Source of the DNA: Hormiphora californensis
Taxonomy: Eukaryota > Animalia > Ctenophora
Direction of reading: 5' to 3'
DNA length: 64,000 bases
Assembly: GCA_020137815.1 (NCBI GenBank)
Contig: CM035353.1
Location: 1,736,001 to 1,800,000, forward strand
The notes below the pieces were generated by a model. It was not told where the DNA came from and did no database searches. It saw only the letters and a program-made list of their open reading frames with translations. Shown here piece by piece: positions 1-64,000 of this stretch (positions within the stretch are counted from its first letter, which is position 1; each line of letters starts with the position of its first letter). Made by a program: the position numbers and the translations under genes.

Positions 1-239
1 GCCGCACATACAACACAGCTCTTCCCCATTTCAACTAACTTAATGGGATGCCATTCAGTTAGAGTTTCCCCTAACTAACTAACCCCACCCTCCTCTGCAG
101 GTTGGTTGTGGCAAGTTGTCAAGTTATCCAGTCACTGAATATCTTGGAGCTACATTTTGGATGGAACTTTGTAAGGTATCGGTAAAGATTTAAAACCCCA
201 GCCCCCCCCTGCCACAGCCCAAAGCCCGGGGCCGAAGGA

Positions 240-591
<352 letters not shown>

Positions 592-1932
592 TGTTTTGAT
601 TTTGAAAATATGGCTCTCTTATCTATCTGTTGCATGTTGTTATCTTTTATCACCAACCGTCGATGATATAACCGTCATCAATTCTTTATTTTAATTTGTT
701 CTGTGCTGATCTGCTGACTGCTCTACATTCTCGCAATGGGTTATCTTTTTTAATGTATTGTTCTGAATAAAATAAATTATAAATTAACCCTAAATTATTT
801 TCCCAGGACACATGGCTGATGAGGAATCGTTCACTACAACACCGCAACACCACTCTCCAGATATATACAGAATTCTACAAGAGATATATCTACTAAATTA
901 CTACATAAACCAAAAAGGTAAGAAGATGAGGGGGCTGGGGAACTGTATAAAATTCCATATAAAAATGTGTATGAGTCATACTATGACGGACTGTTCTCTA
1001 TGGCTAATTTTATTCACCACCCGCCCCCCCCCCCCCCCCCCCCCCCCCCCCACCCCCGACACTGACAACCATTTCAGCGACGATCACAAAGCTTCTTCAT
1101 TTTCAACTAATTAACACCGTGCTCTCCCCTACAGATTGATAGTTTTGGGGCAAGTTATATCTACTGAATATCTTCTTAACCTTGGAGCTGAACTTTGGAT
1201 GGAATTTTGGAAGGTAGGTGCCGACGAGAGAGACAGAGAGAGAGAGAGGGGGGTGGGGTGGGGCAGAGAGGTAGAGAATTCCTTGTTGCATTTTCACTGT
1301 CCCCTCTTCATTTCTCAATTTTAATCCGTTCTGTGCTCTATATACAGGGTGTTCATATGGGATCTTTACAAGCGTTGGGCTTCACCCAGAAAAAAGTTGA
1401 CAAAATAAGCGTATGAAACTTCATACTTGGACTATTCTATACCCTCATTCAAGGTTCCTGGTGTTTCTGGAGCTCTAATACACCTGGAAGTGTGTTTTTG
1501 GTATCAAAACTACCAGAAGACATTTTTTGCTGGTGCTGGGACTTTGCTAGAATGTTTTTTGGGTATTTTCCATGTCAATTCCAAAGTTTCAAGATGATTG
1601 GATGTGTGGTTTAGTCACCAAGTTCCAAATAAACTGGCTAGAAAGGCCCAAAAACAGCTCAAAAACGGCGAAAATTGATATTTTAGAGTCTTTCCAGGCA
1701 CTTTTTTCGAAATTTTGAGTTCATAAAACACGTCCAATCATGATTAAACTTTGGAATTGACATGTAGAATACCCAAAAAACATTCTAGCAAAGTCGGGGG
1801 GGTGCCGGCCAATAATTAATGAGGATGAGGTCTTGTCCAGCGTTTTTCGAATTAATGAGGGCCCTCAAAAATCCTCAATAATCCTCATTAATCCTCAACA
1901 ATTATTTTATAGTTTTTACAAAAATTTTGACG

Positions 1933-2003
1933 ATTACGCATACTATTACGCATACTATTACGCATACTATTACGCATACTATTACGCATACTATTGGGCA
2001 TAC
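1933..2003. repeat. 12-bp tandem repeat (ATTACGCATACT) x~6
   Basis: Directly visible; gives the YAYY repeats of ORF 1833-2111. Confidence 0.95.
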
Positions 2004-2140
2004 ACATTCCTTAATGGAGTAAAACAGTTAGACAATTTTCCCAGATACCCTGGTGATGGTCCTAAAAACATCCTCAGAAGTCCTCAAAATGAGGCGAAAT
2101 CGTCAATATAAATATGGGGTAAATTTGTGCTGCCTGTGCT

Positions 2141-2186
2141 GCCTCCACTCTGACGCGTGAGGCCCGGGTTCGATTCCCGACCGGGC
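2141..2186 (+). pseudogene. tRNA 3'-half-like fragment (B-box / T-arm)
   Basis: ACGCGTGAGGCCCGGGTTCGATTCCCGACCGG resembles the Gly/Asp/Glu tRNA variable loop and T-arm; no recognisable D-arm or acceptor stem. Confidence 0.5.
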
Positions 2187-3449
2187 CCGGGTGGGGACAC
2201 TTTTTTTAAAACTTTTGAAAACTTTTGAAAACCTTATAAATTACATATTTCTAAAAATTTTCTAGGCATTTATCAGCAAAATCAATGATTTTTGGGATAA
2301 AGTTGGCAGCATATTTGACTGAAAATCGTATTCGGTATTTATCTAAAATTTTGAAAATCTGGGCACCGGGGTCTTGTCAAGCATGTGAAGTTGATAACTT
2401 TGCTAAAAGAAAGCAGTGCTTCAAGTGTGGGAAGCCAAAGAGCACGGGCAAGAGCACTTGAATTGATAATGATAATCAGTGCATTTTATACCTCTAAAAT
2501 ATAATATACATATTACATATTGTTTTTTATCAGGCATTTGCTGTGTTTATGTTTAAATAGAACGAAAAATTTTTGAGGATTTTTGAGGATTTTTGAGGGC
2601 TTGTCCAGCAAATAATAAATGAGGATTTTTGAGGTGACCTCAAAAATCCTCATAAATTCCGGCCGGAACCCCCCCGCAAAGTCTCAGCACCAGCAAAAAA
2701 TTCCTTCTGGTAGTTTTGATACCAAAAACACACTTCCAGGGGTATTAGAGCTCCAGAAACACCAGGAACCTTGAATGAGGGTATAGAATAGTCCAAGTAT
2801 GAAGTGTCATACGCTTATTTTGTCAACTTTTTTCTGGGTGAAGCCCAACGCTTGTAAAGATCCCATATGAACACCCTGTATATATATACTTTGCAGTTTC
2901 CCACTGTAGCAATTAATCGCCGATCACAAGTTTTATAGAGTTTGATAAGTTTTTTAATTTATCGACGATTTTGAATAAAATTAAATAACGAACTAGTTCG
3001 AACCCTAAATATATTTCCTTTTCCAGGGCAGGGGTTATGTGGAATCATGCACCTCAACACTATTACAAATTATCTCAGAGTTTGACAAGAGTTATCTACT
3101 AAATCAATTTTAAGGTAAGGAGATAGGGAGACTGGGGAACTGTTGCCATTTTGGCGACAATCAAAAGCTTCGTTATGATTTAACCCTCCTTTACATTTTA
3201 TCCAGGGTCGAGCAAGACAATACAAGCTTGAACCTAAAGTTTCCCCATTTTTAACTAATTATAACTGCACCTGAAATCCCACAGATTGGTAGTTATCGTG
3301 GCGATGCACTGAATATCTTCTTGGAGCGAAAGTTTGGATGGAAATGGAATTTTGCAATACAAGGTAGGTGCCGCAGATTTAATTCAAGAGTTCTTCTCTC
3401 AAAATTTGAGTGAAACAAAATCATGAAATGACAGTTCGGTAAATCTCCC

Positions 3450-3481
3450 ACTCTCTCTTCTTTCTTCTCTCTTTTTTCACT

Positions 3482-3577
<96 letters not shown>

Positions 3578-3630
3578 TCTCTCTATTTTCTCTCTCTCCC
3601 CCCTCTCTACTCTCTCTCTTTCTCTCCCTG
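3450..3630. repeat. (TC)n microsatellite
   Basis: Directly visible. Confidence 0.95.
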
Positions 3631-4134
3631 TAAATTCGATGGGTCTTTCCACACCCCTTTCAATTTTTGGTAAGCGTGTGAAGCGTGCTAAACGAAGAGT
3701 GTGGGGTGTCTTCGGTACCAAATTTTTTATTTGGGATAGCACTGTGAACATATCATGTACACTACTTTTTACCTTCCGATTGTATATATGACTCAGCTTA
3801 TGTTCATTTCCTGTCAGAGCATTGGCCTGACAGGAGCGCGCAAGAACTGTGGTCAGAGCATTGGCCTGACAGTTCGTTTCACCTTTTTGTCAGGGGAGGG
3901 GGGGTGGGCATGGCCATCGTTGACTGGTAAACCAGTCATTGCATGGTAGCACGGTCTCACTTAGCTTAGATGAGTGTGCTCCGTGAATCGAGTAACCCAT
4001 AAGTTCTCACGAGGGATTCAATATTAACATTAAAAACGCCAAACTTTCTGAATGTATAATCACTATATAAAAGATTAATATTTCATGTACCAAATCATTA
4101 CATTATTTTATTGAATCACTTTTTGTCTCAGTAA

Positions 4135-4400
4135 TTATGGAAGGGTCCCCTTCCCACATCGTAAGAGGAAGTTGGTAAACCCCTCATCTCCTCCCCCAAG
4201 ATGTGCCCTCATGTTGATAGTGAGGCTGAGGGGTACAGTATTAGCCCAGAGAATAGACCGCTTCAAACATGCGTGGACTATTTGCCCTCTGCTTCCTCTT
4301 CGCACAACTGGGAGTGCCTGTTTCCAGTCTCCAGCAAGGACCACGGTGAGCCTTCCAAAAGGTTTTTCACTATCTCGGATCGAGACTTCAAAGACCGGTC
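4135..4400 (-). mobile_element. Helitron Pif1-family helicase fragment
   Basis: VLAGDWKQALPVVRRGSRGQIVHACLKRSILW...LTINMRA matches Pif1/Helitron motifs III-IV (GDFRQxLPV...LxxNMR). Confidence 0.85.
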
Positions 4401-4681
4401 CAATACCTCATACAGATGACGATGAGGAATGTTGCTTCAGTCGGTTCGGTGAAGCTGGTTGTGTTCCCCTGTCTTTTGTTGTGCTCTCTGGTAGAACTGG
4501 TGACAATGTCGTCCAGGGGTTATGACACCAGATGTCTTATTTATGATGGAGTGAACATTTAGTGTCGTCCAGGGGTTTTTGGGTTATTTCCTGCTACTGT
4601 TTTGGTCATGCAGGACCACGAATTCACCTCCAATTATAGAACTGCAGTTCATCGCGACGGCCGACACTGCAGTTATAACTA

Positions 4682-5549
4682 CAGTCGGACCCCGATTTAA
4701 CGGCACCCTCGGGGGAAAGGGTTTTGTCCGTTAAATCGGGGTGTCCGTTAAATCGGGGTAGAGCATATTTGGCCCATAAAACCCTATTTTTGTCCAAAAT
4801 ACTATATTAAAACACCTCTAAGTAAATGCAATGTCCATGTATTGATTACATGATCATTTCTGATTAGAAAAAGAAAATAATTTTTAAAAAAATTAAAAAA
4901 ATTTATAAAGATTTTCTAAGGTACATGTACTATATCAACCACGTCCGAATCGTGTTTCGAATCAGTGCATCTTATCGCATGTCTTGCTGCTAATTAGACG
5001 GTTCGAGACGAACCGATACGTGATACCATTACCATGCCGAATCGGGGCACTTTAAGTGGGGTGAGGAAGAATTCGAATTTCAAAATATCTTTTTCTCTGA
5101 AAATTCATGGGGAGCACCGATCAAAGCATTGACAATCATTCTGTAAAATTTTGCAAAAAAAAGTTATGAAAATTTTTCAAAGATATATCAACCACGTCCA
5201 AATCGTGTTTCGAATCAGTGCATATTATCGCACGTCCTGTCGCTAATTAGACGGTTCGAAACGAACCGATACGTGATCCCCATGGGGCCAGTTTAACGAG
5301 CGTCAAAATTGCGATTCGATGGGCCTCATGGGGATCACATATCTGTTCGTTTCGAACCGTCTAATTACCGGCAAGACATGCAATAAGATGCACCGATTCG
5401 AAACACGATTCGGAAGTGGTTGAAACATCTTTGAAAAATTTTTTCAAAATTTTCAAAAAAAAATTTTCAAAAATGTTTTGGGGGAAATTTATCCTGCCGT
5501 TAAATCGGGGTGCCGCTAAATCGGGGGCCGTTAAATCGGGGTCCGACTG
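4682..5549. mobile_element. Non-autonomous TA-flanked TIR element (CAGTCGGACCCCGATTTA family), long form
   Basis: TIRs CAGTCGGACCCCGATTTAACGGC / GCCGTTAAATCGGGGTCCGACTG; TA on both sides; internal TAAATCGGGG repeats. Confidence 0.9.
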
Positions 5550-5574
5550 TATAATAGTTATAGAGACTTCAATG

Positions 5575-5955
5575 AAGAGGTAGTTGCGGATGAAAGAAAG
5601 TATCTTGCCATCAACATTGAATCTGTTTTTCAGTTTGTCTAGAATCAAGTCGTGGTTGCAGCTATCGAAAGCATTACTAAAATCGAAATAAATGATATCA
5701 GAGGCTCGTTTGTTATTGTCAGACTGCACAAGGTCATTGTAGAATGAGACAAGCTGGGTGAGGCAGGATCTGCCAGGTGGAAAACCATGTTGTCTATCAT
5801 CTATTTTGTCAATGCAGTAGTCTAGTAAAGTCTGGGTGACAAGTCTCTCATAAATCTTGCTTGCAATACAAGTCAAAGAAATAGGACGGTAGTTCCTAGC
5901 ATCCCTCTTATCCCCGGACTTGTGAACAGGGACTACATTGGCCGACTTCCAGACT
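5575..5955 (-). mobile_element. LINE (CR1/L2-like) reverse transcriptase fragment
   Basis: WKSANVVPVHKSGDK..NYRPISLTC..QHGF..GRSCLTQL..IYFDFSNAFD. Confidence 0.92.
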
Positions 5956-5966
5956 GATGTTTGATC

Positions 5967-6720
5967 GGGGGGTACGTCACCTTTTTTTTTGCCCACTGCC
6001 CACATTATTCTTAAGTTTTGAATTTGCCCACATGGGCAAAAGTGGGCAAAAGTGGGCAAAAGTAGGCAAAAGTAGGCAAAAAATTTAAATCCATAAAAAA
6101 TATATGCTATCAACCAGGTAATCGTCTGTGACAAAGGGTTTTCACCACCAATGCCCTCCTAGAGGTCCCCCCTATCGATTCCAACCGATAATTTATTTGC
6201 TCAGGGTTGATAAGGCTCCATATCCAACTGGGAAAATGGGCAAAATATGTTGGCAAAATTAGGAAAATTGGTCATTTTAGGCACGTTTCTCACATGGTTT
6301 GAGTGGAAAATTTTTCTGGTTTTTCTGGGACCCCATTGGAGTACAATGCAAGTGGAAAACCTTTGTTATGTATCAGTTCCCTAAATAGCCCCAAAATGAC
6401 GAAAAATCACTGGCCTTTGCCTAATTTTGCCAAATTTTTTTGCCCACTTTTGTCCAGTCGGACATAGAGCCTTATCAACCCTAAGTCATAAGTAAGTACA
6501 TTAATTATCGGTTGGAATCGATAGAGGGGACCTCTTGGAAGACATTGGAGGTGAAAAACATTTGTCACAGAGGGTTTTCTGGTTAAGTTTTGATGCTTAT
6601 AATATTTTTGCCCACTTTTTGCCCACTTTGCCCACATTATACCTGTTTTTTGAGATTTTGGTTTGCCCATGTGGGCAAATGTGGGCAAAAGTGGGCAAAA
6701 TAAAAGGTGACGACCCCCCC
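5967..6720. mobile_element. Non-autonomous TIR element with G-run termini and 8-bp TSD
   Basis: TIRs GGGGGGTACGTCACCTTTT / AAAAGGTGACGACCCCCCC; exact TSD GTTTGATC at 5959-5966 and 6721-6728; internal GGGCAAAAGT repeats. Confidence 0.9.
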
Positions 6721-7012
6721 GTTTGATCTTATCGTCTAGTTCAGCAACCCTACTCTCTAATACAGCAACTCTATCAAGGCTGGCACGGTGGGTTACCAAG
6801 ATAGCAAAGAGGATATCATTAAGATCGGCATTACCTATCTTCTCTTTCAGCTGTTGCTTTGAGGTAATTTCAACTTCTCCAGGAAACAAATCAAGAATAG
6901 GATTGGACTGGGGAATTTTGCTTTCTACAAATGTTATCCCTATCACTGATCAGCATCACCCAACTGTTTATAAATTAAAGCATATAATGTACTTACTACA
7001 TAATGTACTTCC

Positions 7013-7087
7013 ATTCGATGCTGGAGCCCAAGTAGTGTTCCATGGTGTTTGAATAATGTCGAATGCTTTCTTCAGGTCAATAAAGAG
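7013..7087 (+). repeat. Leader + anti-DxxKAFD cassette, copy A
   Basis: ATTCGATGCTGGAGCCCAAGTAGTGTTCCATGGTGTTTGAA, then a segment whose reverse complement reads LFIDLKKAFDI. Confidence 0.8.
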
Positions 7088-9164
7088 GTAAAACTCGTCA
7101 TTTCTTAGACAGTTTAAAGAGATTTTTTCGATGAACCTCTATTATTTTTTTGCTTTGGATCCCTAAGGCTATATATATATATATAAGGCTAAGGATATAA
7201 GGTGTACCTGAGCTGTGTAGAGTTCTGCACACATTGGCAGCAGAGCCATCTCGTAGCTTTCAAAGTCTTTGTGTTCTAGTTGTAGAAAATCTCTGTGATA
7301 TAGGACTCCTCCTTCCAAGCGAGCAGTCTTTACAAATGGGTAAAACTGGTCATTTCTTAGACAGTTTAAAGAGATTTTCTCGACACACCTCCAGTAGTTT
7401 TGTGGTTGGGATCCCTAAGGTGTACTTCTTGTTATGTGTACCTGCGATAGTTGGGGGGGGGGGGGTCCCCTCCTGTGTAGGCTGCAGCCTCGCTTGGGAC
7501 TGGTAGGCACTAGGCAGTCCATTGTCCATATCATTACAATGAGGGGCCACGCGTAAAACCTCCTGGTATCCAGGGCCCGCCAGGTAACCTCCTCCAGCTC
7601 GGGTATGGCTTCTAGACAGTCGCACCAGAGAGGAGGTACTTCATCAACCGGCTCTGCTGCCATCTCCGGGATCTGCGGGTAGGGTTCTGGAATAGGGACC
7701 AGTGGGGGCGGTGCCGTCCTGGGTACCACGTTCACCGACAGAGGCTCCAAAATTCCAGCATCCGCAACTAGTTGTCTCACCCGGTCGTCCAGGTCTGGTA
7801 GGCACTAGGCAGTCCATTGTCCATATCATTTATTTATTTCTGTTATGACGTTATGAGTATGTGCTCCATCTTACTTGCCTTATGTCTGTCCCTTTGAATA
7901 TGTACTCAAATTCACATAGGTGTAAATAAACTCTTCCTAATAACGGACTCTAAATGAGCTACTAGCGAGAGGTGAATCCCATTACCTCTTGGGCTGAGGA
8001 TCGGGGGGCCACCAGTTTTCCAGTACTTAGTGGCAGACCAGTGCGTATCAAGGAAGCGAAGGTTAGGAAGGGAGCGTGAAAAGTCGAAAACTAAATTATT
8101 TATACACTCAAATTCACATAGGCATGTGTCAGCTGGTAATGGAGCCTCCCGATTACCTGTACCCAATTTCCAAAAGCCACCTCCTTTCTCCCGAAACCCT
8201 TATATACGGAGTCCGTCAGGTTTAGAACTTGCTTAGTACTAGTAGTCAATTGGGCCTGGGGCCGCTTGATTTTGGGGATCACATTCCTCTATAAGTTATA
8301 ATATAAGTGATATATATATATAATATTCTTACATTCGATAATCCACAAGCAGAACCTCTCATCTGATTCACCCAAGTTGTTGGTAGGTTGTTGGTAGGTT
8401 GTTGATAGTTGTTGATTGTTGGTAATAAACGAAGTCTAGAGATTGAAGTGAAATGACATACTTGACCTTCACCCGTTGCCCCCGTTACTCGATACATGCT
8501 GGGTACACCTTGGTGGCTTGGTGCATCTTGGGCTCACCCACATGCATCGTTACATGATGTGATTGCCATAGTATAAGCACTCGGTAACCCTTCCTGTTCA
8601 GATGAACCCCGTCTCTGCTGAATAGCCGATAGTTGTAAGACTTGAAGACTGTCGAAATCTTTTCTGTAATCCACAAACAGTGCCTGGCCAGGATCACGTG
8701 TTCCAGTTGGCGAAGTGTTCAAGGTTAGAATTGGAAGAGGGAGGTGGGTTGGCAAAGGTGCGTTGGAATGGGCAGCTGTAAGTTGTTGTTATGTGCTCCA
8801 TCCATCTTTATACTTTGCATATGGTGTCTGGGCCACATTTAACATCGAATGCTTTCCTAAAACCTATAAAAGTGCCAGAATGCCACGTAAGCTAAGTTTA
8901 ATTCGATTACAAATAACCCATTGTACCTCTGATGCACTCCTACCGGAGATAAAAATACTTTTGTTATCTGCAAACTACTAATTTTAGTATCATTGGAGTA
9001 TAGAACTATTATATCAATATTATATTATATCCATGAGGTGTTATAAGCGTTCTGATTACAACGATGTCCTTGTATCCATTCCCAGAACCGTGAGGGATTT
9101 CATTTTATTACACTCCACATACTCCTGCTTCAATTGTTTGCTGGTAACGATTGCAGAAATTTCC

Positions 9165-9980
9165 ACTTTGGCCAATCTCCTCGTCCCTGGGTCCGACGGG
9201 CACTACCGTAGCAGCTTGTGGAGGAGATCTGTAACGGATCTCCTCCACAAGCTGCTGCAAAAAGTGCTGCTGCAGGCGGAGAAGATGCATCTGCCTATCG
9301 CCTTGCAGCACTATTAGGCAAATAAAGAGTACAATTGCGACAACCACAACTGCTATTATGGTTGCCCGACTCTTCTCCCATAGTTTGCCCAACTAATTTT
9401 CCACCTTTTCCCACAGCTCAGCTCTTCAACCGTTTCCTTTCGTACCTCGTTCGGGCACTTCTTCGCCTGTAATTGAAAGACATCATATATATTGAGCTAT
9501 TCTCAAAACAAAATCTAACATATATTCAGTTATCAAAATGGTCACTAAGTTTCAGGATATCAAGTCAATTATTCCATCTCGATTTTAATTATTCGGGAAC
9601 AAGTTACTTACATTTTACAACTGTATCCGGATTCAGGGACCGGTAGCCGGTACACCCGTTGCAGCTGTGTCGTGATGCTCTAACACACCTGGGGCCATAT
9701 GCCACACCATGTATCGTTAGGGAGGAGGTGCAGTGATGACCTTCCCTGGGTCGTCACATGTACACGGGTCTAAAAAAAGAGTTTTTAGCTGTTAGTTTTG
9801 GTTGAATACAAAACGTCACATGTCAACCTCATCTATGTAAAGTAATGAACCGGCACCCTCCCAATCTCACCAGCTGCTATGGCCCCAAGGTGCTTCGATA
9901 TTACAGTGCATTCCTCTCTGAAGTTGTCCCCGACGTCCAGGGGTACGTGCCACAAACTCCATTACTCGTCTGAGAAAGAA
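9165..9980 (-). pseudogene. Spliced Cys-rich single-pass membrane protein remnant, copy 1
   Basis: Minus-strand AG/GT-bounded exons (DPCTCDDPG..GPRC..SCNGC..; ..RATIIAVVVVAIVLFICLIVLQ) with in-frame stops; duplicated at 11820-12640. Confidence 0.45.
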
Positions 9981-10760
9981 GAAGTGTCAGGGTTAGGTAG
10001 AGGTCAAGTAATAACTCAGTGGGACTACGGACACAAACCCTCACGCTCAAACTTACGGGCATGTCCCGTTTTTTGAGGGTGCTGTCACCGTCCACTTTGA
10101 GTCCCGGTGTGGTTTCGAGGTACAGAAACCTAATGGGAGGACTTTGTTGACAAAGTCTAGAGAGGTGACGGCCAAGCTCTATGGTTTTTCAAGGATGTCG
10201 GAAGCTAATTTCGCCTAATCTAGGTATATTACAAAACTTATATAATTTGAGGGATACACTACATATTCTATAGTTGTTTTCGAGGTACCCTCCTTTATTA
10301 TAATCCCTTTTGTAGTATTTTTTATTGTGAAAAACTTAAAACTGGAAATTGGGGTGGGGGGGGGGGGGGGCTCAGATTATCATTTTAGTAGATTCGATTA
10401 GAATTTTTTAAATTATTTAGTGCTAATTTTTCGATAGCACTACAGCTGACTGCTACAGCTCTATAGTTATTTGGGTCGCCTGCATTCCATATACTGCTCT
10501 TAGGATGAAGCCAACCATTCGCTCCCCCATGTCGAATATTATATAGCCTGTTATTTATATATAGACAAGGAGGTTTTATCCCAGACACATCGTTATACCA
10601 GTGTCATGCCTCTTGATCCACTGCTTCATGGTGTCCACCGTGGCCTGTTTTCCAGGAATCCTGGTCTCCTCCAAGATATCATCATAATTAGGTAAAGACA
10701 CTTAGATCAAAGGCAGCACTAAAAGGTTTAATAGAACAACAAATAGTGGTGAAGTCAGTA

Positions 10761-11516
10761 ACGGGTGATAACTAAAAGATGTCACAAATTTAAAACAGCT
10801 GTAGAATTTTTCCCTTATGAGATACAGCTTCGGGCCAGTTATAGAACGATTTTTCAGACAATTTTGAATCGGGATAATATACCGGCAAAACCTAAAAAGT
10901 TCATTTTTATTGCGATATCTGATCATTTCATCTTGTCGCACCAAAGCATGTAGTACGGAGATTTGAAATTTCTATGTGATCAGAAATGACTTTTCCAATG
11001 AGATAAAATTCTAAAAATTGGAGCTTTGGTTGTTCATGCCATAGCCAACATAACTGCCAAGTTTGAACATTTTAGCTCATTAAGAAATTGGTTTTCACGG
11101 TCATTAATGTTTCAAGAGATCGTCGAAATGGCGATTTCTCAAATTACCTGTAAACTACGCTTTGTTACAGAAGATTCTGATCAGGAAATTGAGACTTATG
11201 AAGTTTGAAACAAAGTTAATTTCGTTCAAAATTGTCTGATAAATCATTCTGTCACTGTCTCGAAGCTGAATCTTGAAAAGAACAGGTGCTAGAGGTGCTA
11301 GAAAAGTGTGTAAATTTCACGTACTAAATGCTTTGGTGGGGCAAAAGGAAATGATGTGATATCGCAATGAAAACGAACTTTTTAGTCTTTGCCGGTATAT
11401 TATTCCGATTCAAAATTGTCTGAAAAATCGTTTTATAACTGGCCCGAAGCTGTATCTCAAAAGGGAAAAATTCTACAGCTGTTTTAAATTTGTGACATCT
11501 TTTAGTTATCACCCGT
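10761..11516. mobile_element. Fold-back element, TA target duplication
   Basis: Arms ACGGGTGATAACTAAAAGATGTCAC / GTGACATCTTTTAGTTATCACCCGT; the paralogous empty site GAAGTCAGTATTGTCAATAA at ~14060 confirms the TA TSD. Confidence 0.92.
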
Positions 11517-11819
11517 TATTGTCAATAATATCTTTGTTAGATCTGCAGTAAGATAGGTTACGTCAAGTGATTTGACATACATTTATAAATTAACATATAC
11601 TTTTATTTATTATTAACATGTACTTTTATTCGATGCCGTAGATAATGGTTTCACCTTTAGTCTCATCTTTAAACTTGCCTAACACCGCCTAATTATTATC
11701 CAATCGAGATAAAGAAACAAAAAAACATTGGTAATATAAATTACATACAATACATCTATTCAGATGTTTAATAACACTCATAAATAGTTAGTAATCTAGT
11801 CTTCAAAGACCAGGGAAAG

Positions 11820-12640
11820 GCCACTTTGGCCAATCTCCTCGTCCCTGGGTCCGACGGGCACTACAGATCTCCTCCACAAGCTGCTGCAAAGAGTGCTGCA
11901 GGCTACTGGCTGCATCTGCCTATAGCCTTGCAGCACTCTTAGCCCTTAGGCAAATAAACAGTACAATTGCGACAACCACAACTGCTAGTATGGTTACCCG
12001 ACTCTTCTCCCATAGTTTGCCCTACTAATTTTCCACCTTTTCCCGCACCTCCTCTTCAACCGTTTCCTTTCATACCTCGTTCGGGCCCTCCACTTCTTCG
12101 CCTGTAATTGAAAATGAATCATCATATATATTGAGCTATTCTCAAAACAAAATCTAACATATTCAGTTATCAAATTGGTCACTAAGTTTCAGGATATCAA
12201 GTCAATTATTCCACCTCGATTTTAATTGTTTTATTACAACTGTATTAATTGTTTTATTACAACTGTATCCGGATTCAGGGACCGGTAGTCGGTACACCCG
12301 TTGCAGCTGTGTTGTCTTGCTCTAACACACCTGGGGCCATATGCCACACCATGTATCGTTAGGGAGGAGGTGGTGATGACCTTCCCTGGGTCGTCACATG
12401 TACACGGGTCTAAAAAAGAGTTTTTAGCTGTTAGTTTTAGTAGAATACAAAATAAAACGTCACATGTCAACTTCATTTATATAAAGTAATGAACCGGCAC
12501 CCTCCCAATCTCACCAGCTGCTATGGCCCCAAGGTGCTTCGATCTATTACAGTGCATTCCTCTCTGAAGTTGTCCCCGACGTCCAGGGGTATTCCACAAA
12601 CTCCATTTCTCGTCTGAGAAAGAAGAGGTGTCAGGGTTAG
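11820..12640 (-). pseudogene. Duplicate of 9165-9980 (spliced Cys-rich TM remnant, copy 2)
   Basis: High identity to 9165-9980 with indels. Confidence 0.5.
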
Positions 12641-12782
12641 GTCTCTCAATGGATCCATATTCCTCACGGCATTAAGCAGGTTTATTTCCTGCCAGTAGTC
12701 GTGTGTACTGTGTATCATTCATTATTTCAATTCAGGGTTTCCATAGAGGATTTTATAAGTTTTAAAACTAGTACATATATAA

Positions 12783-12868
12783 TATTCTTTTCGATGCCGT
12801 GCCGTAGCCAAAGCAGTGCTCCATGTTATTTGAAAAATGTCGAATGCTTTAGAGTAGTCAACGAAGAC
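12783..12868 (+). repeat. Leader + anti-DxxKAFD cassette, copy C
   Basis: Same leader; reverse complement of the variable part reads VFVDYSKAFDI. Confidence 0.8.
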
Positions 12869-13323
12869 TCATTGTCTTTTCTTAGTGATCAGTTTATGGA
12901 GATATTCTAAATGGCCCAGCAGGTCTAGTTGGCATCCATCCGTTATTTCCTGGATGTATAGGTACCCATTCAGTGACAGCAGGAAACTGTCAAGTTTTCC
13001 ATACAGGGCAACAAATACAATTAATAAAAATGTTAAAATTGGAAAACCATATTTCTCAGGGTGTATACCTCTGATTGATTTGCTGCTTGTTCCACTTCCT
13101 CATAGAGCCAGAAACCATATATGCTGTTCTTTAGTCGGATAGGGTCCAAAATGCTTGTAAAGTTGTATTGTACTTCTCACGACTCACACTACGCATTGAA
13201 GAAAAGGTATTTGAAACTGATGGACAGATAATTTCAAGCAATTATTCACAACTCACCAATTACCGGGTTCTACATTTCAGATTATATGTAAGTTATGAAT
13301 ATAGTTTATAAATGAGCATTTAA

Positions 13324-13410
13324 TATTCTTTCATTCAATACCGGAGCCCAAGCAGTGCTCCATGCATGGTAAAGAATGTCAAAAGCCTTTGAGAAATCGA
13401 AGTAAATGAT
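13324..13410 (+). repeat. Leader + anti-DxxKAFD cassette, copy D
   Basis: Leader CCGGAGCCCAAGCAGTGCTCCATG; variable part reads IIYFDFSKAFDI. Confidence 0.8.
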
Positions 13411-13610
13411 AATTTCGCATTGACTGAACAATTAATCTTTTGGTGTTTCGCAATGTCGAATAAGTTTTGTATTCATTGGGATCGGTACTCAGTATCAAAC
13501 GCTGTACTCATATCAAGAAAATAATAATATGCATATAGGATAGGGGGCTCCGAATACCGGTCTGAGAATCAAATCTAAATACATATTAGCTATAAAATAA
13601 TTGTCATGTG

Positions 13611-13698
13611 TATTCTTTAATTGGATACCGGAGCCCAATTATGTTGTGCTCCATGGTATTTGAACGGTGTCGAATGCCTTTTTCAGGTCTATGAAAAA
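13611..13698 (+). repeat. Leader + anti-DxxKAFD cassette, copy E
   Basis: Variable part reads FFIDLKKAFDT. Confidence 0.8.
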
Positions 13699-14267
13699 GC
13701 TGATATTTTAATGTTCCACGCTATGAATATTTTGGTGATAACCAAAACACTTCCTTCCACTTCTTTGCAAGCGACGGCACGTCAAGGGTTCCATATACTG
13801 CTCTTATAGGATGAAGCCAACCATTTGCTCCTCATGTCGAATATTATATAGCCTGTTATTTATATATAGACAAGGAGGTTTTGTCCCAGACACAATTATC
13901 GTTATGCCAGTGTCATGCCTCTTGATCCACTGTTTCATGGTGTCCACCGTGGCCTGTTTTCCAGGAATCCTGGTCTCCTCCAAAATAATATCATAATTAG
14001 GTAAAGACACTTAGATCAAAGGCAGCACTATAAGGTTTAATAGAACAACAACTAGTGGTGAAGTCAGTATTGTCAATAATATCTTTGTTAGATCTGCAGA
14101 AAGATAGGATACGTCAAGGGGTGATTTGATATAAAGATCTGATCAGGGAGAGTGACAGCCTCCTTGACAATATTGGTGATCATTGTGGTTTCGTATAGCA
14201 TGTCCTGATACTCCATTCCTTCATTGTTTCCGCTCCCCTAGCACATACATTTATAAATTAACATATG

Positions 14268-14349
14268 CTTTTATTCGATGCCGTAGACCAAGTGGCACTC
14301 CATGCGGTATTCGAATACTATCGAAAGCTTTCTTGAAGTCAAAATAGAT
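14268..14349 (+). repeat. Leader + anti-DxxKAFD cassette, copy F
   Basis: Variable part reads IYFDFKKAFDS. Confidence 0.8.
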
Positions 14350-15021
14350 ATGTTACAGAAGCTATTTACTTGCAATTTACAACTGCGCTTGGTTGTAATG
14401 GAAATTGCACCCTTTTATCCAACTGAATATCTCACTTGCTACAGGATAGTTACTCATATCAAAATGCTCCCTCATTTCCATCACCTTCTCTTAAAATTAT
14501 CGCAGGTGCTATGATACAAAAACTGTCTGTATATCGGTGAAACGAAGCACCGATAAGGACGTCTGCTGATGTGTAGCTTGATTACTGATCTTTCCTGTCA
14601 AATTGGGTGGGGTGGGGGAATTATAATTTATAATGCTCAAAACTCAAAAGTTTGCCGATGGCACTACTAACTGCAACTGCTTTATTATATTATAGTTGTC
14701 TTCTGTTGCCCATTCTATTGCCCATTGTTCTTCTGTTGCCCATTTTGGACAATCAATATAAGTTAAATTAGCTAAGAATTAAAACCTTAAGTATATATAG
14801 TAAAGTACTGTGAACAGTGCTTTTAGGACGTTTTTGCTCTAAATATCTTAAATATGCCATAGTTCATCTCCACTTTCTTTTCTTTGTTACATGTCAGTTA
14901 TCATGAACTGTGAAATTTAAAAATGTTAATAAATTAAAAATAATCATTGCGCTGGCAGAGGTACTCCTATCGGATCCCCCCGAAATTTGAAAAAAAATCC
15001 ATTTAATGATATCATCTTATA

Positions 15022-15197
15022 CAGTCGGACCCCGATTTAGGGGCCCCCGATTTAGTGGCATCCCGATTTAGGGACAGGATTTTTTTTCCCCGATATAGGA
15101 AATTAACATTATTTGACCCCGATTTAGTGGCACCCCGATTTAGTGGACAAGAGCCTAGCCTTTCCCCCGAGGGTGTCCCTAAATCGGGGTCCGACTG
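15022..15197. mobile_element. MITE, CAGTCGGACCCCGATTTA family
   Basis: TIRs and TA flanks. Confidence 0.92.
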
Positions 15198-15460
15198 TAC
15201 TATTATATCTTCTTGTTATAGCTACATCATCCGTGAATATCAATTTAATGTTAATTAATCGAATCAATACTTTATATATGTGGGAAAGCAGTGTCAGCGC
15301 TGTTGCACCACGAATCAATACATTTCCAAAATACAGGATTTTCTGTTTAGCTAGAGGATGGCTAGCTGTTATAGTATAACTTATACAGTGAAAGCTCTCC
15401 TGTTTTTTCATTTCTTTTGCTATAAAATTTACTGTTTTTCTTATAAACTTAATGTCTCTC

Positions 15461-15658
15461 TCAATCCCTGAACCTGAAGGTACGTTGTCTGTACGTTGCC
15501 TGTTCCTGTCTGCCCGCCTGTTCTATAGCCAGTGCAGTTCCATTCTGCCGATCGATTCCTACACACATCGCTACTGCGTGTGTTGTCAGAGCCACACGTC
15601 TTTCGATAGCCTGGCTGTGGCATGGCACATCATTGAGATCCACTGTTAGTTCAAGCAA
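15461..15658 (-). mobile_element. DNA transposase C-terminal fragment (PCHxQAxER motif, hAT-related); duplicated at 16446-16600
   Basis: VPCHSQAIERRVALTTHAVAMCVGIDRQNG resembles the PCHTQAVERxVKLVTEA..VCG..RDG motif. Confidence 0.6.
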
Positions 15659-16737
15659 GGTTATAGGATTTAGCGTGCCGTCCTCCGCTATGTAACAGGT
15701 ATATCCCTGCGGAATAGAAGGTAGTTGTTAAAACTGGAAATTATACGAAACAAACGGTATCTAATTCAATCTGGGCAATGAACTTACATTCACTCCAATT
15801 GATGTGGTGATAAGTTGGCTGACAGATGTTGCGCCCAGGTTCACTTTGGGCTTGCGGTACACGTCCCCCACTCTCCATGGTTTGAGGTTATCGAACTGTA
15901 CTGAGGGAGGGTTTTTAATATGAGCAAGTGAGATAATTTCTACTTTTTGGTCACCCATGTATTTTGGTCAGAAAAAGTTAAGGGTGAAATGAATTAGCCT
16001 GACGTCTTTTCGACCGAATCATCTACAAAGTGAGCTACAAAGTGAGCTCTCCCTCTCTCTCTCTTCGATATTTAACATTTGTTGCACTGACATCACGAAA
16101 ACTAAGAAAATAGATTACAAAAAATACAAATCAGTCTGTAAATTAAACAGACTCCCTCTCTCTGTCAGCTGGACTAATATAATATGTCTCTTCTATACAT
16201 CTTAACATCTTCGATATTTAACAATTGTTGCACTAACATAAACAGCAGTAGCGATGTGTGTTATAGAAATATGTCACAAAAATACAAAGCAGTGAGTGCA
16301 AGTGTCTGTTAAGTGTAAATTTAACATAACCCTCTCTGCCCAGAAAGACGTGTGGCTCTTAAAAACAAGCAGTAGCGATGTGTATAGGAATAGAAGAGGA
16401 TAGATAAGAGAGCCCGTGAATAACAGCACAGTGTCTCTAATCATGTCATCGTGGATCATCTAATCTATCCTCTTCTATGGCTAAAGCAGTACCGTTCTGC
16501 CGATCGATTCCTACACATATCGCTACTGCGTGTGTTGTCAGAGCCACACGTCTTTCTATCTCCTGGCTGTGGCACGGCACCAAGTCCAGTTTGAGTTGAC
16601 TGTTGAGTAACGGGGTTAAGGGTGCCATACTCAGCAATATATAGCAGGTATATTATATCCTTGCGGAATAGATAGCTCTTGTTCTTGCATCGAGATGAAG
16701 GGTTGGATCTGCAAAAGGTTTCCTTTCCCCGGCCTGC

Positions 16738-16920
16738 TAATTACAGATCCTGAAAGGATACTCGGCAGCTGTACCAGGCCATATACACTGTATATTATAC
16801 AGACGACCTGGGCTGGAACTATTCTATAGCACTGCTATAGAATAGCTCCAGCCCAGGTCGTCTGTATAATATACATGTATATGGTACAGCTGCCGCGTAT
16901 CCTATCAGGATCTGTAATTA
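16738..16920. mobile_element. Palindromic MITE / hairpin
   Basis: TAATTACAGATCCTGA...TCAGGATCTGTAATTA with ~85-bp complementary arms around GCACTGC. Confidence 0.8.
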
Positions 16921-17025
16921 TTAGCTATACACCAGCTGGTAAACACGCGCTGCAGTAAATGAAACTTACCAACATCGCATTTGTATCTCTGAAATGAAAT
17001 CCTAAATATATCAAAACGTGTATAG

Positions 17026-17112
17026 TATTCTTTCATTCGATGCCGGAGACCAATTAGTACTCCATGGTGTTTCAAGAATGTCAAACGCCTTGGCAAAGTC
17101 TAGGTAAATCAC
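17026..17112 (+). repeat. Leader + anti-DxxKAFD cassette, copy G
   Basis: Variable part reads VIYLDFAKAFDI. Confidence 0.8.
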
Positions 17113-18724
17113 ACTGCCATTATATTTTAAAAGTGCTATGGAAGCAAAGAACCTCGGCCATGTGTCCAGCCTGTCTGCCTGTTTTGCTGTCATGAATTCC
17201 TCCAGTAATTAACGCACCACCTTCTTAGGAGCCCTTTGTCAGTTCACTGGTGATCGTGTTGACTGTTTTTGTGCAGTCGCCGAAAGTAGAAGAGGAAGAA
17301 CTCATGTTAATGTTTAGGGGATTGGGGTAGGACTTAAGGAAGCGACGAGGTGTTAGGTGTATGTTAATGTTTGTAACAATGGGAGAATGATAGATGCGTA
17401 CTCTGGGTGGTGTTGTTCAGTAGCCTTAATAAATCCTTAAATGGTGGAGTCGGTCGTGCTGACTGTTGAGGATGTATCCATATTACAGGGTTTTCTATTT
17501 CCCCCGAACCATCTGTAATCCGTCGCGAATAAACTCGATAGTTTTTATTCGTCAGTAATTCACTTGTTGTGGAATATATACCGCTTTGTTTTAAATGTTG
17601 TCTGAGAGCGTATAATGGCAGGCAATGGGCACGTTCCCCGAGTGGCAGAAGCGGCGTGCTTTGTTCACAATGATGACCTGGAATTAATGTCAACTTTCTC
17701 TCAAATATATTTTCGCATGTCGTGCATTTGTATGTTGGCTTATTCATTTCTAATTAGAAACCTCCGATTCCACATCTAGTTCTCTTCCGTTCATCCCAAA
17801 CTCTGTGGTATTTTTGTAGTGCCTTCCCAGGTATGGAGTTAACTCCAAAGGACGATCCAGCAAGTATCCTGGTCAATCAACGTTTGTGTTTTAAACAGGA
17901 AATCATAGAATTATATCAGAACTACCCTGTGGGCAGGGGCCTGCCAGGGGGTTCTGAAGAAGAGGGCGGTAGAGTGGGCACCACCCTGGCAGCCCAAGAA
18001 GAAGGTGGGTAGGTAGTTGCTAAATAGGGGTTGAATCTCTACTAGGAAGTGTATTATTGACAGTAAATCCGAGAGCCGCAACAAAGGCTTTAGCAAGTTG
18101 ATTGATTGATTGAAGAAATTTAATGTTGAACAAAATAATGGACAAACACACTATAAAACAGTCCGTAATTTAGCCCGTCCCCGTGCGAGGAAAATCGCTA
18201 GTCACACTAAAAACAAAAGGAACTCAAAACAGTTTCTCGAAGATCCACAGGCTTGTGGGGAAATGTGTGCACATGTGTATTCCTGTCCCCCTGGCCTTTC
18301 TATACAATCTGCTAGATCACCGTTTTTCGTTCCTATTTATTTAATTAATTGATATACCACAGATCTAGTTCTTCTACATCTGATCCAAACACGTTATTAG
18401 TGTCTACGTATTCTCCTCCTTGTCGAGTAAGGGCAGCCAGGGTTAATTGCCCAGCCATACAAGTTATTGGCATCATCGTCTCGTGGGGACGTGGGAGAAA
18501 AAGAGCTCGTTCATATTATAATAAGTACTCATGATATTATATATATATATATAAGTATATAAGTAATATTTTCCCTGTGTTTGCTGCTTCGACAGACTGT
18601 TGCAAAACAAGGCAATGATCTCGTACTCTGTCTACTCCTAGCTACACTTATAAAAGTTAATATAAAGATACTTTATAAAGATATTTTCCACACAACCCAG
18701 CTCTACAGCTGACTATGTTTTATA

Positions 18725-19366
18725 CACGGTGTTCATTTTGGATCTTTACAAGCGTTGGGCTTCACCCACAAAAAAGTCTGCAAGATTAGCTTATGAAACT
18801 TCGTACTTGGACTATTCTATACCCTCATTCAAGGTTCCTGGTGTTTTCGGAGCTCTAGCACCCCGGGAAGTGTGTTTTTAGCATCAAAAGGAATTTTTTG
18901 CTGATGCTGAGACTTCGCTAAAATGTTTTTTGGGTATTTTCTATGTCAATCCCAAAGTTTCATGATGATTAGATGTGTTTTTCGGTCTCAGAATTTCGAA
19001 AAAGTGGCTGGAATGACTCTAAAATGGCTTAAAAATTGACATTTTAGAGTCATTCCGGCCACTTTTTCCGAAATTCTGAGACCGAAAAACACATTCAATC
19101 ACCATGAAACTTTGGGATTGACATAGAAAATACCCAAAAAACATTTTAGCAAAGTCTCAGCATCAGCAAAAAAATTCCTTCTGGTAGTTTTGATGCTAAA
19201 AACACACTTCCCGGGGTGCTAGAGCTCCGAAAACACCAGGAACCTTGAATGAGGGTATAGAATAGTCCAAGTATGAAGTTTCATAATCTTATCTTGCAAA
19301 CTTTTTTCTGGGTGAAGCCCAACGCTTGTAAAGATCCAAAATGAACAGTGTTCATTGAACACCCTG
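18725..19366. mobile_element. Fold-back element of the same family as 1345-2878
   Basis: Near-perfect palindrome with ~310-bp arms; termini CACGGTGTTC / GAACACCCTG. Confidence 0.9.
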
Positions 19367-19369
19367 TTA

Positions 19370-20577
19370 AGTCATGGAAATGTTGTCAAAAACAGCCCGA
19401 ACCTAGAAATCATTAGGGGCAAGCTAATTTTTGCACAATCCGATAGTCAATAGGCCCCTGAACCACCAAAAAAAAGTCCCAAGCCCAACTCCTGGGGGAA
19501 GTGCCCCTAATTGGCCCTAATTGATTACAGTGTATTTGTAACCATCGATTAAATCGTAAATCGTCTTAGGAAAGGGGTAGAGAGAAAACCGAGGGCACTA
19601 AAATGATCAGCGTCCTCGAATTAGTGGGGGTAGGTGCTAAAATTAAGTCTCTATCTCATCTGGTTAATTAGATAATTGGATAATTAGATCCGCACATAGC
19701 CGTTTTTGGCCATATGGCTATAGCCACTTGGGAATGGTTTAAAGACTTTTACTGGTGCCATTTCGTAGGCAATGGCTAAGTTATGGGGGGTCGTGGTCGG
19801 ACTTTTAAGCTCTATCTCCAACCGTTTACCCGTTATTTGGGTTCAAAGGTGCTGAAAATGAGCAAAAAATGGCAAAAAGTACGATTTTGAGCCTCTTTGT
19901 GGACACGCTCATTTTTAGTCATTTTTGCCGCGCGAGCCAATCAGAGGCCAGAATTTCGAAATCCAGCCCTCTGATTGGCTCGCGCGGCTAAAAATGAAAA
20001 AAGTGAACCACACCTTCCCGATAAGATAGAAAGCTAATTCCGGTTGCGTTGGATTCGTCTTGAAAAGCTGATTCAGAAAAGCTCCGTGCCTCATCTGGAC
20101 CTTATACACCGTCAGACACTACTAATTAACCAGATGAGATAGAGACTTGATTTCAGCACCTACCCCCACTAATTCGAGGACGCTGATCATTTTAGTGCCC
20201 TCGGTTTTGTCTCTACTCTTTTCGTAAGTGGCTATAGCCATATAGCCAAAAAACGGCTATGCGCAAACCTAATTATCCAATTATCTAATTAACCAGATGA
20301 GATAGAGACTTAATTCCAGCACCTACCCCCACTAATGTGAGGACGCTGAACACTTTGGTGCCCTCGGTTTTCTCTCTACTCCTTTCCTAAGACGATTTAC
20401 GATTTAATTGATGGTTACAAATACACTGTAATCAATTAGGGCCAATTAGGGGCACTTCCCCCAGGAGTTGGGCTTGGGACTTTTTTTTGGTGGTTCAGGG
20501 GCCTATTGACTATCGGATTGTGCAAAAATTAGCTTGCCCCTAATGATTTCTAGGTTCTAACAAGAATTCCATGAATT
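19370..20577. mobile_element. Fold-back element with long inverted arms
   Basis: Arms GAACCTAGAAATCATTAGGGGCAAGC.. / ..GCTTGCCCCTAATGATTTCTAGGTTC; TA flanks; absent from the paralogous block at ~22280-22300. Confidence 0.85.
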
Positions 20578-20618
20578 ATGTACAATGAACTTCATCATAA
20601 ACTCTCTAAAACTCTAAA

Positions 20619-20805
20619 ACCGGATATTCATCACACATGATGTGCTGTTTGTCAACGATCAATGATATGTCGTTGACAAATGACAAACAGCACATCATGT
20701 GTGATGAATATCCGGTGGTATTCGGCAACATGGAAAAATCCCTTCTTCACTGATATGATATTACCATATCAGTGAAGAAGGGATTTTTCCATGTTGCCGA
20801 TTACC
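20619..20805. repeat. Two abutting hairpins (20619-20716 and 20717-20805)
   Basis: Each has ~35-40 bp near-perfect complementary arms. Confidence 0.9.
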
Positions 20806-22638
20806 ATAGTAGGCAATGAAAGGCTAATTGAGGATCAAATAGACCTAGCTCGGCTAGCCTTGTGGTCGTAGAATGCCCGTACCGGCGTGGCCGCGGTAAG
20901 AGCGGTGCAATATAAAATACATTCAGCTTTATGAGCTTTAATAATTAATATATAGATGGTCTTTGTGACTGTTTAGTCATCTCTTTGTGATAGTCTCTTG
21001 ATCCCTTAATGTGGTAGTCCCTTGAGCCCTCAATCCAGCACTGATCGATCCTAGGATAATATCGTTTCATATTACCTTCGCCTCTTCTAGCTGTGAACTA
21101 GAAAAATGACAAATTTCTACGAGGGATCAGTATACGCCGAATACAATTATTATTCTCTACATGTGTATTCTACTAATCATACAAACTTTTACTAATCACG
21201 AAATCACGAAATCAATTTGGCCTCCTTTGCCTGCTGGAGAAGCTCCTTCATCTCCTGTTGCTCTCCTGCCATTTTACAGGCTGCTGTGAGGTTATTCCAG
21301 GTAATAGGCTGTCCTACACTGTTGTACATGTCCGGGTTGACAATCAGCAATTCGGAAATGATTCTTAGTCTAAACTTGACCAGTGACCGTTGTAACTCGA
21401 AGGTCGGCCTCCGAAAATGCCTCCTTTGACCTTTAGAAATTATCCTCTTCTTACAGCGGTCAAGACAACGTTCTACAGTTTATTAGTATGAAATTTTATT
21501 AATTAACAAATTAATCAAAACTATTTTAAAACTATTTTAAAACTTGAATTATTAAACTTTATTAATTAATATAGATGGTCTTTTTGACATGTCTAGTCAT
21601 TTCCTTGTGGTAGTCGATCCTGATCCCACTGCAGCCTACTTGCTGATCCTTGAAACTCAGCGGGATATTGTTCCAAAATTTCACAAATCTTTTATGAGCA
21701 ATTGGAAAATATCAAATACCAAATACAAATGTATAATATTTAGGCCATTTATATACTTGTCCATGCTCCATATAATTTCTCTGAAACAGATAAAATTCTT
21801 CTCTTATGTAGAATGTGTTGGGGATGGACGTTGTGTCGTTGTGCATGGCTGGTGTGTTTTAGTAAAACAGTTAACTACCTTGTTTATATGTAGGAATTTC
21901 AAATCCAACGTTGATCGTTGATCAATCAACATTGGCTGGATATCAGATTACTTTTTGGGTTTTAAACAAGAAATTATAGATTATAGAATTATATCAGACC
22001 TACCCTGTGGGCAGGGGCCTGCCAGGGGGTTCTGAAGAAGAGGGCGGTAGAATGGGCACCGCCAGCTGGTAGCCCCCGGGACACCCTCGGGGGAAAGGCT
22101 CTTTATTTAGGCCTAAATCGGGGTCCGACATATAAGTATGTATATAAGTAATGTTTTCCCTGTATTTGCTGCTTCGACAAACTGTTGCAAAACAAGGCAA
22201 TGATCTCGTACTCTGTCTGCTCCTAGCTACACTTAGATATAAAGATATTTTCCTCACAACTTTTAAACCAGCTCTACAGCTGACTATGTTTTATCCCCTG
22301 TTTTATACAATGAACTTTATCATAAACTCTCTAAAATTCTAAATCCGGATATTTGATTATTATGAGTTCTTTTCGGATTGTTTTTATATCCGCGACAGAG
22401 TCTATAAATTCAAATTCAAATTCAAATTCAAATTAAAAAGTACTTAACAATAATATTATTGTCATATAACTATAGGTAAAAAAGTGGGAGTAGGAGGGGT
22501 AGAGAGAGGGTTCAGGGGGTTGAGAGGAGAGGTAAGGTGGGCGGTGGTAGTGTGTGTATTATGGGTTGATGATGGTGTGAATTAGGTGAGAGAGATGATG
22601 ATTGATATGTGAGGGGAAGACATGACCACGAAGGGAGG

Positions 22639-22758
22639 TTCTATACATAGGTTCCATAGTAGCGGTGATAGGATTCCTCCCTGAGGTGTTCCTCTTTCAA
22701 TTCTCCAACTTATGGTTTCTCCCCCGAGTTCTAGCATGATTGTCCTGTTTCTTAGGTA
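22639..22758 (-). mobile_element. LINE RT fragment (R1/I-like)
   Basis: YLRNRTIMLELGGETISWRIERGTPQGGILSPLLWNL. Confidence 0.85.
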
Positions 22759-24510
22759 AACTAAACTAACCAGTGACCGTTTTAACTCAGGTCGGCCTCC
22801 GTCAATGTCTCCTTTAGAAATTGTCCTCTTCTTACAGCGGTCAAGACAGCGTTGTACTGTTTAATGTTTATTTATATAAAACTTTATTAATTAATATAGA
22901 TGGTCTTTGTGACTGTCTAGTCATCTCCTTGTGGTAGTCTCCTGATCCCACAGCCTACTTGCTGATCCTTGAAACTCAGCGGGATATTGTTCCAAAATTT
23001 CACAAATCTTTTCCGCTCGTTTACCGCATTATAGGTATGAGCAATTGGAAAATATCAAATACCAAATACAATTATATGATATTTTAGACTGCCATATTTA
23101 CGCTCGTGAGTTGCTTAAAGTGTGTCGGTATACTGGCTCCCAGTTATACTCTCCAGGTCAGTAAGTACGTCGTCTATATGGTCCACCAGTTGAGAAAGAC
23201 CTTGCTGTCCTGTATTGAGAACATCATTATATATTTGATGGAATTCTAGTTGTGTTAGACATGATCTTCCTGATCTGAAACCATGTTGGCATGTTGGTTA
23301 TGATAGCAGAGATAGTAGAGTTAGTGGTCATTCGTCTGTACACTTCATCAGCGGTAATTGCAATAGCCTGGTTAGTTTTGACTGATATTGCCAACAAGAT
23401 CCTCAGCACAGAGGGAGCCCGGTCCTTCGATTTTTATATTAGACAAGTTTTTTAACAAGTTTGTTGTCTGGCGGCGATGAGTCATCACCAGAATTATTAT
23501 CTTCATCAGGAGGGTCATCATCGGCTTGTGGGTCAAGGCATGACATCGGGAAACAAAACATACCTCAAATTAATTTTATGAAATTAAATAACCAACTCCG
23601 TCGTAACATGTATTATTATTATGTATTACTATTATAATGTACAAGCTCGCAAGTAAATAATAAATATGTGCTCAAACAGACTTTTACTTGCAACCACTTA
23701 CACTATAGTTTATTGCTGATTGTAGAAATGTCCAGGGGAGGTTTAACTCAATCAAAAACTTATTTATTCATTACACTCATTTTATGATTTATGAAATTAA
23801 TTCATATGAACCACTGCCATGTTAAATATTGCATGAGCATACTTCAATGCTGCGTCACATGTTAGTGCCGGAAGTTACACCATTTCTTACAACATTTTTT
23901 ACAACAAGTCATCAATCTCGCCTTACAGGGGTTTGCTTGTTCGTTAATTCTCTACACACCTCCAGTAATTCTGAGGGATGGAACCCTTCGGTTCAGCGGG
24001 GCCATGAAGACCTTGGGGAACTCGGAAGGGGCGGGGTCGTAGGGGTGCACCCTGTTAGTTCTAACCCTTATCTTACCCCCTGATGATGATATCGGAGTGG
24101 GGGGTTGAGGGGTCGGCATGGTCATCCTGAATTCCTCCACTGCCTCTTTTAACATTTCCCGCATAAAGTCACACTTACTTCTGTTCTGCTCCCACCTGGC
24201 CCTGGGGGAGCTAGCTCGTCCAGTTTCTTCTTGCTTTCGATGAGTCTTGGTATTGTCTCCACTCTCATCGTGTAGTAAGTGGTCGTCAGATTCACTATCT
24301 TCCATAGACCGTCAGGAACTAGTTCAACGTCCTCTCCGATGAAAATGGCCGTGAGTGTGGGAGGAAGATGAACGCATATGGGCACTTTGTATAATACTAG
24401 CCTTAGATGGATTCTAAGCTATACTAGATAGTAATATTCTAGAATCGACATGTTTTTACGGTAGATACTTACATCTAGTTTCTTGTCGGTAAAGAATTTC
24501 TCTATCTCCG

Positions 24511-24789
24511 TTACTTCTGGTTCAGACAGGAGGGAATAGTATTTAGAAAAGGTCTGTATCTCCGTTTCGCTCTGTACCATATATGTGATGATGCAGTCCT
24601 CGCTTTTATTTCTTTCATTCTAGGACATTCATACAGGATGTGTTCGGCGTTTTCTTTGGTGTTGCATATGTCGCAGTATGGAACTATACGGTTTGACACG
24701 GTTTGCAAACAATTCCACACGGGTTTCCCGATGCGTAGGAACTGGGTGGTGCCTGGGTGGGTTGAACGGAATTCCGTGAGTATCTCCAA
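24511..24789 (-). mobile_element. LINE ORF2 C-terminal CCHC knuckle fragment
   Basis: CDICNTKENAEHILYECP. Confidence 0.75.
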
Positions 24790-25480
24790 CAGTATGCAGT
24801 ACTCAGTAGTTTCCCAATTGCGCTGCTAAGTTGAAGATTTTTCCAATTTCTTTGGGCATTATTCTAGGAGCTCGTACACAGTACATGTAACTAAATCAAT
24901 CTAAAATACTTAAACTCAATCTCCATCATAGTTTATAGAGATGGTATCTCAGCTTCCGGCTTGATCAACAGGGACAAAATGAAATTACGGTGTTTTATTA
25001 AACGGAACAGTTTCGATGTCACAACATCAATCTCCATCAGCAATATCTTCATTATCTTCTAAAAAGGAGTCTGTTGATGAATTGTTGATATATTCTTCTA
25101 TAATTTTAGTGACTTCTTTGTTAGCCCTCGATGTTGTCATGATAGTTATCGGGATTGCCCCTATTCCCCTTCTTATGTAGAGGAGTAATAACGCTATTGG
25201 TCCACGACTATGATCAGTTCTACTTCCTGACAGCGCGGGGCCTGTCAAGTACGTCTTCATGGTGATGTTTTTCGTTAGCCGCACCTCTCGCTTAATACCG
25301 TTGAATTGCTGCCCTAACTCCTCCTATGGAGTCCACTACCCGTAGATTTGAATCGATTCCTCGCCAATATATTAACTAGTCCCAATTGCCGGGAGGATCC
25401 TCATTCACTTGCGGTTAATATTGGCGATTAATAATTGAATACTCTTATATACTAATATTAGTATTAACATACTTCTTAGG

Positions 25481-25587
25481 GTGACCTCAGCCTCGACAAT
25501 GGCCTTGTCAGAAGTGTTCCCAGGATACAATTCGCTTATCCAGGTTACCACTCCATGTGGACTGATACCAATCATGCCTTTCAATGT
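25481..25587 (-). mobile_element. ISL2EU/Harbinger-type (DDE_Tnp_4) transposase fragment
   Basis: TLKGMIGISPHGVVTWISELYPGNTSDKAIV. Confidence 0.8.
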
Positions 25588-28089
25588 CGGCGGATCTATT
25601 AGGATGATAGTAGAAATGTAAAATGTGTGTCATTGAAAAATATGATACCCGTGACTTCTTCTGTTGACTTTCTGGTGAGTTTGGGTCTTCCCATGGTTAT
25701 GGGTGGTAGGATAAGGGGTCCCTTATTTGTGATACGAGTGCAATGGGATATACATCGTTATAATGTCGCCCTTCCACCCCAAATCTCCAAGTTACCCGTG
25801 TTTCGTTTTAGATTTGATTTGTCTGTGGAATGTTGCCTCGGACTGGTTGTGTTCCTCTATCCTTATATTAGTCCTCTTCTTCTTCTTTGAGGCCGTCTCC
25901 ACCATGGTTGAGATTGAGGGATGGGACCATAGAGATTCCTCTATAGTATTTCTCTATAGTGTTCCTTTATCCTTATATTAGTTCTCACTGGTGGTTGGTA
26001 CTCGTAAACACTCTGAGTGCGGTTTTCGTCCAGGTGTTTTTGAGTAATCTGCTGCTGTACGTTCTTCCTGGAAAGGGAGACAGTGTTAGATTGGATTATT
26101 GGTTCCCCACAGTAGCTGTTATAGGGGTGATATGTGATAGTTATAGGTTTTTTCAATATATATTTATGAGGATATCATTATACTTTTAAAAAGCGTCACC
26201 GTAATCGAATACCTATCAAGCCGCCCTAGATCGGAACTCAATCCAGCCCACATCACGAGCTTTTGGGAGTAGTTCGACTTGGTCCAGGTGTGCCCTGTAG
26301 GTGGTGCTGCTCCCCAGAAGATGTTGGTGCTCCCATGCAGACGGATCCGTCGAGGTGAATGTTAGCCTCATCTGTCCAGTGTCCAAAACGGTTTCTCGAG
26401 ATAGTACATATGTGACTTTTCTCACATTATATATTCTATTTCTACTTCTATTTCTATTACTATACACACTATAACTGAGGTCATTAGCTTTAATCAACTC
26501 CTCTAACACTGTTTTCTTGGACCTCTCTCCTCCTCGGACAACAGTTCGCACTGCTCGGTGCCACTCTCTATGAATTCCCAGTCAGGAAGATGCTCCTTTA
26601 TTACAATTCTTCAAAAGACGGGCCTGCTGTCCCAGTTTGTTATCAGTTATCAGAACAAGGTCAATTAGAGCAACATAATTAGAGGAAATATCATGATCCC
26701 TCCACCTTACTTCTTTAGAAACGGATTAGATGCAGACCCTTGAGTGGGTACAGTAATGTAAATGTCGATCTCAGCCTAAAGCACTCTCACACTATTTCTT
26801 GTAGTCACCTCAGATATGATAAGGAGGGTGGGGGATTCCTGAGAGTAATGCCGGTTTACCATTTCTACACGTAGCATAGGGATGGACATTCCCCTCTTCC
26901 CCAGTGAACCTCACATGAAGCGTCTGGGGTGCAGGGAGGGAGTGGACCTTCCGGTCTGCGGGGCCCACCCCGGGCCTTTATTGTAGTTGGCTTCAGATGT
27001 TGAATAAAATCCGCTTTACTAATCTTCCTCTATACATTGTCCTTGACAGTTCGGGATAGTTCTCTCGTGTACATTTTCGTAGAATGTGTGTATAGCGAAT
27101 GTAGTGACACTATTGTAATGTATAGCGAATGTATTCTTATGGTATGATACTGATGTAGGATTGATTGTCGCCAGCCGTTGTTCTAGCGTCCAGATCACGC
27201 CTTGAAAGAAGAAAAGGGATAGTAAAATATATCTAACTATCATAATTCCAGTATATTATTCAATTTAACATGAATTAGTCGTATAAAACCGGAAAAATTG
27301 TGGTATGCATACCATGGTGCCACAAAATCTTTATCGAAGCAAATATACACCCCCTTATTCGTGTGTATCCGATTGCCAGGGATAAGAAATGATTAGAAAG
27401 GGGAGGGGTCATAAATGTCCTAATCATCTTCTTTTCGCAGTGAACCTTTTGAACCCCCTCCTTTAAGGAGAAGTAGTGCCCTGAGGCATTGCCCTCCACT
27501 CTCCATCATACTGTCTAATACTGCTCGTACCGATCCTCCCTCGAATTCCGCGGCTCGCTCCCTCTCGATAACCTCCTCTACCTTCCTAAAGTGGGCTGTG
27601 GTGGCGGCGGCATTCTCCTGAAGGTTCAGCTAACCCCATCTTCTTGGCAAGTCCGGCGATGTGGCCGCGGCGGTTCAGCTCCGTATCGTTGCTGATCCAA
27701 TCTCTCAATTCTCATCTGCTCGTCCACCTGACTGAAAAAGAAGAGTCGAGTTAATAGAGGTATCGATAACAACAAGTTTAAATATTGTTTTGAGGCTATA
27801 TTTATATCTGTAATTATGAACCCGGCCGGGTTCATAACAGATACAAATATAGCCTCAAAATCCTTCACATCCCTTACACCTCTTCAAAACTGACTTAATA
27901 CTCATTCCTCATCCTCAGTGTCTCAGACTCCTCACTCTCAGACTCCTCACTAGCAAGTACATGGAGGGGGTTTCGATTATAAACTATTCTATACAATATA
28001 TTAAAGAGAAACAACGATTTTGCAGTACTAATTGTATTCAATAAATGTTTATATTATTGTTTTTTTTGCTAAAGCTCACTCTCACTCAC

Positions 28090-28240
28090 TTAACACCTCA
28101 TCCTCACTCTCATTTTCAGTCTCAGACTCCTCACTCGCAGATTCCTCGTCCGTACTGTCACTCGCAGACTCCTCGTCCATACTGTCACTCGCAGACTCCT
28201 CGTCCGTACTGTCACTCGCAGATTCCTCGTCCGTACTCTC
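28090..28240. repeat. 30-bp tandem repeat (acidic STDEESASD on the minus strand)
   Basis: CACTCGCAGAYTCCTCGTCCRTACTGT-like unit x4; related piece at 27900-27950. Confidence 0.85.
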
Positions 28241-28333
28241 GCTGCTGCTTGGCTCCCTGACATGCAATGATGCAGATTACGCACTGAGGGAAGAAAAGGA
28301 TCAGTAAAATATATTTAATTATCATAACTCAAG

Positions 28334-28495
28334 TATAAAGTCCATTTTTTTCAACTGTTCCCCCAAAATCGAAATTTCAGTGAAATTTACAATTTTTGTG
28401 GCACACGCTATCTACACGTTAACATGTGATAGACGCGCAAAACAATTCCGCGCACGACTTTGGGGGTGAACAGTTGAGAAAAAAAATGGAGTATA
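28334..28495. mobile_element. Small MITE
   Basis: TCCATTTTTTTCAACTGTTCCCCCAAAATCG / CGACTTTGGGGGTGAACAGTTGAGAAAAAAAATGGA. Confidence 0.6.
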
Positions 28496-28523
28496 TTGTT
28501 CAATTTAGCATGAATTAGTCGTA

Positions 28524-28695
28524 CAGTCGGACCCCGATTTAGGGACACCCTCGGGGGAAAGGCTCTTGTCCACTAAATCGGGGTGTCCACTAAATCGGGG
28601 TCAAATAAGGTTAATTTCCTATATCGGGGGGAAAAAATCCTGTCCCTAAATCGGGGTGCCACTAAATCGGGGGCCCCTAAATCGGGGTCCGACTG
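28524..28695. mobile_element. MITE, CAGTCGGACCCCGATTTA family
   Basis: TIRs; the empty paralogous site ATGAATTAGTCGTATAAAACC at ~27270 confirms the TA TSD. Confidence 0.93.
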
Positions 28696-29001
28696 TATAA
28701 AAACCAGAATAATTGTGGTATGGTGCCACTTGATTTCCCTATCCTATCATTCACCCGGGTGGGGAAATAATCTATAAACTCACCAAGATTATTTTCTTCC
28801 GGACCCTCGAGGGCAGTAGGATCCTACTGCCCTTCTTTTGGACTATCACTGTTAACCGTTTATGTAAGGCGCTTTCGATAGAATCATCTTCAGTAACATC
28901 CCTACAACGATATATGTTAGAAACAATAATAGTCTGTAGAGATGGTATCTCCTTCCGGCTGGGTCAACAGGAACAAAATGAAAATACGGTGTTTTATTAA
29001 A

Positions 29002-29040
29002 CGGAACAGTTTCGATGTAACAACATTTTCATCAGCCTGC
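29002..29040 (-). ncRNA. Minimal hammerhead-ribozyme-like motif in a Penelope pLTR-like repeat
   Basis: Reverse complement: AGG-CUGAUGA-AAAUGU-UGUU-ACAUC-GAAAC-UGUU-CC; host repeat recurs at 24935-25030 and 55720-55803. Confidence 0.55.
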
Positions 29041-30130
29041 AAAATTTGGAAAAAGGTTAAGAATCAAAACACACAACTTAACTGTTCACACACTGTAATA
29101 CTAACATACGACTAAATTAAGTACTAAATAACTGTAAGTAGACTCTGTAAGTAGACTCTAAAGAATAAGGGTAGCTAATAAAAAATATAATAATATAAAT
29201 CTACGAATCTGAAATACCAAATAATAACAGCTCAAAATCTCAAACTCAGGGAGATGAGAAATGATGATATTGAGCAGGCATTATTTTAATAGAAGAGTTA
29301 AGTCGTAGGTACAGAGTTGAGTAAACGAACTACGAAGATATGAAGTGGTTGTTGACCAGAGTTTTTATACCCTTTCAATCAGCCGAATTCTAAAGTGCAA
29401 CTAAGTTTTTGAGTTTGGTTCTCTCTTTTGGACTATCACTGTTAACCGTTTATGTAAGGGGAAATCGATCTCTGCATCATGACATATGAACAATCCTTTA
29501 TTCATTATTCTACAATATTCATTATTCTAAACTATACATTTTTATACAATTGATCAATTCCAAAGAAAAATAGATTAAAAAAAGGTTCGATATATATTAA
29601 CTGAATAACGGAAAATAACGGAAAATGTAACTGATCATTACATAAGCTCTCCTTGTGAGATGGCATTTTGTTTTACTCTCTTCAGGCTCAGTCCTTAGGA
29701 GAGTTTTACAATTTACACTTGTGGTTAAACTGCAGCTTGTTCCACTTCCTCATGGCCTTACCAGCTCCAAATTCACCAACTCTAGGTTTGCCAACTCAAC
29801 GTGTTGTCGCACCATGGATTGGATCAGCCGCATCAAATGCTGAGACAAGGCTCCCCTCATCCGCAGGAACTGATGCATAGGATTGGGCTTCCTCGCATAT
29901 ATGATATCGTGGCCAGCCTGGATGGGTTCAGCAATAATGGGTCTGAAGGAGTTGCTGGTCGTATCTCTGTCCCTGTCGGATCGGATATGGGCGGAATATA
30001 AACATAGTTATTATTATTATTATTATTATCCTTCTCGGGTGCTAAGTTGGATTTTACTAGGTCCTTCGTCAGTCGCCGTACCTTCGTTAATGCCCGGTTT
30101 TCCTCCTAATTGTCATGGCGTTTTATTTCG

Positions 30131-30397
30131 TCACTTCTCCCAGGAGATTACTCCTGCACACTCTCTCATCTCATTACACTCCTGGCAAACTCTACTCTCA
30201 ATCTCAGCAATATCCCAAATACAATCAGCAAGAAACTCAGACTCGTCCTCTAGCTGGAGCCCGGCGATGACCCAGTTGTATTCCTCCCATGCATTCACCT
30301 CCACGTCTACTCCAACTGCTTTCAAGACAAGCAGAGCCCTAAGGGATTGGCCTTTACTCTCCAACGCACTTTCCATCAGGTATCGCAATGTAGCTCC

Positions 30398-30433
<36 letters not shown>

Positions 30434-31144
30434 TCTCTCCTCCTCGTTCAGTTTCTCGATCTTCCTGAAGTCTGCCGCTGTTGGTGTAGGCTTCAGCAGT
30501 AGGGCTTTCACGGACTCGGAGGGTGTCAATCCTACCTTCCTCGTCAAATCGCTAACTCTCATCCGATGAGAAAGAACAACATCCTCCATTATCCATTCCT
30601 TTAGCTCCTCATTCGTCTCTCTGATGTGGTGTAGCGTGGCCCAGTCACAAGCCAGTAGGATCATGTGGATGAGCTCCATTGGGAGGTTGATCAGACTGAA
30701 CAGCATCTTCTTGATAGGTAGGTTGATCGTAGATAGCAGCCCGGTGATTGCCCACTGGTACTCTTCCCAGACGTTAACCTCCACCTCCACTCCAACGGAT
30801 TTCCAGATTAGCACCGCCATGAGGGACTGGGCCGCACTCTCCAATGCACTCTCCAAATAGTATCGTAATGATGCTCCCTCCATCTCTCTCTCTCTCTCAA
30901 CTCTCTCCTCCTCGTTCAGTTTCTCGATCTTCCTAAAGTCTGCGGCTGTTGCTTTAGGATTCTGGAGTATAGCTTGTACGGCATCGGAGGGTGTTGTCAG
31001 CCCCAGCTTCCTCGCCACTTCGCGGACTCGGATTCGGTGAGACAGCTCTGTATCCTCCCTAATCCAATCTCTAGCCTCCTCATCCACCTCACTCATCTGC
31101 CGTAGGGTGGCCCAGTTGCATGCCAGTAGAATCATATGAGGCAC
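30131..31144 (-). CDS. Unknown protein with tandem ~160-aa repeats beginning with an F-box-like motif
   Basis: Open 337-codon frame; LINLPMELIHMILLACDWATLHHI resembles the F-box consensus; the end of a third repeat is frameshifted at 31140-31245; paralogous piece at 27440-27720. Confidence 0.5.
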
Positions 31145-31677
31145 GCAATTACCCAGCTATATTCAGCCCAGGCATTGGTCTCGAGTTCAACCCCGACTTC
31201 TTTAAGGAGAAATAGTGCCCTGAGGCATTGCCCTCCACTCTCTACTAATGTCGCTGTATACATAGTCGTAATATAATATCTTGGTGACATGCGTCATGCA
31301 TGTTAAAAATATCATAAAATAAAATTAATTATTTATCATAAATTATCTACATATATTATCTTCCCGTATCTTTGGTTTCCTACTCACAAAAACGAAGGAA
31401 ACTGATTCTCCAGGACGGTCTTAACTTTGTACTTTACGCAGAATAGCTAAGATTTTTAGACAAGTTTTAAAAATGGTTCAGGTCGGTGTTACCCGACCCA
31501 TGAATATACACAATGATAATTTATTTAATATGTAATTTAAAATAGTATTTCTAAATAATTTTATAGTTCATATGGTTCATGTGTTGCCACGCTTGCTATT
31601 AGTCTCATCTTCAGTAGTTGATAGCAGTACATGTATATGGACAACTGAGACAATGATTTTATTGCAGGAAATAAATT

Positions 31678-31716
31678 ACACGACGGTTTCGTCGAACATC
31701 AACATCATCAGGCTGC
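31678..31716 (-). ncRNA. Minimal hammerhead-ribozyme-like motif
   Basis: Reverse complement: CUGAUGA-U-GUUGA-UGU-UCGAC-GAAAC-C-GUC. Confidence 0.55.
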
Positions 31717-31974
31717 TAAAAAATGAATATTAAATAATTTAAATTTAAATAATTTTAAATGAATTTGCATCATCTATAAACAATGCAGTGAGTTGAATGA
31801 TGCTGTCCTTTGCACAAGTAACCTTCGTTGCTGCAACCTTTAGGGTAATTCATTCATGAGATGTTTCCTCGTGTTTCCTAATTACCCAATCATTCATTCA
31901 TTCAAACACCGGTGGCGGGGTGCCGCTTTATTACTGCGCGAAAATATCAAAATATCAATGTGTCCCAACAGTTG

Positions 31975-32125
31975 CGTTGGGCCTTCCAGCACGGAATCCA
32001 TGTTGCTTCTTGGAGAACAGTCCATTTTTCTCAAAATAGTTCACCATGTGTGCTCTTACTATCCTTTCGAATAGCTTGATAATATGAATAGTCAAGGTGA
32101 CTGGTCGGTAGTTTTTTGAGTCTGC
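31975..32125 (-). mobile_element. LINE RT fragment
   Basis: KNYRPVTLTIHIIKLFERIVRAHMVNYFEKNGLFSKKQHGFRAGR. Confidence 0.85.
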
Positions 32126-33747
32126 AGATCATCCTGAGAAAATGGATTGGAACCAGTTGTCCAGGTGTCAGTTAGGGGTAATGTAGTAGAAGAAGATGAC
32201 ATCGTTGTAGTTGCCTTCCGCAGTGTTCCCAAACAGCTTTATTCTTCGCTAGCGACAATTTATAGCCTTAAAGTACATATTAATTATTTCGATGTGACTG
32301 GTTCCCTTCGGCCATATCTTCCTTTGTTGTTATTCTGCGAGTGGCCTTCCACAGAGATCTGCGTCTGTGGATCTGACAAATGTTTACTAAGATATAGAAG
32401 ATTATAGCCTAACATAAATTAAAGAAAGGGTATGACTACTATTGGTAGTGAAATAGTAAGGAATAGATCAATTGCCCAACGATCATTTACCTTTATTAAC
32501 TGGGAAATTTTCTGGATCTTCAGTGCCCACAACTTCGGGACACGGTTTCAATTAACCATGGCAATTATCAACTTATCAAGAATGTCTGTTAGGTAACTGG
32601 ATAAAGGAACTCTAGGGCTTTTTTAATCCCCTCGGCCCTCATTTATCACAACCGCAGAGTAATCAAATTGATAGCCGTGTAACTTTGGTCTCTTGTCTCT
32701 CTCAAAGGCATTCACCGGGGAAAAAATTGGACACATTGAGAATCACACATAAAATTAAAACTGGTTACAAAAGAATCTTTAGTTTTTCTCCATCCCCAAC
32801 CCTACTTGCTGCAACATACAGCTGATCGTGGCTGAAAAAATCTGTCTCACGGTACACCCCCATTTTCGCCAGTGTTTGTCCTTGAGACTTATTCGCCGTG
32901 AGACCAAATGATGATTAATTATTGAGACGTGGCTGATTCCCCTCGGCCATATCTTCCTTTGTTGTTGTTCCGCTAAGATCTGCGTCTGTGGATCTGGCGA
33001 GCAAGAGCTGGTTAATCCGTTTCGCCCGGAATTCATGACAGAAATATTATCTGAGGAAGTCCCCATTATCTTAAATTCTCCGTTACCAGAATATATAAAT
33101 AGTTTTATTCAGATTATTGTTTTTTAGTTGCATCTTTTTAATGTCATATCCATGAGATCGGTTGTTTCTTGGCAAGAAATTCTTGCCCTATCTGTATTTG
33201 TATCTGCAAGACTCCCGTTTTCAAATAATATACCGAAGCATGGCGTAGACAGCATCTATTAGGTCATCTGTATTATACGCCCTCGTTTCATCAAGTTTCA
33301 TTCTGTTGAAAACTTCGCCAGGTTGAGATATCCATCTACTTTGCGACATTTATCTCTGAGGCTTCCAAACACTTACAATTGAGACGGTCTCCTCATTCAT
33401 TGGATCAGTGGCCAGCTTCAGCCATGGCGGGACAAATATCATGATCATCTTTAATTCAAAAGCTAAAATTATTTATAGCTAAAGTTTTTTAAAGTTCCCA
33501 GTACCAACGAAACAGCAGCAATCCTCTTTTCCACTGAATGCCATATGGTACTGTTGTTTAGTTGAGGAGCCGAGTCGTCCATGGAGATCTCAAAGTCCGT
33601 GTGATATCCAACACTCTGTCCGCTCGGACGTCAAATATAAAGAGTCCAAAGGAAGATATAAAAAAGATTCCATAATATAAAAAAAACTTTATCTTTGCTT
33701 AGAAATAAATATTAAAACACACAAATGAAATCTAGAAACACATGAAA

Positions 33748-34075
33748 CTACAAAACCTCTTTAAAGACTACATTGTTTGTGTATCCTTTGGTATTCCCAA
33801 CCAAGACGTTTAATTGGTCACCATCCTGCGCCACGTAGAACTGGCCATGAGAAAAGAATGGTTCTTCACAAAATACTCCAACTCTAGACAGTGTGATCTG
33901 GCTTTGGGATTTCATCGCAAAGGAAGGTCTGAAAAAATAAAATTTAATTTTCATCTAGGCTAGGAATGTCAGATTACTGGAATTGAGCAATGAAATAATT
34001 ACCTCACTGGAAATTGCTTCCGGGTAATCTTGAATGGAAATCTTGAGTCACTGGGAATCATCGGAATTCTAGAAA
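33748..34075 (-). mobile_element. Helitron helicase C-terminal fragment with a short intron
   Basis: RIPMIPSDSRFPFKITRKQFPV / RPSFAM.KSQ..TLSRVGVFCEEPFFSHGQFYVA..NVVFKEVL. Confidence 0.85.
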
Positions 34076-34799
34076 TAAGTATTTAAGGCAGGACCTGGCT
34101 GGTGGTCAACAATAGTAGGTGCTAAAGTGAGATCTAGCTCATATTGGTTGGAGTAAGTTGAAGATCATTTGTTTCCAGTGAGAGGTTCATCAGACTCATG
34201 TTTATTGAGTCTGCGATGATGCCGTTTATTGTTATTCATTCATTCGTTCAAACACCGCTCGGTGGCGGGGTGCCGCTTTATTACTGGGCGAAAATATCAA
34301 AATCATATAATATGTAATATTAATTAAGATCAATTGTAAAAATAAATTTGTGAACACGACAGCTTGGGAGTCGCGGCCAGTGGGCATATTAGAGCGGTAT
34401 GCCTTACTTGGCATATGGAACATGGGCGAGTGAAGAACCGGTGTGTAATTCCTACAAGGGAATCATCGGTATCATTAAGGTGAAAAGATAACCTCCGGGC
34501 AGCTTGTCGTTTTATTAGCATATTATGTGCTGTCATTATATCTTCGCACCTGCTCCAGGCCAGAAGTGACGCCCGTTCTCATTGCCACCTCAGCTACAGG
34601 AGAGCAGTCCTTCATGTAGGTCGTACTCTTTCAGTCCTTCCCGGCCTAGTACTCATCATGTTTTCTGTGTCGCGTTATGATTTTGGCACATGATTCTGAA
34701 GTGACCTTCACTCTCTTACAATTCGTCGTACTTTACATTTATTTATAACATCGAATTTCTAAAGGTAGCTGTACGGTTGAGACGTCATCGATAGGCACA

Positions 34800-34960
34800 A
34801 TCTGCACAAGCCCAATACCCGCATAGCACCGAAGTGTTCAACACACCCACTTACTCCAGGTTCCCCACCTTTCTGGATCCTTCTATCTACATACCCGTTC
34901 TCCACAACAAACTCCGTCAAGCGCCTCGCTGTAACCTCCTTCACAACAATTCGTAACAAA
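34800..34960 (-). mobile_element. Non-LTR RT fragment (Hero/NeSL/R2-group-like)
   Basis: ARRLTEFVVENGYVDRRIQKGGEPGVSGCVEH. Confidence 0.7.
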
Positions 34961-35219
34961 TTCAAGACGTAGACTGCCAAGTTTGCATCTAAGTATTGAT
35001 ATTAAACATTTATCAATCTTTACAGACTGGGAACTGGGAACTTTTCTGGATCTTTAGTGCCCACAGTACTTACTATTTCGGGTTCTAACTAACTATTACT
35101 TTTGCGAATAGCAATTATGGACATCGACAATCTTCTGGACAATTCATCATTGGTTGATGATATGTTTCGGAAGATTTATAACATTGCTGAGTCAACCGAT
35201 AAAAATGATTTAAAAACTG

Positions 35220-35482
35220 ATAAAAGACAATGATGATAATTATAGAAAATGATACATAATATAAAATGATGAACGAAAATGATAAGGGAAAAGGTAAATG
35301 CAAATAATAAAATTATATGATAAAATAAATGATAAAAGAAAATGATAAAAGTAAATGATAAAATAAATGATAAAATATAATGAAAAGAGAAGAGAGAAAA
35401 TGATATAAAAAGAGAAAATGATTAGATAAAATGATGAGAGAAAATGATAATGAAAGAAATAATAAAAGAAAATAATAAAAGA
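35220..35482. repeat. AT-rich simple repeat (AAAATGAT-like)
   Basis: Directly visible. Confidence 0.9.
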
Positions 35483-35868
35483 AATCCGGTGAGTCCCATT
35501 GGTGGGTCCCATCGGATTTTTTTAAATTACAAGACCGGATGAAGCTGACCGGTAGTGAATGAACCTAACTGGTATCTCCTTGCAGTAGTCACTTCCTTTA
35601 TATTACATATTTATATTGTTGTTCTGCGAGTGGCCTTCCGCTGAGATTCATCGGAGGATCTGACGAGAAGTTTTTTACAAATATTGTAGCGGAGTTACAC
35701 CAGCACCATCGTGGATGAAGAAAGGGCCTATCAAGCCTAGGACGGAGCTCAATCCAGCCCACATGACGAGCTTTTGGGAGTAAATTGAGTACAGTCGTCC
35801 AGGTGTGTCCTGCAGTAAAGTACACCCCAAACTACTATGTCCCTCACTCGGGTTTTGTGAAATTTCCC

Positions 35869-35995
35869 ACGGTCATAACTCCACTCCCTGATGAGATAGA
35901 GACTTGAAATTTGTTTTGTACGAAGAACTCGATATGATCTCCCTACAAAACAAATTTCAAGTCTCTATCTTATCAGGGGGTGGAGCTATGGCCGT
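35869..35995. mobile_element. Palindromic MITE / hairpin
   Basis: ACGGTCATAACTCCAC..AGAGACTTGAAATTTGTTTTGTA / TACAAAACAAATTTCAAGTCTCT..GTGGAGCTATGGCCGT. Confidence 0.75.
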
Positions 35996-36428
35996 CTAAA
36001 ATCCGGTCGCGCGCAGCAAGGGACATAGTAGTTTGGGGGGACCTTTAGGTGGAGTTGCTCCCAAGAATATTCTATTTAAACCCGCTATATAGGTTTTGGA
36101 AGAGCTATCAATTAACATTACTGAGCCAGTCACTGAAATAAATAATAATACTAATCGATAATATTCTGGAAGGTGGGTTTCTGTCGAAACTGTTGTTCTG
36201 TAAAGTGTCTTTAAACACATCTCGTGCCTTTTTCGGTAGCCTTTATGATCTTTAAGGAACTTCCTTAATCGTGTGACCAAACTGAGGAAGTGGTACGGGC
36301 CGTCGAGCATGTCGCACCGCCTCTTGATATCCAGATAAAGCTGCAAAAAATGTTGATAGAGAGGTGAGCGGTATCACGTAACATTTTGCAACAATATTAC
36401 GGTTTAAAATACATATTAACATTTTTAT

Positions 36429-36560
36429 TTAAACCGGGGCGTACACTTTCATAAGGAAAGAAATCATCATTAGCATGGTCTTCCCTCTGCTCTTGTTCGT
36501 CCAGAAAAAATGTATGTACCTGGTAGCGGCGGTCCATCGTGCGTGGCTAGGGGCGCTTAT
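36429..36560 (-). mobile_element. Transposase fragment (HARW...KVYAP), same family as the PCHxQAxER piece; paralog at 38668-38800
   Basis: SHARWTAATRYIHFF..ISFLMKVYAPV. Confidence 0.55.
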
Positions 36561-37094
36561 ACTCAGTTGTGCCACATCATCTGTTAGTTCATCTGAGTAA
36601 AGAAAGAAGGCTATAACCAGGTTCCACTTCATCAACGGAAACGGGCAACCTGATGTTGCATTATTATGAACCCGGGTATGCCATGTGAATTGTGCAGAAT
36701 GTGCACCGTCCCCTTTTATACTGATATCCCTATCTTCTTACCAAAATATAGCTATTTTCAGACTTCTTTAATATATTTATCTCATAATTCAAAACAAGAT
36801 GATTTGTCAGTTTAGTCACAAATGCTGCTGTTAGTAGCTTGTGTTTGTTAATTCCCGTGTTAAATCACTATAATCCACTCGAAAATTCCACCGTTATGTT
36901 GCTTGCAACAATTTCTATCTGCCTTCTGATGGCCCTGCAAGTATCCTGGTAGTATGTGCATGTGGAGGTAGAACAGGAATCAATCCACTGGATGAGTTTA
37001 GGAATATTGGGGGCTTTGTCCAAGTGAGAAGATCCTCTCCTGAAAACAGCCCTATATCTTCATCCGATCATCGTAGAGAATAGTAATGATCCTA

Positions 37095-39590
37095 TCTCCA
37101 AACTTATTCTCCAGCAGCTCCCGAATGTGGTATGGTTTATGGCAAGGAGCTCCGTCCTGCTGCCAGAATGCATTGGTACTACCGTCAAGATTCATTTAAG
37201 CCGATCAAAACGGTTCTGGGTCAGAGAACTTGTGGGGAGGTCCGGATGATGCTCGCCTCCTCTTCCTCGACGCCGGTGGAGGGGATGGTTGTTGGGCGGG
37301 TTCCACGTCGGATGAGGATGGTTGTTGGGCGGGTTCCACGTCAGATGAGGATGGCTCCGGGGTTGGATCCAGGGCAGGTGAGGATTGATTCGGTCCAGGC
37401 CGGTAGGAATCGGAGGGGATGGTGGTGTCGATTGTTGGGCAGGTTCCTCGGTGAATCGGTGATGATCCGTACAATTACTACGACGCAATGAACGTAACGA
37501 ATGGGTTAGAGATAACCGGACGGCACTCGAAGATGGACCGTTCAAGTATCAAGTAAGTAAGTAAGAATGAATCCTAAATGAACTTGAAAACAAAAAAGGT
37601 ATTCCAAACCGGAATTTCACAGTCGCCTTTGGGTAACGATTTCCTTTCAAACGCGACTAATTTTAGCTCAATTGGACTACCACAAGAGACACAGTGGCCA
37701 CTTTTCCGACACTAGGTCTGGTCAAGTGACCCCTATTGGACCGCTAGCGTCATTGCTAAGTGCCAATAAGCAGGTGTAACGGTCGCGTATCACGTATCAC
37801 ATCTGCTAATTAGGACGGTATACCGATACAGCGTCCGTTAGAATGGAAGTTCTCTTGCTAACACGTCATAATTTGATGGGGATCACATGACCCAACCTAG
37901 GCTAGATAAACTGGTCACTGTGATTCTTGTGGTGATCCAATTAAGCTCAAACTGGTCGCGTTCGAAAGAAAATCGATAGCCAAACAAATTTGTAAAACTT
38001 TGGTACCAAAATATGGTCCCGTTTTGGCGTTCATTAAATGTTCATTCGGGCGAAAAAAATGAATTTTCATCCAGAGGGCTGAAACTCCGGATTCCTCGAA
38101 TGAGTAACCATACAAATATTGTAACAAAATATCAGGGTGATTGAAATTAAATTTCTAGGAGAAAAGAAGGCCAACGTACCCTTAGTTTTTTTTGGGCCGC
38201 GCGGTACAGCAACACCAAGAGAACTGAGAAGTGCAGAGACAACGAAAAAGACGTTGGAGGTTAGACAGAACCGGTGATCAATCAAAACATGACCAAGTTA
38301 CGCTATATATTTACCAGCAGCTATATATATGAGGCAATTCGTCTTAGCATGGTCAGTGATGAAGCTCCATACTAAGACGTTGCCATGGTGGTAGAGGACC
38401 ATTTGTAAGGAACAGAAGAATTCCGTGGGTTGCTGAATAGATTTGCTACATACAGCCTTCTTCACGTTTCTCGAGAGTTTTCATAACCATGTAAATACCT
38501 AATCAAATATTACATACCCATTATTAGTGTATGCCCATTGTTATTTACACATTATCAGGGAAGTTTTCCCAGCTTGGTCATAACCAGCAAAATCCATTAA
38601 TGTTTCTGCGTTTTCTTTGAAGCCAGCAGACTTTTTCCTGGGTTGGCTTTGTAGGTCCACTCTCACTTTAGCATACCGGGGCGTAAACTTTCATAATGAA
38701 ATTAATCATTATCATCATCGTCCTCCCCCTGCTTGCACGGTGCTTGGTCCAGAAGAACCGGATGCATCTCGTAGCGGCGCTGGTCCACTTCAAAATCGAC
38801 GGGCACTCACCGCTGGTTTTTCCGTCGAGTGAATAAAAAAGTTTCTTTACAAAAAGTTCCACTGTACGTAGCAAACATAGAATGAGTATTAGCCAAAAGC
38901 AAGAATAACAGTGGTCGCTGGTCGGATGTGGAAGAGATGAGGATTGTTGTTGAAGAAATCCTCAAGGGCTGGAAAGACCTAGATTTCGAGCATGTAGCGA
39001 TACGTCCACTGATCAACAGATTTCAAGGGTGAGGCTGAGGTTAAATCCGGGCTCCTCGCTGGATAGTTAAGTTGTGATGAAGGGACCCAGGTTTCTGGTC
39101 GGGTGTCGTCCTCTTCTGGGAAGAAGTACACTGTTACTAAGATTACTATTACTATATCATGATAACTTTGATCACGGTTCTCACCTTCATCAAACTCGAT
39201 CGCACCAACGTCTCTCTTCTAGTTGTAGGAGGAGTAGCTGGTTGATTCCTCTGTCTGCCATTGAACTTGGCGATGATCTTATTCCCAAACTTATTCTCCA
39301 GCAGCTCCCGAATGTGGTATGGTTTATGGCAAGGAGCCTGCTGCCAGAATGCATTGGTACTATACGGTTCTAGATCAGATGTCCGGGGATGTCCGGATGA
39401 TGCTCGCCTCGGGCCTCCTCTTCCTCGACGCTGGTTGAGGGGATGGTTGTTGGGCGGGTTCCACGTCAGATGAGGATGACTCCGGGGCTGGATCCAGGGC
39501 AGGTGAGGATTGATTCGGTCCAGGTGTAGGAACCGGAGGGGATGGTGGTGTCGATTGTTGGGCAGGTTCCTCGGTGACTCGGTGATGATG
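37095..39590. repeat. Direct duplication (37095-37465 vs 39283-39590) with Pro/Ser-rich internal repeats
   Basis: Near-identical CCAAACTTATTCTCCAGCAGCTCC...GGCAGGTTCCTCGGTGA. Confidence 0.85.
37625..37985. mobile_element. Degenerate fold-back element
   Basis: CGATTTCCTTTCAAACGCGACTAATTTTAGCTCAATTGGAC.. vs ..GATCCAATTAAGCTCAAACTGGTCGCGTTCGAAAGAAAATCG. Confidence 0.6.
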
Positions 39591-41150
39591 TCCTCCTCAC
39601 TGAAGCGCACCGTGTGAGGGCTTGCTTGAAAATCTCCGAAACCGTCAATTATAATTAACTAATTACAATTACTAATTAATTAGTAGCCCGCCGGGTTTGT
39701 TTATTACAGCGTAGGGGGTGTTATACTGGATCCCTTCCTTGACAAATAAGCCTCACGAAGATCCGAGTCCTTTCCTAGAGGTTCTAACTTATACATTAGA
39801 GTTAGTTAACTCATACATATTAGATTTCAATTAATCAATATTATTCAATTACTTAAAATCATATAAAATTAATTATAATCACATAAAATATTTTAGGAAA
39901 CTAACTTCCTAAATACAGCCGGAGCCATAGTTACTGGATCGGTAGGATGACCCATCGACAAAGTGGACCCCTTAATTACTCGTCTCCACTTTCCATGCCT
40001 ACCCACGTTCTTTAACATTTCGTTGCAGTTCTTGGTACTGCTTTTGAGTCAACATATTATATAATATGTAGCTATATTAACCTTCAAATATAATTGATAA
40101 TGAATGTCACGATCAATCAATGTTAGTATTCTCTCCTACTATCATTACATTTCCTGAAAATCTAATGAGCGAATCGGTGGTACAGAATCTCCTTGTTCTT
40201 ACCTGCTGCAGTCGGTAGGAAATTTTGATGGTAATTTAGAAACTAGATAGTTATGAAAGTGTACATTTAGAAATGATCAGAAATCCTTTGTGAGTTGGGT
40301 AAAGCGCAAAATGGTGCCACTACCACACTCAAACATTTGCTCTTGCTACTATGTAGTTATGTTTGTATGTCACCAGTGTTGATGACATTTTTATATAAGT
40401 CTCTTGTCCTTTTTTACCCATACAAACTGTAAACAACCTGTGCCCGGAGAAAGCGACCCATAGAACTCCCATAGAAATTCCTCAATATTGCTTCTTCATC
40501 ACACTGTCTTTATTTCTGGCTTTAGTAAACACACAGGTGACAGAACGCGGCTTTCCCCCCGTAACTGTCACAGACAAAATCCAAGCGTCCCTCAAAATCT
40601 TAAACAAGTGTCTCATGTGTCCTTTAAACATTATATCCCAGTAAACATTATATCCCAGTAAACATCGTATCCCGGTAAAAATTATCCCAGTAAATTCAGT
40701 AGACAGTTGGGTGATCGGATAATTGTTTATTAGCCTCATGTCTGATAGTCAGAGTTTTTATTATTCTCTCTGGGCTGAACGAATGAACCAATAAAAAATC
40801 TGAATATGAGTAAATTCATTTTTGCAAAAATCAAGTGTCTCATGTGTCCTTTAAACAATGTCACCACGCTTCAACGCTTGTTTTTTGGGAACCTCGTAGC
40901 ATTTCTTTTTCAGTTCTCTCTGCAGGCTGCGGTTGATAGCTGAAGGATGTTGGCGGTCCCGTCCTTCTTTAGATGCTTGTCTCTGAGCTCAATAGTTGTA
41001 TATAGTTACCAGACGCGGCTTGTCAAATGTTCGATCCATCTCCTCGAGGAGATGGATCGAACATTTGTACTCGCCTGTAAAATAGAAAGAGAAAGCTTTT
41101 CTAAAGATAGCCAGAGAGATTCGGGAAGAGCTTCGAAATACAAATAAATA

Positions 41151-42715
41151 CAAGGTGGGCCACGGATTGTTGGTAAGGGTTAGCGAGTTGTCCCGTCAAA
41201 ACGGTGATAGTTGCGAGAATAAAAATCATGGGAGCACTCTGGATCAATTTCTTGGTAACTTTTTCCATAATTTTTTGTCAAAAATTCGAAAATTCATTTT
41301 TCATTCCTTCATTCATTTCTCGTTCATTTATGATGTGAGCATCCTAATTTTCCATCATGGTGCTATTTTTCTTTGGCTTGAATTTATTTTTCCAATGAAC
41401 ACCATAAAAATGAAATTGAAGCACCAGGTCACGTTGCAGTTGAGAAAATGCTCATGCATGATTTTGGCTCTTCCTGCGACTTTCAATGAGCTGTATCACG
41501 GCTCCCTTTTGTTCAATCTTTTTCAAAATTTGGGTGAACATTGGATAAACAAAGATCTTTGCTCACAAGAAAAATCAAGGTCAAAACTCAAAGTTCATTT
41601 TTCATTTTTGGTAGTTCATTCCACTCATTCAGGAACTAACATCCCTAAAGTCATGAAAAGTTTTGGGTTTTGTTTGGCCTATGCTCTGCAATGCCAGAGA
41701 GGTGTTGTAGCGTGATTCCGGGCTAGTTTTTGGGTGTCCATGTGATCATGATGATACTTGACACCTTATTTGGGCCATAATTAAGAGATTTTCTCAAGTT
41801 GAAGCATGTTACTTGGGTTTTCTGTGATTGATATCGTGAAACAATGTTATGGGATCCCATAGCACCCCTAAAATGATGATTAATTCAACAAAATGGGTTG
41901 ATTTATGATCGAAATTGTTCGTTTAGTTAAGTTTGTCTTCGGTTTAAATCTTTTCAATAATAAATCAACTCATTTTGTTGAAATAATCATCATTTTAGGG
42001 GTGCTATGGGATCCCATAACATTTTTTCACGATATCAATCACAGAAAACCCAAGTAACATGCTTCAACTTGAGAAAATCTCTTAATTATGGCCCAAATAA
42101 GGTGTCAAGTATCATCATGATCACATGGACACCCAAAAACTAGCCCGGAATCACGCTACAACACCTCTCTGGCATTGCAGAGCATAGGCCAAACAAAACC
42201 CAAAACTTTTCATGACTTTAGGGATGTTAGTTCCTGAATGAGTGGAATGAACTACCAAAAATGAAAAATGAACTTTGAGTTTTGACCTTGATTTTTCTTG
42301 TGAGCAAAGATCTTTGTTTATCCAATGTTCACCCAAATTTTGAAAAAGATTGAACAAAAGGGAGCCGTGATACAGCTCATTGAAAGTCGCAGGAAGAGCC
42401 AAAATCATGCATGAGCATTTTCTCAACTGCAACGTGACCTGGTGCTTCAATTTCATTTTTATGGTGTTCATTGGAAAGATAAATTCAAGCCAAAGAAAAA
42501 TAGCACCATGATGGAAAATTAGGATGCTCACATCATAAATGAACGAGAAATGAATGAAGGAATGAAAAATGAATTTTCGAATTTTTGACAAAAAATTATG
42601 GAAAAAGTTACCAAGAAATTGATCCAGAGTGCTCCCATGATTTTTATTCTCGCAACTATCACCGTTTTGACGGGACAACTCGCTAACCCTTACCAACAAT
42701 CCGTGGCCCACCTTG
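41151..42715. mobile_element. 1.56-kb fold-back element (TA-flanked, ~750-bp arms)
   Basis: TA|CAAGGTGGGCCACGGATTG ... CAATCCGTGGCCCACCTTG|TA; arms nearly identical with a few substitutions. Confidence 0.93.
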
Positions 42716-42756
42716 TACATACATATCATATAATATGTAGCAATTATTTGATTACC

Positions 42757-42940
42757 CAGTATAACTCCAGGTTGGATAAAATGTGTGGCGAACACTCCGA
42801 TACCAGCATTTGGTATACTCGAATCGGCCAACTTCACAAAACTCGGAACCTTGCTGGATCCTTAGTTCCCTGCCTAGTAACCACTTTGGCCATGTTCTTC
42901 ACAGACATCCAGAACATAGTCTCTGCACCATGGACAGTGT
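42757..42940 (-). pseudogene. PRDM7/9/11-like zinc knuckle plus start of PR/SET domain (disrupted)
   Basis: HCPWCRDYVLDVCEEHG..(2 stops)..VKLADSSIPNAGIGVFATHFIQPGVILG; GT donor, with a likely next exon at ~41076 (..G EYK). Confidence 0.65.
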
Positions 42941-45287
42941 CTATTGGACACCCGGTGAATTATATGTTTGTTAAAGAAGTAGGATTATATCAGATCAACA
43001 GGGGTTAGACAAAGCTAACCTTTGATATGTTTCAGAGTCTATTGTCGACATGTTTATTATGAAAGAGTTTTTTCTGTTTTTATAAAGATGGCTCTTAAAT
43101 GGACTATGGAGTTTCAACAGGCGGTGCAACGAGTGACAAAATTTGGTGCAGATGAAGCAGTAGGTTCTGGTGGGTCACTAAACCTGGTAGGATTCTGCCC
43201 TGGGTCGTTAGACGGAGGTATAGCATCATAAACAAAACGTTTAGACCTTTCCTGACGATTATATTTAATAATACTAAGTATATTTAAAGCAAATGGAATA
43301 GAATTGGAAAGATTGTTATAAACAGTTTCAAAAGGTTTCCAATTTCAACACGTCTATAGATCTTGAGGGCTTTCCGCGAAAGGTGTTGATGTAGTTGACT
43401 GTTTTTTTGACATTTTTGCCAATCCCTACTATAAAGCCAAATCAAGCAAACCAATGTCAAAAAGGTGGCTCATCTAAACTGCTGCAGTCCGAAGGTACAG
43501 GCGGGAATCAGTTGGTTTCCTATACAAGCGGTATTTCAATCCATGGTTCACCAGGGTGAGGGTGATTTTATAAAATTAGTTTAGATAACATATATATATT
43601 CAATTAATCTTACTTATAATATGGAAACGGTACATACTACATGAACCAAGAATGTTGGCTCACATATGTACTGTTGCCACTAGCTGTTACTTCTAAGTCT
43701 GCGGTGTTGACTTCCAATATTCGGTCCCATGTGATCCAGTGAATCTATTCGGTATCAATTCCCATAGCACTTCCCATAAACCTATCAGTGGTACATTCTA
43801 GATGCATTAAAAATATTTCTCTCTCCAACTCGCTACCTCTCTCCAGGCCCATGCTCCTCCTCTCTAATCTCTGCTCCTCCTCCCATTCAATCCAATACAT
43901 CTCTTCGGTATATTTTTGATATCTCTCTCTCCTCTTAGGAGTCCTCGGGGTTGAATGGGTGTCATGAGAATCCCCTTCCTCAATGAATGTGGTAAACTCT
44001 AACACCGACTTCATGAGTGGGATTGTTAGGGATAGCGGGACTGGGGAGGATGTTACTCGTGGCTGAAACCTCTCTGCTGGCTCATCCACCGTCATCGCAT
44101 TTTGTAGGGCTCGTACTGGCGTTGAGGCCGATAGAGGGTCAAAGGTGTAGGAGGAGGAGATCTCCAACGATTCCTCCATTGAAGGTTCCTCGAGTTCTAT
44201 AATTAAGGACTCTTGGACAGGCGAGATACTGAGATCAGTGCTGGAGATAGTAGAAGACATGATGGTAGAATGATCTCTATAATGGCAGACTCCTCGGCAA
44301 AGGAGATGTGTAGTCGAGAGTTGGGCATGATGGCGTTATTTTTTATAATAACAGGTGACAATCCATATCTATTAGAAGGCAAACTTTTTTGCACCCGTTT
44401 TTTAGTTCCAGTTGTACATATATCGTCTTCCTGTTCTGTGTATAGGTCTAGTCGTAGGATCATTGTATCGGGTTTTTACACTTCCTATCAAATTAAGGAG
44501 GGAATTTAATTGGAAAGGTTGGATAAATATAGTAAAAAAACCACACACACACCCAGTTCTCTACAGGGTAGAGTTCGGGGACACCATCATGGTTAATCAG
44601 TTTCATTGTGTTGGGTGGTACTTCCTCATTCTCTAACCACTCTATTCTCGCTGTTCTTTCCACACTCTTCGGGCCTTCTCGGAAAGGTACCGATCTTGCT
44701 CCATGGTTTTGACACGGTTTTAAAATAATTCCGCACGGGTTTCCCGTAGGAAATTTGGAGCATCAACCTGTCGACATCCAAGGACAGACGGTGTCAGGTT
44801 GGTGTCTGGGTATATATAACAGAGTAATAAATAAATAGTAGGATTACAAGGAGTGTGGTGGTGTTTGTCATGGTGAGGTCCTGACTGAAGGCGGTGTTGA
44901 GCACGGCACCGGTGGGGGTCTCGACGTCCATTAGGGGAGGTAAAGTATAGCTCTTACACAAGTAATTACGGCTTCATGCTTCCAGTGCCTTCCTCCTTAC
45001 TGCTTTTTCCTGAATTAATGATAATAATGTTTTTTTTAAATACTATTCACGGGGTCGAGAGATGTGAGTGATATAAGCTTGGGAGTTGGATGTTAGTATA
45101 GAAAATCGACAATAGAAAGTACAACAAAATTACGTTTTTTACTTCTTTCGACCGATATGATATTGTATTTTAGCATCTTTTGTGTTATGGCAGAAGAAGA
45201 ATCAATATAAAATATCAAACATGTAAAAATAAAATCAATAAAATCACTCAATATAAAATATCAAACATATAATATCACTCAACACAT

Positions 45288-45490
45288 TTACATTTGCAAG
45301 CCAGAATACAGGGCAGGCCAAGTTTTTGGCATTTACATCTGGTACATTTAGTTTCCCGGCACTTCACCTTCAACAGATCAAATTTGTCCTTGGCATCGAT
45401 GGACTGCCAAACAGGGCTACAATCATGGTCCCATCTCCACTCTTGGGGGGCTTGGTTTGGAAGATCTGTACAGTTAGAATGTCCCTATAA
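45288..45490 (-). mobile_element. Academ-like C-terminal Cys-rich (Cys8/CXC) domain fragment
   Basis: P.EWRW..PVW..LLKVKCRETKCTRCKCQKLGLPCILACKC. Confidence 0.6.
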
Positions 45491-45691
45491 CAGATATTAA
45501 GATGCTTTATATGCCGCCCTACTGCAGTGAAGCGTTAGAGCGTCTGGTCCTGGTGGGAGGGCTGAGATGTCCGTTATACATTCCCTATTTCAATCCATGG
45601 TCCACGAGGGTGATTTTACACAATTAGATAAAATATATATATATACAAATCGGAGCTTGTAATGGCCAAATGTTTATGAGCCGCATGAAGA

Positions 45692-46766
45692 TATATAGTG
45701 TTAGTAGAGTATACCGGCGGCCTCTAGGGTTGGACAACATGTAAAACACTGTGGTTTGTTAACAGTTTCGGCGTCAACGCCTTCTTCAGAACTAAAGAAA
45801 ATGGTAACTTTACAAAATGAATATATCTCGATAGATCAACTAAATAAATTACTAAAACACAACTAAAGACTAAAACGACCACAAGTACTAAAAACGACTA
45901 CAACGACCTAAAAACGACAAATAACTACTAAACCCAAAAACTAGAGAACAAACTATTAAACGAACACACAGATTGAGTGAACACCTCCGAGCGGCGGGAC
46001 GTCCTTCGTCCTACCCTAACAACGCCATGGGTCAGCACTACCTCCAGGTACACCCCTCCCAACCTGCCGATATCTCTCTAACAATTTTAGGAATTGAGAA
46101 GAAAACAGTACGGAGGAAGGCACTGGAGGCAGTATTGATCACATCACATTCACCCTCCCTCAATGACAAACTTGAACTACAAACGACAGTTACCCATACT
46201 TGTCCCCCCGCCCCCCCCCCCCTAACCCCCTAGCTCCTTGAATTTTTGGTTTTATTAGCGTTTATTTATTTATTATTCTATTTGTGTTGGGTTCCGATTC
46301 AGCGTCCCGTAGCGTGGCCCCTAGGATGGTTAACCACTATAATACTGGGTGCAAGCTGTAACATATATTGCAGCCTGTCCAACCTAGTATAACCGGTTTT
46401 TTCCCTCTGGTGAGTTATACCATATTTGGGTGCACCTCCCTTGCTCTCTCTTTCCCCCCCCTCTTTTTTCTTGACCCGGTTTTGACCTGTGTGTTCGTTT
46501 AATAGTTTGTTCTCTAGTTTTTGGGTTTAGTAGTTATTTGTCGTTTTTAGGTCGTTGTAGTCGTTTTTAGTACTTGTGGTCGTTTTAGTCTTTAGTTGTG
46601 TTTTAGTAATTTATTTAGTTGATCTATCGAGATATATTCATTTTGTAAAGTTACCATTTTCTTTAGTTCTGAAGAAGGCGTTGACGCCGAAACTGTTAAC
46701 AAACCACAGTGTTTTACATGTTGTCCAACCCTAGAGGCCGCCGGTATACTCTACTAACACTATATA
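45692..46766 (+). mobile_element. 5'-truncated Penelope-like element with inverted pseudo-LTRs
   Basis: ~280-bp inverted repeats (45692-45971 / 46487-46766) around the GIY-YIG C-terminus RLSEHLR..GQHY..H..ILGIE..RRKALEAVLI..PSLN. Confidence 0.85.
46662..46703 (+). ncRNA. Minimal type I hammerhead ribozyme (inverted copy at 45755-45796)
   Basis: UUUAGUU-CUGAAGA-A-GGCG-UUGA-CGCC-GAAAC-U-GUU-AACAAA: catalytic core, stem II and short stem I present. Confidence 0.7.
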
Positions 46767-47559
46767 TACAAATCGACCCTACTCTTATCTATCAAGGCGA
46801 GATTGGCCACTTTTCGGACCCTGGAGTAGTTGGCGTACGATACTCGGTACACTGTATGACAGTTGTATCCTTCGAAGACTTCCTCCGTTTGCGTGGGGTC
46901 CCCGACGTTGCTCTTTTTCTCTTCCTTGATTATAGGTCGTAGGATCATGTGCAGGTGTCGGTTTTGGCATTAAAGATCCTCAGAATTTCTAATAGTGTAG
47001 GACTGTTTAGGACTGTATAGATCTATGTGGGATCTATGAAATTATATGCTTCAGTTCTTACTGCCTTTGATTAAGGTTATTTATTTTATCTATTATCTAT
47101 TTTAAATACTTATTTTCTTCAATGTTAGTGAGGTAGACCCCAAGGTAGGACAGTAAATTTACAGACTTTCTTGTCGGGCTGGAGCTCAGTGTTGATGTCT
47201 CCAAGGAGGGAAAAAGGTGGAGGGGGAAGGCTATCCGTGTCCACAATGGGTGTGGGAGAGGAGGTCATCATTATTTAGCTCCGGTCGTCCATCACCCCGG
47301 GTGTGGTTGAAACAAGATAGGGGAAGTGAGGTAACGAAGGGACGACACACGGATATGGGAGAGTAATTTCGTAGATAGAATCTACATCATCAGTCCTAAT
47401 AAAATATGGAATGTTAGAGCACACACTCTCGGAAAATATAAATATAAATCGAAATATAAATTATGGTGTTCCTGATTTCAGGAGGGAGCTCATAAATGCA
47501 GAGGAGTGCCGGAACAGCAGAAATCTTCGCAGAATCAAACGAGCTCACCCCATCCACGT

Positions 47560-48200
47560 TGCACCCTAGGGATAGTAATTTGGAATGGGGGACCTCGATC
47601 TGAACTGCTCCTTCAGCTCTATATATCTCGTGCTCTGGTGTACATCTTCAATATATCCATCTGGCACTTTTCGCATTTTTTCCTGGTAATCGAAAATCGT
47701 ATCCCGCACGGCAGGGCATTCTACTAATTCTTCTTCAGTTGTTCTGTAACAGAAGATTGCACAAACGTGCACTCTTCATTATAATGCATTATCATTCCAT
47801 TATTCTGTGGCGGTGCGATACAAAGTGACCGTATATATCCTTCCGACCTGGTCTGTCAAAGATCAACGGTATAACCTCTTGGCTCTTATTTCTTATCAAA
47901 TACTCCAAAATATATTTCTGAATGTGTTTAATATACCTGTCAGTTCGTACAGGTATATTTTGAAGAGTTCTGGTGACATTGGATGACCCTGCTGAGTGCC
48001 AATGAGCACTTCAATTCGTTCTGATAGTTTCCTGAGTAGCTTTATTTTGGCTGAAGAGCTGGTGTACATATCTTCCAGGACGCCAAAAAAGTTATCTCGG
48101 ACCCCGTACCTCCAGAGCTTGAACAGAAGGGCTTCACGGCATACTGTGTCAAACGCCTTAGAATAATCAATGAAAGCCGAGTAAAGTCTAGCCGGCCTCG
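47560..48200 (-). mobile_element. LINE ORF2 fragment (RT plus degenerate C-terminus)
   Basis: YSAFIDYSKAFDTVCREALLFKLWRYG..IEVLIGTQQGHPMSPELFKIYL. Confidence 0.85.
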
Positions 48201-48309
48201 ACCTTTCTAGGTTGTCACGCGTATTTCTCCAATATGGTTCTCAGGGTTAGCACGTGGTCCGCCGTTTCTGCCTCTTTGGTGCATTGCAGTTGATGAGACC
48301 GAAGATGAT

Positions 48310-48395
48310 GATACAGTTTTCCTATACAGCTGCCAAGCGTAATAGCTCTGAAATTGTCTGGCTGTTCCCCTTTCGGAACTGTGCAGTACGAGGGG
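48310..48395 (-). mobile_element. LINE RT micro-fragment
   Basis: KGEQPDNFRAITLGSCIGKLY. Confidence 0.7.
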
Positions 48396-49734
48396 CACCT
48401 ATAGCGACAGACACGACTGGATAGCCGGGTACTTTCATATTTTCGTAGAAACCAATTTTTATGCAGGTCTCTGTCATGTACTATATTCTCCGGGTAAATG
48501 TTGCCGAACAGTTTTCCGGTGTTTAAATTTGTCGAGAGTATATAAGGTCGTGGTTACAACTTTCGAATGCCTTACTGAAATCGAAGTAATGTATCGCTTG
48601 ACTATTCAATTTCGGTGTATAACATCATCATCAGTAGCTAAGATCTACTCTGTTCTCTTCGATCTCCTCACACGGTCACGACGGTTTTGTGTAACTCGTC
48701 TCCTACCAGTGACACTCTGTGTTCGATTACGTACGATAATGCCTTGTCAGTTTTGCCTTCACTCTAAATTACCTATTTAGAATCAAAGGAAAGGCAAAAC
48801 TGACCCAAGGCAAAACTGTCAACACCTGGGGTAAACCGCAGTTTTGCCTTCGATAAATATAACGAAGGCAAAACTGATGTTGACAGTTTTGCCTTTACTT
48901 CGAATATAGATTACAGGACAAATTAAACAATGTAGTTTGTTAGTCTGAATAAAATAAATCTGAACAAATCTGAACTCTGAATTTTACAATATTACACACA
49001 CTTTAAACAAGACGGCTCAATGATCGGCAGTATAACGCTGTTCCAACAAGTCCGTAGTTGGTAATGGCCTTCTTAATCTGTTCATCATTGTCCAGGTATT
49101 TATCCTCTTTCTTGCTCCAGATACTGTTCCAGTCAGGCAGTGTTCTATGTGAATTGTGGATCTCCGCCTGCTTGTTGAACTGGGTAAGAGCTTCTGTATG
49201 TCCAGCAGAGGGTCCAGTAGGATTGGTTGCAATATCTGAGTGGCTAGGACAGGTTGTGCAGGAGTACTGGAGGATGAATGTCCCGTCAGGTTTGAAGGTG
49301 AGATTGTCCAGGAGGGTCTTGGTGCATAGAGTACAGTCGCCAAAACTAGAAGAGGAAGAACTCATGTTGTGTCAGAAATAAACTGCCGCCTCGTCTCTGT
49401 TTGGCCGGCCGGCCGGTATTCCCTTTAAAATATAATCTTCCCTAGGATCGGAGCTCCGTTCTCCTTCCACATGTATCGCTCGAAATTTCCTCCGTTTTGT
49501 TGAATACAAGCTGCCGCGCTTTTCTTCACTGAGTGGCGGCCCTGGTATATAGAGAAGGCTAGTGGTCGAAGCAGCTCGCTCAATAGCCGCTCGATGGAAA
49601 TGTTCATAATATTTTTTATTCTACATAATATTTTTATTCAGTTGGTTCTTGTTGCTCAATAAATCAGTTGATAATCGTTAGTACTGTAATTATGAATCCA
49701 ATGATAGGCAGATAGGAAGACAAATCATTTCCCT

Positions 49735-50440
49735 GGGCCGGGCAACAGTGCTGTAGTTCTTGACCCACTTCCTAACATAATTCAGGGCTCCCATCACCTT
49801 CATAACTTCTTTCTTTGATTCTGGGGCTCGGAGGTTCATCAGGTCTTTCACACGGTCCTCTGTTATCTTGACTTCCTGAGCTGTCACTGCTACACCAACA
49901 AATTCGACCTGTGGTCGAAGGAGCTTCGTCTTATCAGTGCATACTTTTAGCCCCGCTGAGCCGAGTCTTTGTAACAGTTTCTCCAATCTGTCTAGGTGAT
50001 CTGCCGTTGATGATGAAGATAGGAACAGGTCGTCGATGAAAAACACTACTTGGTCTATAGGAAGGGTCCCCAGAAGTTTCTGCATCATCCTGGTGAATTT
50101 AGAGCTACTAGCTCTATGACCCATTACCATGCGACCGAAACAAAGCTGTTGGCCTCTGTATAAAAAGGCAGTGGTGTTCTTGGATTCTTCTGTGTAAGGC
50201 ACCTGCCAAAATCCCTTGCTTAGATCTAGTGAGCTGAATAACGCGTCTCCTCCTATTCTGTCCAGTGTCCAAAACATGATTGAGATTCGGTAGGGGGTAG
50301 CTATCACCTACAGACTCCTTGTTGAGATTTCGTAAGTCAGCTACCAATCTGTAGGCCCCAGGGGTTTTCTTCTTTACCAAAAATATTGATGAATTCCAGT
50401 CCGAGGGCTCTGCAAGCGTCTCAACTATACCGGCTCGCAT
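49735..50440 (-). mobile_element. Gypsy/Ty3 LTR retrotransposon RT fragment (frameshifted)
   Basis: SDWNSSIFLVKKK..YRLVADLRNLN..YPLP..FSSLDLSKGFWQV..TAF..MGHRASS..FFIDD..VEFVG..LNYVRKWV. Confidence 0.92.
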
Positions 50441-52459
50441 CATTTCTCCAATATTTGGGTTTATCATAAGGAAAAACATGCATAGCCTTTCGTGCGTTCG
50501 AGATGGCATCCTGTATATTTAATACAGTCCATTCTCCGGCGTGCCGGTACCGCGGTATCATTACCAGCTTGTGACGAAAAATAGTTATCAGCATATAATC
50601 GAGGCCAAGTGTTCTTGAGGGGCTTCGTCAACTCTTACCTTTCTTCTCCCCTGGTTATGCTTTCCTCGTTGATCCTCCCTATGAGTCTATCAATGTTGGG
50701 GAATTTTGTTATATCCTTGGGTAAGGACACAGCTGATCAGATTCAAATCCAAAATTTTATTCCAGAGGTTTTAGCAGGTCCCACTAAGTAGCCACGACAT
50801 CGTCCATAGGAAATAATTGGCCATATACTCGTTTGTTTTGTTGGGTGTCGGAAACAATGTGGAAACCGCTTCCAGATGTTATAGGTAGTGGCAGGCTATA
50901 TTCTGCAGCACAGGCACAGCCTGTATCCTAGTTGATATCCTCGTTTTATGTTTTATTTTATAGAAATTAATTAATCATATTCCTCCCGGTTCCCTTGAGC
51001 TGTAACCAAGGCTTAATCGTTGAATCACGCATTACCAGCTGTAAGCGAACTGTGAAAAATTAGGACCTAACTCCAAAACAACTTTCTTCTGGGGAGTCAA
51101 AATGGTCAAGAGGGTTGCATCGATTTCAGTCTCTCACCATGTGCAAGAAATAACCGGGCCTGATCCCGCCACCAGGTTTCGGTAACACCGGTAACTCGAT
51201 GGTCCTTACTGATTAATATATTTCCAGAGCTTCCTCTGCAGAAACTCGCATGTAGGGTTTCCTCCTAGTAGTTTTAGGTCAAACGGTACACGTTGATGAG
51301 TGAGCCCCTTCCTTTATTTCCTATCTAAGGCAAAAGTACTGCGGCTTGCAGGTACCACCTAGGATAGGATGTGTCAGGTTCGCGTAACAACTCTTCTTCC
51401 TCAGTGACCCCTGGGGCCGGGAGAGGTGGTGGCGCATCATTCCTGCTCACATCCATGATAGCTATGTAGAGAAGTAATATTAGGGGTAGAGAGGCTGGTT
51501 ACAACCTGTCTGGTTGCCTTAGAAGTCCCCGTGGGCGGAGACCTGCAGGGCGTTCCCCTAATTGGACCTGGTTGTCCGTTGTCAGCTGTGTTGACAACAG
51601 TTCCTGGCTTCTCTCTACAACACCTCCTCTGTTTCCAGGCTGGTATGGTTTGAGCTTGGAAACATTAACAACTCTCTCTTCGCCTGGGAACTATACAATA
51701 TCACACGCAAACTAGGAATCAGAAATCAGATACTGTATCAGATAATAAATTGTTCGATCTTTTCTCCCTCTCCTCGTTTGTTAATAGTTAGGTTAGAGTT
51801 ATCGTTAGTTTAATCTCGTTCAGTGGGATCCATTCTGGTTTTACTCTGGGCTCGCCAGACGACTTACCCTTGCCCAGCATTTCGAAAGAGGTCGCTTCTC
51901 GTTCCTCTTTGATCTGTACTCCCTCTTCTGTACTACGATAGTAGCAGCTCCTTGGTCAGTTGATCGAGGATCACGGTGACCTTGGTTTCATTCATCTGAG
52001 AAAGTTTCGCGAGCAGCCCCTTGTGGAGTCCGGTTGTCCTAGTGGAGAGGACGGGGTGGTTGGGGATGTTGCAAGCAGAGTAATACGATAGGACTGGGAA
52101 TCCTCGGCGGGGATGCCAATCTGTAATTGTCCGGGTTGTTGGTCGCACCATTTTTATATGGAGCACAGTGGTGATAGAAGTTAACTAAATCACTTTTTAT
52201 CATTATGTAGTCACAAAATGTACCGTAAAACCTGATTGGTGTCCAACTGTCGCGGGTGTATGATAATTTCAGAATGTCTAGTGTTGGCAAATCTTTGATA
52301 ACTTAGAATAAATAAAATCTTTGATATAACTTAAAATAAAGGAAGCCGGTATGCAATCCATGTTTTTAACATACCCTAACAACCTCGTCGGAACGTCATC
52401 CAAGGCTGGGTGCGTCAAATCTGGATGGCTTCTTTAGGGAATGTGCAGATCCGGGCGGT

Positions 52460-53280
52460 AATTAACTTTGAGCTCTATCTCAAGTTCCGCCGTGTTGTGG
52501 AAGAAGAACCCTTTCCATGCTAACAATTACGGAGGTATTCCTTGGCATCAAAAAGCAGGTCCCATTTGTTGCTCAGCACACAATAACTGAGGTTATTAGC
52601 TTTAATCAACTCCTCTAACACTGTTTTCTTGGACCTCTCTCCTCCTCGGACAACAGTTCGCACTGCCCGGTGCCACTCGGACAGCCTACGGTATACGGCA
52701 AACCGGACACGTTGGACTTCCACATGGTACAATCTCTCGACCCCTAAATTGTACAGTCGGGCCCAACTTCCTGTTGGTGGGGATCTTGTCCTGTCTCCAT
52801 ACCTGCAGCCGTGTGGGCACTGTGTCCCGTTCAAGGGATTGTTGCCACATAAGTCGGTAGGCACAGGCCGCGAGTTGGAATCCAGTCTTCCAGTGTTGGT
52901 TCTTTCAAATCCTTCTTCTTCACCACTTTCTTGGCCTTCGCACAGCCTTTCATCAGTTTCTTAACCAGACTTTTCACCAAATGCCACACATCAAAGTGGT
53001 GACGGATGTAGGATTTTTCTTCCCTCATCCACTTCCTCAGTGAGCCATTGCGGTCAGACGTCAGTGACGAGATCGTTGATCACCACTCCTTGGTCCTCTA
53101 GCATCTTGATCGCTGCCTTCGCCGCCTCCAACTCCAGATCTTTCTTCTGTGTCTAGCAGCCCTTCCATACCAGACACACTGCTACAACATACCCTTGGTC
53201 GTCCATGATGCTGTAGCAGCAGTATTTAGCAGTCTTGCCAGGTGAGTCAAATTGTCCATCCGCTGACAACACCACTCTCG
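52460..53280 (-). mobile_element. Kolobok-type DDE transposase fragment
   Basis: LSADGQFDSPGKTAKYCCYSIMD..SLTSDRNGSLRKWMRE..HHFDVWHLVK. Confidence 0.75.
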
Positions 53281-56199
53281 CCAATGTTTTCAACATCTGA
53301 ATCTCGACTTGAGAACATCGATCGCCCTCTCAATACTGCATCTGCACTTTTTGTGTGCTTTGTTGTAGTTGATCTCTTCGGCGTTCGTTGTTGGTTAAGC
53401 AAATGGGACCATCAAAAACAGTACCTATTTCCTGGGCTGTTGCAGTGCTACACTGTGACCATATATAACTATGTACTTGCTGGTCTGTTAAAATATGTTA
53501 AAAAGGTTAAAAATATTTTATTTTATCTTTTTAAATAATTATTTATATTATTTATGTCTCTGCTTCCAGAGGTCCCCAAAGCCACCGAAATGGGCGGAGG
53601 GGGCGCCATCCCAGCCATGTTGGCTCGGATGGTGTCTTGGGTCCGGCTACGCAAACCAGAAGCTGAAAGACCCCATGGCTGCTCTAAGAACCCATGCCCT
53701 GTCATCTAGACCCGCAACGAACTCCGGGGTGACGTCCACAAAGGCAGTGGTACCAGCATTCCCCTCTACCTCTGGGAGAAGTTGAACAATTTCAATTCCC
53801 CCTGATAAACCGGCTATGAGAGGAGGTATGGGTCCATTCGCCACCCACAGCATATTATTGATGGTAATGCTGCTGGGCTGTTGCAGTGCTACAAAGTGAC
53901 CATATACCTACTTGCTGATCTGTCAAAGATCAAGAGTCATCTTATTTTCTTTTTAAATACTCAAATGACTAATTATAGCCATATGATTCAATTATATTCC
54001 TATGCATATTCTTTATAAGGTTTTTATAGTTTGGATTCTCTACTCCAAATGCATTGTTACCACCCTCAGAGACATTGTTGGTCCTCGGGTAACCATCTAA
54101 TGTTCGCTGGTAGCAATTCCAGTGATGATCCTTGGTATGACTCTCTGTCTTTCAGTAGAATCATTTCATAGTGGTAAAATACCCCACTTTTTATGGGGAA
54201 TCTCGTGTCCTGTCCTCCAGGATTTCCTTCCTGGTCATTATATTATGGGTATTTTAGCATCCTATTTCTATACAAATATATGTTATAAAAGATATCAAAT
54301 ATAAAATGGCTCACAGCCGGATCTCTGCGGGCCGCGCTAGACTTGCCAAATAATCCTTGGTTACGTTTTTGGTACGCCTCCGCAGCCCACCCTGCGTGCC
54401 TCAGTTTTCAGCTTCTCCGTCAGCACCCGAACATTGGCCTGGTTGACGTGTGACTATCTGAACTCCTAGGCCTGCATACCGGGAGTGTCACCTAACACCG
54501 GTCAACCAGCTACCCGTTCCATCCACAAGTTCTTCCCTGGTGTCGTCAGCTGTGACCACCACGGTCGAAGCAGCTGGATTCCTGCGGGCCGCTGGACTTG
54601 CCAAATTATAAGTCTTGGTTCGCCACCGCCAGAACTGTGCCAAATACCTTCTTCGATGTGACATAATTTTTACAACCGATTTCATTGTTCATCTCCAAAC
54701 TATATAGCATATAGTTTGGAGATGAACAATGAAATATATAGTATAAACTCAATGCTGGACATCAGCTCTCAAACGGGTAGCAGTGGCCATGGTTAGTCAA
54801 TCAAGGTGGCAGGAATTAGTAAGAGTTAGTTGGGGGGGGGGTGGAGAAAGGTAGTTGTAGCAGGAGCTCGAAAAACGTGACCAAAGTACGATGGCAATTG
54901 CACACGGCCCAGTGAATTACACACAATTTTCCTTATTATTGCTCTGCGACAGTTAAATGTCGCCCCTACTGATCACAACCACAGAATCCACGTCCATTGA
55001 GATCTCAAGGAGGGTCCTCTCCAAGTTATCATTATATCCTCAGTCATTATCACTAAATCGTCATAGGAACCTAGCCGGTACCGAGGCCGGCATCGGGGAA
55101 GATCTCAAATTAACTTCCTCCCTTTCTTTCTATATTTCTATTAGGATATGTGATCCCCCAGAAGGGGAGTTGAAAAGTTTGAAACTATGTTATGATTTAA
55201 TATATTTATATATCCTAGTATTAAATAATTCTTGCTGGCTGGTTGAATAGGCCTTTGGCGCCCTCTCCAGTTGTGAATACGGAAAGACAAGTTTAATCAA
55301 CCGGTTGTTAACGCTTTCTCCGTCTCTGACAGTTAGTCCCTTAATTATCGGGGGCTGTAGGAGTGGAGAGAAGGTGACCGGGAATCTAGACAGGAGCCAC
55401 CGCTCTATAGCCTTTTTATCTTCGACCGCCTCGTCCACTCTTAGATACCCTATTATCACCGTCCTTTTTTGTGCTCTCTAGAGTGCACAGGTGGGTCAAA
55501 TTCTCGTGGAAGATAAGAATTTCGTCTTATGGATCGTTGATTTGGGGTCCGTGAGCCTGTGGGGGTATGGTCTAGTTAATTTAGGTGGGTGAGATAACAA
55601 ATTGAGACAACACTCGGAAATCCTAGCTGAATGACCCATAATTATAGCTATATGATTCAATATAAGTATTATAATAATCAATTTAATTTAACACACAGGA
55701 TATAAAGTATCGGATAATAGTTTGTAGAGATGGTATCTCCTTCCGGCTGGGTCAACAGGGACAAAATGAAATTACGGTGGTTTATTAAACGGTTTCGATG
55801 TACCTTGTGTCCGGACTTGTCTTTGTGTGAGATATAGATAGCGCTGTTTAGGTTGTTTTGTCCGGATATTGCAAGCGTTAGCTCATGTGTAAGTTCACTT
55901 TATGTTCAGTTTGAGGAGGAGGTAGTGCTATCTTACCCGGGGATGTATATCAGTTCTCTTGGGGAACCCTTTCCGGCACAAGGTTATCATTTCCCTTCAC
56001 GAAGATGGCTCTTCCTGATTTAGTCCTTTCACGGGGGCAGGGGACTCCCCCTGCCCCCGTGAAATTAAACACATCGGCTGTGCCCTATAGGGTCTAACGG
56101 TGCCGGGGAGGGATTTGGAGTTGGACGTGATTGTCATTGATCATGTTTTTCGTTTCGGCCATGAGGTCCGAATTTCATAGCATTAGATAAAATTAAATT

Positions 56200-56330
56200 C
56201 AGCTGTATAGGTTGACATTCGCCTCATCCAGGTATATGATGTTGTCCTTAAAGTTAGGGTCTGCAGCATTAAGGGAGAGGAACTTCCTGGAGAATGTCAG
56301 TCGGGATCCAAAGTCCATGGGTTTCAGAGC
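56200..56330 (-). mobile_element. Tc1/mariner transposase fragment
   Basis: DFGSRLTFSRKFL..DPNFKDNIIYLDEANVNL; a C-terminal-like piece ACIQQNGGNFE lies at 49475-49520. Confidence 0.6.
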
Positions 56331-57029
56331 CTAAACACGGCGGTAGTGGTAGAGGGGTAGTTTCATTTCGTTTTTCATAACACGGCCGTGAAGGCTAGAT
56401 TTTGAGATGTTGGTTCCTTACCTGGTGTAAACACAACTCGGATGCGAAGAGTGTGTGACCGTATGAATGAAATAACAAACTCAGAAAATGATTCACTAAT
56501 ACAGGGAAGTTTAAGTAAATAAATATAATCAACTGCAACAATATAAAGCAAGGGTACCAAGGTATACCCGGCCCTGCAGGACGCCAGCCAGAATCTGGAA
56601 TATGCCAGTCTGCCAAGAGTGAAGCGACCTTTTTTATTTTCAAATAATAACACTATTTCTGTCTGTCTTTATTTTATTTTTATCTAATCAAAGGTTTTAA
56701 TTTTATATTTTATACTTTGGGCTCCCTTGTTGGCTGACGGCGTCTGGGTTTCCAGTCATGAAAATGCAAAACAGAAGGATGTTGCTGTACAGTTTTCCTA
56801 TACAGCTGTCAACCGTAATTAGCTCTGTAGTTATCCGGTTTGTTGGTGGCACCCTTTTTATGGAGCACAGCTCGGTGATAAATCACTTTTTATAGCCATT
56901 AAAAAATATGTGATCTCGCTATTATATATACCTTTGACTTAACTGACTTATGGCGGCCGGAGAGGTCGAGTAGTACTGAACGATCTCCAGTTATCCCGGT
57001 TGCACATAAGTTCAAGCATTTCGTTACTA

Positions 57030-57130
57030 TTATCACACACCCGTCCAGGTCTTGTAATAGGACATCTGGGAAGGTTAGTAACGGGCGGCCACGCCGCGCC
57101 TGGCCATGAGCTGGTTTCCACATAAATAGT
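57030..57130 (-). mobile_element. RTE-type LINE C-terminal fragment
   Basis: LFMWKPAHGQARRGRPLLTFPDVLLQDL. Confidence 0.7.
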
Positions 57131-57444
57131 TCCACATATAAAGTACCTTTGATAACTTTAAAATAAAGGAAGCCGGTATGCAATCCAGGTTTTTAACGTA
57201 CCCTAACAACCTCGTCCGGACGTCATCCAAGACTATAGGTTCTAAATATTTTCCCGGTAAAAAACAACTTAAAGGTTGACAAGATACCTAAAACTTTTCG
57301 TATATCGTCTTATTTTGATTTATCATTAATTTTCAGCATTTTTTCAGAATTTTTTGTCGGCTAGAAATATGTGCAAAATAGGGGGTGATCTACTGACAAA
57401 TGAGTGTGCCTTTTTTTAAATTGATAACGTAATATCTCCGGTTC

Positions 57445-57990
57445 CGATTCCAGACCAGTTGACAGCCTAGTAAGCATTACTATCTGAAACAACTTTGATG
57501 TAGTTGAGCGGAGAGTGATGCCCCTGTTATTTGAACAGACACTGGAGTCACCCTTTTTAGGAATCACTGAAATGACACCCTTCAACCACTCTTCCGGTAC
57601 CTTTTCCTCTCTCCAGACTCAACCAAATAGATCCACAAGGGGGCCAACAAGACCGGACGAACCATACCGAAGCTGTTCCTTCGTAATTCCATCGACACCA
57701 GGACTCTAAGGATCTGTAGCCTTAGAGGGATTAAGTTTACGTAGAATGCATTTTACTTCATCGTCGTAGAACATTTCGCCATTAAATTCGTTCTCGTGAT
57801 TCCGCAGCATACCTGGTAACCGCTAGACTCGGTAACCGCTAGACTCGGCGAATTTCTCATTAAAAAACTCATTGAACAAATCGGCCTTTTTCAAGGCCTT
57901 TGTCCTAAAATTCTCCTTATAGTACACTGTGTCAGGTATTCGTGTACTACTTTTCTGTGACTTTATATGCTTGGAAAACTTCTTACTCAC
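57445..57990 (-). mobile_element. LINE ORF2 fragments (two joined pieces)
   Basis: KADLFNEFF..EVKCILRKLNPSKATDP* / SPGVDGI..VWREEKVPEEWLKGVISVIPKKGD..NNRGITLRS. Confidence 0.85.
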
Positions 57991-58707
57991 CTCGGCGGAG
58001 TATAGTAGAGGTTACCTCAGTCCGGGGAGTCGTCCTAGACGGGTGGACGGGCATCGTAGGTGTATGGGTGTGATCCAAGGGGGGGGGAGGTTTGGAGTGG
58101 GAGTTCTCTCAAGCACGGTACGGGCGGTGGGGGTACGGGGCGAGCGGGTGGTAACACCGTCTTGCCCAGTAGACTAAGGGGGAGTATACTATTAAAGAAG
58201 TTCTAGTAATTTTGAATTGATTACTGATATTTGGTAAGTTTTAAGTTGGCTACTACAATGTTTGAGGGTTTAGGATATACCTCTCCGTTTGTGGGGGTTG
58301 GTAGGAGAGGGGGTACTACTCCCATGTACTCTTCCCTCTCTTCGCCGAGGAGAAGTTCCTCATCCTCGGGACTAATTCGTGCCGCTCTTGCAGGTGGCCC
58401 TACAGGGCTGCTGCTCTTACGTTTGCTCATACTAGCTAGGGTGGAGCTACTATTCTCATTTATTGATCAGATTGACATCCTAATTGGACATGAGACTCTC
58501 CTTTTGCTTGCAGTTTGTCCCAACTGATCCTGATTATTTTAGTCTGGGGTAGGAGGGTTGTTAGCTGGTTATGGGGTCTTATCTTTTTGGTCTGGGCCGT
58601 TGGGGGACGATAAAATGATAGCTATTGTTTTTTTCACTACAAGACATGGGCAGTAGCAATTTTGGCTAATTTAATTATCTTTGATCGCAGGGATTTCTTT
58701 ATTTTAT

Positions 58708-58872
58708 AGATTTCTTTTCAGACTTATAAACTATTAAATTCAGGATTCACTTTGATTTCATTTATTTTCACTTTCAGACTTATAAACTATTAAATTCAGG
58801 ATTCACTTTGATTTCATTTCTTTTCAGACATATAAACTATTAAATTCAGGATTCACTTTGATTTCATTTCTT
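58708..58872. repeat. ~45-55-bp tandem repeat x3
   Basis: TTTCAGACWTATAAACTATTAAATTCAGGATTCACTTTGATTTCAT units. Confidence 0.9.
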
Positions 58873-59118
58873 TGTGCTAGTTGGACTTAGTTTTAAAGGC
58901 TCAATTTCTTTTGTTCCACAATTTCTTTATGAAATTAGAAATCAATTTCTTTTTCTTAATACCTCCCATGATAGCCCCCCCCCCCTCCGATTTTCTTTCC
59001 TATTTAAAGGTCTCATTATTCAGAAGTAGTATTTTATTTTCCTTTCCTCTGTTATAATTCCCATAATAAAACTTTCTCGTCAGCCTATATCTTATTTACC
59101 CCTTTGAGGACGATAGAC

Positions 59119-59316
59119 ATGGGGGGAAACAGTCGTGCCTGAACCCCAGGTCAAGTGCACGGCTATTTTCCACTGAGACCTGAGACCTCAGGTTTCAGTG
59201 ACGGCTATTGCCTTAAATTTCAGGAAATAGCCGTCACTGAAACGTGAGATCTCAGGTCTCAGTGGAAAATAGCCGTGCACTTAACCTGAGGTTTAGGCAT
59301 GACTGTTTTCCCCCAT
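59119..59316. mobile_element. Palindromic MITE
   Basis: ATGGGGGGAAACAGTCGTGCCT.. / ..AGGCATGACTGTTTTCCCCCAT, ~95-bp arms. Confidence 0.85.
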
Positions 59317-59539
59317 CAGTGGCATTTAATAGCTTTTACCAGATAAGTATACCCATGCAGAGAACAATGATCGGTTGACTGTTTATTAGCCGCATATCAA
59401 TGAGGCTGCACCCCGATTTACCGATCAAAACGCTGGCCGAGCATCCCGGTAAATCGGGGTCTGACTTTATAATTCGCAAAATATGTACAAAAAATACGTT
59501 TTTTATTTTGCAACTAGCAATATTTTATAGTCCTCTAGC

Positions 59540-60604
59540 ATGACGAACAACTCAACAACTGAGTTAGTAATTGGAGGTGAGGTCTTCTACAACACCCCAG
59601 CCAGCCTTGCAGAACGGATTATCATGGCACTATGGCTCTTTATCTTAGCAACCTTCTCTCTTTTTGGTAACCTCTTTGTCATATTCGCAACCTTCGAAAA
59701 GACAGCCTTTCAACTGGATAACGCTAGTCTCCACATCATCCGAAGCCTTGCTGCTGTTGATACCACTTCAGTCATCATTATGATAGCTAATCTCATATCA
59801 GTGGTCAACAATCGGTGGAAATTTGGACAACTTGGGTGTGAGATCGTTCTTGATATAACCAGATACCTTGGCGGGGTTGAAATCTTTACAGTATGTGCTT
59901 TGAACATCTCCAAAATAACCATCTTTGTCTGGCCGCTCCGTGCACGTGCCCGATCAGCCCAGCGTGGCCAGGTGATCTCCCTAGTGTTTTGGTTGGTTCC
60001 CCTCCTTCAACGGGTTATTGCTCTGGTGATCCCGGGCCGAAAGGTAGAATTCCGGCTAACCAACTACCGCTGTGACTCCTCCTTTAGCACGACCATCCCC
60101 CTACACCGGGTTATAACTAACATATCTAAGGTCTTTTTTGTAATCCTGCCTCTCATCTTGCTACTCGCGGGAACTGCATTTCTAGGAGTGCATCTGTGCA
60201 GAATGAATGGGGTTAAGAACAGTAAAGTTGTCATGCTTGTGACAGTTTCACTAACATATGTCTTCTCCTTTCTCCCCCTTCTACTCTATCACTTTTTTGC
60301 TCATTTTCTCCAGAGGTCACCCATTGTACTGCTCTACTACTTCAGATATTCACCCCTCCCCATCTCCATCGCATTTGCCACCAACCCACTTATCTATTTT
60401 CTCACTCTCAAGAGTTTTAAAGCGTTTCTAACGAAACGAGTGATGGCTACTGTCGGGAAGATGAGTCTAGATAAATACCTGCTGGTGCTACGATCATCAT
60501 TTTCTGGGCAACAAGTAAGGAGGGAGCCCTCCATTGAGTTGATGTCACTACCACAGAGGACGGCTGTGCAGGTTGTTAGTAGTCACCGTGCAACAATGAA
60601 CTAG
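59540..60604 (+). CDS. Intronless rhodopsin-family (class A) GPCR, orphan
   Basis: 354-aa ORF with seven hydrophobic segments, N-terminal NxS/T, TM1 GN, TM2 LAAVD, TM3 Cys, TM4 W, TM6 FLP, TM7 NPLIY. Confidence 0.9.
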   Translation: MTNNSTTELVIGGEVFYNTPASLAERIIMALWLFILATFSLFGNLFVIFATFEKTAFQLDNASLHIIRSLAAVDTTSVIIMIANLISVVNNRWKFGQLGCEIVLDITRYLGGVEIFTVCALNISKITIFVWPLRARARSAQRGQVISLVFWLVPLLQRVIALVIPGRKVEFRLTNYRCDSSFSTTIPLHRVITNISKVFFVILPLILLLAGTAFLGVHLCRMNGVKNSKVVMLVTVSLTYVFSFLPLLLYHFFAHFLQRSPIVLLYYFRYSPLPISIAFATNPLIYFLTLKSFKAFLTKRVMATVGKMSLDKYLLVLRSSFSGQQVRREPSIELMSLPQRTAVQVVSSHRATMN

Positions 60605-61559
60605 CGGGGGTGACGTGTTAACCACGTGCAACAATGAACTAGAGATCAGATGCGGGGGTGACGTGTTCAATGTTCAGTATGCTTGGTCATATTGGTGATA
60701 CCATCCCAGCTATTATGTTCGCGGGGCTGGTATAGTGGAGGAGTGACTTCGTCACCAACTGGTCACTCAGCTGTTTGTGTTTATAGGAAAACAATCTGCC
60801 TAAAGATGACAATATGATACCAGGTTCTGAGAGTACCGCGATGGAAGAAGAGGGTACATGAAAGGATTGTGCAGACACTTGTCATAAGAGTTAAATTTGT
60901 ACTGCTGTTTTTGTTTGATCATGTAGACCATTGTTTTAATTGGTTCGCGTTCAATGAACACTGAACAGTCATGTCGACATCTACACTTCAAATCACCGAA
61001 TTTCAAATTTTCGGTTCAATTTTTTTTGGGTTACTTAATTTTAATCAAGCGCTAGGGTATTAGCAGTCACTATGCAGTGAGTATCACGATGATTCAAATC
61101 TTGTTGACTTGTTGTCAATTTTCCAATGATCTCGAAACTATATTGTGATGAGTGAGGGCATTCACCAATGCAGTACATTTTGCCGGGGCTGTACAGATCT
61201 TGAGAAAAACCGGGTTTTGGGATCAATCTGATATTGGTCCCTAAACTTTGTTTATGTCATCTTCTGGCCAGCACCCAATTAGTGTACTGCATCGGTGGGT
61301 GTAAACTACATCCCAGGGTCCCAATGCCTGGGCGCAATGCTAAAAATAGGACCCGAAACCCATTAAATGGAATTCTAACCCCATCCATTTGTTTCAGCTT
61401 TTTTATCAAAACAGAGCTCTTCATGTTGGCTCTTTGGAAGTACAATCTAAGGTGAGATTCATGGGGCTATTGCAACAAAATTAACAAGTTTGATATGCAG
61501 AAGCATTTATTATATTATATGTTTTTATTTCAGAGTCTTTTGTAAATTATGGTTTTCTC

Positions 61560-61782
61560 CAATCATCAGCCAATCTCAAACCAATATCCAACCAATATCC
61601 AACCAATCTCCAACCAATCTCCAACCAATCTCCTGCAGCTCCAACCAATGTCCAACCAATGTCCAACCAATCTCCAGCCAATCTCCAACCAACCTCCAAC
61701 CAATCTCCAACCAATCTCCAACCAATCTCCAACCAATATCCAACCAATCTCCAAGCAATCTCCAATTCCAACCAATCTCAAA
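61560..61782. repeat. 11-bp minisatellite (CCAACCAATCT)n
   Basis: Directly visible; gives low-complexity ORFs in several frames. Confidence 0.95.
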
Positions 61783-62247
61783 CTCTAGGGCACACGTGTT
61801 AGGTTCCTCGTGTTCCTACATTGTTTCTCTCTCAGGGTGACTGAGAGTTAATTAGGTCATAGGTATAATTGCTGATCTTATGATGGTTGAGAGTGAGTTA
61901 GGAGGATACAAATATTTACTAATTCTTTTGGGGAGAATCGATATTATTTATTTGTTACTTTAGCTATGGAGAGAAATTACACGGGGCCAATATTTTAGAA
62001 GAGTAGGAATGCCTTGGTCACGCCCCTCTGTTCGCCAAAGGAATGCCATGTGACTTTATTGCTGAGAGAGAATTGTTGTGTGAGATGAATGGTATAAATT
62101 CAGATTTTTTTTGTTAATTGTAGTTAGTTAGATGACCTGGTTATTCAACTGGTTGTTAATTGGGTTGATGTTGAAGCATGTAATTAGCTGATGATTAGTC
62201 GATAATTAGTTGACAATTGGGTTGATAATTAGTCGATAATCTGTTAA

Positions 62248-63129
62248 CCCTTTGGAGACGATTGGGTCACAGGTGACCCAATACTTTGAACCCATTTAGC
62301 GTCTTTCTAGACCACGTTTGAAAGTTTTAAATTGTTTCCAGGGTTGAAACATACATTTTTCTACCTTTTTGAGGTCGTTTTGAGCCTCTGAAGTCGTCGA
62401 CTTCGGAAAACAGGGCTAAAACAGTGCATTTGGTAGGCAAAATGGGTAGTTTAATGGCCATATCTCAAAATTGGTATGAGTATGCTTAAAATGGACTTGG
62501 AAAATGCAAGATAAGTGTATATTTTACTCCGGGGTAAAGTTTCAGGGTGATATTGCAAATTTTGTGCCTCTCAGAGGCCTTCAAAGTGCTGGGTCACCTG
62601 TGACCCAATCGTCCCCTAACGCTAAAACAGAAATTTGCATTTTACGAGCATTTCTAAAGGAATGGCCGCCGGTAAAAGTCCAAAACGGCATTTTTTAAAC
62701 AGGTGCTAGCGACTAACCGACTCCATCATTGTTATCTCAACATCCAAGGGAGTCGATAAAATTTTTTTTGAGATCCGTGCTCCTTCAGAAAATTTTTCAT
62801 CTCGGCCAATTTTGAAATTCTAAAATCGGCTACAGATGAGATAGAGAGGTCCATAGGGTGTGCAAAATGTGCAGAACGGCCGGGTTTATATAAGTGTTAT
62901 GAAGAAACATAGGGCCTAAAATGAACGGTTTTCGAGTTATGGGGCAAAATAGCTGCGAAATCTCAATTCCTGTTTTAGCGTTAGGGGACGATTGGGTCAC
63001 AGGTGACCCAATAGAAATACAGGTGGTAGAACCAAAATTCCTTTTCCTGCGTTCAAGTAGGTTCAAAGTAAGTGTCTCCAGAAAGTTTTAGAGAATTCTG
63101 TCGACAGGGGGCTTATCGTCCCCAAAGGG
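62248..63129. mobile_element. Non-autonomous piggyBac-type element
   Basis: TTAA|CCCTTTGGAGACGAT ... ATCGTCCCCAAAGGG|TTAA; internal GACGATTGGGTCACAGGTGACCCA repeats. Confidence 0.88.
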
Positions 63130-63386
63130 TTAACGGATAAGTAATTACTATAAACTACTTACCGCCCTTTGAATGATAGGTATGATACGTCTCCTTCTCT
63201 TCACAGCTACATTGTGGGGAACTGCAGCTGTTCTTACAGGTTAGTCACTGACTTATTATGGATACAAATATTTACTAATTCTTTTGGGGAGAATCGATAT
63301 TCTCCCCCCCCCCCCAATTCAAACGTACTAGCTGTGCCGATCCTATACCCAGTGGGATAATATATATACTATATATTATGTTTCAG

Positions 63387-63812
63387 ACTGGACAGCAGTA
63401 GAGCGGAATGACAATATACTCTGGGACCTGAAGGTAACTCCTCTCCAGATAAAGACAGACTCTGCACTTGGTAGTGATGAATGGATCTGGGTGCTCATGT
63501 ACGACAAGGACGGAGGCTTTATCGGTGCTGTGTTTGTGGAGTTCTCCTCCACAATGCGGTATTCTATCTTCTTCTGCTCCAGCGACTACACAGATCTGCC
63601 AGTACAACCCCCGGTGGAGGTGGAGAAAATTTGGACGTTAACCAAAACAGAGACCGCCATCATCATCACATGTAACAATGTGGAGGTACTGAACTACCTG
63701 TTCGCAGATAGTCCAGAGAGCAACTGTGTTCCAATGTTGGGTGGTGATGCTGCGCATGTGGAGGAGATCAAGTTCAACAATTATGACACAGCATCTGACC
63801 TCTACAGAGCAG
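63387..63812 (+). CDS. 426-bp phase-symmetric exon encoding a lineage-specific extracellular beta-rich domain
   Basis: TTTCAG acceptor and GTAAG donor; open frame WTAVER..WDL..TPLQIKTDSALGS..DLPVQPPVEVEKIWTLTKTETAIIITCNNVEVLNYLFADS..C..TASDLYR. Confidence 0.75.
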
Positions 63813-64000
63813 GTAAGGGACTCAACTTAACGAATGTCGTATAGTGTAACTGCAACATGGGCCATGGGTTGGATATTTAGATCAAATGAGTTCATGGTGT
63901 TTGGTTTGTTGGGTAAAGAACCCTACATAGATTGGTTACCCCAGGCATGATTGATCCATATAAGTGAGCTACAATGTGTAATTCTCCAATCCCCGCTACA

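Follow-up and report, generated by a model that had tools for sequence, protein, structure and literature searches.

Candidate leader-and-guide small-RNA cassettes antisense to motif A of LINE reverse transcriptases in the ctenophore Hormiphora californensis

Six short cassettes lie between 7.0 and 17.1 kb of the window, the whole 64,000-nucleotide stretch of Hormiphora californensis DNA analyzed here, all on the + strand and where a preliminary description had placed them. Each consists of a leader of ~45 nt, 75% identical among the six, followed by an invariant T and a guide of ~30 nt. The guides are antisense to the hhhDxxKAFD motif (motif A) of non-LTR reverse transcriptases (RTs).

6969..7087, + strand: cassette 1; TATAAA at 6969, leader 7013-7054, guide 7057-7087, anti-LFIDLKKAFD
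12776..12868, + strand: cassette 2; leader 12794-12835, guide 12838-12868, anti-VFVDYSKAFD
13307..13410, + strand: cassette 3; TATAAA at 13307, leader 13333-13374, guide 13377-13410, anti-IIYFDFSKAFD
13591..13698, + strand: cassette 4; TATAAA at 13591, leader 13620-13665, guide 13668-13698, anti-FFIDLKKAFD
14252..14349, + strand: cassette 5; TATAAA at 14252, leader 14273-14316, guide 14319-14349, anti-IYFDFKKAFD
17020..17112, + strand: cassette 6; leader 17035-17076, guide 17079-17112, anti-VIYLDFAKAFD; upstream sequence without a TATAWA match

The first base past the invariant T falls at 7058, 12839, 13378, 13669, 14320, and 17080. In that order the reverse complements give the 10-codon reads LFIDLKKAFD, VFVDYSKAFD, IYFDFSKAFD, FFIDLKKAFD, IYFDFKKAFD, and IYLDFAKAFD, in agreement with the earlier reading. 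The proposal that the leader is shared also holds, pairwise alignment lying far above chance in 15/15 pairs (z 9-19, 0/300 shuffles); in two copies, those of 13378 and 17080, the TTTGAA that ends the leader has changed. Contigs from a second study cover the junction of leader and guide in cassettes 2, 3, 5, and 6, and the cassettes are therefore not an assembly artefact. Run X7, presumed to be RNA, contributed 0 contigs across 12600-17300, a count that carries no information on expression. Among 40 listed of 245 polymorphic differences, none falls inside any guide. Anchor spacings are 5781, 539, 291, 651, and 2760 nt, with other repeats between the cassettes, and a CRISPR-like array was rejected for want of regular head-to-tail spacing.

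The surrounding region is rich in segmental duplications and antisense LINE scraps, and includes the following trailers and degenerate copies.

7104..7136, + strand: cassette-1 trailer, a second antisense LINE piece, post-KAFD, reading RKNLFKLSK (0/300 against the set-B profile)
7339..7420, + strand: copy of the trailer of cassette 1 (87% identity), with VCRENLFKLSK read from the minus strand at 7356-7388
8318..8339, + strand: possible scrap of the 5' part of the leader, weak (E 0.45)
8579..8688, + strand: possible degenerate cassette, guide FVDYRKDFD with a motif residue lost; weak (CM E 8.3)
8803..8881, + strand: degenerate cassette, leader broken, guide FIGFRKAFD with a motif residue lost (CM E 0.29)
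10132..10237, + strand: 17080-type degenerate cassette (z 4.5, 1/300 for its leader compared with that of 17080; E 1.6), its guide with one stop and a 3-nt insertion
11575..11642, + strand: truncated cassette-5 paralog with the AT-rich upstream part and the 5' half of the leader, no guide (E 1e-4); 90-97% identical to 14243-14287
13464..13530, + strand: short antisense piece FLDMSTAFD with no recognisable leader (CM E 0.19)

The trailers of cassettes 1 and 2 are homologous (z 5.6, 0/300), but trailers align in only 1/15 pairs, compared with all pairs of leaders. Where the leader is broken the motif is broken too (3/3 copies). An HMM and CM scan of the window for the leader finds strong copies only at 7.0-17.1 kb, all +.

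The LINE pieces of the window lie on the minus strand, antisense to the cassettes, in 6/6 strict and 14/14 lax intervals (2 of the 14 being cassette-only), and an RVT_1 ORF at 49690-50307 is likewise minus. In its strand bias the locus resembles a one-strand piRNA cluster. Part of this antisense bias could come from an intron of a + strand gene. Two of the LINE pieces exemplify the families considered below.

5574..5960, - strand: CR1-like LINE RT fragment (RVT_1), an example of a likely target family, DIIYFDFSNAFD
47923..48189, - strand: LINE RT fragment of a second family, AFIDYSKAFDTVCREALL

The leader is predicted to fold. A hairpin of the form GGAGC-N9-GCTCC had been described; a hairpin is indeed predicted, but it comprises ~15 pairs across ~45 nt, so the described form was too short. 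The predicted fold finishes 3-4 nt ahead of the T. Folding energy averages -12.1 over the six leaders, versus -8.2 +/- 1.0 for the controls (0/300, the leaders being related copies), although only two of the six fold clearly better than their own shuffles (z -2.5 and -2.8; z -0.5 to -1.3 for the others). No compensatory changes occur in the 15 pairs of the hairpin, and covariation is at shuffle level (308/500), with 80% of cells paired. In the predicted folds the guide sits after the leader hairpin, and a short alternative stem takes up no more than 9-12 bases of its 5' part; the U that starts the guide is predicted to be paired in the 13378 copy. A TATA-like element lies 18-44 nt upstream of the leader, TATAWA being found in 5/6 cassettes versus 332/1194 AT-rich 40-mers (again with the cassettes being related copies). 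For the sequence 62-130 nt upstream, the best alignment reaches z 3.2.

Where the leader came from was also considered. The preliminary description had raised the case in which it is simply part of an ordinary LINE or SINE; instead it is low-copy and local. In run X2, depth over the cassette bins is 142-383 versus 10^3-10^6 over adjacent repeats, and because of this low depth the leader can be said to be absent from high-copy families at ≥80% identity. A SINE or LINE 3' tail, which would be dispersed, high-copy, and in both orientations, was rejected on the same depth (≥80% identity) and on the local, + only copies. The suggestion that the leader is decayed RT sequence was scored only against residues just past KAFD and draws weak support, all profile scores being negative: 2/6 copies reach 2/200 or better against one set, and comparison with post-KAFD LINE DNA is not significant (best 27/1000 among 18 comparisons). 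Rfam gave no match on the cassettes, either in the whole window (E up to 5) or at 16960-17140 (E up to 10), and a resemblance to 5.8S rRNA is accordingly unsupported. In metagenome and viral contigs the leader pattern had 0 matches, and no relatives outside H. californensis were found there; the sole metagenome match to the pattern of leader end plus motif (L001) is ascribed to chance, as it lies inside a long bacterial-looking ORF and has no leader HMM match.

The guides vary in the manner of codons. Their identity at codon positions 1/2/3 is 0.71/0.85/0.40, compared with 0.75 for the non-coding leader, and counts of minimum changes at the three codon positions come to 9/3/15 for the guides (permutation p = 0.017) versus 4/4/5 for the leader. 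Third positions approach saturation, whereas the leaders retain 75% identity. An origin by neutral decay from a single duplicated fragment, which the preliminary description had argued against, is rejected: in star-tree simulations at the observed divergence the motif is kept in 4.5% of copies, and all six motifs in 0/20,000 simulations. With the three degenerate copies counted, 6/9 intact motifs correspond to p = 6e-7. These simulations had no indels, and the motif pattern was defined after the six copies were seen. The invariant T is also expected from a LINE codon after Asp or from common descent. A bias to C- or A-ending codons for wobble pairing is unconvincing, with 22 C to 9 T endings in the guides against 45 to 30 in the window LINEs.

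Similarity among the guides has a sharp limit. Mean identity is 0.59-0.78 at offsets 0-29 and falls to 0.22 at 30-39, and complementarity stops at nt 28-34 while the RT is still conserved past there. An Asp five residues ahead of the motif is present in 114/116 CR1-type homologs and in 0/3 CR1-type guides, and a Tyr/Phe at that place occurs in 111/112 second-family homologs and is absent from guide 2. The earlier remark that RT similarity ends just beyond the motif stands for the in-frame motif but fails for the 7058 guide, after which the second antisense LINE piece follows.

Matches between guides and LINEs were sought at both the peptide and the DNA level. The homolog sets, 116 CR1-like RTs and 112 of the second family, were both seeded from window LINEs. 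The 9-residue peptide of guide 3 equals that of 79/116 CR1-like RTs and that of guide 2 equals 5/112 of the second family; the other four guides have no exact match among the 228 homologs, all of which lie within 2 residues of some guide. In DNA, guide 2 is predicted to form 23 Watson-Crick and 6 G:U pairs (29/31 nt) with the window LINE at 48148. For three guides the best LINE match, among three old LINE copies in the window, has no clear lead, at 23-24/31 Watson-Crick versus 22-24 for the best sibling, and the LINE DNA visible holds no near-perfect donor for any guide (best 24/31).

Taken together, these features suggest, at a confidence that we would put midway between belief and doubt, a locally duplicated family of piRNA-type cassettes whose guides are kept complementary to a motif common to LINE families. 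They would probably give rise to small RNAs able to silence many LINE families together. We propose that the first cassette arose in a locus resembling a piRNA cluster, from a LINE fragment lying antisense there, the post-KAFD part of which was remodelled into the leader, and that local duplication followed. Selection would then have held each guide to a different motif variant, with point changes mostly at wobble positions. Transcription of the + strand could start from the TATA-like element or run through as part of a long cluster transcript. Cleavage 3-4 nt past the hairpin would create a 5'-U end, to be followed by PIWI loading and 3' trimming. The hairpin leader would thereby mark where a guide of ~30 nt begins, with U at its 5' end, and LINE mRNAs would be sliced at the codons of RT motif A. 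Since guide nt 2-13 would lie on the D-F-A-K codons, with positions 1 and 2 invariant, one guide could serve many LINE families. This scheme leads to exact predictions, namely six 5' ends and a slicing site within the KAFD codons.

An unlikely alternative is that the cassettes are a by-product without function, in which what remained of a short element, or of a LINE tail, was repeatedly joined to LINE sequence, or converted by it, at the best conserved patch of DNA (KAFD), with local duplication afterwards. Independent LINE donors would yield codon-shaped variation without selection, and the segmental duplications and LINE scraps of the region, the hairpin without covariation, the faint likeness of the leader to post-KAFD RT, and the true post-KAFD scrap after cassette 1 all fit such an origin. 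However, every copy is on one strand within 10 of 64 kb, the X2 depth leaves no high-copy leader family at ≥80% identity, and donor tracts would not all end at 28-34 nt when the RT is conserved past that point. The joint loss of leader and motif also argues against it.

It is possible, but quite improbable, that the cassettes are functional and renew their variable part as a block, in a crude form of repeat-spacer acquisition: recombination or template switching at the conserved KAFD core would replace it with sequence from LINE RNA, LINE cDNA, or sense small RNAs of ~30 nt. Cassettes 1 and 2 have leader and trailer in common, yet their guides differ in six consecutive mismatches (LK versus YS), and the resemblance of two leaders is no predictor of how alike their guides are (Mantel rho 0.04, 325/720, a test on six sequences with little power). 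The near-saturated third positions beside a 75% identical leader point the same way. On the other hand, the leader tree may be star-like, the best match in the LINE DNA visible, 24/31, falls short of a near-perfect copy, and point change under long-term selection would give an equal codon pattern, as described for miR482/2118 (PMC5026261).

Similarly doubtful is a function other than as PIWI-bound ~30-mers. The cassettes could be TATA-driven mini-genes for a structured antisense RNA of ~80-100 nt, with the hairpin as protein handle and the guide as specificity, or could supply small RNAs of a different class, for instance endo-siRNAs or the 5'-U 25-mers of Mnemiopsis. The TATA-like element lies near promoter distance in 5/6 cassettes, and abundant endo-siRNAs and 5'-U 25-mers of unknown function are described in Mnemiopsis (PMC6211395). 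Nevertheless, a tract of 28-34 nt from the U is closer to piRNA length than to 21 or 25 nt, the cassettes match no Rfam family, and the 25-mer clusters are characterized in that account as unstructured and not TE-enriched (PMC6211395). A Pol III version is opposed by the T5 run within guide 4, and tRNA-led Pol III small-RNA genes were rejected on this run and on the finding of 0 genes by ARAGORN. We hold it a long shot that the reading combining dedicated genes with capture is correct, namely individually transcribed ctenophore anti-LINE guide genes with a hairpin that sets the 5' end and an exchangeable ~30-nt guide captured from LINE motif-A codons; if true, an animal would possess a transposon defence that is programmable, directed at a motif, class-wide, and renewed in the manner of spacers.

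In animals, defence by piRNAs tends to be described as a family-specific memory made of trapped TE copies. If the preferred reading of selected piRNA-type cassettes is right, a few guides on a catalytic RT motif would add an innate cross-family layer, reaching LINEs new to the genome. The leader would be a candidate for a cis-signal that sets piRNA 5' ends, in an animal lineage that branched early and whose small-RNA classes are described as partly unexplained (PMC6211395). Short words from guides and leaders had 0 matches in 12 supplementary files of that study, which may lack read sequences, and such cassettes are not described in the open-access titles and abstracts searched.

Several known systems share parts of this design. 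In one-strand piRNA clusters of the flamenco type, TE fragments are all antisense to one strand, as the LINE fragments are here. Ordinary clusters of this kind hold long, family-specific TE pieces, for whose processing no dedicated leader is known, whereas the guides here are motif-sized, at ~30 nt, and each follows a constant leader. The 21U piRNAs of Caenorhabditis elegans are described as arising from precursors that are ~28 nt long and number more than 15,000 (PMC6436959, PMC7917550). Like those mini-genes, the cassettes are clustered, possibly individually transcribed, and combine a constant upstream element with a variable U-starting guide, but here a structured part of ~45 nt adjoins the guide, six copies are intact, and a single RT motif is targeted. 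Aedes tapiR1 is presented as a conserved tandem-repeat piRNA that silences host maternal mRNAs (bioRxiv 10.1101/2020.01.15.907428); here, too, a small repeated locus is proposed to give discrete, defined piRNAs under selection, although the guides have diversified, stand at irregular intervals, and are directed against TEs.

A parallel in target choice is plant miR482/2118, which by the account cited targets the NLR P-loop, is diverse mostly at third codon positions, and arose from target sequence (PMC5026261). Both cases involve paralogous antisense guides on one conserved coding motif with third-position diversity. Here, however, the target is a transposon RT, the ~30-nt guide lies outside the predicted stem, and there is no miRNA/miRNA* duplex. 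A miRNA of this type was rejected, as the predicted folds do not place the guide within a long fold-back stem facing a star strand and the cassettes have no Rfam miRNA match. Ctenophores are reported to be without miRNAs (PMC6211395), and the cassettes, if they function as proposed, would represent convergence with miR482/2118 in such a lineage.

A last comparison concerns class-wide TE defence through a site that is hard for the element to change. The primer-binding site of LTR elements is such a target for miR845. The 3'-tRFs are likewise described as acting against that site (PMC7472051). In the cassettes the target is instead a coding motif of non-LTR elements, and several guide variants are therefore required to cover its codon and amino-acid variation.

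All six cassettes that the preliminary description placed between 7.0 and 17.1 kb on the + strand are present at their proposed positions, and their architecture is real and nonrandom. Each runs in the order AT-rich stretch, leader of ~45 nt, three to four variable bases, invariant T (7057, 12838, 13377, 13668, 14319, and 17079), and ~30 nt of guide, the reverse complement of which encodes hhhDxxKAFD, motif A of non-LTR reverse transcriptases (RTs), in six of six cassettes. As also claimed, the leader is common to all copies, with 15 of 15 pairs aligning (z 9–19). The DNA after the guide (trailer) aligns in one of 15 pairs (cassettes 1 and 2, z 5.6), and the best pairwise alignment of far-upstream DNA reaches z 3.2. 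A leader-only HMM was built from the six cassettes, so their E-values below 1e-14 hold by construction; elsewhere in the window it detects a half-leader at 11614–11642 (E = 1e-4) and, beyond that, only scraps with E above 0.2. No further strong copy was found in the 64 kb by a covariance model, whose next matches are LINE motif pieces and degenerate cassettes. When tested, the cassette family proved not to be a regular repeat-spacer array. Nor, by the scans of the window and by contig depth at 80% or more identity, is the cassette a SINE/LINE end.

Contigs of two sequencing samples, X2 (probably the source sample) and one from a second study (X5/X6), cover 12600–17300, the stretch to which this comparison was limited and outside which cassette 1 lies; second-study contigs span the leader–guide junctions of cassettes 2, 3, 5, and 6. 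Summed X2 depth is 142–383 in cassette bins versus about 10^6 at the repeat 15017–15200. At 80% or more identity the leader is thus not highly repeated, with the caveat that contig filters can hide records. The repeat at 15017–15200 itself (copy at 28521–28700) is short, carries ~29-bp inverted ends and 15–16-nt internal repeats, and belongs to a very high-copy MITE-like family.

Over 30 nt of guide, the minimum numbers of changes at the three codon positions are 9, 3, and 15 (permutation p = 0.017); for the leader in its best frame they are 4, 4, and 5. Mean guide identity by codon position is 0.71, 0.85, and 0.40, compared with 0.75 for the leader core. Neutral decay simulated at the observed divergence, on a star tree without indels and with a motif pattern written after seeing the data, preserves the motif in 4.5% of copies, and in none of 20,000 runs did all six copies keep it. 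If three degenerate copies (near 8650, 8844, and 10197) are counted as failures, 6 of 9 keep the motif (p = 6e-7), a count that leaves out the leaderless piece at 13494 and two guide-less scraps. The codon-shaped changes and the retention of all six motifs uphold the earlier argument that the guides are not neutrally decayed copies of one ancestor.

The match to RTs ends sharply. Guide identity falls to 0.22 at offsets 30–39, and all six have negative profile scores for codons 5–10 upstream of the first Asp. Because 114 of 116 CR1-like homologs retain Asp at −5 and none of three CR1-type guides does, this end is more than the end of RT conservation, which places the predicted complementarity from the T to nt 28–34. 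Such a tract would be of piRNA length, piRNAs measuring 24–32 nt.

Among 116 CR1-like RTs, 79 carry exactly the nine-residue peptide of guide 3; in a second family, 5 of 112 RTs carry that of guide 2. Guides 1, 4, 5, and 6 have no exact peptide match in these two biased sets, in which each of the 228 RTs differs from at least one guide by two residues or fewer. At the DNA level, guides were compared with three old LINE copies in the window. Guide 2 forms 23 Watson–Crick and 6 G:U pairs with the copy at 48148 (mismatches at nt 25 and 30); guide 5 forms 24 and 4 with the copy at 5664, and guide 3 forms 23 and 3. Guides 1 and 4 reach only 18–20 with the window copies. For guides 2, 3, and 5, best-sibling identity is 22–24 of 31 versus 23–24 Watson–Crick pairs with the old LINE copies. 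Other conserved LINE motifs (e.g. ITPLHKKG..PDNY, QHGFRSGRSCLTQL) are represented by short antisense pieces at 25142–25204, 23223–23288, 31994–32113, 56724–56865, 10424–10510, and 24622–24654, where inspection by eye showed no common leader; these pieces may be further motif-sized guides or a product of detection bias.

The leader is predicted to fold into an interrupted hairpin of ~15 pairs that ends 3–4 nt before the T. The six leaders jointly fold better than shuffles (0 of 300; the copies are related), only two of six do so clearly on their own, and no compensatory change was found across the six copies, which leaves the hairpin a plausible prediction. TATAWA lies 18–44 nt upstream of the hairpin in five of six cassettes and is present in 28% of AT-rich 40-mers; the cassette with the 44-nt distance contains a short local duplication. 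Neither Rfam nor the tRNA search gave a match to the cassettes, and a tRNA-led gene was ruled out by tests. The reverse-complemented leader translates as HGxLLGLRH; five copies have it 13 nt after KAFD and the sixth 15 nt after it. It resembles the HxxLLxKL that real RTs have 9 nt after KAFD. Against the CR1-like profile, the leader beats shuffles in two copies (0/200 and 2/200), marginally in two (7/200 and 9/200), and not in two, all scores being far below a real LINE; DNA comparisons for a LINE origin of the leader were not significant. Behind cassette 1 lies a clear scrap of post-KAFD sequence, with a duplicate at 7356–7388 (0/300). The motif likeness, profile scores, and scrap weakly suggest that the leader likely arose by remodelling of an antisense LINE fragment.

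LINE intervals in the window all lie on the minus strand (6 of 6 strict; 14 of 14 lax, two of them cassette-only) when homologs of the window LINE pieces serve as queries. Such an antisense bias is what a one-strand piRNA cluster with + strand transcription would show, and an intron of a + strand gene could add to it. The second-best relative of the piece at 5574–5960 is a Pleurobrachia bachei record (76%), and the only species-named relatives of that at 47923–48189 are five Mnemiopsis leidyi proteins (62–72%). Judged by these transposon proteins, the host is likely a ctenophore. Local duplications form a patchwork across 6.4–17.6 kb and account for the multiplication of the cassette. Recent duplications among the cassettes include 9163–9998 / 11821–12642 (87% identical) and 10485–10760 / 13789–14069 (94%). 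An element at 10756–11521 has 210-bp inverted repeats (92% identity), one end being duplicated beside cassette 5, and a near-perfect 183-bp palindrome (16738–16920, 90%), possibly a foldback element or hairpin-RNA source, lies about 100 nt upstream of cassette 6.

Other features of the window
59531–60604, +: rhodopsin-family GPCR, intact single ORF (7tm_1, E = 3e-15); one homolog, 76% identical
49690–50518, −: frameshifted RT fragment (RVT_1, E = 2e-20), antisense to +, presumably LTR-type by its motifs
63332–63844, +: 170-aa ORF, no Pfam match; ESM Atlas mixed leads only (0.92–0.94)
30131–31156, −: 341-aa ORF with internal ~160-aa duplication, no Pfam match
41086–41715 (+) and 42151–42861 (−): inverted copies of one ~600-bp stretch, about 0.5 kb apart, with identical translations; could form a long fold-back RNA
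266–592: (GA)n running straight into (TC)n, together a large simple-repeat palindrome; its many Rfam miRNA matches are spurious

The likeliest reading, to which we give roughly even odds, is that the cassettes are piRNA-type sources; we infer every biochemical step in it. The cassettes would be transcribed on the + strand, a cut just 3' of the hairpin would create a 5'-U end, the guide RNA would be loaded on PIWI, and LINE mRNAs would be sliced inside the KAFD codons; selection on the cassette paralogs would spread their coverage over different codon and residue variants. We consider it unlikely that the cassettes stem from a functionless hotspot of fusion or conversion. Somewhat less likely still is capture of the guides from LINE nucleic acid, which is favored by the common trailer of cassettes 1 and 2, whose guides yet differ by a six-base block, and by the lack of correlation between leader and guide similarities (rho 0.04); we are similarly doubtful of exchangeable guides on a constant scaffold. 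About as improbable as capture is that the cassettes yield some other RNA, for example siRNAs, 25-mers like those of Mnemiopsis, or an antisense RNA of ~90 nt that stays intact.

No description of such cassettes was found in open-access literature titles or abstract openings. For Mnemiopsis, Calcino et al. (PMC6211395) report piRNAs and endo-siRNAs, a lack of miRNAs, and a class of 5'-U 25-mers with no explanation. The cassettes are proposed to work like plant miR482/2118, for which Zhang et al. (PMC5026261) report diversity clustering at the third codon positions of its target, the P-loop; they fail the miRNA test because the guide is not part of a duplex stem. By its sequence, the setting resembles a one-strand piRNA cluster. 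The cassettes are like nematode 21U mini-genes and Aedes tapiR1 in forming a discrete repeated locus and unlike both in leader structure and target. With one locus in one species covered, the architecture, apparently a selected one, would fit best as a novel form of small-RNA defence against transposons.
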